From Nemertoderma westbladi (taxonomy: Eukaryota; Animalia; Xenacoelomorpha), in NCBI GenBank assembly GCA_032718475.1, contig JAUCBJ010001639.1, positions 28,672-92,671 of the forward strand: 64,000 bases of DNA, written 5' to 3'. A program made the position numbers and the translations under genes. The stretch's first letter is position 1. Each line of letters opens with the position of its first letter. Of the stretch, positions 1 to 64,000 are shown piece after piece. Under the pieces are notes generated by a model that saw nothing but the letters and a program-made list of their open reading frames with translations, was not told the origin of the DNA and made no database searches.

Positions 1-3000
1 GCTCTTTGCAATTCTATTGGGTGACTAGGGATTATCACTGGGAACCGAAACTGTGAGTTTATGTCGACAGTCTGGATTCTCGATCTATGACAAATTAAAC
101 CCTTATGGATTAATGGACTCCATTTTCTAAGGGGTTTATAGAGAACTGGTCGTTGAGCCGATAATAGATGGAATTCTTTGGGGAAGGCACACATTTGATA
201 ATGCTTCAAATGCTTTAATTCCGCTTGATCAATCTCATCCTCTGTCAGAGGTTGTTTCAATTTCCGAATTCGCTCACTATTGGTGCTCAATGGTTCTCTC
301 AAATGTTTCGAATGTTTTAAACGAAGGTACAAAATATATCGGCTTAACCACGCAGTTCTTTTACAAATTGTCAGCCAAGAGGCAGACGAATTTAGTAATT
401 TGTCATAAACACTGCATGACTCTAATGCCAGCGACGGTTGTCCGCTAACCAATGGAAGTTTCGAATCCAAACCCGCAGGTTTGGAAACCAAGGGATCCAT
501 TGTGTCGGTCATTTTCTGTCCGTCACTTACTAACTGTGACTGTCGTCTAGTCTGTAAGGGTGGTTTTATGTCATAACTTACCCTTCCGGACCTAGTAGTC
601 ACGTAAGTCTGTTGGTCTGACAGGTCTCCAGGCCGCTCCAATGACTCTTCAGGCCGCTCCAATGACTCTTCAGGCCGCTCCAATGACTTAAGTTTGGCTT
701 TAGACTTTGACTTAGAGACTTTCTCCACTTTGACTTCTGCATCTTCAGGCATCGGATTGGTCACAATCTTTAGTCGCTCTGGCCAATGTTCCTGTGTCCT
801 CGTTAGAAAATCAGGTCCGTGCAACCAAAACTCCTGCGACTCTTCCTGACAGAATTCCGCCGGCATTGCACCTCTCGAAGTTATGTCGGCCGGGTTTAAC
901 ACTCCCGGACAATGTCTCCATTGTTCCTTCGTCGAAAAATCAACGATCTGAGCGCGTCTATTGGCCACAAATGTCTTTAGTGCAATATTGTCGGCCGCAA
1001 TGTATACTAACACCAAGGATGCGTCCGTCCAATAGAATAAGGTCAATGTCGTGTCTAACTCCTCAATTATTTGCTTACTTACCTCAACTGAAACTACTGC
1101 CGCCTGTAACTCTGCACGAGGGACAGTCATGTATTTGACCGGCATTGTCTTTGATCTAGAAGTCACAAAGGCCGTCTCAAATTTGTCCTGACTTACCTCT
1201 CGGCGAAGGTAGGCTACCATACCAAAGCCGGTGTCACTTGCGTCACTGAATAAATGGAGTTCGAGATCAGCTGGAAATACCAGCTGATTCGGAAAGTAGG
1301 ATCGGGGTACATCTATATTTTTCAATAGATGCAACTCGGCTTCCCACTCTCTCCACTGCTTTGCATGTATAGGAGATATTGGTTCGTCCCACTCTAAGTC
1401 GGACAACCAAATTTTCCTCATGCACGCTCGTGCCTGTAATATAACCGGACTGATAAAGTTCATCGGGTCAAATAGTCTACTCAATGTCGATAAGCAAATT
1501 CTCTTAGTCAAAATTTTGTCTGGGCTACTGGGCTCAAATCTAACTCTTACCTGGAACTTGTCTGAGTTCGGGTTCCAAGCGAGTCCCAGTACTCGCGCCA
1601 TTGGGATTGGTTCTACCCCCAATTCAATGTCTCCGCTCCCGCGATCCTTTACCGGGAACGATTCTAATAGGGCCTCCGAGTTCGTAGTGAACTTGGTTAG
1701 AGGAAAACCCCCTGTAGCCAAGCACTCCTGTAGGCCGTGAGCCACTTCTATGGCTTGTTCCGCCGTGTCCTTGGACACCAATCCGTCGTCCATGTAGAAG
1801 TTTCTCAAGATGGACTCGATCACTTCTACTGGATACTTACCAATCTGGGCTGTTGCCGTTTTCTTTAGAACAAACAGCGTGCCGTTTGGACTATCGCGGG
1901 CGCCAAATATCCTAACGTACATCTGGTATGTAACCACTGGGCCGGATAAGTCTTCATTCTCATACCAGAGAAAGCGAAGGCTATCCTGGTCTGCCTTACA
2001 GGCTCTTACCTGGTGGAACATCGCCTCGATGTCACAAGTAAATGCGAATCGCCGCTGTCTAAAACGCAACAGTATTCCAATCAAATAGTTGTTCAGGTTG
2101 GGACCATCCATCAACTCTGAATTCAGGGACATACCTCTATAGACTGCTGCGCAGTCGTTGACTACTCGGACTTTGTCTGGCTTGTCAGGGTGAGTCACAT
2201 AGTGGTGTGGAAGGTAATAAGTCTGGTCTGTCACTAAGTCAGGGTCCTCTACCTTCCCAGCAAATCCCTTGGCGAAATAGTTGTTGATCTGGGCGCAATA
2301 CTTCTCCCTAATGCCTGGATTCTTCAACAACCGAGCCCTTACTCCGTTTAATCTTTTCAAGGCTAAGTTGTAGTTGTTTTCCAACTTAGGTGGTTGTCGA
2401 CGCCACAACATTCCAACTTCAAAATGTCCAGTCGGTAGTAGACGTATGGTGTCTTCCATCATCTCCAGCGACCGTTTTTCATCAGTAGACATGGCTAGGT
2501 CATATCCACCGGGTTCCATTGCGTCCCTATCCAGCCATTCGACGGTTCTGGCTCCTGTCTCGAGGTCCTGGCGTATCAATTCCTTCTGTAATTCCTCCTC
2601 ACTGTACTGGAAAATGTCTAGGTCTCGATATTTAGCCACCTGACCCTCCACTATGTCTGTATAAGTCAAAACGTTAGTCAAATAGGTAGCGTGGGCCGCT
2701 GAACCAGACCCACGGGTCTGATAACAGTAGTCCTCGGGTTCACTATCTGTCCGGTCGTTGTGAAGTGGTTCCGACAACCTAACATTATCGGGAATCAACT
2801 CCTCGTCCGACTCGCTAAAGTCACTATAGTGGTCAATACAGGTTCTCCTAAACTCGTCTATGTCTGGTGGTTCTACTAACGGTGGTTGAGTTATAGGCTG
2901 TAATTCATCGTATCTGTCCATTGGCTTGCCGCCACCTGTAAACTCATAAGACATGGGTACTCTTGTATACCAACCTAATATAGTCCTATGGGCATGTGGT

Positions 3001-5303
3001 CCATTAACATGCGGCTCAGCTGGTCTCGTTTCCCATATCTGGTGTGCGATCAGCTGTTCTGCACCAATCAACATAGAAACATTCCTATAACCTACCTGGT
3101 GTCTGGGTATCCTGAGCTTGTCAAAATACTCCTGTGCTATGGGACTCATCGGCGGCACCTTACCTAACTGCCTGCCGAATCCCTTCATAGCTAGACACTT
3201 AAATCCGTCCAATGGCAAAGCTTTCCGTTCTTGTCGAGTATGTTGGTCTCTCGGAAGTAGGGAATCTAGTTCTACCGAAATTCTGTGTCCCTTGAGGTCA
3301 CCTACTCCATGCATAGACTTCAACTCTATTTGGATCTCCTCGGCGTCCTGGAAGCTAGAAACAGCTCTCGCCACTTCCTCGTCGATATACGATAATGTGG
3401 ACGCAGTGTCCAACATCACATATATTCGTTTCGATCCCTTATCTCCAGTGAGTTTCACCGGAATCACGCTAAATATTTCCGACGTGGCCGATGATAAATA
3501 CGTCCGCGCGCTGGTCGATGAACTATCCGCGGTGAAACCTTGGCAGGTCACTTCTCTCGCGCTCGACTCGCCATCTTCGTCCGACGAACCTGGTTGGTAA
3601 CCATCGTCCTGAATGCTGGTGTACGTATTCCTCCTTATCGATACGGGTTCTTTGCTCCCCTTCCTTTGAGGATTTCGCTGTAAGTAACGGTCCGTTGGGG
3701 TGTGGAAATCCGCATGTAGCAACTTGTGATGTAGTCTGCCGCATTCCATGCATCCGTCCTTGCTGTTCGGGCACTGCCGCCGTACATGGCCTGGCGCAAG
3801 ACATGCCCAACAGGTGTCCAACGTCCGCACTTGAACTCTTCTCTGTTCCGAATTTAATTCTTTGAACCGTCTGCAACTATCTAACTTATGGTCGTCAGAT
3901 CTTACCTCCTTTAGTAAACAGTATTGGCAACCTACAAATCCATCCGGCAACTCCTGTTGCTTTAACCTAGGTCTATCTAACCGCTCACCTGACCATACTC
4001 GCGAGTCTGATCTAAAGGCTGGGGTACTCGAATTATATCTGTCTACTGAGTTAAATGTCACAGTGGTCCTGTCATCGTCAAAACTTACCATAGACTTACC
4101 GGTAACAGGTTTAGACTCTCTCATATTCTCTTCTGAGAAGTTTGATTTCATCTCTGCTACTGCGTCTGTGGCTATCATGTCATGAATATGCTGAAGTGTC
4201 AATACTTTACCTTGGCCCTCCAACTTATTCTCTAATTTGCGCCATTTCTGTCGGTAACGCATGTTTAGACGTCTTATTACGCTTTTCAAAACCTCGGCGT
4301 GATCACCATGATGAGGTAGATTCACCATCCTCAAGATGTCCAATGCGTTCGAAATAGCGTTCGCTAAGTTCAACAGCTCTAACGGAGTTGTAATCCTTCC
4401 GCCCTTACCCAAGTCTTCTACTATCGACTGCGCCATCTTGGTTTTATTCCCGTAGATGTCACTAAGCGTCTTCATCGCTAACTCAAACGCTCTCTCGTTG
4501 CCGACGAAGTTATCAGCAATGGCTCTAGGTTCTCGATGGAGCATTTGAAGCAAATAGTTGAACTTCTCGTTGGGAGTAAAGGTGCTGTTGGTTAGCTGCT
4601 CGTCGACATAGGTTTTGAAGGTCCTCCAGTGCTTATGGTTGCCCATAAACTTCTGGGGTTGTTGCGTCGGCAGTCCTTGCCTAGCAGCAAACTTACCTAT
4701 GTCCCTAAGGGTTGCGTCGTTCCGGGTTAACAAATGGTTTAGTTCCGCAGGGTTGTTAAGTCTGGTCCTTTCCCGGTGGTTCCAACTTACCTGCTCCGCG
4801 TCCGTCCTTCTTTCCTTATAGTTTCGGGACTTCTGACGTCTCATGTCTTCCTCTTCATTGCTTGACTCGGTGTCAGTCCTTAGCGCTCGCGATGGTTTGC
4901 GCGCCGAGGCCCTGACCCAAGCCTCCTCAATAAATTTCTCGGCCGAATTTTCGAAATTGGGATTATGGATATTCGGGACAGGCGTCCTTACCTGAGGTCT
5001 ATGTGGTATAGTCTCCTCCGATATGCGTACTCGTTGACTAGGCTGGACTTTATCTAACTCAGGCCTGCTAGGATTAGAATTACTTCTTACCTGGGCTGCT
5101 TCCTTTAACCGTAGGTTGCTAAGCATGTCCGTTATAGGTTGGATGTGCGGCGATATAGCTTGCGCTAAACTAGCACTTAACTCATCCCTCGTAATAAATT
5201 CCTGGCTAGGGTTCTGTTGTATAGTCGGCTCTATCTGAGTAATCCGCTGTCTCTCATATGATCCCTCTTCCGGTTTAACCCGGAAGTTCTCCGTCGAACT
5301 GGG
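1..5303 (-). CDS. BEL/Pao Gag-Pol polyprotein, partial (capsid-like, 3 zinc knuckles, protease, RT, RNase H; open to window edge)
   Basis: Manual translation in frame with 5304..7130: LPTQQPQKFMGNHKHWRTFK (DUF1759-like), CWACLAPGHVRRQC and CMECGRLHHKLLH knuckles, VMLDTAST protease, YLPHHYV..KVRVVNDCAA and FYMDD RT, LHLFSDAS RNase H, FRFPVIIP at the edge. Its absence from the ORF track is consistent with no stop before position 1. Confidence 0.9.
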
Positions 5304-7130
5304 TCAGCGCTCCGTCCGCGTATTCCAAACCCGCGGGTTCGGTTCGCCAAGTACTCGTCCCGTCGGAGTTTCTCTAAACTCTTCATCGTCGTGTTCGGTG
5401 TGTAGTGGTGCGATGTTCCGATGACGTGGATTCTGCGCGATGGGTGAAGCACTAATACCAACTGGCGTGCGATATGTAGAGAACGGTTTAGCGATCCGTG
5501 TACTCGTAATAGCTGGACCGGGTATAGGAATTCTGGTCGTCGTCGACTCGCGTATGGTCGGAGTTCTCGCTTCCTGTTCGGCCTTCTGCAGTGCGAACAG
5601 TTCTCGCAACTCAGTACCTACACTCGCCCCACATTCTTCGATCATTCGCATCCCCTTCTCGGCGATTTCGTTCGCCTTCCTAGTCCGTTCTTCGCTTTCT
5701 AAACTTAATCTCGCACTTTCCAACTGCGCCAGTTTACGTTCTTCTTCTTCCCTCGCTCGTCTCGCTGCGCCCTCTTCTTCTACACGCGCCTTCTCTTCAT
5801 ACAACGCCCGTCGCTCCCTCTCGCGCTCAAGTTCGCGCTCCTTGCGCACGCGTTCGAGTTGGAGTTCGTATTCCTTTTGTTCGCGTTCCTTCTGTTCGCG
5901 TTCGAGCTGGAGTTCGCGTTCCTTCTGTTCGCGTTCGAGCTGGAGTTCGCGTTCCTTGCGTTCGCGTTCCGCTTGCTCGCGCTTACCTTTCTCTTCCAAC
6001 TCTCGCAACTTTGCGTCTAACTTACGTGTTCGCTCCCGTTCCCACTCGGCTTCCTTCCGTGCTTCCGATGCACGCAAAACTTCCGCCTGCTGTTCGTCTA
6101 GTCGGCGTCTTCTCTCCTCTGCCGAGTTGTGAGAAACAAGGGATCTAGCACATATTACCTTACCTCGCGCGTGACTAACCTGGGAATCGCCGCTGTCTCT
6201 AGATGCATCATCGGGTGGAGTCAACGTCCTCTGTTGGATGTTCTCCGTCGTCGGTAGCACCTGGCCCGGCACCACCACTCCATTCTGCATCAGCCAGCTA
6301 GTAACTTCCCTTTGATACCTGCGCTCCTCCTTGTCTTGGATCTCTTCTCGCTCCACTAACTCTCTCAGCTCTGCGTCACTCACTTGAGTCGCCTGCGCTT
6401 GTGATGTCCATAGCAGCCAGTTCTCCGTCCTAACTCGTCGGAATCGCTCCGATAACTCGCGGTGCTCTAACAAGGCTGCTAAAACCCTGTCGTAAATCCT
6501 CGTTGCTACGTCGCTCGACTGAGACTCTACTGCCTTCTTCGCTAGGACTGCAAGCTCCTCCGTCTGCTTGAATAACGCTGAGTTATATCCTCTTCTAATC
6601 TCTACTAACTCTACCCTCCCGATGTTCGCTGAGTCAGCTAACATCTTCCTTACCTTGTCCGCCGTCCGGGTTATATGTCCGGCGTGCGCGCGAAGTTTCT
6701 TCTTTATCGCGATATCAAGTTCTCTCTCGCTTACCTGACTCACACTCGGTGGACTTGAAGGATTATTTCGGGAACTACGGGTACTCCTTACAGCCGTCGG
6801 GACCACGGCACTTACCATACCCACAGGTCTGGAAACCGGGCTCCGGGCTCTCGCTTCTGCTACACTACCCTCCCTATCACTCACCTCTGTCCGGGCTGCC
6901 GTACAGTCCTTCCTTACAGTAGCGGTAGGGGATCCTAATACTATTACCTGAGGTTGTTGTTCTTCCTCACTAGTCACTGTCTCGTCCTCCTGTTCACTTA
7001 CGTCAGCGTCGCTCGCTGCGTCGTCATAGTCGGCATTGTCGTCAACAGTAATATTGACGCTATCGTCAGTCGGCGGTCCAGCCGCCGTCTCGTAGCTGTC
7101 CTCTAGTGCCTCCTTGTCTGAGACACTCAT
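5304..7130 (-). CDS. N-terminal Gag region of BEL/Pao element (acidic, coiled-coil E/R-rich), ends at an in-frame TGA
   Basis: 608-aa ORF with 33-bp RERELQLE-type repeats; the frame continues directly into the capsid-like region after TGA 5304-5306. Confidence 0.85.
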   Translation of the reverse strand: MSVSDKEALEDSYETAAGPPTDDSVNITVDDNADYDDAASDADVSEQEDETVTSEEEQQPQVIVLGSPTATVRKDCTAARTEVSDREGSVAEARARSPVSRPVGMVSAVVPTAVRSTRSSRNNPSSPPSVSQVSERELDIAIKKKLRAHAGHITRTADKVRKMLADSANIGRVELVEIRRGYNSALFKQTEELAVLAKKAVESQSSDVATRIYDRVLAALLEHRELSERFRRVRTENWLLWTSQAQATQVSDAELRELVEREEIQDKEERRYQREVTSWLMQNGVVVPGQVLPTTENIQQRTLTPPDDASRDSGDSQVSHARGKVICARSLVSHNSAEERRRRLDEQQAEVLRASEARKEAEWERERTRKLDAKLRELEEKGKREQAERERKERELQLEREQKERELQLEREQKEREQKEYELQLERVRKERELERERERRALYEEKARVEEEGAARRAREEEERKLAQLESARLSLESEERTRKANEIAEKGMRMIEECGASVGTELRELFALQKAEQEARTPTIRESTTTRIPIPGPAITSTRIAKPFSTYRTPVGISASPIAQNPRHRNIAPLHTEHDDEEFRETPTGRVLGEPNPRVWNTRTER

Positions 7131-9989
7131 AGTCTAAATAATATTTGCCTTCCGGCAAAATATCTCGCAAAAGTTCGAGATATTATTATAATTTAACCGA
7201 AATACGGTCAAATTATTTGTCAAATAATCAGTTGGTCCAAAATGTCAAATAAATTCACAATGCAATATTGTGAATTTAATGGGGTATATAGTTATAGCAA
7301 ATACTAGCACAATATTTAAACAAAAATATTATTATATAGCTATTATATAGCATTAAATACCGGTATAGCACAAAATAACCTTGAATCTAATACAAAATAT
7401 TCAAAATATACTTGCCGCCCGAATATTTCTAATTTTATATATATATAGCTCTAATCAACGTAATTTTAATTTCAAATATTATTATGTATCCACTAGCGCG
7501 TGGCTACATCTTCGGGTTGCGACTCTCTCTAACTCTCTCTCTAACTTGAGCGATTCAAAAAACCATGGCCGGCTAAACCTAAATATCCTAACTAATAAAT
7601 TGAGTTCAGCTTCGCAGTTAAACAACCGGTAATTTTTTACTGCTTCCACAAACAGTATGGTGCCAACAGAACAACTAACCTTGTTTGCTGTGAGATTCCA
7701 CGTCCGCGTCCAAAGATTCAGGCCCTTCGCTGATTGCAAACCGAACCCGCAGACCCACACGAACCCCAAACTCAGAAGTTCCGTCTTGCCATGTATCTCC
7801 AGATGGTATAAAATAACTAAGCGGTTACCTAACATACCGGTACAAAACTCTAGAATTTTACAAAATAATTTTGACCGAAACTGAATTCTCGCAAACCTAG
7901 CTAATAATTTTCAAAAAACTTACTAATTACAATTTGCCCTAAGGCCTAAGGAACTGCTGTATTCGCAATTAGCAAAACGCACTACTGTACATCCACTGTA
8001 TGCAGTACAGTAAGTAAAACAGTACACCAACCTAACAGCCTAATGATACTGTGTATGGTACGGCAAAACAAATGTCCTTCTACCGTACGCAGTAATAACA
8101 ATCAGCCTAATGTACTACTGTACTAGTGTACGCAGCCAGTGAATACAGTAATCTAAACTAACAACCTAATAGAATAACCAATGTCTTACTGTACGCTAGC
8201 CTATAGCCTACAGCAGACGATCACGTGCTCCAATTTATTGCCTAATACTATGATACTCTAATCAGCCTAAGAACACTCTATTGACCGCTGCAAGCAACAG
8301 CCAATAGCGCGTATTACTGATACGAAGTATCAGTAATCTAAACTAACAGTAGTCTAAACTAACAGCCTAAGAATACTCTATCTGCCTTACTGTACGCAGT
8401 GCAGCAAAGCAATATACGCGTATTACTGATAAACAACCGCGACCTCTATACTAACAGCAGAACTGTTGAACAGACAAATACTGGTATACTTCTCTGCCAA
8501 CCTAATAAGTTCCCGCCTAACCAATAAGACACAAAGACTGCTCTACTGTTAAGTAAAGGGGATCAGGAGCGTGCTATTACTAAATTGTAAGGGTTGCTAA
8601 ATACAAAACCGCTACTTACCGTTAGATGGCGCTAATCTGCCGTCCACTAATATATTTTACTAATTTTACACAACTCCTGCAAAATCGCTTGTTCCTTTCT
8701 CTACCGATTGCTCGATAGAGAGCTAACTGTTCGAATCTATGAGCCACGCGGGAGTAACCAAAACAATAAACCCGAGTCGGCTCCCTAAGCTTACTTAAGA
8801 CGAGTGCGAGAGGCCTTGCACTCAGAGTATTCTTACGCCTAATTTTATCACTTATTAAAGCACGCTATTACCTACGTCTTTCTAATCGCGAATACTAGAG
8901 GTTCCCTAACGTAATGTGTGAATGCGAGAATATTTAAAATATCAAAATGGTACAGTATCTGTTTCTACGTGGATAATACCACCCCGGGTCTAAAACTGCC
9001 CGCGACTGGCTTTAGGCCAGCAAAATTACTAGCGTATCGTGCGTACCGAATAGTGCGTTCTAGCTGATTGCCCGCTAATGCAAATAACCGCTCAGCGTGA
9101 ATAGTTTACAGTACACTAATTATTACCTTAGCTACTCTCCGCTATGCTGCGTACTAATTCTTAATTTTTTACTAATTAATTACAGTCACGAATATTTAAC
9201 AGCGTACTAATTACTAAGAGTTCCAGAATACGTAATTCTAATTTATCACGCAACAGGTTTCGATAGTAATAGCCTAATTTGCCGTATTACTTTGACCTAA
9301 TCAATAACTAATCATTGTAACTAAGAAATAGAAATCAATCAAAAGAAAAGAGCGCCTATCTAAGCATTCGTGATCTTAGGCACACTTCAATAACACACCA
9401 ATCAGCGTTAGAAATCACAGTTTACAATTGTGCAATTCACTACTCGTACTCCACACTCAACGTTTTAATACGCGCAGGCCTCTCCCGGGTACATCTAGGA
9501 CTCCTAACTAACCCAATTCCTGCCCCCCTAATACTAAATAGAGACAAAATCTGGATCATCAGCCCCCTAATTACTGTACCGGCGATCGGTCTGCGTGCCG
9601 CAGTGCAAGTTACCCGCCCGCAACGGTGACCCTGGCCAGCGTTGCTCGCTTTGAATCCTCCGCTCTCTCCTAGTCGCTCAACCCCCCGATGCGCCCACCG
9701 CCCACTGGCACCTTAGCTCTCCATGATGCTAATAGCTACCGTAGCGGCGCATGCAAATCACAAAGTCTGACAGTCTCAGAATCCCTTAGGATTATTGCGC
9801 AGAAAGAATCACATAGAACCATTAATCAAAGGTAGAAATCATAGTTCAATTGTAATTAGCAGCAATCAAAGGAATTATTGAGAAACACAAGCAAGTAATC
9901 GCACTAGCAAATCATTTCACGAAAATTAATCAAATTAGCAAATTGCAGAAAATATCCAGAAAAAACAGCAAGACAGGTGCTAGGGCTAG

Positions 9990-10857
9990 GTGTCATGTGA
10001 TGAGTAGAGTTGTTGTGAGGCTCTACCGGCACACCGCCAATTTATAGGTGATCCGGATGGGGTGATGCAATAGGGTGACTCAATCGCTTTCTTATTGGCT
10101 CTCCAGTCCGTGCTAGCACTAGACCAACCTGGAAGCAGCTAGTCCAATAAGGAGGCCGGATTGTAGCCCTATTTGCTTCCCTTCCTCGAATTATTACCAT
10201 ATATGGTAATGGTTCACGTCTCTGGCTGCTGAATGGCCAGGACAGCGTCCCTATATGCTAGCCCTACTAAAGCTAATATCAGCAAGCACTGAATCCAGGG
10301 TCCGAATAAACTTACCCTGGAACTATCTACATATAACCTAATACAAAATTACGTAGGTAGGGCTACATACTATACAAAATGGATGGTTTCAAATATATGG
10401 GCGTTTTGATTTCCCTACCTAAATACCACTGCGTTATTATGCCTTATCTAAAATATCATGCTGCACAACGGACTAATATTACGTACAGTATAACGGACTA
10501 ATATTGCATACTGCATAACGGACTAATATTGCATACTGCATGATGACTAATATTATGGATACAGCGCCATATACCGTAACAAGCTACAAAACGAGTTGTA
10601 ATAGCAACTGTGCAGTACAGTACGTAGTTGTACTTTCTTATTAAGATACTTATTTTCCTAAATAATTTTCTACTTTTAACAAATTAATTGCACAAAATGT
10701 AATAAAATTAAAAATTCACTAAAGAATTCCGACGTTAATTTTGATACCTATCTATCAAATATCCTAAATGATATTTTGATATGGATGGTAAAGATTCCTC
10801 CTTAAAATTATAAAGGAATTCTACTGTACAATGATGTTGTTCCCACTAGGGGCAACA
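9990..10857 (-). promoter_or_regulatory. Putative 5' LTR U3/promoter of BEL element
   Basis: Minus-strand TGTTG start, CCAAT at 10094-10098, TATAAA at 10041-10046, ~25-bp tandem repeats (acggactaatattgcatactgcata) at ~10465-10560. LTR 3' boundary and PBS not identified. Confidence 0.5.
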
Positions 10858-12523
10858 GCATTAATGATTCTAATACAATTTCCCGTTTGATCTTATGAAA
10901 CGAGTTTTGAGTTTTGTCTTGTGGCGGGTCTTTGTGCCGCTTCCTTGATTTTAGGAAGTTTATTACTACATTTCTCCGCTTCCTTAGTCATACTCCGTGT
11001 TTGGCGAGGCTCGAATTTTATTTCATCTCGCTGATAATGTTGACCATAATCATCACTTTCCTCCCTGGCTATTTCAAGGAGACAGAGCCTCTGAATTGGT
11101 CGTTGTAACTCGCTCCCATTTATTGTCTTCACATTTACTGAGCGCACTAACCCATCTTGAGATGAGTTAATTTTAGTTACAACTACAGTCAGCCAATGTT
11201 GACGACTGACATTTTCATTTTCAAGGAGAACTAAATCTCCTAATTTGAGATTATCTTTTTTGGCAAACCATTTCTTCCTTATCATAATGGAGGGAAGATA
11301 AAATCTAATCCAGTTTTCCAAAAAAGTTGGGACAAGTACTGCATAACCTTCCAAGTACGTCAGGAAGTTAAATCACTCTCTTCAATTTCTGAGACAGGCA
11401 ATAATACAGCAGGTCTCAGAAACAGGAAGTGCGCAGGGGTAAGGACTTCAGATCCGAAGTCATGCGAGTCAGAGGTCGTGAGTTTAGTACTGCTTCGATT
11501 CGATTTCAACCAATAAAGTATTAAGGGTTATAAGGGTTTGATCAGTAAGATAAACCCTAACTGGTAGAACTTTATAAATAGCTGCTTTGATACTTTTAAT
11601 AAGGCGTTCAAAAGCTCCCCCACGCCAAGGTGCTTTAGGGGTGTTAAACCTCCACTCCAGATAATGAGACTTAACTGTCTCAATGATCTGAGTTTCATTC
11701 CAGTCTTCAATCTGTCTTTTTAATTCTGTTCCACTCGCAATAAAATTTCCTCCACAGTCAGATCTGATAACTGCGGGAGTGCCTCTTCTAGCAAAAAAGC
11801 GACGCAGACATAATATGAAACTATCCATTGTGGCATCATTTACATAGTCTAAATGTACAGCCCTGCAACTAAAGCAGGTAAAAATCACAGCCCAGCGTTT
11901 AACATAGCTACGGGCTTTTTTAACCATAAAAGGCCCCATCAAATCGCATCCAGTCTGACGGAAAGCAGGTTCAAAGGCAGCCAGCCAGCCTCTCTGGTGG
12001 CAAATTCCCTTGAAGTTGATTAACAGGTCTAGCATGGACTTTAAGACAAGTATGGCAGTTTGCTAGCATAGCTTGGACTGTTTTCCATGGATTGATGAAG
12101 TAATTCCGTAAGATATTCATAATATGATCGAAACCAGAATGGTATGTCATAATAATATGCACATCCAGGAACAGGTTTCTCATATTGTGAGAATGACTTA
12201 TTAGAAAAGGGAACTTAGAGTCTATACTGATAGGAGCATACAGTATGTTAACCTACCTCCTACTCTAAGAAAGCCATCTAGCATTACAGTAGAGTATTTA
12301 TCAGGAATAAATTCCACTTCGCTACTAAGTAAAGAACTATATTCCTTAGGATGTTGTTCCCTTTGAGTCAAACGAATCAATTGATTCTCTGTCTGAGCTG
12401 ATTCACTTTGAGTCAGATTAATGAACAAATCAGGATTAGATTTCTTATTAGGTGATTTTAAACCCAAATTTTTGTTATGAAGTTTATATAGGTGAAAATG
12501 ATATAATATTTTCCACCAAGTCA

Positions 12524-13796
12524 CTAGAAAGGCATTTCCTAAAGGAAATGCAACCACGAAGCTAAGGAAAATTAAACAAACGGCCACAATTTGGTTCGTT
12601 GCTTAGCCTAGTTTAGTAGCATTTGCCAATAAATAACTTCTATTCCCATGGAAACTAGAGTTCTCTGGAACTGTTGGTTTTACCTTTGAAAAAAGATTCA
12701 GTCCAGATTGTTTTTCAGATAACACATCGAGTTTCAGAAAATATTGTAGTTTATGTCCAAATTACAGATTTTCTATCAAAATGCATCTGTTTGCAGTGGT
12801 TGTCATGGAAACTGAAAAATAGAACAATGTAATTCGGATGCAGAATAAGTCATATAGTGGGGGTAGGTGTTGGTCCCAAGTCATAATACTATTAAATTGT
12901 GCTTCAAATTATCATTTTATTAATTTTAACATCTGTTTACTCTTGTTGCTATGGTAAATAGATTTTCTAATTAACTTCGAACGGCTTGTATATGGATATG
13001 GACCTTATAGATGAGTTGCAAAACCCCAAGTTTATATATATTACAGTTTTTCTCCAAATAGAGTTATGATTATAGACTTGAATGATATATAACTTTAAAA
13101 AAACTACAGTTACCATGGTAACTAGATATTTCTGGAATGTTTTGAGTTTCACTAAAAGTTCCAACTAGTGGTCCAGATAACACATACCTAGTTTCGTAAA
13201 ATTTTATCGTGAAGTCTATGTACAAATGAATAATTTTCGTATAAAAACATCTGTTTTCAGCGGTTGTCAAGGTAACTGCAAAATAGAACAATCAAATTCG
13301 GACGCAGAATAAGTTATATAGTGGGGGTAGGGATTGGTCCCAAGTCATCAAACCTTAACCTTAGGCTTCAAATTAACATTTTAAAAATTTTAACATCTGT
13401 TTAGCCCGGTTGCCAAGGTAACTGGATTTTCTATTTAACCTCAATCGGCTCTGCTATGGACCTTATAGTTGTGTTGAGAAACCCCTAGTTTATATGTATT
13501 ATAGTTTTCCTACAAATAGAGTTACAAATATTGACTTGAAATACATAGACTTTTTTCTAAGTCCGTTGCCATGGAAACCAGATTTTTCCTGGAGATGAGA
13601 CCCATCCCACACGACGCGCCTTGATGAGTTGTATATACATGCAAAATTTCAGGGTACTTTTAAAGGCTAGTTTTTTCCCCGACCAAAAAACCCCAAATCT
13701 GCCCCATACAAGTAAAATAGCCCACTATAAATACACCATCTCAGCTAAGGAAAATCTTTCTTAGCGAAAGTAGTTGATTTTCCTTAGCTTCGTGGA
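12524..13796 (-). mobile_element. Non-autonomous Helitron family A, copy 1
   Basis: Minus strand starts TCCACG and ends GCATTTCCTTTAGGAAATGC hairpin + CTAG; no TSD; host BEL frame restored on removal (G|T site). Confidence 0.85.
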
Positions 13797-13939
13797 CAAT
13801 GCGATTTAAATGTTCTATTGTCCTAGTTGATTTCATAATGTGTACTAAGTGAATTTCAACACCATTACTTAGGTCAGGAGGGTTTGAATCTTTAGGGGAA
13901 ATATCTTCCTTGTTAAACCCCGAATTAAGAAAATTAATA

Positions 13940-14884
13940 CGAGAAAGGCATTTCCTAAAGGAAATGCAACCACGAAGCTAAGGAAAATTAAACAAACGGC
14001 CACACTTTGGTTCGTTGCTTGCTTAGCCTCGTTTAGTAGCAATTGTCAATAATTAACTTCTATTCCCATGGAAACTAGAGTTCGCTGGAACTGTTGCTTT
14101 AACCTTTGAAAAAAAATTCAGTACAGATTGTGGTTCAGATAACACATGTACTGAGTTTTAGAAAATATTGTAGTTTATGTCCAAATTACCGATTTTCTAT
14201 CAAAATGCATCTGTTTGTAGTGGTTGTCATGGAAACTGAAAAATAGAACAATGTAATTCGGATGCAGAATAAGTCATATAGTGGGGGTAGGTGTTGGTCC
14301 CAAGTCATAATACTATTAACTTGTGCTTCAAATTATCATTTTATAAATTTTAATATCTGTTTAGTCTTGTTGCTATGGTGACTGGAATTTCTAATTAACC
14401 TCGAACGGCTTGGATATGAACCTTATAGTTGAGTTGAGAAATTCAGGCTTAGGCTTCAAATTAACATTTTATAAATTTTAACATCTGTTTATCCCGGTTG
14501 CCAAGGTAACTGGATTTTCTACTTAGCCTCAATCGGATCTGCTATGGACCTTATAGTTGTGTTGCGAAACCCCAAGTTTATATCTATTATAGTTTTCCTA
14601 CAAATAGAGTTATAAATATTGACTTGAAATACATAGACTTTTTTTGAAGTCCGTTGCCATGGAAACCAGATTTTTCCTGGATATGAGACCCGGCCCAAAA
14701 GATGCGCCTCGTCGAGTAGTATATACATGCAAAATTTCAGGGTACTTTTAAAGGCTAGTTTTTTCGCCTATCAAAAAACCCCAAATCTGCCTCACACAAG
14801 TAAAATAGCCCACTATGAATAGACCATCTCAGCTAAGGAAAATCTTTCTTAGCGAAAGTAGTTGATTTTCCTTAGCTTCGTGGA
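13940..14884 (-). mobile_element. Non-autonomous Helitron family A, copy 2 (internally deleted)
   Basis: Same termini (3' CTCG variant), A|T target, no TSD. Confidence 0.85.
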
Positions 14885-14992
14885 TTTTCTGATGCGATTT
14901 TCCATTTAGATTTGATTATTGGAGATTTTAATACTAACTTAGATTTTCCCTGTTTAGGAACAATAACCTCTGCCTCTTTCCCTAGGTGCTTA

Positions 14993-16246
14993 CTAGAAAG
15001 GCATTTCCTAAAGGAAATGCAACCACGAAGCTAAGGAAAATTAAACACTCTTTGACTCATCAGTTCATTGATTTACCGAGTTAAAAGAACTCCCGGTATT
15101 GCCATGGTAACTGGACTTCTCTAGAACTGCTGAGTTTTACATTAAGATCTAGTTTGTGGTTCCAGTTGACACATCGACTTCAAGTAAGCTTCATTGAGTA
15201 GTTTATGTGCAAAATTAATTATTAATTTGTTAAAAAGTCTGTTTGCGGTGGTTGTCATGGTAACTGGCAAATAGAACAACGTAGATTGGATGCAGAATAA
15301 GTGATATTATGGTGGTAGGGGTTGGTCCCAAGTCATAATGCCTTTAACTTGTGTTTCTAATTATAATTTTTTAAATTATAACATCTGTTTAGCCTGGTTA
15401 CCAAGGTAACTGGATTTTCTAATTATCCACCAGCGTCTCCTCTGAGGACCTTCCTTATAGTTGAGTTGGGAAACCCAATATTTATATCTAATACAGTTTT
15501 TCTACAAACAAGAGTTAAAAATATAGACTTGAATGATATTGACTTTAATAAGCTCCAGTTACCATGGTAACTAGATATTTCTGGAATGTTTTGAGTTTCA
15601 CTAAAAGTTCCAACTAGTGGTCCAGATAACACATACCCAGTTTTGTAAAATTTGATCGTGAAGTCTATGTCCAAATGAATAATTTTTGTATAAAAACATC
15701 TGTTTTCAGCGGTTGTCATGGTAACTGCAAAATAGAATAATCAAATTCGGACGCAGAATAAGTTATATAGTGGCGGGTAGGGATTGGTCCCAAGTCATCA
15801 CACCTTAACCTTAGGCTTCAAATTAACATTTAAAAAATTTTAACATCTGTTTAGCCCGGTTGCCAAGGTAACTGGATTTTCTATTTAACCTCAATCGGCT
15901 CTGCTATGGACCTTATAGTTGTGTTGAGAAACCCCAAGTTTATATGTATTATAGTTTTCCTACAAATAGAGTTATAAATATTGACTTGATATACATAGAC
16001 TTTTTTCTAAGTCCGTTACCATGGAAACCAGATTTTTCCTGGATATGACACCCGGCCCAAAAGATGCGCCTCGACGAGTAGTATATACATGCAAAATTTC
16101 AGGGTACCTTTAAAGGCTAGTTTTTTCACCTATCAAAAAACCCCAAATCTGCCTCATACAAGTAAAATAGCCCACTATGAATAGACCATCTCAGCTAAGG
16201 AAAATCTTTCTTAGCGAAAGTAGTTGATTTTCCTTAGCTTCGTGGA
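14993..16246 (-). mobile_element. Non-autonomous Helitron family A, copy 3
   Basis: TC...hairpin-CTAG termini, A|T target; one internal module diverged from copies 1 and 2. Confidence 0.85.
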
Positions 16247-16789
16247 TCCTGGAGGGGTTCTGGCTAATTTTCCTCTGAGGAAGTGAGAAATTCTGGACCA
16301 GTGAACCATGAATACATTATTAATTCAGCTGCTGTTGCACCCCGAGAAGCAATGTCAGCAGGATTCTGCACTGGCTTCCATTGATCTACTGTAGAAGAGT
16401 GTAAAATCTCTGTAATACGATTACGCACGAAATCCTTAAAGGTGCATCTGTTGTTGTGAAGTTATTGCAGCACCAATGAGGCATCTGTCCAGAAGATGGT
16501 AGAGTTAATGGGGATCTCGATTTGAGTTTTGATTAGATTAGCGAGTTGGACAGCATAAACAGCTGCCTGAAGTTCTGCTCGTGGAATGGTAACTATTTTT
16601 GGAGGAAGAGTTTTGGACTTACTTGATATTAATGCAGTCTTGATCTCTCATGAACCACTTTCAGATTTAGCACGAAGGTATGCCACTACTCCAATGCCAT
16701 GGTTACTGGCATCTGCGAAAACATGGAGGGCGAATATACGTCCAGAATTCTCCTTGAAATACTGACGGGGAATTTCATAAGTAAGTTTC

Positions 16790-17471
16790 ATAAAAACTTC
16801 AATGACTATCAACTTCTTCTTGTAGAATTGCTTCTGAAACTCAGCCAACCTAGAAACCCAACATATCGAATATCTCAACAGCATTCCTTGGAAAAAATTC
16901 CACCCACTTCTACTCGACCACGGCCAAGTCGACCTTGCAAGTGGTGCCGAAGTCAAGTTCCAAGTGGCACTCGCACTAGGGTTTCGGAATCACGTTATCA
17001 GTGTGGCAGTTGTCCTGACAAAAAACCTACATTACATATGGGTGCTTGTTTCGAGAATTACCCTAAGTACCTTTAGGATTGTTTTATAATAAAATGGACT
17101 ATTCTGTAAAATGGTCTATACATCGTATTATTTATACGTTTGATAAACCATCTGTTAAATATACAAATATGACATATCATTGATTTTTATACAATTAAAA
17201 TAAAAATTAAATTTCGAAAATGAAAAAAAATATAAAATGAAAATTTAAAAAAAAATTTTTTTATAAAATAAATATAAACTCATTAATTAGTAAATGAGTT
17301 AATGATTTAGTTAAAATTGTTAATTTATAAATAATTTATTACATTATTATAGTTCATTTTAATAATACAGTGTAATAATTTGATTTCTAACACGTTCTAA
17401 ATTATAGCTCATTTTTATAAAATCTGCCGGATTTGAGATCAATGCAAGTTTATTAAGCCGTGTGCAAAGGG
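16790..17471 (+). mobile_element. piggyBac 3' fragment (transposase C-terminal Cys-rich domain + right end)
   Basis: HSLEKIP...CKWC...SRYQCGSCPDKKPTLHMGACFENY; terminus ...GCAAAGGG followed by TTAA at 17472-17475; 5' truncated. Confidence 0.8.
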
Positions 17472-17599
17472 TTAATAACAACAGTTAAATTAAAAGCTTT
17501 CTCGCATCAGGGCTACTTCGGGTAATTACTGTAATAAAAATGCATACAAACAGATCTCGCTAATCAATTTTCAGATTTGAAATCCTCTTTTCCTTTGTA

Positions 17600-18580
17600 A
17601 CACTGGGCCCTATACATACTGTATGTGTGAATTACGGCCTTTTTATATTGAATATCTTGAGAACTATTGTAGATACGGTCTTCTCGATTATACCATTAGA
17701 TAGAGCGCATTTTTTAGACCCAGACAAAGTGGATTTTTGAAAAATGCGACTTACGGTCTTATCACATTGCACGGCAGATATGTCCTACTAGATCCACCCC
17801 CCACTACTGACGAGGTATGTCCAACTAACCACCCTTCCCCCAGTGTTGAGGTACAGTACTACCGAATACCCCCCCCCCCCCCCCCCCCCCCCCCCACGGA
17901 TAATATTATGTTATCATGAAACATTTTGCTATTACGTCTATAGGATATCCCATTTTTACCCTAGAAATCAAAAAATAAATTTGGATAACCCCACATTAGG
18001 ATGGGTAAAATTTATAGCTAGGGACTATAGCCCCCCCCCCCCCCCCCCACAATTACAATGGTAACTTTGTTCTCTAAGAAAAGAGCTTTCGAATGAGCCT
18101 AAAACGAACTTCGTACGACCACTAGAACTGGAGATTATACATTTTGAAGATCTCCGATGACCGATAAGTCTATTCCGTGTAATCCCGCAAAGACCGCAGA
18201 GTCGCTTATTCGAGTCCCGTCTTCATTCCGGAGACTTGAAGTTGTCTTATAAACTGACAAGTAGGTCCAATAATCATAAAAAAATACATTCTCAATTAAA
18301 ATTTTATGCTCTTTCGCGTGGAGACATCCAATTGGCACCACTGAGCACAGAAAATGGCAGAAATTGAATGCAAACCCCAAACTTCATCACCTTTACCGAT
18401 ATCGTGATATATCGGAGCCAGTATCTTCTATCCCAGATATCTCGAAAACTAAGCAAGATATGGGAAAACGGTTTCCATATTTGGATTCAGCATGAAATTC
18501 TGCATCAGATAGGATATGTTTCAAAAATTCGTCTTTTTGGTCAGAAAATGCGCTACCCCCCCCCCCCCCCCCCACCCTTA
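17600..18580. mobile_element. Probable non-autonomous DNA transposon remnant
   Basis: Non-coding with MITE-like motifs and poly-C runs; termini not resolved. Confidence 0.3.
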
Positions 18581-18890
18581 CGTAGATACCTCATAATCCT
18601 ATGTAACCTACCTAATCCAATTATACCATTAAGTATGTAGACACATGACCACTCCTGGGATTTCCCTATCAACTTCTCCCAATCTTATAACCCAACCTGC
18701 AACCCTATATTTGTACTTTAGATTGACAGCTTACAACTAACTCGGTGTATTTTCCCTATCACAATTACCTTACGTTAGTTATACAGTACATACATATACG
18801 TTAACCTTTCTGGGATTCACCTATCAGGTATTCCCCTTTAAAACTTATATATATATATATAGACCCCCACCTTTTCCTGTTAGTTGCCAG

Positions 18891-18937
18891 TACATAGTCT
18901 GATGCAGACCGGTAGGTCGAAAACGTTTACTATTGTA
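18891..18937 (+). ncRNA. Degenerate type I minimal hammerhead ribozyme (Penelope-type)
   Basis: atagt-CTGATG(C)A-gacc.ggta.ggtc-GAAA-acgt-TT-actat; palindromic helix III; core carries a non-consensus C. Confidence 0.55.
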
Positions 18938-18950
18938 TCTTTATCTAATA

Positions 18951-20620
18951 CTAGAAAGCCCGTGGCCTTCGGCCACGGCTTTCTAGTTCACAAGCTTCTA
19001 TACAATCAATCAATCAATGGACAATATCAAACATAAATAAATAAATTAATTAACTTAACAAAACTTTACATACGACTAACAGACTGATCCCGTTTTAGTT
19101 GCAGCTACATACAATAATAAACATAAGGCTTTATGTTGTAGTAGATACCTTCCAAGTAACACCTCCAATGGATTACAAATAATAAAATGTGAAAAGGTTT
19201 AAACTGTGTGTAATATTTTCCCCTTAGTGGAAAACTGTATAACTGCAGAGTAGTGGTTAGCGTCCTCGCAAACATAATCTATAGTGCAGTAGGTCACTGC
19301 AGCAACTCTATCGTATTAAAATGGAAGGTTTTAATTTCATACATTTCGCCCCCTAGTGGCAGACTGCATAATTATGCACTGGTTAGCGTCCTCCCCAAAC
19401 ATGACGACTATGGTGTAGTAGTCCTCTGCCAAGTGCCAAGTATCAGCAAAAAAGCATTCATAAACAACAAAATTGTAGGTTTCCTCATTCAGACATTTCA
19501 TCCCCTAATAGCGGCAGACTGGGGAACTGTAGATTAGTCATCGTCTCCCCAAGCCCAAATACACACCCTACGGTGTAGTATACTCTGCTTGGTATCAGCA
19601 AAAAACATTATAAACATATTGTGTAAAGGACCTAAGTCTCAGCTAAAAATCATTATTAATAACAAAATAGGATAAGATTTTCACTTTCAGACATTTTGCC
19701 TCCCAGTGGCAGACTGAAGAACCGCAAACTGGTCGGCGTCCTCCCAACACGCAGCTATGGTCAGGTAGAATTTATTCTGCAAAGTGTCAGCAGAGTGGTT
19801 ACGATGATGCAATAACTGCTGTTATAATTTCCTGCTTGCTGATCAGTAATTTCTCCGATAACAAAACAACTGCAGAATAATGCAATTTTACCTCAAAGAC
19901 GCATTCATGCAAGTATCAAGTAAATGTGTAAAAAATCAGCCTCGAGATTGCCTTTACAATTCATGTTCACGGGCTGAGGATGGTCTGCATTATATAGGTG
20001 CACGCACATGGTAGAGTCAAGATCCAACTTGTAGGATGACGGACTGACGACCTGCTAGGCCTACCTCGCTAGCACCCATCCGGTACATTGCAAAAATGAA
20101 TAATTGAATCATTTTGTGTTTATGATTATAAACAATATGTGAACTGAAAAAAGCTAATCTAAGATTTACTGCTTGTTCTTACCAATGTAAGTCAAGAACC
20201 AATCACAGTAGATCCACTCCACTCTCCTGCTGGGTCCTATTTATTGAGATTACTACTTAACCAACCCAGCCTGCTGCAGGCCACCTATGATTGGTCTGCA
20301 AGTAGCTAGCTGCCTTGCTAACTAACTCTCAGCTTTGCCAGGCCTGTACTGCCAAAAGGAATATTTGAATCACTTTGAGATTTTATCACACAACATGTTG
20401 CAGCGAATACAAAATACGCATTCACGCAAGCATACGCGTAAAATAAGCCTCGAGATAGCGATAGTTTACGTGCTCGGGACGAGAGCTTTCGATCGATGTA
20501 TCATTCGCTCAGATTGGTGCTCGTGTGTCGGAGCGTATAGCTTGGACAGACTCACAGACTCATAGACTCACAGACTCATAGACTCACAGACTCACAGACA
20601 GACAGAGACAGATAGATAGA
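18951..20620 (-). mobile_element. Non-autonomous Helitron family B
   Basis: Minus strand A|TCTATCTATCTG start with GTCT/GAGTCTGT microsatellite (20545-20620); 3' GCCGTGGCCGAAGGCCACGG hairpin + CTAG|T; internal degenerate ~130-200 bp repeats at 19200-19800. Confidence 0.7.
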
Positions 20621-21016
20621 TAATATAACCAGCTAAAGACCCTCAATACTTTATTTTTTCTATCATCTTTACACTATGCTGCCGCTGGTGAATGCCTACC
20701 ACTTCATCCGTTCGATTAGAATAGACACCAGGCTCCGTTCCCTCGCCAGTATTAGTTTGTGTACTTAGTATCTGTTTATTTAGACACCCTGGACTGGGAT
20801 TTGTTGTCAGATACTGTACGAGACCGTATACACTGCTGGATTCTACAGTAAGGTACATCGTTACTAGGATCTGGTAGGCGGTATACTACTGGACTTATCA
20901 GTAATATTGAAGATAAACTGTAATATGGAATGCTATATTTTACTGAAACACACAGGTTCCGTATTTAAACATAACACCCACAAAGCACATTACACTCTCC
21001 GAGCAGATTCCGCAAC

Positions 21017-23520
21017 ATAATAATATAATAATAATAATAATAAATTATTTTTATTCAAAAACTCCGCAACAAGTTTTATAAGAAAAAAACCGCACAGAGG
21101 CAGCCTAACAGATAGATATCGTTATGGCTGATAATTATTGAATAAAGCGTCATTACCTAACTTTAATATATCTATATTTATTAATAATAATGTACTAAAT
21201 GTATCTATCTATATGATCTACTCTACACTACTTAGTACTGGGTAAGCACAATTAACATAATACTATCAATCATCAAGTTAACCAGCAGTCTCTGGTATTT
21301 TTGTAGTTTGTTTGCTATTTCGTTTAAGTTATTTCCTCACGGGCGTACATTTTGCTGAAATGGCTCCTAATTTTAGTTATAAATTCTTTGTATGACTTGA
21401 ACTCACGGATATTTTTATCTAAGGAATTCCACAGTCGGGTGCTGCTTACCATTACGCTGTTGTACCCAAAAAGTGTATTTGTTTTTGGAATTTTAATACA
21501 AGAAGTTCTCGTATTTATATTATCGTTCTTTATTCCATAGTTTTGTAGGAAAGGTAAGCTAAGATTTTTAAACGGTGTCGATAGATCGTAAAAGTATTTA
21601 TAATAGTATTTTAATGCATAGTAATTCCTAAGTGCTTGTAAATGTGGTAATTTTGCATGTGAACGTAGTTCTGTCCCTGTAGCGTCTCTAATTTTTTTGC
21701 AGTAAACGGTGCGTAATCCGTAATTTTGTATTTTATCTAGCTCGTATAGTATGTTCTTGTACCCATGTGTTTCGTGAAGTGGAGCGATAATTTCACAGCA
21801 GTAGTTATGTAATGGCAGAACAGTTGCTTTAAATACAGTAAGTTTTGTGCTTGTTGGCAATTGGCCCTTTATTAGTCTTAGACAGGATACTGCGTGGGTC
21901 ATTTTTTCTGTGATTGATTTAATTTGTGGTTTCCAATTTAGTTTGTTATCAATCAATACTCCTAAGTATTTGAATTGCGAACTTTGTTGTATTATTGTTT
22001 TTCCTAATTGTAGGTTAATTTCATTGATTTCAGTGGTTCTAGAATTAGGTGTTATTAAGATGAACTCGTTTTTTCCGGATTTACTTGCATTTTTAGAGTT
22101 AGAAATTGTCGTTCTATTTTTGTTATACGTTCCGCTAGTATTTTAGTGGCTGTTATCGGATCTGGCCCTGTAGCAAAGATAAGGGTATCGTCAGCGTATT
22201 GAATGATGTTAAGATTCTCAGATTCCGATATTTCATTGACGTATATGAGGAACATAAGTGGGCCTAGAAGCGTTCCTTGTGGAATTCCCCGTTCCGTCTG
22301 TTCCCAGCTAGAGTAGTCCCCATTTATTTTGACCCTTTGTTTACGATTGGTAAGGTAGTTGCGCATGAAAGTAACAGCAGTTGAGTGGAGTCCGATTTCT
22401 TTCAGTTTAAGGAGAAGTATACTGTGGTTCGGAGAGTCAAAAGCCTTACTTAAGTCAAGAGCTGCTACAGCAACATGGTTTCCTACGTCAAGTTTTGATC
22501 TCCAGTTCTCTGTTGCGTAAATTATAGCGTCCTTTGTAGAATATGATTTCCTAAATCCGAACTGTTTGGTTGGGAGTAGTTTATTTTTAGTTATATAATT
22601 TATTAATTGGATATAAATGACACGTTCATATATTTTTGCGAAATATGAAGAAGTTACTGATATTGGCCTATAATTATCTGCTTGTTCCTTGTCGCCTTTT
22701 TTGTATACTGGAGTTACATCTGCTAACTTAAGCCTACTGGGGAATTCTGATTTAGTTATTGATTGGTTAATTAAATAAGTCAAGACAAATACTATATAAG
22801 GTGCTATTAATTTTATTATTTTGGGTGGAACTTTTGAGGGACCCTGTGATTTATTTTCATTTAGTTTTGAAATTATATCACAAACTGCAATTGCATCAAT
22901 GTGTCTAAAACTGAAATTATTATTCTTAACTTTTCGATTCATACATGATTTATACTTAATGTCCTCAAGTCCAAGAAAGTTTCCCAAATTTAGGTATGTT
23001 TTATTGAACAATGTTGCAATTGCTGTTGGTTTACTTATTACTTTTTTAATTTGTTTGTCTCGTAAGAAGTGAATTTTACAGGTTGTGCTCTGTTTGTTCA
23101 GAATATTGTTTACTATTTTCCATTTCTTACGAGATGATTTTTCATTTGCGTATTTTGTTTTAATATATTTGTTTTTTGCAGCTCGATTCGCGGTGTTAAA
23201 TTTATTTCTATCAATTTTGAATATTAAAAAGTCCGAATCTAGTTTTGATCTGCGCCAGTTAACCAATGATTGCGATCTTTTATTTTGTAGTGTTTGCAGA
23301 TAATCGTCCCACCATGGTCGATTAGAGTTTATTTTATTATGGTTACTGGTATTTTTTATTAGTTTTCTTTTAGTCGGGGCATGCTTGTCTAGAATTTTTA
23401 CAAATTCATCTTCAAAATTATTAAACGCTGTATCGATATCCGCAAGTTGATAGACACCCGTCCAATCAATGTTTTGTATATCTGCCAGAAATTTTTTTTC
23501 CGAGAAACCATTAATTTTAA
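21017..23520 (-). mobile_element. 5'-truncated LINE (CR1/L2-group-like) with frameshifted RT
   Basis: ORFs 22055..23266 (NYRPIS, QFGFR, LDLSKAFD, GIPQGTLLGP, YADD) and 21324..21956 (thumb/C-terminus); AATAAA and (TTA)n tail at ~21017-21057. Confidence 0.9.
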
Positions 23521-23871
23521 TTACATGTTACAATCCGTATCGCTACCACTACGAAAAATAACTGACATAACATCATACAAGAATTAACAGACCCTTATAA
23601 GTTTAGTGGCGGTTTGTAACAAACTTAACCTCTTGGCATAATGATATTAACACTTTCGGTACCTAACTGGAAATTATTCAAATCCCCAAATGCCCAATTC
23701 TATTAATTATAAATTATATTTATTATACCATGGAAATGGTAAAATTGCCAGATCTAAAAAGTTCGCACAATAATTTAAATAAAATTATAAAAAGTTTGAC
23801 GTCCGAATATAATCCATCAGATTACGCCTTAGCAGCCCAACTACTTGTTGAGGCTCGCTCAACGTGTTGGC

Positions 23872-24000
23872 GGGGTGTTCGGACACTTCCCCCCCGGACT
23901 CTTCCCCCCCGGACAGTTCCCTCCCGCTCAAGTAGGACACTCCCCCCCGGACACTTCCCCCCAGACACTTCCCCCCCGCGGACACTTCCCCCCGACTGTT
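23872..24000. repeat. ~16-18-bp tandem repeat ggacacttccccccc (subterminal-repeat style of MULE-like DNA transposon end)
   Basis: About 6-7 imperfect units seen directly; family assignment is inference. Confidence 0.55.
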
Positions 24001-24712
24001 CTTAACTTCGGGTAAGGTAAACGGACCGCTTGTATCCAGATAAGTTGTATCCAATTTTCCTTTCGTAGCTCAGAAAGTGATCTTTTGCATCCCGATTTTA
24101 CATTTTATATCCAAGTTTTATTTATGGGTTTTATCAATGCAATTACATCGTATTGTTTGCTAATCTTTAAACAATTAATTATATTAGATGACCTATAAAT
24201 TCCATCCCCGGAATGATATACTGTGTTTATTAACTATAGAATTATAATAATTAATTGTTTTAATTATAGGTATTATTATGTAATAGTCTTCTTCAAATTG
24301 TAGCAGATGGGGATGAATATTATTGTTGCAATCAAAATTATACCTCTCTAGGGTAAAATCGACATGCGTCGACCTGTATTGTGTTCAGCATTACAGATGG
24401 ATATACATACATATTACTACTATACATACTATATAGATATTATACACACTATATATTAAATTTCCTGGTTACTTGCAATATTTTTAATAGGATTTTGTTG
24501 AATGATATAATATTGGTAGTAATTTATATATTAAATTGGTTAAAATTCAATACAGCTCCTACTTTAGGCTTAGTCAATTTATTATCTGATGATACAAACA
24601 TGAATTAATTATTTCAAAGTGGTCTTAAGTCTTTCACGACGGGCACTCAGGGAAGTGCCGGGGTTTGGGGGCGGTAGCCCCCAACAAAAGAAGCGGGGGT
24701 TTGGGGGCGGCG

Positions 24713-24805
24713 GGTAACAGACGTTTCGGTCTAAGACGTTTTGGCCTAGGACGTTTCGGCCCAATTAATGAAATACAAGATTTGCTTGTCGGACGTTTTG
24801 GCCCA
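24713..24805. repeat. 15-bp repeats gacgtttcggccta (transposon subterminal type)
   Basis: Four units seen directly. Confidence 0.5.
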
Positions 24806-27060
24806 AAGATTCACTTTACTCTATTAGCTATTAATAATAAGTTATTCAATATATTTGTTTTGTAGTTGTTACGTTCGTTACAAGAGGAGTTGTCAGTAGG
24901 AACTGCTCCGACACCTGTTTGAAAGTCGTCAAGATCGAAGTTCTACATTATATTTATAAATAATAACTAATGTAATATTATTATTATTATTTATTAATAT
25001 AAATATACACCATACTGTAACTTAGAACAAAGATAACATATGCTGACAAATTAACTTTAGTATTATGATGATGGGGTTTCCCCCATAAAAAAACATACGT
25101 ATTTTAAAATGTGAGTCAATAAATTAAGTACATTAAAATAAACCGAATTAAAATTATTACTGTATTTTAATGTTGGTCTTAAAAATATAATAGATAAGAA
25201 ATATTCCATTATAGGAGCATTGCCAATAATTAAGAGACAGACAGGATGTCATATGGAATGAGATAAAATATATGCGTATTAAATTTAAATTTAGATGAAA
25301 TGTATGCGTATTAAATTTAAATTTAGATGAAATGTATGCGCATTAAAAGGACCAGAGTGGATGTGAAGTGAAATAAAATATGTATTAATAAAAGGCTCTC
25401 TTTACTACATTCAGCTATCCCTGGAGGTTGATTGACAGACACTTCTAAGCTTTGATATTTAGCCGCTCTAGGTAGACTTACATTAGGCAAATTCCAAGTG
25501 ACTTCCTAAAGGTTATTTATTTCCATTATGTTCCTATTAGGATCCTATTAGGATCTATTAGGACGTTATTTGAAAGCGTTACTGTATAATAAATAATAAT
25601 AATATATAGACTATACTGTAGATAGACTGATTAATACGGAATACACATTTCAGAGTCATTGAATATTTATTCTAAACCTTTTTCAAATTGATTTAAATTA
25701 CAGTATGTTTTCGCAATATTTGTTAATGAAATGATGAAATTATTATTATAAATGGGATTCGGAGGAGTATAGTGACGTCACGACCAATCACAGAGCGTTT
25801 TCAAATTTTGAATAATTTTTAAACTGAAAACACCAATATCTCGGCTATTTTAGCATCTTATTGAATTCTGTAAACGCCATTGTGTTTCTGTGATATTATT
25901 GCATCTAATTAATCTGGTTTTGAATTTGATTCGTGAACTCAATTAAAGTATAATAAATAAATAGTTATAATTATATACTGTACTGTAAATACGGCACACT
26001 GCCGCCTTTATATAATTATAACTTAACCCCCAGGGCGGCAGAGTGCTGCCTTTACATATCCGTGCCCCTTCCGTGCAATGCCGCTGTCATTACCTCCTGG
26101 TACAGAAGGTGAACGGTAACTTCCTCCTTGTCTATTCTCGATGTGTTTCCTGGTTGATATTAAAGAAAGCCCATCGGAATTCCTGGGCCTTCATCCTCTG
26201 CCTAGTCTAGTCATGTCACCTATGTCGGCCCATATGCCAGCCTTCTTGAACTGTTTCTCCACCATTCCGGTTTCTCTCTCACCAAACTGGTGGTGGCGCC
26301 TTTGGAAAGGCTCAGTACGGTAAGAGACAACTAATTTTAACTCCAATCAACGTTAACATCTGAGATGGATTACACTTCTCTCCTTTATTCTACAATTATT
26401 TTGAGTTACGTGTTAAATGTTTCCTTAATTTCCAGTTCCCATCCGTCGCATCAATACTCATCTGATTTATCCCATTGATCGGGACCTCCCTAGCACACTC
26501 TTATCTATGGGGTTGGTACAGTATATTAGTACCATTCTAAAGCTAAATTCCCAAATTACACTCTATCTATGGGGTGGTACTTTTATATACCCTTCTAATC
26601 TCCTAAGTATGGTCCCATTGACCCGGCATTGGTACGTAATTATGTATGTTAGTATGTATGTAGGCCTACTCATCAGACGTACATAATTTCACTATGCACT
26701 CTTGTAATCCTATATGTATGGTCCCATTGACCCAGCAATAGTGCGTATTATGTATTAGTATGGGTCCCATTGACCTGGCATTAGTACCTAATTATTTACG
26801 TTAGCACATATATACAGTAGTGCTTAACGGACACGTCGGCGCGTGTGGTATCTTGGAAATACTGATTCATTTATTAATATCACCTGGCAGCAATACTCGA
26901 GCTGAATATTTATTTATTTGTACTTCCCTCCTGTTTCACTCTAACATACTTGAGGCCGGTAGGTTCGCTGTTAGAGATAGGATATGCAACTTAAGACTGC
27001 CTGTTCAATAGAAGTGGATTAAGTGAGAGAGTGAATGTCAGAGACAAGTGGCTGAACTGG

Positions 27061-27110
27061 TTAGCGCTACTGATGAGGCCTGCTAGGCTGAAACGTACGT
27101 ATAGCGCTGG
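27061..27110 (+). ncRNA. Type I minimal hammerhead ribozyme
   Basis: Helix I agcgcta/tagcgct; CTGATGA core; helix II ggcct-gct-aggct; GAAA; palindromic helix III cgtacg; GUA cleavage triplet. All core positions intact. Confidence 0.88.
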
Positions 27111-27714
27111 TTCAACCCCCGGTGACACGCTTTCTCATTTTTTCCATTTCTGAACAAAACCATAATATTAAATACTGAAGTACATAGTAAGGAAATACTG
27201 AAGGCAGTAGGCCGGTTGAAACAAATAGTTAATAATGTAGTTTATCGTTGTTAATAATAGCTTTCAATATTACCAGTAAATGAATACAGCTCAATCCGTA
27301 TAATAATCCTACGGACGATGGTGAGAAACTGTGCGACACTGTACAAGAATAATAGCCAACTGAACTAACTAGTCACATGATGACAATATATATATATATG
27401 GAAAATTGGGGGAATTAAATTACACAGCACCAACACGTAAATCTACCAACCAATCGATACACTCTCACCACCACCTGTGCTCCTCCCATTGGCCGGTTTA
27501 TTCCATTACTATTAATTTTCCATTAAGTTTCTATATCCCCTTTGCCCTACATATGTTAGCCCCTTTCCCCTGAGATGGGTATTAAACCATCTCCCGACTA
27601 ACATTGCTTCCTACATTCTCTGGTATGCAATATTGCTTCTGAACTGATTCGTAAATCAGTCCACCTCCCCATTCTCCCGGTAGGTGGCGAGTAGCGGGAT
27701 GGATCCGCTTACAA

Positions 27715-27878
27715 TTTGGGAAGGATCTAAGTTCGTATGGCAATGATCTAAGTTCGTATGAGGAGGATCTAAGTTCGTGTGGGACGGATCTAATTTCGTA
27801 TGGGAAGGATCTATGTTCACCCAAGGTCTGAGATCGTTCAGGATCTAAGGTGCTCTAGGATCTAAAGCCGGGGAACCA
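27715..27878. repeat. 21-bp tandem repeat ggatctaagttcgtatgggaa ending at a probable DNA-transposon terminus
   Basis: About 5-7 units followed by ggatctaaagccgggaacc. Confidence 0.55.
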
Positions 27879-28759
27879 TTTGGGGTATATTTAATTGCAT
27901 TTATACTCTTTTTCCTAAGTTTTACCGTAAGGCCTAAGCAATTAAAATGTTTCGCACTTCCCGCAAACTAAATGCATTTATTACATTATGTAATATATTA
28001 TCTCACATCATCGCTTTCAAAAACTAATGTACAGTGGACAGTTACAAATATTATACAGTATTATTTTAACGAGTTATAGTTTAATTGGTGGTAGTGCAAA
28101 CTAAACAGTGGCCATTACTACAGTAAGCCCCCTGTCTGGGTAAAATCCTATGGAAGCCTGTAGATCCAAAATGTATTTTATGTGTATGCAGGCCCCTATA
28201 CTGTACCGCGCATATTACCAATTGGGGTGTCGATTCAGCCTATTTTAACATCAACTTAATTTCGCGAATATTTAATTTCGATATTCACCATTTAATGTAC
28301 CTTTTAAAGGAAGGTAACATGTTATAATGACAGGCTTTTCTAACCAAAACAATAAAATAAATTTAGGAACACAGTTTACAGTAAAATTTTTACTTCTAGG
28401 CACTAATTTTTCAATATTATTCACTAGAGCAAGTCGTGAAGCAAGTCGTAGAAGACAGTACGAATCAAGTAAAAGCTTTTTGTTTTGTCTGATAATAAAT
28501 TAGTTCGAGGGTAGTCCCGGTGGTGTAGGCCTACGAGAAATTTTCTAGACAACTTCAAACTATAATTATTATGTTGTATCATGTAATGAATTATAAAAGC
28601 TGTTGTCATTATAGAAGATAGAGAGCAGTTAGCGAAATGATTATTTTGTTCTATCGACTAAATCCACTTCGGAAACTCCCACCATTTATGAAATTTTATT
28701 GGAACTGCGACATTTCCCAGTTGAATCATTTGATGTAAGTTCAGACACTATTTCATTCA

Positions 28760-29032
28760 TAAACGGCGCACCAGAATCTTCAACTCGGCCAAAGTTTGCT
28801 TGAGCAGGTGTTTGAAAAGGATTTATTTTCTAGCAATGTCTGCTTCGGTAAGTCCATCTCTAATAAAGCGAAACTCGATCCAAAAAAGGTAGCTTGGGTG
28901 AAGAGAGTAATATTTAAGTGACGGGGGATTGGTTGTGATGAGGACGCAAAGAAAGTGTGGGCTGAAATTCAAAATACTGTTAATGTGCAATTCCGCAAAC
29001 GAAATCTAGACAATTTAAAGAAGTCACAATAA
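28760..29032 (+). pseudogene. BEN-domain ORF remnant
   Basis: LGQSLLEQVFEKDLFSSNVCFGKSISNKAKLDPKKVAWVKRVIFK*RGIGCDEDAKKVWAEIQNTVNVQFRKR resembles the BEN pattern (LL..vF...G...LDP.KV...W..I); one internal TGA at 28919-28921. Confidence 0.65.
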
Positions 29033-30749
29033 AGCCGAAAAATACTGTATGATTAAGTTACTTTATTTTAATGTCGCGTATTTTTCGCTAATGTTTAACT
29101 TTAACGTTTCTAATTATCTGTTAGTATTACATCGTCAATACTCAATGCTATTGAATACTAATGTTTAATATGTTTAATTCGCAATTATATCGTCAACACA
29201 ATTATTCGCAATACATCCGGGTGTGGGTATACCGGGCAAAGGGGCCAGAGGTAACCTCTGTAATTATAGACAGATATTATAACCATATTTATGGGAGGGG
29301 GGGGGGGGGGGGGGGGGGGGGGGCTAATGATTATTAATTAACCATTATATTTTTGTACCCCCATGTGAAGAATACCAGGTTTTCACCAAAAACACAGGTT
29401 ACAGAAGGGCCGAATCTAACCAAACCAATAAACGAATTAGTATATGTACTGTACAGGTTTATAAGACAGAAATAAGCGCTATAAAACACTTAATAAAGAT
29501 AAATAAAAATAAAAAATCTTCATATATAAAATTCCAATAAAAGGTCGACCGAAAAGTGAAATCCTGGTGTTCTTCACATGGGCCATATTTTTAAACTGAT
29601 TTGTCTTTTAAGGCACCAATGGACATCAAACAGACAACAGAGCACCAATTTCCCCCAACAATATTCGCCGAATTAAAACTTTCTCTACAAACAGACGGAG
29701 CCAGTGTGGTTTAGTTAACAACATACGTTTAGTAAAGCCCACAAATGAACTGCGTGATTGGTATGTCTAATATGAGACACACCACAAGCCGGCCTGCCCA
29801 GCTTATGTAATTCAACCCATTAACTCAAGAGCCCAAGGAGCAGACAGAGCCCACTTCCCCATGTGGTGTCTCACTCAAACAGATTAATTATCCATCCCGT
29901 CCCAGGTACAGAAATGCTGAGTATGGCACAGTTAGAAGTCAACCTAACTCAAACCGACGCCAGACTCTAGTTTGAGTTAGATTGAGCTGGCTGCATCTTT
30001 CTGATTTCTCAACTGTTACCCCAGTCTTACCTACTGAAAATATCCATTGACTATCATTAGTAAGAGGTTTGAGAAACGATACCCAGTTTGAGAAATGATA
30101 TTCAGAATGAGATAGGGACTGTAGAGTAGTCAGAGAGAGGAGTCGATGAGGTGTTAATTGATTAATAATAATAACAGCAGTTGTCATGAATTCAATACAA
30201 TCGCGCACAAGAAGTGATAAGACAAATTCGTTCTTATTTTTGTAATAAATAAAACAAATGGAGATGTTTCAATATAAACTGCGATTAACAATTTACAATG
30301 TTCAATGCAATCCACGATATTAATTAAATACAACAATTATATTATTATTATAACAGATTTTTATATTTCAAACTATATAATATTAGCCTTATGGAGAATC
30401 ATTATGAGGCTGAGTAAACATTCAGTCTAATAAGCATACAGCCTCCACAGTATTAATGTTGGCACAAAGATTTCAAAATAAAACAATAATTAGATGAGAG
30501 CAATCAATAGTAGCCAACACACTGTGTAACTTACAGTCATTTAGTTTGGATGCCAATTAATTAACATTGGGAAGAGTTATTCAGCTGAGACTGTACTAGC
30601 CAGCTAAACCAGTTAATGTTTGCTTACTGTCTGGGTTGTAGAGTAGAGTGATATTACTATGCACAGAAAGTACTTCTTTGTTAGTTGGCCCTTCCTATTG
30701 AATGCATTACTTACTAGGCCACCGCTATACATTTTTCATGAGTGCCAGC

Positions 30750-31005
30750 TGGTGTTTTTATCATTGCGCCTAAGGCAATGATCGTGTTTTGGGGCTATTT
30801 TTCGAAATAAAACAAGTTGAGATGTTTCAATTTAAACCGCGATTACACAAATACCCATAGAAATCTATTTTCATGGTTCATGCAAATTTTCATTAAAATA
30901 GTTAGCGCCGTTTTTGCTCTAGATAGGTCAGTAGCCAGTGGCCAGTAGTCAGTAGCCAGTAGCTTTTTTTTTTACAGTAATCAAGTCTAACGACTTGCTA
31001 ATTAG
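30750..31005. mobile_element. Possible Helentron/DINE-like short element
   Basis: Hairpin cattgcgcctaaggcaatg, cagtagc micro-repeat, short motif shared with ~30250. Confidence 0.3.
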
Positions 31006-34000
31006 TTATTTTTTCAACCCTACCCTATGAGAGGGCTGAAACGACACCCCAATTGGCTTTTTGCATACAGTATTGTAGTTTTATAATTTATTTTGTATCG
31101 TTTCTGTACAGTATGTCCAGCATTATTGAGGCGGGCATAGCCACACTCTCGGTAAAGTTGTACGTAGGGCAGATTATTTACGTTTTACATTAGTACGGGG
31201 CAGTTTTCTAATATTGTAATTAATTATACTGCAGGTAATGATAATATACGACGCTTTTATTCGACATTGAAGAAGAAGTACATACTAAAAATGTTACATA
31301 CAGTAGGTATTAATTTATGCATTGCATGTAGTGAGTGGTCTTTAGAGCTAGCGTTTCCACACAAAACCAATATACGCATGAGTTGGATTGTCTCCAGTAT
31401 ATTTCAGAGCTGATTGTAAGAGTGCCGCAGCGAAACGCCAAATACCAGTCATAAGGAACAATCTCATAAAGGTTAAGCTCGCCATCTCGCTGGGTAATCA
31501 ATCGCCTGGATTATTGCTGATGAAGAGGCCATTTTATTTACACAAAACCAGAGTTAGCAGAAGAAAGTCCTGGTGTGGTAAATGTGGCTCAGTCGCAGGA
31601 TATCTTCTGTAGAGGCAAATATTGGCTTCCTATAGCATGAAGCAGGGTAAACAACTGCCAGCCAGAGAAGTTGCAGAGTCCATCGAGGTTATTAAAAGGT
31701 TAAGCTTAGATGCAAGTCGCTTTCAAGTCGGAGTCGGACTTTTGTGGAGGTGACCATAATGACCCGAAGAACCGTTCTTTGTCTAAAGTACTGTACAAAG
31801 CCGAGGTACAATACTATAGTTACAGTAAAAGAGTTAACAAACTCTTAGAGCGTGAAAGCAACCACCACGTCTACAGTAAATTTTACTACCTTTGTTTTAG
31901 AGATATTTACTGTCAGCTTGTTGCTTTTCAGTTACCTAAATAACCAGGTAAGTAAAATATAGGACATCTTTGCAATTAAGCTGCAATGATTTAGAGGTAA
32001 TCCTATGTGTTTTGATGTACAATACCTACCGGGACATTATATACATTGTTTGTGTGTATTGTTATTACTTTTTACATAATATATAAGTACAGTACATACA
32101 GTATACAGAATACTGTATATACAGTACAGTATCACCAAATAAACAGGATTACTTATTCTAAATTTTGTTTAATTCAGATAAAATTAATTGGAAACTGCGC
32201 CTAAACCATCATTACTTCATAAAGTTAATTTGAATAGTGCGCCTAAACCATCATTCCTTCATAAAAGTAATTGGAATAGTGCGCATAAACCCTCACTTCA
32301 TAAAATTAATTGGAATAGTGCGCCTAAACCATCATTACTTCATCAAATTTATTGGAATAGTGCGCATAAACCCTCACTTCATAAAATTAATTGGAGTAGT
32401 GCGCGTAAACCCTCACTTCATAAAGTTAATTGAATAGTGCGCGTGAACCCTCACTTCATAAAATTAATTGGAATAGTGTGCCTAAACCATCATTACTTCA
32501 TAAAATTAATTGGAATTGTGCGCATAAACCCTCACTTCATAAAATTAATTGGAATAGTGCGCATAAACCCTCACTTCATAAAATTAATTGGAATAGTGCG
32601 CCTAAACCATCATTACTTCATCAAATTTATTGGAATAGTGCGCATAAACCCTCACTTCATAAAATTAATTGGAGTAGTGCGTGTAAACCCTCACTTCATA
32701 AAATTATTTGGAATAGTGCGCGTAAAACCCATTTCATAAAATTAATTGGAATAGGGCGCGTAAACCCTCACTTCATAAAATTTATTGGAATAGTGTGCAT
32801 AAACCCTCATTTCATAAAGTTAATTTGAATAGTGCGCATAAACCCTCATTTTATTAAATTAATTTAAATAGTGCGCCTAAACCATCATTACTTCATAAAA
32901 TTAATTGGAATAGTGCGCGTAAACCCTCACTTCATAAAATTAATTGGAATAGTGTACCTAAACCATCATTACATCATAAAATTAAATGGAAAAGTGCGCG
33001 GAAACCCTCACTTCATAAAATCCATTGGAAGAGTGCACGTAAACCCCCAATTCATAAAATTAAATGGAATAGTATGTGTAAACCCTTACTTCATAAAATT
33101 AATTTGAATAGTGCGCCTAAACCATCATTACTCATAAAATTAATTGGAATAGTGCAAGTAAACCCTCACTTCATAAAATTTATTGGAATAGTGCGCGTAA
33201 ACGCTCACTTCATAAAGTTAATTTGAATAGTGCGCGTAAACGCTCACTTCAGAAAATTAATTGGAATAGTATGCCTAAACCATCATTATTTCATAAAATT
33301 AATGGGAAAAGTGCCCATAAACCCACTTCAAAATATTAATTGGAATAGTGCGAGTAAACCCTCACTTCATAAAATTTATTGGAATAGTGCGTGTAAACCC
33401 ATTTAATAAAATTAACTGGAATAGGGCGCGTAAACCCTCACTTCATAAAGTTAATTTGAATAGTGCGCATAAACCCCCACTTCATAAAATTAATTGGAAT
33501 AGTGCGCATAAACCCTCACTTCATAAAATTAATTGGAATAGTGCGCGTAAACCCTCACTTCATAAAATGAATTGGAATAGTGCGCCTAAACCATCATTAC
33601 TTAATTAAATTAATGGGAAAAGTGCGCGTAAACCCACTTTATAAAATTAATTGGAATAATGTGCATAAAGCCTCATTTCATAAAATTAATTGGAATAGTG
33701 CGCGTAAACCCTCACTTCATAAAATTGATTCGAATAGTGCGCCTAGACCATCATTACTTCATAAAATTAATTGGAAGAGTGCACGTAAACCCCCACTTCA
33801 TAAAATTAATTGGAATACTGCGCGTAAACCCTCACGTCATAAAATTAATTGGAATTGTGCGCGTAAACCTTCACTTCATAAAATTGACTCGAATAGTGCG
33901 CCTAAACCATCATTACTTCATAAAATTAATTGGAATAGTGCACATAAACCCTCACTTCATAAAATTAATTGGAATAGTGCGCGTAAACCCTCACTTCATA

Positions 34001-37000
34001 AAATTAATTGGAATAGTGCGCGTAAACCCTCACTTCATAAAGTTAATTTGAATAGTGCGCGTAAACCCTCACTTCATAAAATGAATTGGAATATTGCGCC
34101 TAAACCATCATTACTTAATTAAATTAATGGGAAAAGTGCGCGTAAACCCACTTTATAAAATTAATTGGAATAATGTGCGTAAACCCTCATTTCATAAAAT
34201 TAATTGGAATAGTGCGCGTAAACCCTCACTTCATAAAATTGATTCGAATAGTGCGCCTAGACCATCATTACTTCATAAAATTAATTGGAATAGTGCACGT
34301 AAACCCCCACTTCATAAAATTAATTGGAATACTGCGCGTAAACCCTCACTTCATAAAATTAATTGGAATTGTGCGCGTAAACCCTCACTTCATAAAATTG
34401 ATTTGAATAGTGCGCCTAAACCATCATGACTTCATAAAATAAATTGGAATAGTGCGCGTAAACCCTCATTTCATAAAATTAATAGGAATAGTGCGCGTAA
34501 ACCCTCACTTCATAAAATTGATTCGAATAGTGCGCCTAGACCATCATTACTTCATAAAATTAATTGGAATAGTGCACGTAAACCCCCACTTCATAAAATT
34601 AATTGGAATACTGCGCGTAAACCCTCACTTCATAAAATTAATTGGAATTGTGCGCGTAAACCCTCACTTCATAAAATTGATTTGAATAGTGCGCCTAAAC
34701 CATCATGACTTCATAAAATAAATTGGAATAATGCGCATAAACCCTCACTTCATAAAATTAATTGGAATAGTACGCATAAACCCTCACTTCATAAAATTGA
34801 TTCGAATAGTGCAAATAAACCACCATTACTTCATTAAAATAATGGAAAAAGTGTGCGTATACCCACTTTATAAAATTAATTGGAATAGTGCACGTAAACC
34901 CTCACTTCATAAAATTAATTGGAATAGTGCGCGTAAACCCCCACTTCATAAAATTAATTGGAATACTGCACGTAAACCCTCACTTCATAAAATTAATTGG
35001 AATTGTGCGCCTAAAGCCCCACTTCATAAAATTAATTGGAATAGTGCGCGTAAACCCTCACTTCATAAAATTAATGGGAAAAGTGTGCGTAAACCACTTC
35101 ATAAAATTAATTGGAATAGTGTGCGCAAACCCTCTCTTCATAAAATTAATTGGAATAGTGCGCATAAACCCTCACTTCATAAAATTAATTGGAATAGTGC
35201 GCGTAAATCCTTACTTCATAAAATTAATTGGAATAGTGCGCGTAAACCCTCACTTCATAAAATTAATTTGAATAATGCGCCTAAACCATCATTACTTCAT
35301 AAAAGTAATTGGAATAATGCGCGTAAACCCTTACTTCATAAAATTAATTGGAATAGTGCTCGTAAACCCCCACTTCATAAAATTAATTGGAATTGTGCGC
35401 GTAAACCCTCACTTCATAAAATTGATTTGAATAGTGCGCCTAAACCATCATGACTTCATAAAATAAATTGGAATAATGCGCATAAACCCTCACTTCATAA
35501 AATTAATTGGAATAGTACGCATAAACCCTCACTTCATAAAATTGATTCGAATAGTGCAAATAAACCACCATTACTTCATTAAAATAATGGAAAAAGTGTG
35601 CGTATACCCACTTTATAAAATTAATTGGAATAGTGCACGTAAACCCTCACTTCATAAAATTAATTGGAATAGTGCGCGTAAACCCCCACTTCATAAAATT
35701 AATTGGAATACTGCACGTAAACCCTCACTTCATAAAATTAATTGGAATTGTGCGCCTAAAGCCCCACTTCATAAAATTAATTGGAATAGTGCGCGTAAAC
35801 CCTCACTTCATAAAATTAATGGGAAAAGTGTGCGTAAACCACTTCATAAAATTAATTGGAATAGTGTGCGCAAACCCTCTCTTCATAAAATTAATTGGAA
35901 TAGTGCGCATAAACCCTCACTTCATAAAATTAATTGGAATAGTGCGCGTAAATCCTTACTTCATAAAATTAATTGGAATAGTGCGCGTAAACCCTCACTT
36001 CATAAAATTAATTTGAATAATGCGCCTAAACCATCATTACTTCATAAAAGTAATTGGAATAATGCGCGTAAACCCTTACTTCATAAAATTAATTGGAATA
36101 GTGCTCGTAAACCCCCACTTCATAAAATTAATTGGAATAGTGCGCATAAACCCCCACTTCATAAAATTAATTGGAATACTGCACGTAAACCCTCACTTCA
36201 TAAAATTAATTGGAATTGTGCGCCTAAAGCCCCACTTCATAAAATTAATTGGAATAGTGCGCGTAAACCCTCACTTCATAAAATTAATGGGAAAAGTGTG
36301 CGTAAACCACTTCATAAAATTAATTGGAATAGTGTGCGCAAACCCACTCTTCATAAAATTAATTGGAATAGTGCGCATAAACCCTCACTTCATAAAATTA
36401 ATTGGAATAGTGCGCGTAAATCCTTACTTCATAAAATTAATTGGAATAGTGCGCGTAAACCCTCACTTCATAAAATTAATTTGAATAATGCGCCTAAACC
36501 ATCATTACTTCATAAAAGTAATTGGAATAATGCGCGTAAACCCTTACTTCATAAAATTAATTGGAATAGTGCTCGTAAACCCCCACTTCATAAAATTAAT
36601 TGGAATAGTGCGCGTAAACCCTCACTTCATAAAGTTAATTGAATAGTGCGCGTGAACCCTCACTTCATAAAATTAATTGGAATAGTGTGCCTAAACCATC
36701 ATTACTTCATAAAATTAATTGGAATAGGGCGCGTAAACCCTCACTTCATAAAGTTAATTTGAATAGTGCGCATAAATCCCCACTTCATAAAATTAATTGG
36801 AATAGTTCGCATAAACCCTCACTTCATAAAATTAATTGGAATAGTGCGCGTAAACCCTCACTTCATAAAGTTAATTTGAATAGTGCGCGTAAACCCTCAC
36901 TTCATAAAATGAATTGGAATAGTGCGCCTAAACCATCATTACTTAATTAAATTAATGGGAAAAGTGCGCGTAAACCCACTTTATAAAATTAATTGGAATA

Positions 37001-37067
37001 ATGTGCGTAAACCCTCATTTCATAAAATTAATTGGAATAGTGCGCGTAAACCCTCACTTCATAAAAT

Positions 37068-37526
37068 GTGGCTGGCCACGAGAAAAGGGACCTTTTGGTA
37101 CCGGAGGTCGATTTGGAGTTATTAGGCCTATGAGATGCAGAATTTTACAGAAATTTTAACAAAAAAAACGGTGTCTCAATATCTATTTCCAAAAAAAGTT
37201 ATAGCGATTTATGTGAAGGTGATTCGGGTAGCTCTTTTCCTACCTACCCGTACTAGTACCTTTTATTAAAGTTCTAAATTCACACATGAAAACACTAAAA
37301 CAGTGTTATATACAACACTGCAACATCTTATATTGCTTCCTGTAATTAGTTCTTTCCTAGGTATCTTGAATATCAGAACCAATTTGAATTTCCCGCATCG
37401 TTTTATACATTTCTAACTTGATAATCCAATTAAATTTGTTCAAAAATAGAGGGAAACTTTAAACGCGATTATCTCAGAATCAGGTTTTGCGACATAAGGT
37501 CCCTCCCTTTTCTCGTGGCCAGCCAC
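37068..37526. mobile_element. MITE, Sola1-like, inserted in satellite (copy 1)
   Basis: TIR gtggctggccacgagaaaaggga / tcccttttctcgtggccagccac; 4-bp TSD AAAT (AWWT as in Sola1). Confidence 0.85.
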
Positions 37527-39613
37527 AAATTGATTCGAATAGTGCGCCTAAACCATCATTACTTCATAAAATTAATTGGAATAGTGCACGTAAACCCCCA
37601 CTTCATAAAATTAATTGGAATACTGCGCGTAAACCCTCACTTCATAAAATTAATTGGAATTGTGGGCGTAAACCTTCACTTCATAAAATTGACACAAATA
37701 GTGCGCCTAAACCATCATTACTTCATAAAATTAATTGGAATAGTGCACGTAAACCCTCACTTCATAAAATTAATTGGAATAGTGCGCGTAAACCCTCACT
37801 TCATAAAATTGATTCGAATAGTGCGCCTAAACCATCATTACTTCATAAAATTAATTGGAATAGTGCACGTAAACCCCCACTTCATAAAATTAATTGGAAT
37901 ACTGCGCGTAAACCCTCACTTCATAAAATTAATTGGAATTGTGCGCGTAAACCCTCACTTCATAAAATTGATTTGAATAGTGCGCCTAAACCATCATGAC
38001 TTCATAAAATAAATTGGAATAATGCGCATAAACCCTCACTTCATAAAATTAATTGGAATAGTACGCATAAACCCTCACTTCATAAAATTGATTCGAATAG
38101 TGCAAATAAACCACCATTACTTCATTAAAATAATGGGAAAAGTGTGCGTATACCCACTTCATAAAATTAATTGGAATAGTGCACGTAAACCCTCACTTCA
38201 TAAAATTAATTGGAATAGTGCGCGTAAACCCCCACTTCATAAAATTAATTGGAATACTGCACGTAAACCCTCACTTCATAAAATTAATTGGAATTGTGCG
38301 CCTAAAGCCCCACTTCATAAAATTAATTGGAATAGTGCGCGTAAACCCTCACTTCATAAAATTAATGGGAAAAGTGTGCGTAAACCACTTCATAAAATTA
38401 ATTGGAATAGTGTGCGCAAACCCTCTCTTCATAAAATTAATTGGAATAGTGCGCATAAACCCTCACTTCATAAAATTAATTGGAATAGTGCGCGTAAATC
38501 CTTACTTCATAAAATTAATTGGAATAGTGCGCGTAAACCCTCACTTCATAAAATTAATTTGAATAATGCGCCTAAACCATCATTACTTCATAAAAGTAAT
38601 TGGAATAATGCGCGTAAACCCTTACTTCATAAAATTAATTGGAATAGTGCTCGTAAACCCCCACTTCATAAAATTAATTGGAATAGTGCGCGTAAACCCC
38701 CACTTCATAAAATTAATTGGAATACTGCACGTAAACCCTCACTTCATAAAATTAATTGGAATTGTGCGCCTAAAGCCCCACTTCATAAAATTAATTGGAA
38801 TAGTGCGCGTAAACCCTCACTTCATAAAATTAATGGGAAAAGTGTGCGTAAACCACTTCATAAAATTAATTGGAATAGTGTGCGCAAACCCACTCTTCAT
38901 AAAATTAATTGGAATAGTGCGCATAAACCCTCACTTCATAAAATTAATTGGAATAGTGCGCGTAAATCCTTACTTCATAAAATTAATTGGAATAGTGCGC
39001 GTAAACCCTCACTTCATAAAATTAATTTGAATAATGCGCCTAAACCATCATTACTTCATAAAAGTAATTGGAATAATGCGCGTAAACCCTTACTTCATAA
39101 AATTAATTGGAATAGTGCTCGTAAACCCCCACTTCATAAAATTAATTGGAATAGTGCGCGTAAACCCTCACTTCATAAAGTTAATTGAATAGTGCGCGTG
39201 AACCCTCACTTCATAAAATTAATTGGAATAGTGTGCCTAAACCATCATTACTTCATAAAATTAATTGGAATAGGGCGCGTAAACCCTCACTTCATAAAGT
39301 TAATTTGAATAGTGCGCATAAACCCCCACTTCATAAAATTAATTGGAATAGTGCGCATAAACCCTCACTTCATAAAATTAATTGGAATAGTGCGCGTAAA
39401 CCCTCACTTCATAAAGTTAATTTGAATAGTGCGCGTAAACCCTCACTTCATAAAATGAATTGGAATAGTGCGCCTAAACCATCATTACTTAATTAAATTA
39501 ATGGGAAAAGTGCGCGTAAACCCACTTTATAAAATTAATTGGAATAATGTGCGTAAACCCTCATTTCATAAAATTAATTGGAATAGTGCGCGTAAACCCT
39601 CACTTCATAAAAT

Positions 39614-40073
39614 GTGGCTGGCCACGAGAAAAGGGACCTTTTGGTACCGGAGGTCGATTTGGAGTTATTAGGCCTATGAGATGCAGAATTTTACAGAAAT
39701 TTTAACAAAAAAAACGGTGTCTCAATATCTATTTCCAAAAAAAAGTTATAGCGATTTATGTGAAGGTGATTCGGGTAGCTCTTTTCCTACCTACCCGTAC
39801 TAGTACCTTTTATTAAAGTTCTAAATTCACACATGAAAACACTAAAACAGTGTTATATACAACACTGCAACATCTTATATTGCTTCCTGTAATTAGTTCT
39901 TTCCTAGGTATCTTGAATATCAGAACCAATTTGAATTTCCCGCATCGTTTTATACATTTCTAACTTGATAATCCAATTAAATTTGTTCAAAAATAGAGGG
40001 AAACTTTAAACGCGATTATCTCAGAATCAGGTTTTGCGACATAAGGTCCCTCCCTTTTCTCGTGGCCAGCCAC
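39614..40073. mobile_element. MITE, Sola1-like (copy 2, produced by tandem duplication)
   Basis: Identical to copy 1 except for one A in a homopolymer; same flanking satellite variants 2546 bp away. Confidence 0.85.
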
Positions 40074-41420
40074 AAATTGATTCGAATAGTGCGCCTAAAC
40101 CATCATTACTTCATAAAATTAATTGGAATAGTGCACGTAAACCCCCACTTCATAAAATTAATTGGAATACTGCGCGTAAACCCTCACTTCATAAAATTAA
40201 TTGGAATTGTGGGCGTAAACCTTCACTTCATAAAATTGACACAAATAGTGCGCCTAAACCATCATTACTTCATAAAATTAATTGGAATAGTGCACGTAAA
40301 CCCTCACTTCATAAAATTAATTGGAATAGTGCGCGTAAACCCTCACTTCATAAAATTGATTCGAATAGTGCGCCTAAACCATCATTACTTCATAAAATTT
40401 ATTGGAATAGTGCACGTAAACCCCCACTTCATAAAATTAATTGGAATACTGCGCGTAAACCCTCACTTCATAAAATTAATTGGAATTGTGCGCGTAAACC
40501 CTCACTTCATAAAATTGATTTGAATAGTGAACCTAAACCATCATGACTTCATAAAATTAATTGGAATAGTGCGCGTAAACCCTCACTTCATAAAATTAAT
40601 TGGAATAGTGCGCCTAAACCATCATTACTTCATTAAATTAATGGGAAAAGTGCACGTAAACCCACTTCATAAAATTAATTGGAATAATGCGCATAAACCC
40701 TCACTTCATAAAATTAATTGGAATAGTACGCATAAACCCTCACTTCATAAAATTGATTCGAATAGTGCAAATAAACCATCATTACTTCATTAAATTAATG
40801 GGAAAAGTGTGCGTAAACCACTTCATAAAATTAATTGGAATAGTGTGCGCAAACCCTCTCTTCATAAAATTAATTGGAATAGTACGCGTAAACCCTCACT
40901 TCATAAAATTAATTGGAATAGTGCGCGTAAATCCTTACTTCATAAAATTAATTGGAATAGTGCGCGTAAACCCTCACTTCATAAAATTAATTTGAATAAT
41001 GCGCCTAAACCATCATTACTTCATAAAAGTAATTGGAATAATGCGCGTAAACCCTTACTTCATAAAATTAATTGGAATAGTGCTCGTAAACCCCCACTTC
41101 ATAAAATTAATTGGAATAGTGCGCGTAAACCCTCACTTCATAAAGTTAATTGAATAGTGCGCGTGAACCCTCACTTCATAAAATTAATTGGAATAGTGTG
41201 CCTAAACCATCATTACTTCATAAAATTAATTGGAATTGTGCGCATAAACCCTCACTTCATAAAATTAATTGGAATAGTGCGCGTAAACCCCCACTTCATA
41301 AAATTAATTGGAATAGTGCACATAAACCCTCACTTCAAAAAATCAATTGGAATAGTGCACGTAAACCCCCACTTCATAAAATTAATTGGAATAGTGCGCG
41401 TAAACCCTCACTTCATAAAA

Positions 41421-41627
41421 TTAATTTGAATAGTGCGGGTAAACCCTCACTTCACAGATGTTCATTTCTTGACGATTGTCGCTGAAGATAACAACATATC
41501 TTCCTCTCTTTCCGTTGCAGTTAATTTGAGTTAGCCAATTTCCATTTGGAACAGTTCCGCACAAAGGTTCACCATTCCATCTTAGGCCATTCAGCAAAGC
41601 TGATGAAACGCTGTTTACAACATGAAC
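41421..41627 (-). CDS. F-type lectin (fucolectin) terminal coding exon
   Basis: Acceptor tttatttaAG|GTT; VHVVNSVSSALLNGLRWNGEPLCGTVPNGNWLTQINCNGKRGRYVVIFSDNRQEMNICEVRVYPHYSN*, containing the F-type C..GRYV.I...ICEV.VY motif; phase 0 matches the upstream exon. Confidence 0.88.
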   Translation of the reverse strand, partial: VHVVNSVSSALLNGLRWNGEPLCGTVPNGNWLTQINCNGKRGRYVVIFSDNRQEMNICEVRVYPHYSN

Positions 41628-42039
41628 CTTAAATAAATAATTTTAAAATAATTACTACCTTTATTCAGTACGACTCATAGATAAATATAATTATTATAAA
41701 CTACTGTAAATCGCATTTTATCAACCAGGTAAATGAGATTTGGTTGGTCAAGAGTTAATTGTTTTGAGTTTAATAGTGATTTTTCTGATGCGGGTATGTG
41801 AACCTGTGTGGGTGGGAAGTTGGGTGGATGAGGATACAGAAAGTTGGGAATGTGGGAAGGTGGGTGGGAATGTGTAACGACTGTACATTTGAATATTTAA
41901 AGAACATTGAAAACGTAGTTAAAATAAAATGCATTATTGGACAGACTCAATACTAGTCTTGGGTTGGATCCATAATGAGAAGATGCACTATCCCATATTC
42001 GTAGTAGTAGAGTAGATGAGATAAGAGTGACCTCCTAAT

Positions 42040-42960
42040 CGACCTTTACCTTCACAGAACATATCCAATCAAAAATAAGTAGAGTTGCAATGTCAATCGC
42101 GGCTTTAAAGAAATCAAAGTATATCATTCCAAAAAAATCTATAATTCAAATATACAAATGTTTCATCAGACCTTCACTGGAATACGGTTGTCCTGTTTGG
42201 TCTGGTATTTCTGACGAAAATTCAGAATTGCAGGACCAGGTGGATCTGGATATTCTGAGAACTGCAACTGGGGCACCACATGGTACTTCTCACTACAAAT
42301 TGTATGAGGAGTGTGGTATACAAAAGTTATCAGACTGAAGGAATGCTAATTGTTTATTTTATTTCTACAAAATTGTTAATGGCATTGCACCTAGCTACCT
42401 GTCACAGCTACTGCCACCAACAGTTGGTGAGGCCAGTCATCATAGATATCCATTGCGAAACGCCCTTGACATATCTCTAATACAAACACGCAAAGAATTA
42501 TATAACAAATTCTTCTTTCCCGCAACAATAAGAAGGTGGAACATTTTTTCTACAGTATTTCACAACGCCACCTCCCGATGGCGCATAAATTCATATTCGC
42601 ACAGTCTTGGATCTCGAATAACACAGATACGTCTGTGCCAAATGCGACTTGGATGTAGTATTTTGTGTGTAGATATGGTGAGTCGGCACCTCAGTGTATC
42701 TGCAGCCTGTAGAGGGTGCAGTGAAATAGAAGATGCCCAGCATTTCTTTCTGCACTGCAATTCATTCTCCACTCAACGACAAAAGCTTGTTGATGAGTTA
42801 CAGACAGCTGGAATACCAATTAACATCCCAGCTTTTCTACAAGGTCGCGGAGAGCCTATTACCAGGCAACCTAAGCTTGTAGTGGTACTTGGAAAATTTA
42901 TTTCAACCACCAGTAGATTCGGCATAAAATAAAAAGTAGTACTTTCAAACACTTATTCTT
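42040..42960 (+). mobile_element. LINE ORF2 3' fragment (CR1/L2-group-like)
   Basis: IYKCFIRPSLEYGCPVW and C-terminal C..C..EDAQHFFLHC zinc motif; stops and frameshifts. Confidence 0.8.
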
Positions 42961-43340
42961 TTTTCTGAAACCCAGTAAATTTGTGATATACCTGTATTAA
43001 AAAATTGTATCCTACAATTATTAAAATTCTGAATTGGCCCGAAACGGTGGGGAGTGGAGGACAAGAACATTGCTTGACCGATGTAATGAGATGGATTTGT
43101 AATTTCGAAATTTGTTTTTCATAAATCATATCTCTAGCTTAGTGGGGATATACTAGTAACATAATCTTTATCTTTTTCTTATTTACAATTTGTTTACAAA
43201 GTATAATGCTAATGTGCAGTTTCGTAACTCAACAATTATTTTATATGTAACCCAGCAACTGGATATAGGCATACATACATTCAACATTAATACCTTTTAA
43301 ATACATATATTTATCATACATGCCTGCTAAGTTGCCTTAA

Positions 43341-44873
43341 CCCTATTAGTACCGGGCTATAAAATGTTGTACAAAAAAATCCCCCTCTAAAATCTACAAA
43401 TATTTACGAAAACGTCTGATTTTTTGTTTGTACGTAGGTATGACTTGTCTGGATCCGACCGAAAAAAAAATTTCGAAAAAATGTACTGGGGTGGTTATAT
43501 TGCAGCACCAAAATTACAAGTAGTGCACAATTTTCACAAAATTTGAAAGTTACATTTTCGGCTAATTATTTTTCAATACAGGTTTTCTGGGGCGCAAAAT
43601 ACATTGGAAAATATTTAAAAATGATATGATTACTATAACTGGCTGTTTAGTCCTCTCTGCGTAGGAAAAAAATGAAAAAAACAAGTAACCAGCACTTTTC
43701 AGTTAGAACACAGAATTTTTAATTCACTTATACGATGCTATAAATTCACATTTTCAGGTTTTCGAGGGCCCTGATTCTAATGGAATACATTTCTAATATG
43801 CCAGATCATTGCTACTTGTATTTTTCGGCGTAATTTGGCAAATTTTGGTGCTAGCACCAAATTTCGTACCCATCACCAAAAGTACAAGTTTGCGATGTCC
43901 AGTGCTGTTTTTATTGATTCCATCGGATTTAGGACCGTCATAAACCCGTTTAACGCAAGAAACAAGGTGATACTATCTACTGATCAATTTGCATATTTTC
44001 CAAAATTTGGTGCTGGCACAACAATTTTCACCCACCGGCAAAAAAAATACAAGTTTGAGAACTCTTATGAAATTTTTGCTGATTCCATTGAATTCAGAAC
44101 CACCACAAACCCGTATAACGCAAGAAACAAGGTGACACAATCAATTGATTTATTTGATGGTTTTCAAAATTTGGTGCTAGCACCACATTTTGCACCCACA
44201 TCCGAAAAATACAGGTTTGAGATGTCTAGTTCGATAATTATATATTCATTTGAATTCAGAACAGCCATAAACCTCTAAAACGCGAGAAATAAATTGTCAC
44301 AAGCAATTTTATCTATTGAACGGATTTTCAAAATTTCGTGCTAGCACCAAAATTTGCACTCAGCACCGAAAAATACAAGTTTGATACGCTTGGTGCAACT
44401 CGTATATATTTTATCGAATCCAGAACCCCAAAAAACCCCAATTGCGTAAAAAACAAGTTTCAAACAATCAATTTACAAAATTGACATATTTCAAAATTTG
44501 GTGCTGGCACCAAACTTTGGCACCCACCAAAAAAACAAGTTCGAAATTTCTAAATCAATTTATATGAATTCCATCCAATTTCTAACACCAAAAAACCGGT
44601 GTAAATCAAAAAAAGAGATGTTACAATTCATATTTAATGAAATGTAATTTTCAAAAAACGTCTCAAAAAAAGTGCCAAAAGTAGGGTTAAAAAATGGTGC
44701 TATAACTCGAAAAGTACCCAATATTTTTGAAAACGGTTTTCACTACTAGGAAGACAATAGATTTTTAGGAAAAGTCATAAAATTTCAGATTCCCAACTGC
44801 GTTTGTTTCAGAATTATAATAAAAAAACCAAGGATGGGGTCATATTGACCCCCCCCCCCCGGGTTTAATAGGG
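43341..44873. mobile_element. piggyBac-type MITE with internal ~160-bp tandem repeats
   Basis: TTAA|CCCTATTAGTACCGGG ... CCCGGGTTTAATAGGG|TTAA; about 5 internal units with palindrome tttggtgctagcaccaaa (43830-44660). Confidence 0.85.
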
Positions 44874-45479
44874 TTAATATACGCACTACCTGTTTAAAAA
44901 AAAGAGATAAGAGCGAGGATGAATTTGGAGAACTGGCATTACTGTCCGACTGATGACAATCCAGTAGACCTACAGTACTACAGTATCTCGAGGTGTTGAA
45001 CACCACACCTTCTTCGTAAAGAAACAGGAACTATGGAATTATGGCAACACGGAGCACATTTCCTCAAGTTGAAATGGCGAGTAATGTAAGTGATAATACC
45101 AAATCTAATAAAGGACAGTATTAGATAAGTAACAACCGAGGATTTAATATTTGCTACCAAGTGAGATTGGCACGATGTGAGAGGGCAATATAGAGTGTTA
45201 AATACAACCTAAACAATGCATATTGAAATTGGGTGAAGTATGAAGCTGATAATACCAAGCCTGGAGAAACCACAAGTGGAACCAATGCAGGAGGATGAAT
45301 TTGGAGAAGTGCCTCTGATTGAGACAATAGGGCGATCGGATACCAATTGCCGGGATGGATGAGCCATAACAGCTAGTGGCGCTCGTTCATTCTGGGGCAT
45401 CCCAGGCAAGCAAGCAAACTTGGGCACAAAAACTACAACCTGATTTCCTGACAGGATCGGTGAGATTGGGAACTCAGCA

Positions 45480-46870
45480 AGGAGAGGCAGTAGAGCAGGT
45501 GTTTGGTAAGTTTTAATGTCTATTGATGGCATAAATAGGACAGGTGCAGAAGTCTACTATGATATAGTACAATTTTGGTTAATGCACTTGTAGTTGACAG
45601 ACTTCCAGATCGTCTGGTTCCACACCCCTGGTAGTGACGAACTCATTGAAACCTACAAGCTACAAGCTAGATTCTATAACCAGTGCTTCAAGTGCACTAT
45701 GTAGTTTTATCTGGACTTCAGACATTGGGCCAGAAGGGAAACCCAACCCTGAAATCAATTTAGAGATTGCTTTTGATCGAATTTGAAGATTGGATGCAAT
45801 TGGTATAAATTATGAAGCGCCAGTTCTATTGCATATGAAGCAACTATTCCTAACTTTTAGCAATCTATACGATTCGGAAATGATCTTTATGTAGTGAAGT
45901 TCCCATAGCGACCTGATGCCGCAGTTCTGCCATACATATACAGTTAGCTCGCATGTGCTTATATGGTACATTGTACAAATTCGGGAAAATACCTGAACTC
46001 ATACATTGATATCATAATATGAATACGAATCAACTAGAGTGTGTAAAGTCTGTGTATCAACTAGAGTTAAGTGGATTTATTTAGAAGATATCAGTGGATT
46101 CTATATAACATGCTCATCACGGGATGATGAAGCCAACATCTTCAACGACCATATTATGAGTCGATTTTGATTGTTCTGCACGTTCAGGTTCACATCAACC
46201 AAGTCTTAACCCTTTCAGTACCAAGATTTTTCAAAAACCATAATTGATGCGCCAATAGAAATTTGGTTGTTATTTGGAAAAACTGCAAGTCCTATGAAAA
46301 AATGATGAAAGTCAAAGTTGTGGAGAATCATATACTTAGTCAATGGAGACAATTTATTTCTAACTAATATTATTTATAATTAAATAGGTAATAAATTTTT
46401 CTATTTAAGAAAACTGTAAGTCCTATCTAAAAACGATGAAAGTGAAAAGTTGTAGAGTATCATATAATATACTTAGTTCAATGGGGAAATACAAGTATCA
46501 ATTTCATTTATAACTAGTATACAGTGTTTCATATTCGTTCGAAGTACCTCAACAACGAACTTTAGGACTCTGTTCCAATTTACATGTGTTTTGTGATGCT
46601 TCCATTAAAGCTTATGGTACGGTCGTTTATACAGCTCAATCTGAACAATCCGAGTTAGTGATGGCTAAGGGACAAGTCGAACCTTTACTACCTATAATAT
46701 CAGAATTTCATCAAAAGAAGAAAAACACAAAATTATCATTTCCTCAACTGGAGTTGACTGCATTAACAGCATGTCGACTGTGGGTGTGGTCTGACAGCCA
46801 AATCGCATTATATTGGGTCAAATCTAAAGGCATTATTAATCATTACAGCCATGTCAATACGGCTTAGCCG
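45480..46870 (+). pseudogene. Highly degraded BEL/Pao pol fragments
   Basis: HHGMMKPTSSTT..VDFDCSARSG..SLN (RT start, ~46110-46210) and LHVFCDASIKAYG..PQLELTA..WSDSQIALYW (RNase H); a truncated TTAA|CCCT element intervenes at ~46210. Confidence 0.7.
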
Positions 46871-49009
46871 CAGAGTAATAATAAAATAATATCAAGTAAA
46901 CAGCAATGTCTGAATGTAATCCATATACTGACTCATGACTGATAAAGCATGAATCAGAATCTAGCTAGCCATCACACTCCCCATCACCTGTACCAGTAGT
47001 ACTGCTGTACTCTCTAACGCTATCTGAAATTGAGGAACCATTTTTCAGATCATTTAAAATTTTACTAATCCTTTCTTTATCTTCTGTATAACCTGCTACA
47101 CCCATTTCTAAATTGGCATTAGCAAGCCATGTAACAAAAGAACCGTCTTTTACATTATCATAACGACTGATATTTATTGGATGGTGTTTCTATGTTTTTT
47201 TTGTTTAGGTTCATTTCTGGGAGGCAAATTACCCTGCTCGGAATCTGTAGCAAGCATTGCAGAGGTGTTTTGCTGTCTCCAGGAGAAGGTAGGTGGCTGC
47301 GGCATGGCTGGCGCCATGGGTGCTTGACAGTTACTGTAACCCCTGGAATGATATTGTGGTTGACTAGGTATGAAATATTGTTTACCATGATTATATGTTG
47401 GATTTTCAAATCTAGGTACAGGTAAATGTTGATTTGGATAGTGGTGATTTTCCGACTGAAATGTACATACCAGTGAAACGAATGTAGTATGGATTGAGTG
47501 GAGTAGAATGCGGATGCGGATTGGAACATTGACGCTCAGGTTTATTATTGTCACATGGTTCATCATCAAAATTGATAAGTCTATCAATTGTTTCATAATT
47601 ATGTTCGCCTTGATCTAATGGGAAATTGCTTTTGTTCTTTTCAATCTCATTTTTATATTTCCTTTTATAATCTAACAACTCAGATTGTAATTTTATGTAG
47701 TCATCTTGAGATGACGACTACTTTATTTTCAATACTTGTAATGCATCTTCTATGTTTTCGAGTTTATTATTGTGTGTTTCCTGCTGCTCTACAGATTCTT
47801 GAATCTTTTTCATTTCTACAGAAGCATTATCTAACTCATCAGTCATCATACAGCGATGAAATTTCTCTTCCGAATTCTATGTATCTGTCTTTCATTGGAA
47901 TGCAATTAGTGCAGACCAATTCATTATCATTTGGCTTATCGGGTTTGTCAGCCAGAGATTATTTTAAAGATTTTATAGTTTGTTGGCAATGTCCAAAATC
48001 GTCTTGCAGATTTATATACTTGTCATGTATCTTATCTATTTCAATGTTCTTTTGCTGTAAACACTGTTTTAACAAATCAATCTGATTTTCTTGTCCTATT
48101 TAATCTTGATTTAATTTATTTACTTTGTTACATATAGTAGTACTAATTGATTTACACATTGCATCATATTCATCAGGGTCTACAATACCAGTTAAATCAA
48201 GTGTTGAAAAATCAAATACAGAGCACCTGTCACTCACAGAAGTGACTATACTAATCAAAAACCTCTTTATGTAAGTCTAGAATTCTGTTCTCTCTTTCTA
48301 TTTCCGCTTTGGTTTTCGTCATTGTCATATATTGGAAACAGTATAACTTCTAGCCTATAGTAAGGCAGTAGGAGCAGAGCACCACAGACAGATAGGCTGT
48401 TTGGTGTATGTACAGTGTATAGAGGGACATCAATCTGTTGTTTAAATCCATTGGGATAATCTATGTCTGATGTTGAATGCAATCCTCTCTTTTCCTGTAA
48501 ATTTCAGGATTTCTGTTAACTTGCTTTCAGTTAGCTTTAGTATTAGGCCTAACTGAAACACTGTATGTGTAGGCTTATACTATACAGCCTCCTGACAGCG
48601 GTAGGCCTACAAAGTAACGATGTAGGTATACCTCTTCTTTCAGTGTCTGCTTTTTATCTCATTCGGCCTCACGTTACTTAGAGGATTTATCAATAATTAA
48701 CTGCATTCTCACAGTTCTGCAGTTTATCCACGAAACATGGAATATCTCTCCAATCTGTAGTCAGACTTTAGTAGGTATAGTCACCATTGTCATATTAATA
48801 TCACAATCCCTCTAAAGTCGTGGTTATCGAACATCATATAATTAATCATTACGTCCGTCGTCGAGTTGAAGATATACATAACATTCTGCCAGATGCAGAC
48901 TTTCAATACATTTCAACCAATGACAATCCCTCAGATATGTTATCAAGTGGATTAAAGGCGAGGATATTTTTGAAATCCTATCTATGGTGACATGGTCCCA
49001 ATTGGCTAA

Positions 49010-51890
49010 CGTTATTATTATTATATAATTTCATACATGCCCCAAAGGGTGGTATGGTACATAGTACATACGTAACAAAGAAAAAAAATAGTACAACCGG
49101 ACCACTAAAGTTTAATACAAGATATAGCTATAATAAAGAATGTAGGTTATGAAGTAACAATATAGTCCAAAATATCCTTTAGTTCATGGTCATTAAAAGC
49201 TTTTACCTCCATAGTATTGAGGCGCACATTAATTAATTCCTTGCAGAAATGTACTGTCCATTCATTGGTCTTCATAAGTGGAACATAATTTAAACTTTTT
49301 ACATATTTAGATGTAAGGTCAGTGATATTATATTTATTACACAAATTTCCTATTATCCGAAAATTGGCACCACTACGCGACCTACAATCGTATAGGCACA
49401 AATTACCAAGAAATCTAATCACACGTTTAGATGAGGATTGTAAACTTTGTGCAAAATTAACAAACCTAGATTGCATCATAATACATAGATGTTGAAAAGG
49501 TAAAAGTTGTTCAATAATATATCTATGCGAGTTGAAAGGCAATTTGAAAATAATGCGAACATTAATATTCCAAGCACTAAGTATTCTTGAACAATCATCT
49601 GAAAATAGATCCCAAAGATTACTGCCATAAAGGCTAGTTGCAAAAATATGTTGTAAATTGCACAAAGTGAAAGTATTCGTAAAATAAAATTCCTGATGCA
49701 ACAAATTAAGTTTACCAATAAATTGACCACATTTCCTTAAGATATCAGAGAGATGATGAGTCACGGTAATCCAGAACATGACCTAAATGTACAGCCTCAC
49801 TTAGCATGGGAGATTGATACCACATATAATTATTTTACCATGGGGCTCCCTCCAAATTGTACTAAACACTATGCACTTGGATTTCGATTTGATGGGATCT
49901 GTATCGGCACTAAATATAAATTTAAATTCTTTAGTGAACTCCTTACATATTGATACCATGCGTTGTAGACCACCAAACGAAATACACAGAAGGAGAACAT
50001 CATCAGCATAAGCGAGACCGAGAACTCCAAGGTAAAATCGACCCAAGTTACAACCAATTCCCGAGTTCCCCAACCTAACAAGCAAAATATCTAACATTAT
50101 GCAGAATAATAGGGGCGAGGCGACAGACCATTCTTCTTACACCATCTTACACCATTGGAAATACTAAATGGAGTCGAGTAGGATCCATTCCAGCGTACAC
50201 AACACAACAAGTCTGATTGGAGTGAATCCATAGCAGAACCCGAAGAAACAATGGGGAGAACCCTTTCTTTATCAACTCCAGGAAGAGTTTACACCATTCC
50301 ACCATGTCGAATGCTTTCCTAAGATCCAGTAAACATCCGTAAACAGGGGTTGATAAACGAGAATAGTAACCTACGACTTATGAAGCAGCCCACGTACATT
50401 GCTAGCTCCAGATTTGAATCCAAACTGCAGTTCGTAGAGGTACAAGTGCTCAGACTGGGTCAGGAGCATAACCCACTCAAAGAGCTTAACCAGTAACGAT
50501 GACTACGCAATAGCACGATAATTACTTGACAGGGTGATATCACCTAGTTTATGTCTTTAATCAGGGGAATAATTACGTCTTTAATCGGGGGAATAATTAC
50601 ACATGTCAGTAAGAATTGTGGAACGAATCCATGCACGAGAAACATATTAAATAACAGAGTAATATGTCTTGGAGTTCCCTACCTGCAAATTATACCTACC
50701 TGCAATTTATACAAAAATATTAAAAAAAAGTTAAGAAATAATACAACAAACTTATATACAATCATAATATTTAGCAACCAGTATCAATATTTCCACTTCC
50801 TATCACAAACCCCCTGCATCAAAATATCAGGATTCAGTGCATCTTTACGGTGATGGGCTGGTAGACTTATCCTAAAACTACGCTCTTAGATCATCCACTA
50901 GATCTGCTGGCGTAATCAGTTTTTTTAACTCTGAAGACGAAAATAGCAGCTGGGGCTGCCCTGGCTTTCCGGACGTGCGAACCCGAAGGTTTCGCTGTAC
51001 TTGTACCAATAACATCGCGTTGCTGTCTATGTTTGTGGTTTCGGGGAATCTCGAAGCCATCTCCTTGTATATTACGGGCATCATTTTGAACGACTTCCAG
51101 CGAGGAAGAACAACAAGTCCGTTTAACACTCCCGCTGCTATTCTGAAAGTAGTTCTGTGAATCTAGATTCTTTACCAAAGGAGAGCCTGGAAGGCTCCCT
51201 TTACCAGCTGCATTATACCTCATTCTAAACACCAGAGATTCACATGGGTTTCCAAGTCCTCCTCCAACAACGCTACCCCGGTTTAGGGCGTGACTATCTG
51301 GTCAGGGTTCTTGCCTCGCTACTGGAGCCACTGTTGCTACATCTAAGTAAGTACGTTGAGGAGGTGGTGGAGCATGGATATCCCGACGGGTTGAGGGAAC
51401 GGAGGACCGTGGCACTTTGAGTGACGCCTCGACTAACCATAATCAATCTGACAGTTCCTTTCAACACTGATCGACTTTATTTTCAATAGTGAAAAGAGAA
51501 ACGCGTACATCAGAATTTGCAGTCGCTGATGAAATCTTATCTTTAATCAGGTATACTTCAAACAGTGACAGTGCCTCCAATGCCTCGACTGTGACAACTG
51601 GCAAGCTCTTAGAGGAATCCATTGCATAAAGCTTCTTGAGTAAATCCACCACATTTGCTCCAGCAGCAGAACGTTCCGAAGTATCACGTTGGTTGATCGT
51701 TTTATCAAGCTTATACCTTTCAAATAAGGTTTCTTTAGCAACCGATATATCAGCAGCTGTAAATCATGATAAACATGCCTCTATAACATCTGGCCCTGGT
51801 TTAACAGCAGTTACTATATCAGCAGACCAGTATCCACTAAGATACAGACCCGTATCCCAAATAAACAGAACAGCAGAAGGATAGGTTCGG
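49010..51890 (-). mobile_element. Degraded LINE (Proto2-like): ORF1 remnant + RT/C-terminus
   Basis: LDLRKAFD, AYADDVLLL, SLYGSNLWDL, terminal ELINVR..F..ELKDIL; ORF1-like remnant at ~50820-51800; (AAT)n tail near 49010-49025; endonuclease missing. Confidence 0.7.
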
Positions 51891-52740
51891 AGATAAGTAT
51901 GATGCTACCATGCGGCTAGCCTACAGCTGTACAGATATGAATGACAATTATGACTTATTAACTCTGATTGGCCTATGGCCTAAACAATCTAATGTCAATT
52001 ACAGTTCATTACAATTATATTGATCACCCATGAACTAAATACATTGTGTTCAACAGTAGTTCTAAGTTTGGGTCCCGAGGTGGCCACCACTCTTGTTATT
52101 TCGCTGAATAGTGAATTGCGAATTGCTTCTTAAACCTGATGTAGGATTGGTTCATTAACACACGACACCAATTGATGTATCAATTGTTTACTTTTAATTT
52201 TATGGGGTGGTGGTATATCGTGTATTGGGTGTAATACTTGTTTCAGTATTTTATTAATTTATGTTCGTGGCCAATCATTACTGTACTTAGTAATATATTT
52301 CTGATTTTATTTATACCTAGTGTTTGTCCCTGCGGTGTGTTGCTATGAGTTATGGTGCGTTTAAGTGTGTTACGACCTACATATATTATTGTTGTTAGTG
52401 GATGTGCACTGTTATAATTGAGTATGATCCCCATATTCATTGGCTTAATATATAACTAGTAGTCTATCCCATCAGAGATGTCAATATAAGTCAGGATATC
52501 AAGGAATGGAAGTCGGTTGTATGATTTTTCTAAGGTATATTTATTGTAGTATGTTGGTTATTATAAGAAATTCTAGAATACATTATAATTGCTCATCCCT
52601 GTGGGCTCAAACCAACCATTCATCGTCATGGAATCGATAACAGCAATCAGATTTGAGACGATAATTACCACCCCATTCATTTAACATATGTTGGCATACA
52701 GGATAGCGAAAGGATCCGCTTTCCTGTCTCCCATGTCTAA

Positions 52741-53211
52741 AGGCCCGTTTCCGCGCTGGTTTTATGAGCTTTATTTCAAGCATTATTTAATTAAAACAAT
52801 TGCTAGAAATTCATTGCGTCAAGATGAATCTGATAATTTTGGAATGTTAAAACCTAAAATATAGAATAAAGCTCAAAAAAAGCTTGAAAAAAGCTAAAAA
52901 AAAGCTTGCAAAAAAGCTAAAAAAAGCTTGCAAAAAAGCTAAAAAAAAGCTTGAAAAAAAGCTCAAAAAAAGCTTGAAAAACAGCTCACAAAAGCTGGGT
53001 CGAATATCATAATTATCTAATTCTTTAATATTCATATTGTATCTTCATTTTAACTGAACGTTAGAACAGGCATAACAAGCTTGAAAAAAGCTCAACAAAA
53101 GCTTCAAAAAATCTCAATAAAAAGCTTGAAAAAAAGCTAAAAAAAAGCTAGAAAAACAGCTAAAAAAAGCTCAGAATACCACACATAAAAAAGCAGTGCG
53201 GAAACGGGCTT
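52741..53211. mobile_element. PIF/Harbinger-like MITE
   Basis: TIR aggcccgtttccgc / gcggaaacgggctt; TAA TSD on both sides; internal (aaaaaagct)n repeats. Confidence 0.85.
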
Positions 53212-53436
53212 TAAACCTAACTTTTGTTCATAAAATTTATAACCAAATTGGAAAAAGTTTGATTTCAAAAGCCCATAGAAATCAGGTACTTTCAAGTCCG
53301 AACATGTTTACGTCCTGTCTGTGTTTAATTAAAAACAATACCCTCAATTACTGGGATATTTGTATAGTTGGATATAATGTCAGTACTAAAAATAGTGTCC
53401 CCTGGTTGTTTATGCGGGTTAAGTGTGTTTAATTTA

Positions 53437-55694
53437 CTAGAAAGTCATTTCCTAAAGGAAATGCAACCACGAAGCTAAGGAAAATTAAACAAAGGGCCAC
53501 AATTTGGTTTGTTGCTTAGTCTAGTTTAGTAGCATTTGCCAATAAATAACTTCTATTCCCATGGAAACTAGAATTCTCTGGAACTGTTGGTTTTACCTTT
53601 GAAAAAAGATTCAGTCCAGCTTGTGGTTCAGATAACACATATACCGAGTTTCAGAAATTATTGTAGTTTATGCCCAAATTACCGATTTTCTATCAAAATG
53701 CATCTGTTTGCAGTGGTTGTCATGGAAACTGAAAAATAGAATAATGTAATTCGGATGCAGAATAAGTCATATAGTGGGGGTAGGTCTTGGTCCCAAGTCA
53801 TAATACTATTAACTTGTGTTTCAAATTATCATTTTAGAAATTTTAACATCTGTTTAGTCTTGTTGCTATGGTAATTGGATTGTGTAATTAACCTCGAATG
53901 GATTGTATATGGACCTTACAGATGAGTTGCAAAACCCCAAATTTATATTTATTACATTATTTTGCTATAAATAGAGTATTGAATTTAGACTTGAATGATA
54001 TAGACTTTAATAAACTCCAGTTACCATGGTAACAAGATATTTCTGGAATGTTTTCAGTTTCACTAAAAGTTCCAACTAAGGGTCCAGATAACACATTCCC
54101 AGTTTCGTAAAATTTTATCGCGAAGTCTATGTCCAAATGAGTTATTTTTGTATAAAAACATCTGTTTTCAGCGGTTGTCATGGTAACTGCAAAATTAAAC
54201 AATGAAATTCGGACGCAGAATAAGTCATATAGTGGGGGTAGGGGTTGGTCCCAAGACATAGCACCTTAACCTTAGGCTTCAAATTAACATTTTATAAATT
54301 TTAACATCTGTTTAGCCCGGTTTCCAAGGTAACTGGATTTTCTATTCAACCTCAATCGGCTCAACACAATATAAAAACGTTAATTGGATGCAGAATAAGT
54401 GATATAGTAGGGGTAGCGGTTGGTCCCAAGTCGTAATATGTTAATGTTATGGCTTAAGTAACTATTTTATAAATTTGAACATCTGTTTATCCTGGTTGCC
54501 TGTTAACTGAATTTTCTAATTGACCTCAATAAGCGCAACTATTGTCCTTACAATTGAGTTGAAAAATAAATATATAAATATATATCTATTATGGTTGTTG
54601 TACAAATAGAGTTAATAATATAGACTTTAATGTAATAGATTTTAATAAATTGCAGTTACCATGGTAACTAGATATTTCTAGAAGTTTTGAGTTTTTCAAA
54701 AAGTTCCAAATAGGAGTCCAGATAACACATACCCAGTTTCAGAGAATGTTATCGTTTAGTCTATCTAAATGAACAATTTTTGTGTCAAATCATCTGTTTT
54801 TAGCGGTTGCCATGGAAACTGAGAAATAGAACAACGTAATTCGGATGCAGAATAAGTTATATAGAGGGGGTAGGGCTTGGTCCCATCTCATAATACCTCT
54901 TACTTTTGCTTAAAATTATCATTTTATACATTTTAACGTCTGTTTAGCCTGGTTGCCATGGTAACATGATTTTTAATTTGTCTTAATCTGCTCGACTATG
55001 GCCCTTATAGTTGACTTGAGAAATCCCAAGTTTATTTATATTACAGTTTTGCTACAAACAGAGTTAATGAATATAGACTTGAATGATATAGATTTTAATA
55101 AACTCCAGTTACCAAGGTAACTAGATATTTCTGGAATGGTTTGAGTTTCACTAAAAGTTCCAACTAGTGGTCCAGATAACACATATCCAGTTTCGTAAAA
55201 TTTTATTGCGAAGTCTAGGTCCAAATGAGTAATTGTTGTATAAAAACATCTGTTTTCAGCGGTTGTCATGGTAACGGCAAAATAGAACAATCAAATTAGG
55301 ACGTAGAATAAGTTATATAATGGGGGTAGGGGTTGTGTCCAAGTCATAACACACCTTAGGCTTCAAATTAACATTTTATAAATTTTAACATCTGTTTAGC
55401 CCGGTTGCCAAGGTAACTGGATTTTCTATTTAGTCTCAATCGGCTCTGCTATGGACCTTATAGTTGAATTGAGAATTTTTCCCAGACATGTGACCTATCC
55501 CACACGATGCGCCTTGATGAGTAGTATATATATGCAAAATTTCAGGGTACAGTACTTTTAAAGGCTAGTTTTTTCCGGAATAAAAAAACACTAAATCTGC
55601 CTCACACAAGTAAAATAGCCCACTTTGAATAGACCATCTCAGCTAAGGAAAATTTTTCTTAGCGAAAGTAGTTGATTTTCCTTAGCTTCGTGGA
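53437..55694 (-). mobile_element. Non-autonomous Helitron family A, copy 4 (expanded internal modules)
   Basis: A|TCCACG ... hairpin CTAG|T; 2.26 kb versus 0.95-1.27 kb for the other copies, owing to extra ~465-bp modules. Confidence 0.87.
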
Positions 55695-55869
55695 TCAGAC
55701 TTCATATTATCAGACATTTGTTTAAAAATCTGATCATTTATCTGTAAATAACGGTAGGTGCTAATTGGGGTTGGTTGCATTCAGTGGGGAATCATGTTTA
55801 TGCATTTGGGGCTGATGGAAACATACAGTACATTGGATGGGTGGTGATTGGATGGTGGGTGGTTTAAAC

Positions 55870-56300
55870 TCTGCGGGGCGAGCGACGAAAGTAAGCGAGC
55901 TTAGCATACGAGTACCACTAACTCAATCGGTTTGTCTGTTGCTCTATCGATCTGTTGTTCTGTCGATCTGTTGTTCTGTTGTGTCCAATTTTAAACGTTA
56001 ATAACTCAGCCAAATGTTAATGAAATTTAACCAAACTTTGTACACATGTAGTCTGGCCAAAGTTTAGAAATTTTCCAAGTTGAATTTCCGTGTGGCCTTC
56101 GAGAAGCTAAGATAATAGCAGTTAATTAGTTAATTAAGTTGATTAGGGTAACATCAGCAATTTCAACCTGCCTCTTAAAGGATATTACTTATTTTCTAGT
56201 ATAAGATTTAAATAATTAAACGTACAAAATATACAGCTGTAATCCCCATACACCCTTCCATTATAGTTTTTAATTAGTTCAAGAGATTTGCTTTAAATAA
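55870..56300. mobile_element. Possible Helentron/DINE-like element
   Basis: gcgagc..gcgagc start, tctgttg micro-repeats, aaactttgtacacatg motif; ends unresolved. Confidence 0.3.
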
Positions 56301-56814
56301 ATGTGTTTTTAATTGATCTAAACGTAATTAAGTTATCAAAATGCCACCGTATATCTATACTTCGAGCTCCCTCATTCATATCGCCTAGCCTATCTGCTGG
56401 CGCTGCTGGGAACCATAGTCCCATCACCTCAGCACTACTTGGCAACGGGTAATTACATCAATAGGACATAGCCACTACAGTAGTATAAGGTACCAGACTA
56501 ATAAGTCAGCTTGCTTTATCTGGCTTTCATTAATCCTCTGTGCTCCTTTGGGTTGGGGTGGTGCAGATTAAGAGGGCGGTTGAAGCAAGGGGGGGGGGGG
56601 GGGGGGGGGATCCTCTCTTCTTTGATTTATTCTTATTGGCGTTTTGGTTAAATTTTCTTAATTATTTATTTAAATTTCTTAAGTACCGATTTTGCGATAG
56701 AATTACTCAATTTTAATCTCTATCTAATAACTGAGCCTCGTCCTGCGCGATGGCCCCACGAACGTGTTTTGTGGTACGGTTGGATTTCTAATTTATTGGT
56801 CATTGTCGTAATTT

Positions 56815-56915
56815 AGTGGTGCAGTTTTGTTAGGGTAGGGGTGGGGTTCGTGGCAAACTGCTGATGAGGAGAACCACGAATCCCAGGGTTCAGTGTTTAA
56901 ATCTCCGAAACCCTT
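56815..56915 (+). ncRNA. Type III-like hammerhead ribozyme with loop I-loop II complementarity; probably inactive (GUG at cleavage site)
   Basis: Helix I cagttt/aaactg, CTGATGA 56861-56867, helix II ggaga/tctcc, GAAA 56907-56910, short helix III ggt/acc; loops ggggttcgtgg and ccacgaatccc are complementary. Confidence 0.6.
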
Positions 56916-57439
56916 TTATTTTTATAAAATTTATTACTTAGAGTTACCTTTTCGGCGGACAAAATGTCCTATATTTTTCGTAATTTATGGGATAGCCTAT
57001 TTCGTGCAATACTTACCGGAACATGTAGTTACTGTATGGTTTGGTGTAGTTTTTCTTGTGGTAGTTGGGTTGGGGTATGTAGCACTAAAATCGATTTGGT
57101 ATTTTGTTTTTTAATGGGCCTTAGTGCCAGAGTACTAACAGTGGCCCTAAATGCTAGGTAGAATCTGAGGGAAAAAGACCCCATGTCCTATTTTATTGTT
57201 TTCATATTAATATCACAATCCCTCTAAAGTCGTGGTTGTCTAACGCAATAATTTTTATTGTCCGTTTAAATCACTCATGATGTTCTTTTTTTGACTTTTT
57301 TTGTCCTCCAGAAATTTACCGTTAGGTTCCATGCTACCGGTTTCTCTACTGCTGTTCTACTGCTGTTCTACAATAAATCCTGTCCCTAATGACCACTAAT
57401 CCTTATCCTCTTCCCAATTTCCTATAATAACAATTAAGA

Positions 57440-59648
57440 TTTTTTAAGTAGATATTAAATACATAGGCCTAATGTATGCCTAATGCAAAAAATTAGTGTG
57501 CTGTGCCGGCTTATCAACAAAATTGCACCGCCACAACTCCCTATCACCCATGACATTTGCTAGATCATCCGCATCTTCAAGGCCAGTGTCCTATAAGATG
57601 CGTCTGAAGAAAGTCATGGGCTGTCCACCATGCTTATTCACTCCATGAGGCTGCCAAAGTACAAGATTATGCACTGGCTGGTCATCACGGCGAAAGCCAT
57701 GTCCTGCAAAGCGGAGGCAATTTTGTTCTAGTGTCAAGCTTGGGGGAACCAATGAGACACCTCCAATGTTATATAGTGTCTGGTTGGAGATGTGTGCATT
57801 GTACTTGACACAGTGAACCCGGCGTAGCATTCTTGTGAATGTGCCATCCAGAGATTTGGTGTCTTCAGCAGTTAGAGCCCAGCATGGACTCCCATAGAGG
57901 AATACTGGAACTACTGCTGCTCTAAATAATCGGACCTTAAGTGTCCGATTAATTCTCAGTGACTTCCAAATCCTGGAAAGCCTATTCAAGGCTGCCCATG
58001 CCTTTCCATTACGTATTCGAAGGTCCTCACCTGACTTCCGGATCCATGATCCCAGGTAACAGAAGTCATCCACATGCTCAAGCATACCATCTTTTGAGCT
58101 TATGCTCATCCGATCAGAGACTTGCTGAGGACTTTGAAAATTAACTCTCAAAATTTTGGTTTTTCTGGAGTTAATAAAAAGACCAACACTAGAAGCAGCA
58201 TGTTCTAATGAGCTGAGGAGCCGTTGGGCTCCCTCTTGTGATTCTGAGAGTACTCCTAAGTCATCAGCAAAGTCTAGATCAGTTAGGTAGTTGGCAGGAT
58301 TTCCTCGACTTCTGGAGCCAGTAGGTGGAGTTATCATCACCGCATCATCATTATGATGATCTAAGGACATGCGTAGAACATAGTCAACCACAATAATGAA
58401 CAAGAATGGTGCAAGTGTGTCTCCCTGGAGGACGCCCCATAACACTTCAAATGGTTCTGTGTCACCGTCAACAGTAGACACAAAGGTTGTCGAACCATCG
58501 TATACTGATCTGATTGCTGCAATAATTTCATCATGAATCCCATATAATGAACGTATGCTAAACATATGAGCGAGAGACTGAATCAAAGGCCTTGAAGAAG
58601 TCAACAAAGATAATAGATCAATGAGTTTCCCCGAAAAGAACCATAGAGTGTTAGGTTGCCCTTCTTGGGAACTGGCACCAACTTATTTGTTTTCATTTCT
58701 TGTGGGACTCTTGTTGTCAGTACATGTCTACTATGATGGGATAGATGAGCTTTAAACACTCAGGTATTTTAAAGACCTCAGGGGGAACACCATCTACTCC
58801 ACTGGCACGATTTGTCTTAATGCTCTTTGCAGCAGCCTTCACTTCTTCAAAGGAGATATCACCAATGGGAATATCTGGGAGTACAGACTCAGACACTTTT
58901 ACTTCTATAAAGTTATCAGGCAATACCCTGTCATTATTGAGGAGCTTTTCAAAGTGGGCCTTCCAACCATTGAGGCGATTGGCTGGTGATTCAGCCTTAA
59001 CCTTGGTGGTTGGTTGGCTTTTTCGACCAGCAAGCAAGTTGATCGATCCTGGATGATTGCCTGCTGTCGTCAGCATCATTGATGGCATCAACCTGTTGGT
59101 TTATTAGCTCCTGTAAATTAACAGAGTACTGCCTGTTCAGGGACCTAGATGCAGCCTTAACTGCATTCTTGGCCGCTGTAGTCTGTTTGATTCGGGACTC
59201 TTTCTGCGCCTTGTAGAGGTCATTTCGGCACTTCTGAATTTTGTTGTCAGTCCAGGGGGCCCGTTTCCTGTTTCGAGGGTATACAGGAACTGTTTCTGCA
59301 GCTGCTAACTTAACTGCCTCTGTGAAGGCAGTATAGCCCTCACAGTGATCTGCCGCCTCAGAGGCAAGAACCTCACCTGTTGCTCAGCTGTAGTGTGACG
59401 CTGGATCTCACACTTGGCTGTTGCAACAGAGAGGACCAGTCATGCCGCGGCAAGGCAGATTTCGTTGTTCTGCTAGCACGCAGACTAAGTCTTACCTTGG
59501 CCACAATAAGGCGGTGATCACTGGAGAAGGGTCGTAGTGTAAATGCATTACAGTCTTGTATAGAGATCCTGTATTTCCTACGAAACAGGATATGGTCTAT
59601 CTGGGGCTTGTGACCACTGGGTCCACTATGAGTCCATAGCTTTCCAGA
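57440..59648 (-). mobile_element. 5'-truncated RTE-clade LINE
   Basis: APE end IDHIL..SDHRLIVA; ASGVDGVPPE; GVLQGDTLAPFLF, LDFADD, FCYLGS; ORF 57591..58607; RT N-terminal part replaced or deleted near 58610-58716. Confidence 0.88.
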
Positions 59649-59714
59649 GACGGGAATGTGGGAAGGTGGACGGGAATGTCAAAAGGTGGGATAATGTGGG
59701 AATGCCCTCCATTG

Positions 59715-60395
59715 GTAGATTACAACAGCATTTATTGCTTTGGTTAGAAAAGCCTTACTCTGTAACCTGCTGCTCCTTTAGCTCAATTGTTTGGTAACAA
59801 CGTCGTTTAATGTTTTTGATAGAAAAACCCGCCCATGTAACCTGCTCCTTTGCCTCAATTGCTAGGTAACAACATTGTTTATTATTTTGGTTAGAATAGC
59901 CCGCCTCTATAACCTGCTCCTTTAACACATTGGTAGATAACAACAACGTTTAGTGTTTTGGTTAGAATAGCATTATCCCGTACTCTGCTCCTTTCGCTGA
60001 ATTGTTGGGTAACAACATCGTTTATTGTTTTGGATAGAAAAACCCTCCCCTGTAACCTGTTCTTTCTCTCAATTGGTAGGTAACAAAAATGTAACTTGTT
60101 TTGGTCAGAATAGCCCGCCTCTGTAACCTGCTCCTTTTCATCAATTGATAGCCCAACACTCTAACCCGCTCCTTTCCGTCAATTGGTAGGTAAAAATTTA
60201 GTTTATTGTTTGGGTTAGAAGCGTCCTCCTCCCTAACCTTCTCCTATCCCTCAAATGATAAGCAACAACATATTTTATTGTTTTGATTAGAAAACCTTTT
60301 AGTAACAAAATTTAGTAACCTGCTCCTTTCCCTCAATTGCCAGGAAACAACAACCATCCTTTCCTCAATTGGTAAGTACCGGTAACAACAACAAC
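59715..60395. repeat. ~70-bp degenerate tandem repeat
   Basis: Units ttgttttggttagaa..ccgcctctgtaacctgctccttt..caattggtaggtaacaac, about 9 copies. Confidence 0.85.
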
Positions 60396-60736
60396 AACTT
60401 TATTTTTTTTTGGCTTTTTTTTATGTTATTTGTTTATCTTGTGGTTAGCCAATCACCATTAAGCTTTAGTTTCCTAACCACCACTCAATCATATCACTCT
60501 GCGATAAGAAGTGAGATATTTCATGAACACACTGAAGGGATCAGAGTTACAAAAGGGAGGGAGAACATCAATCGTATATATATAATTAATAATGAAGACT
60601 TTGCGTTCGACGAGCCACGTGCGTAGTAGCAAAGCTTTTGCGTAATGCCAGGGTCAGGGTCAACAATAATTGTAAATAGTTGTAAAATCATTCTGTCATA
60701 ATTAGTTAATTAGAATAGAAGATTTAAATAACTTAC

Positions 60737-60975
60737 CCGTGAACCAACAATACGGTGGGCACAGCAATCCTGGCGATTGAAGATTTGCACTAAACCAATA
60801 GTTAGGTCGTCATACCCAATATCAACCCACCACCATTCCTGCGGTAAAGTGGGGCGATCTCGAGTGTGGAAACAAGAACCTTTACGATAATTTGAGTTGG
60901 TATGGCCATCCACCCCTCGCGAAGCTGGAGTATGGTAGCTACTTATGCCTGTGGGTCTCAAATAGGCTAAGTTTC
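60737..60975 (-). CDS. F-type lectin (fucolectin) exon, N-terminal half of domain
   Basis: Acceptor tccAG| and donor CGG|GTAAGT; NLAYLRPTGISS..ASRGVDG..SCFHT..WWWVDIG..IFNRQDCCAHR carries the fucose-binding H...RxDxxxxR motif. Upstream exon(s) not identified. Confidence 0.92.
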
Positions 60976-61126
60976 CTGGAAATATTATATAAGCATAAGC
61001 CTGCTAATGTATTTGTGCGGAATTAATTTCGCAATATAAATTGCCACATAATGACATTTTCCCCCTCATGTGACTACATCACATGTGAACTACTAGATCC
61101 TTTCACTAGTTGATCCCTTTGTCATA

Positions 61127-61797
61127 TTGGACCCCTTGGACCAATTGTCACCTTGTACCCTCACCAGAGTGGACCCCTTTGTCACCAGAGTGAACCCCGT
61201 TGTCACAGTGGACCCCTTTGTCACCAGAGTGGACCCATTTTTAACAGTGGACTCCTTTATCACAGTGGACCCCTTTGTCACCAGAGTGAACCCCTTTGTC
61301 ACCAGAGTGGGACCCTTTGTGACCAGAGTGGACCCCTTTTTTACAGTGGACCCCTTTAACACAGTGGACCCCTTTGTCACTAGAGTGGACCCCTTTGTCA
61401 CCAGAGTGGACCCCTTTTACACAGTGGACCACTTTGTCACCAGAGTGGACCCCTTTTTCACCAGAGTGGACCCCTTTTTCTCAGTGGACCCCTTTATCAC
61501 AGTGGACCCCGTTGACACCAGAGTGGATCCCTTTGTCACCAGAGTGGACCCCTTTGTCACCAGAGTGGACCCATTTGTCACAGTGGATCCCTTTATCACA
61601 GCGGAGCCCTTTGTCACTAGAGTGGACCCCTTTGTCACCTGAGTGGTCCCCTTTTTACAGTGGACCACTTTGTCACCAGAGTGGACCCAATTGTCACAGA
61701 GGACCCTTTGTCACCAGAGTTTACTCCTTTGTTACCAGAGTGGACCCCTTTGTCACCAGAGTGGAACCCCTTGTCAAAGTGGACCCCTTTTTCACAG
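61127..61797. repeat. 21/18-bp minisatellite agtggacccctttgtcacc(ag)
   Basis: Seen directly; intronic relative to the lectin gene. Confidence 0.95.
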
Positions 61798-61814
61798 TCT
61801 AACAGGACCGCTCT

Positions 61815-62353
61815 TGTTAGCTTATTCAATCCCGCTAACACCCCATAAAGTTATGAGCCGATGAGCAATATTGGGAGCCACGAGATTGGGTAATTAACCA
61901 ACTCGTGCCATCCCAATAAGAGTGGGAAGGAAGCACACAATAGAGGGTCAGGGGCCAAACCCCCTAACCCAGAGAGAACAGGTGGAGTGAACGGGAACAC
62001 TCCACGGGGCGCCAACAAGGGTATCAACCAATCAGAGGGGGGCAAGGCATCGATTAGGTAGTAATTAGGCCAACCGTGTAATATAATCAGTAACCTATTA
62101 ATCAGTAATTCAGTTATCTCAGTGCAGTAGTGCTAGTATAGGTTAGTTAGTTTAGATAGGGGAGCACGGGACTTTAGTTACCGTATCCCGCCTTCCATAT
62201 ATTATACTATCATCAGATCATATCTATATCTTATACCAATTATATACAGCGAACATCAGAACTCATTTACCGTTTCCATTTACTCTTTACACACGGCGGG
62301 GACGCGTAAGCTAAACACCGGATAAACCGGGATCCCTCCTGGATCCCGTCACA
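61815..62353 (+). mobile_element. Putative 5' LTR
   Basis: TGT...ACA bounds, CCAAT near 62028, TATA-like element near 62080, immediately upstream of a Gag-like ORF; no TGG-type PBS seen; left boundary uncertain. Confidence 0.45.
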
Positions 62354-62421
62354 GTAACTAAATCAGCTGCCGCCCTAGACAAACTCAATAGCCACTAGCC
62401 ACCGAAATCTGCAGAAGAGAG

Positions 62422-64000
62422 ATGAGTCGGTCAGGTGACACGACACCGACGCGGACCCCGGACGAAGAGCTAACGATCCGCGAGGCCGCAACCAGGCGAT
62501 ACAGGCCCACGACGCCGGACCTATCGGTAACGGGCGAACCGGAAGTTCAAGGCGAGGGGAGCCTGGAACAAGAGGTCGAGCCAAGAGGAAGGGAGAGCGA
62601 GACGGAGGGAGACGGAGATGAGTCGACACGGGACGGAGATCGGCGCACCGATGTCGCCGGCCAGCTACGGGCCGAGGGCGACGAGCGGCCCACCGAAACG
62701 GCGACGGTGGGGCCGACGGTGCGACGCCGGACGCGAAGAGACGGAGGAGACATCGGTACCGATGTCGCCGGCCAGCTACAGGCCGAGGGCGACGGACGGC
62801 CCACCGGAACGGCGACGGTGGAGCCGCCGGTACGACGTCGAACCCGGAGGGACGGAGGAGAGGTCGGCGACGAGGACGTCGGGGTTTCAGAGCGACTTCG
62901 ACGGGCCTACAACGCGACCCGGAAGCTGATAAAGGACACCAAGAAGGAAGGGGCGAAGGTAGACGAGGTGAGACTGAGAAAGCGACTAGGTGAGTCGGAT
63001 AGACACTTTAATTACCTAATACGTTTTGGGCAGAGAGAACTAGCCGAGGGGAGAGCAAAAGGGGTTGCCGGCGAACTGTTTGAACTATGGGAGTGTGGGA
63101 GTATGGAACCTAGCGTAGCGCCAGTGTACATAGGGCCATACTTGGTCGATGCCCGGGGAGTAAAATTAGTGGGTTGGAGGGGAACCGAGGGGGGCGAATC
63201 CGAGGTTAACCCCGAGGATTCGGCCTCGTCGGTCGGAGAAAGTTCCGGGAAGCGGGGGAAAGTTAGTAGGTCGGGAAGGCGGAGGGGGTCCGTCGTAACC
63301 GATAAGTCTGCTACATCCTCCGCGAAAGAAAGAGTGGTGAGAGAGGCAGGTGCCGCGTACCGTCTCGAGCTGATAGAGCAAGGTCAGAGGGAAATGAATA
63401 AACGGCTAGAGGAGGGGAGAATCCGACTAGAGAGGGAAGCGGCATTGATTAGAGAAACCGGAGAGAGGGCCGAAAGGGCTTTGAGAGGCCTTAGGGAGTG
63501 TGAGGAAACAGAGGAAAAGGAGTGTAGGGAACGTGAGGCGAGAGAGGAAAGGGAGCGTAAAGAGCGCGAGGCGGAACGCAAGGAACGTGAGGCGAGAGAG
63601 GAAAGGGAACGCAAAGAGCGCGAGGCGGAACGCAAGGAACATGAGGCGAGAGAAGAAAGGGCACGCAAAGAGCGTGAGGCAGAACGTAAGGAGCGTGAAG
63701 CGAGGCGAAGGGAGAGTGCTAGGAAAGTAGTAGAGTTGGCTGAGCGGGACACGCGGGAGTGTGAGAGGAGAAGGACAGAAGCCGAGCGAGACCAGGAGGA
63801 ATTAAAGAGACGCCAAAGTGAGCTTGGGGAACATAGGGTTAGACGCGCGCACGAGCTGCGACTGGTGCGGGCGGGGGCGTCTGAGAGCGAGACAGGCTCG
63901 AGTATTTTAGAGGAGCCAGGGGCCGTGGATACATTTATTAATACCCCACTTACAGGGACCGCACGACAGACCCAAAACTGGTGTGACCGTACGGGCGGGG
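62422..64000 (+). CDS. Gag-like N-terminal region of an LTR retrotransposon (probably BEL/Pao), open to window edge
   Basis: Uninterrupted frame from ATG 62422 (MSRSGDTTPTRT...), 37-aa duplication, VNPEDSASSV motif and E/R coiled-coil repeats, same architecture as 5304..7130. Confidence 0.7.
   Translation, partial: MSRSGDTTPTRTPDEELTIREAATRRYRPTTPDLSVTGEPEVQGEGSLEQEVEPRGRESETEGDGDESTRDGDRRTDVAGQLRAEGDERPTETATVGPTVRRRTRRDGGDIGTDVAGQLQAEGDGRPTGTATVEPPVRRRTRRDGGEVGDEDVGVSERLRRAYNATRKLIKDTKKEGAKVDEVRLRKRLGESDRHFNYLIRFGQRELAEGRAKGVAGELFELWECGSMEPSVAPVYIGPYLVDARGVKLVGWRGTEGGESEVNPEDSASSVGESSGKRGKVSRSGRRRGSVVTDKSATSSAKERVVREAGAAYRLELIEQGQREMNKRLEEGRIRLEREAALIRETGERAERALRGLRECEETEEKECREREAREERERKEREAERKEREAREERERKEREAERKEHEAREERARKEREAERKEREARRRESARKVVELAERDTRECERRRTEAERDQEELKRRQSELGEHRVRRAHELRLVRAGASESETGSSILEEPGAVDTFINTPLTGTARQTQNWCDRTGG

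What the first reader, a model, noticed from the sequence alone, without database searches (positions are those of the whole stretch)
32160..41627. 9.3-kb satellite born from the last codons and stop of a fucolectin gene
Seen: the lectin terminal exon reads ...ICEVRVYPHYSN* and runs directly into the array, whose minus-strand 39-bp unit translates FYEVRVYAHYSN*, i.e. the conserved CEVxVY end of the F-type domain plus TAA repeated about 200 times. The first satellite unit is itself coding. The far flank (ttttatctgaATTAAA, ~32167-32183) looks like the original 3' UTR/polyA signal, and atctg/tgaa microhomology with the exon (atctgtgaa) could have seeded slippage. Inference: a host lectin gene gave rise to a satellite. 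Variant units (EVGVY; stop-less ...SNQ units) could act as interchangeable C-termini through unequal exchange or gene conversion with the coding unit.
Basis: partly seen in the sequence, partly recalled or inferred. Interest (0 to 1): 0.85.

Follow-up and report, generated by a model that had tools for sequence, protein, structure and literature searches.

The report
Giant minisatellite from lectin stop codon
The last ten codons and stop signal of an animal fucose-binding-type lectin gene stand in 212 tandem copies (9.3 kb) behind the gene, while a sister copy of the gene has 7 and four other relatives have 1, so the repeat likely grew in place from the gene's own end and is likely a tolerated by-product, not a store of alternative protein endings.

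Summary
Observation confirmed. The last exon of an F-type lectin gene (41421-41627, minus) runs into 211 further copies of a 39-bp unit: 10 codons, TAA and 5 nt of 3' flank. All 179 genome matches of the unit junction lie here (174) or in a sister gene copy, C2178 (5), which has 7 units between the same flanks. Four paralogs have one unit, so the direction is gene to repeat. A spliced contig of the sister copy confirms the exon junction and carries about 100 nt of array past the stop. The C-terminus-library idea is not supported: unit variants show no coding constraint (7 synonymous of 35; 21% expected), and the coding unit's private Pro codon is in 0 of 211 units. Some exchange did occur: one C2178 unit holds a 33-nt exact paralog tract. 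It works like amphioxus 'mirage' minisatellites but spans a stop codon, not a splice site. The scan noted many splice-edge arrays elsewhere in this genome (one partly re-checked) and stop-codon duplications in other genomes, but not this locus.

The parts
60737..60975 (-). N-terminal exon of the F-type lectin domain (H37...R68-Q-D-C-C-A-H-R75; VDGH)
   Evidence: phmmer to FBP32 E 8e-13, eel lectin 1k12 E 5e-9; AG/GT ends seen; same order and strand as the last exon on 8 of the 8 closest contigs
41421..41627 (-). Last coding exon (C-terminal half of the domain, ends in TAA)
   Evidence: Translation; a profile of 17 such exons hits FBP32 (E 6e-12) and 1k12; spliced contigs of the sister copy
41421..41454 (-). 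Coding unit 0: the repeated part (Glu codon to stop)
   Evidence: 2 of 34 mismatches to the commonest unit; its CCG codon is in 0 of 211 other units
32182..41420 (-). 211 non-coding units (39-nt R/G type, 42-nt M type, 36-38-nt deletion types); block duplications of 12, 19 and 55 units
39614..40073 (.). MITE inserted in the array; terminal inverted repeats, 4-bp ATTT target duplication (AWWT, Sola1-like)
   Evidence: 40 best-scored places in the genome, 221 candidates; AWWT hallmark in PMC3845634 passages
37068..37526 (.). Second copy of the same MITE, made by a 2.55-kb block duplication of the array
   Evidence: 463 of 464 identical with the same flanks; blocks differ by 9 mismatches and 3 gaps in 2.56 kb
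40398..40403 (-). First AATAAA created by mutation inside the array, 1,018 nt after the stop (use not shown)
32130..32181 (-). Original 3' flank, homologous to the paralogs' post-stop sequence; ATTAAA at 32168-32173
   Evidence: alignment; the wider flank 31700-32176 matches full-length only C2178 among 40 scored places

Best explanation
The last ten codons, stop and five flanking bases of an F-type lectin gene stand in 212 tandem copies that likely arose in place from one short duplication, were likely tolerated because the first copy still ends the protein, and likely grew by ordinary minisatellite turnover with no coding role. Shown: unit anatomy; confinement to two sister loci; the 1/7/212 series in one subfamily; splicing and partial 3' UTR inclusion in the 7-unit copy; nested block duplications, one of which copied a MITE; neutral variation of units; paralog-type sequence inside the arrays; a mosaic paralog exon. 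Inferred: birth by slippage or unequal exchange near a short TGAA match; a short diverse array in the common ancestor of C1639 and C2178; 30-fold growth by unequal crossover or conversion; occasional conversion among array, coding end and paralogs; and a survival filter (only duplications that straddle the end of coding sequence leave the protein intact) that would also explain this genome's splice-edge arrays.
For: 179 matches = 174 here + 5 in C2178, control pattern 0. 4 of 4 closest paralogs have one unit followed by a flank homologous to the array's far flank, and CEVxV aligns to eel lectin 146-150, so the sequence is older than the repeat. C2178 has 7 units of the same classes and the same type of terminal unit. 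Distinct single-base alleles in the ten codons: 7 synonymous, 28 non-synonymous, against 0.21 expected, p = 1. The middle is homogenised (7 of 130 units unique) and the far end is not (29 of 46), the boundary exclusion described for mirages (PMC3087553 passages). A 639-nt contig of run X4 joins the C2178 upstream exon, the last exon and about 100 nt of array. A 49-bp donor-spanning array starts at a CstF-77-family exon end in the same genome.
Against: No 5-10-bp flanking direct repeat marks the junction; exact microhomology is 0-2 nt, so the birth mechanism is not shown. The survival filter is untested: 0 of 44 other loci examined (42 lectin-exon loci, two of them the upstream exons of the array genes, and 2 controls) had an array straddling an exon edge, and I measured no genome-wide rate. 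'Neutral' is not shown for the gene: 6 of 7 amino-acid differences from C2178 are derived on the long-array copy (Fisher p 0.18, codon asymmetry p 0.065). The splice was seen for the sister copy, not for the window's copy. Whether C2178 is an allele or a recent paralog is open.
Confidence: 0.75

Rival explanations
1. Same origin, but the array now matters to the gene: as a 1-9 kb repetitive 3' UTR or a heterochromatin seed it lowers expression of this copy, which is decaying or diverging.
For: The sister transcript contains array units. The distal hexamer is ATTAAA here against AATAAA in C2178, 9,248 nt from the stop. 6 of 7 amino-acid differences are derived here, among them Asn to His in the calcium motif.
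Against: The asymmetry is not significant. Both exons are open with intact splice sites and the basic triad. New AATAAA hexamers in the array (first at +1,018) could end the transcript early. No expression level was measurable.
Confidence: 0.2
2. Arrays are seeded by a process aimed at transcript boundaries (breaks or RNA-templated repair coupled to splicing or 3' processing), not merely filtered by selection.
For: Many exon-edge arrays were noted in this genome (unchecked AI notes; one partly re-checked). In the paralogs an AATAAA lies 10 nt after the stop, so the unit lies near a possible RNA end. The mechanism of mirages is called unclear in PMC3087553.
Against: The unit stops 5 nt after TAA and leaves out the hexamer. 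A stop codon has no DNA-level processing signal, and a filter predicts this case without extra assumptions. This is one locus only.
Confidence: 0.2
3. The array is a maintained library of alternative C-termini that are converted into the coding unit.
For: Coding-unit states occur in the array (the TCA Ser codon in 21 of 211 units). A C2178 unit holds a 33-nt exact copy of the paralogs' coding end, against 10 nt for its own coding unit. The C4648 exon is a mosaic: 0 differences to C1639 over nt 4-132, 0 to C8458 over nt 133-204.
Against: No constraint on unit codons. Many units carry internal stops or frameshifts. The private CCG is in 0 of 211 units. The two coding units differ at 1 repeated base, and the four paralogs end identically. 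The repeated codons are the last strand, starting at the calcium-binding Glu, not the sugar-binding loops.
Confidence: 0.07
4. The length is an assembly artefact of a short array.
For: Near-identical 2.55-kb blocks; no contig spans the array.
Against: 83 distinct units in nested blocks with real substitutions. Summed contig depth on consensus-type units is about 40-fold (X1) and about 110-fold (X2) that of the adjacent intron (not a copy number, and one run may be the source sample).
Confidence: 0.04
5. A pre-existing satellite was captured and supplied the gene's end (exaptation).
For: None found.
Against: Confined to the two sister loci. The same codons end single-unit paralogs and align to solved F-type lectins.
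Confidence: 0.02

Closest known systems
Amphioxus 'mirage' minisatellites (Adh3, globins BflGb6 and BflGb9, troponin C, PGBD5). Seen: passages of PMC3087553 and PMC3902484.
   Same: The first unit is part of the working gene. Copies run into non-coding DNA, the protein end is unaffected, length varies between copies (6 vs 3 units for BflGb6), the interior is homogenised and the boundaries are excluded.
   Different: Here the unit spans a stop codon, not an exon-intron boundary, so copies fall in the 3' UTR and are partly transcribed into mRNA. It has 212 units against the 2-7 in the passages read, and single-unit paralogs give the direction.
Minisatellite birth models: Taylor and Breden 2000; Haber and Louis 1998. 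Seen only as summarised in PMC3389668 passages; PMC1461170 was not held.
   Same: A 10-100-bp unit born from unique sequence; a short imperfect match (TGAA) near the junction; an altered terminal unit.
   Different: No 5-10-bp flanking direct repeat is evident; the seed is a host protein-coding end.
Satellites seeded by rDNA spacers or transposable elements (review PMC5615363, passages)
   Same: A tandem array derived from a recognisable functional sequence; higher-order blocks.
   Different: The seed is a host gene end, and the repeat has not spread beyond two sister loci.
F-type lectins: eel AAA (PDB 1k12), striped bass FBP32 (3cqo); review PMC5712786, passages
   Same: Basic triad, vicinal cysteines, conserved disulfide cysteines, CEVxV end.
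   Different: His-Arg spacing of 30 against the review's 24; His instead of Asn/Asp/Ser in the calcium motif of this copy; a weakly thrombospondin-like upstream exon in the subfamily (E 0.22).

Membership tests
F-type lectin | Sequence similarity to solved F-type domains | tested here: met
   Upstream exon E 8e-13 to FBP32; last-exon profile E 6e-12. Pfam gave only a sub-cutoff PF22633 hit and nothing relevant for the last exon alone.
F-type lectin | Fucose motif H...RxDx4(R/K) | tested here: met
   H37, R68-Q-D70-C-C-A-H-R75; 30 residues between H and R against 24 in the review, aligned with gaps.
F-type lectin | Calcium motif h2DGx with x = N, D or S | tested here: inconclusive
   VDGH in this copy, VDGN in C2178 and the four other relatives compared.
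F-type lectin | Jellyroll fold and fucose binding | not tested
   No fold of the two-exon protein was run; binding needs the bench.
Mirage minisatellite | Unit spans an exon-intron boundary | tested here: not met
   The unit spans the stop codon. No splice out of a unit was seen.
Mirage minisatellite | One unit is part of the authentic transcript, and splicing is normal | tested here: met
   Spliced contigs for the sister copy; inferred for the window's copy.
Mirage minisatellite | Length differs between haplotypes | tested here: inconclusive
   7 vs 212 units, but C2178 may be an allele or a paralog.
Mirage minisatellite | Concerted evolution inside, boundaries excluded | tested here: met
   Unique units: 9 of 35 near, 7 of 130 middle, 29 of 46 far.
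Satellite DNA family (multi-locus) | Arrays at unlinked loci | tested here: not met
   179 of 179 matches accounted for by two sister loci, at up to 2 mismatches in a 27-nt pattern.

The most novel reading that the evidence does not exclude
This genome seeds giant arrays at any end of coding sequence, stop codons included, and this lectin subfamily shows all stages (1, 7, 212 units). The array acts as a conversion hub that swaps the last strand among paralogs and, once long, silences or frees the gene that carries it.
Probability: 0.15. Interest if true: 0.7.

Novelty: new variant of a known kind. Interest (0 to 1): 0.42.

Why it matters
The birth of minisatellites is rarely seen with its ancestral single-copy state beside it; here 1, 7 and 212 units coexist in one subfamily of one genome. 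A stop-codon version of a mirage is what a survival filter predicts and a splice-targeted mechanism does not, so it suggests a direct genome-wide test of why exon-edge repeats exist, a mechanism called unclear in PMC3087553. It is one locus, and no function is shown.

Tried and rejected
The look-up of sequencing runs listed no holder on record as RNA; X4 and X5 behave as RNA only by their spliced contigs. No contig of X4 or X5 carried the window-specific exon bases. Contigs show presence, not absence, and X5's sample may lack this copy, so this says nothing about silencing. X4 and X5 stop about 100 and 160 nt past the stop, short of the distal hexamer, at different places, which gives no hint on the 3' end. 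A paralog-type X5 contig runs 255 or more nt past its stop, so the nearby hexamer is not shown to be used. Allele or paralog remains unresolved. The two share 88-98% identical collinear blocks with large indels and no shared unique DNA beyond 1.0 kb downstream. RPL18A and eIF6 were each found once, but other lectin pairs are 95-98% alike. Both types occur in runs of two samples. The window holds no other recognisable host gene to anchor synteny (11 of 26 ORFs scanned). The protein search among 141-2000-aa proteins found 0 of 30 candidates (weak). The self-BLAST printed nothing; blocks come. The unit parse mis-split the second MITE; counts are. Long plus-strand ORFs over the array are stop-free antisense frames of the repeat and were rejected as genes. 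The ancestral state of the unit (R/Y or M/F) cannot be polarised because the two outgroup genes differ. Paper searches listed no report of a large array spanning a host stop codon; I judged most by listing only, and read passages of PMC5615363 and PMC12783039, which had none. Subscription journals and supplements were not covered. One search found nothing.
Full report
Observation. TRF finds a period-39 array at 32178-41454. On the minus strand it begins inside an exon with an AG acceptor at 41628 that reads VHVV...NICEVRVYPHYSN*. A clean parse gives 212 units including the coding one, 83 of them distinct, and 166 of the 211 non-coding units keep a stop at the homologous place. The repeated part runs from the Glu codon through TAA plus 5 nt of flank; the Cys is not included. 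The coding unit differs from the commonest unit at 2 of 34 positions. Two copies of a 460-bp inverted-repeat element interrupt the array.

The gene. The exon at 60737-60975 matches FBP32 (E 8e-13) and the eel lectin 1k12. A profile of 17 last exons matches the C-terminal halves of both, with CEVxV on eel residues 146-150. The review PMC5712786 (passages) names Glu147 as a calcium ligand and gives the motifs. The basic triad is present; the calcium motif has His here and Asn in the relatives. The family is large: 70 last-exon and 64 upstream-exon matches, both lower bounds. The 8 closest contigs carry both exons in order. In run X4 a 639-nt contig joins the last exon to the exact end of the C2178 upstream exon and continues about 100 nt into the array; run X5 shows the same junction and no cover of the unique intron start. 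The splice is therefore shown for the sister copy and inferred for the window's copy. A further weakly thrombospondin-like exon (E 0.22) lies upstream in C2178 and three paralogs. The window's contig ends before it; the likely counterpart is on C8352 (inferred).

Direction and confinement. A 27-nt junction pattern with up to 2 mismatches has 179 matches in 408 Mb and the control 0. My recount gives 174 in the window and 5 in C2178. C2178 carries the same gene with 7 units between the same flanks: distal flank 921 identities, 59 mismatches, 40 gaps. C4648, C8458, C2354 and C2463 end in a single unit followed by a flank homologous to the array's far flank for about 45 nt. The two array genes are sisters on the upstream-exon tree (97/96). 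The repeat therefore came from the gene, once, before C1639 and C2178 separated. Exaptation of a prior satellite is excluded.

Growth. C2178's units belong to the same classes as the window's, and the terminal units are of one type, so the ancestor was short and already diverse. The window's array grew by blocks of 12, 19 and 55 units. The 55-unit block (2.55 kb, 99.5% identical) copied the MITE with it. The MITE has AWWT target duplications at 6 of 6 places looked at, two of them the array's own, a Sola1 hallmark per PMC3845634 (passages). The middle is homogenised and the far end old. Contig depth on consensus units is far above the intron in two samples; this is no copy number, but it speaks against a pure artefact.

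Birth. Exact microhomology at the junction is 0-2 nt. Slippage at an imperfect short match is plausible and not shown.

A library of C-termini? Among distinct 39-mers, 7 of 35 single-base alleles in the ten codons are synonymous, against 21% of possible changes (p = 1), and the coding unit's CCG is in 0 of 211 units. So the units are not kept as coding stock. Exchange has still occurred. The coding TCA state is in 21 units, the paralogs' Met codon context in 39 and their Phe context in 16. One C2178 unit has a 33-nt exact match to the paralogs' end, and the C4648 exon is a clean mosaic. Whether the paralog-type units are relics or imports cannot be told, since the two outgroup genes differ at the Arg/Met codon.

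Effect on the gene. Six of 7 amino-acid differences from C2178 are derived on the long-array copy and none on C2178 (one unpolarised), which is not significant. The distal hexamer has drifted to ATTAAA, while AATAAA has arisen inside the array from +1,018. This leaves an effect on expression open.

Context. Earlier scan notes (unchecked) list at least eight splice-edge arrays in this genome and pointed me to the amphioxus mirages. I confirmed one in part: a 49-bp unit covering the end of a Suf/CstF-77-family exon and its GT donor, continuous over the 11.5 kb I fetched next to the exon and present again near the far end of the intron. In 46 loci of my own, only the two array-bearing last exons had a repeat straddling an exon edge. 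PMC3087553 and PMC3902484 (passages) describe mirages of 2-7 units that do not disturb splicing and have an unclear origin. This locus fails the defining splice-boundary test but works the same way, with the stop codon as the edge. Notes from other genomes (unchecked) describe stop-spanning repeats in a bacterium and from LINE tails. My paper searches listed no host-gene case of this size; coverage is limited.

Verdict. A real, locus-born giant minisatellite and a new variant of a known kind. It is best read as a tolerated by-product (0.75), valuable mainly as a 1/7/212 series and as a test case for why exon-edge repeats exist. Interest 0.42.

Noticed in passing
window 39614-40073 and 37068-37526: MITE family with AWWT target duplications (Sola1-like) and 93-98% identical copies across the genome (221 candidates, 40 scored; a longer form also exists).
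   Followed up: partly
L022 (C4648 last exon): Mosaic exon: nt 4-132 identical to the array genes, nt 133-204 identical to C8458; gene conversion among lectin paralogs.
   Followed up: yes
L068:5417-5572 (C2178), also C8352, C4648, C8606, C2463, C2354: Cys/Trp-rich exon upstream of the F-type domain, weakly like a thrombospondin type-1 repeat (E 0.22, no Pfam hit); six close copies, matching the six close lectin genes.
   Followed up: partly
window 60737-60975 and 41421-41627: Six of seven amino-acid differences from C2178 are derived on this copy, several adding basic residues; relaxed or positive selection is possible, not significant.
   Followed up: partly
window 61161-61795: A 21-bp array about 190 bp upstream of the acceptor, shared with C2178, where it is about twice as long (91327-92721).
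   Followed up: no
window 59706-60260, 43839-44529, 54459-55475: Other intronic tandem repeats (72, 164 and 453 bp) that also match elsewhere, likely transposon-borne.
   Followed up: no
window 10893-12062, 22055-23527, 57591-58682, 62300-64000: Retroelement remnants: integrase plus DUF5641, two reverse-transcriptase ORFs, and a purine-rich, possibly gag-like stretch at the contig end inside the lectin's upstream intron.
   Followed up: partly
L092 (C3354), L093 (C1821): RPL18A and eIF6 each lie in one long open frame (178 and 265 aa), apparently with few or no introns, in a genome whose lectin introns reach 36 kb.
   Followed up: no
   Followed up: partly
C3912, C5570, C7639, C8125, C6120: Contigs with several F-type exon pairs in tandem, probably multi-domain lectins or gene clusters.
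   Followed up: no
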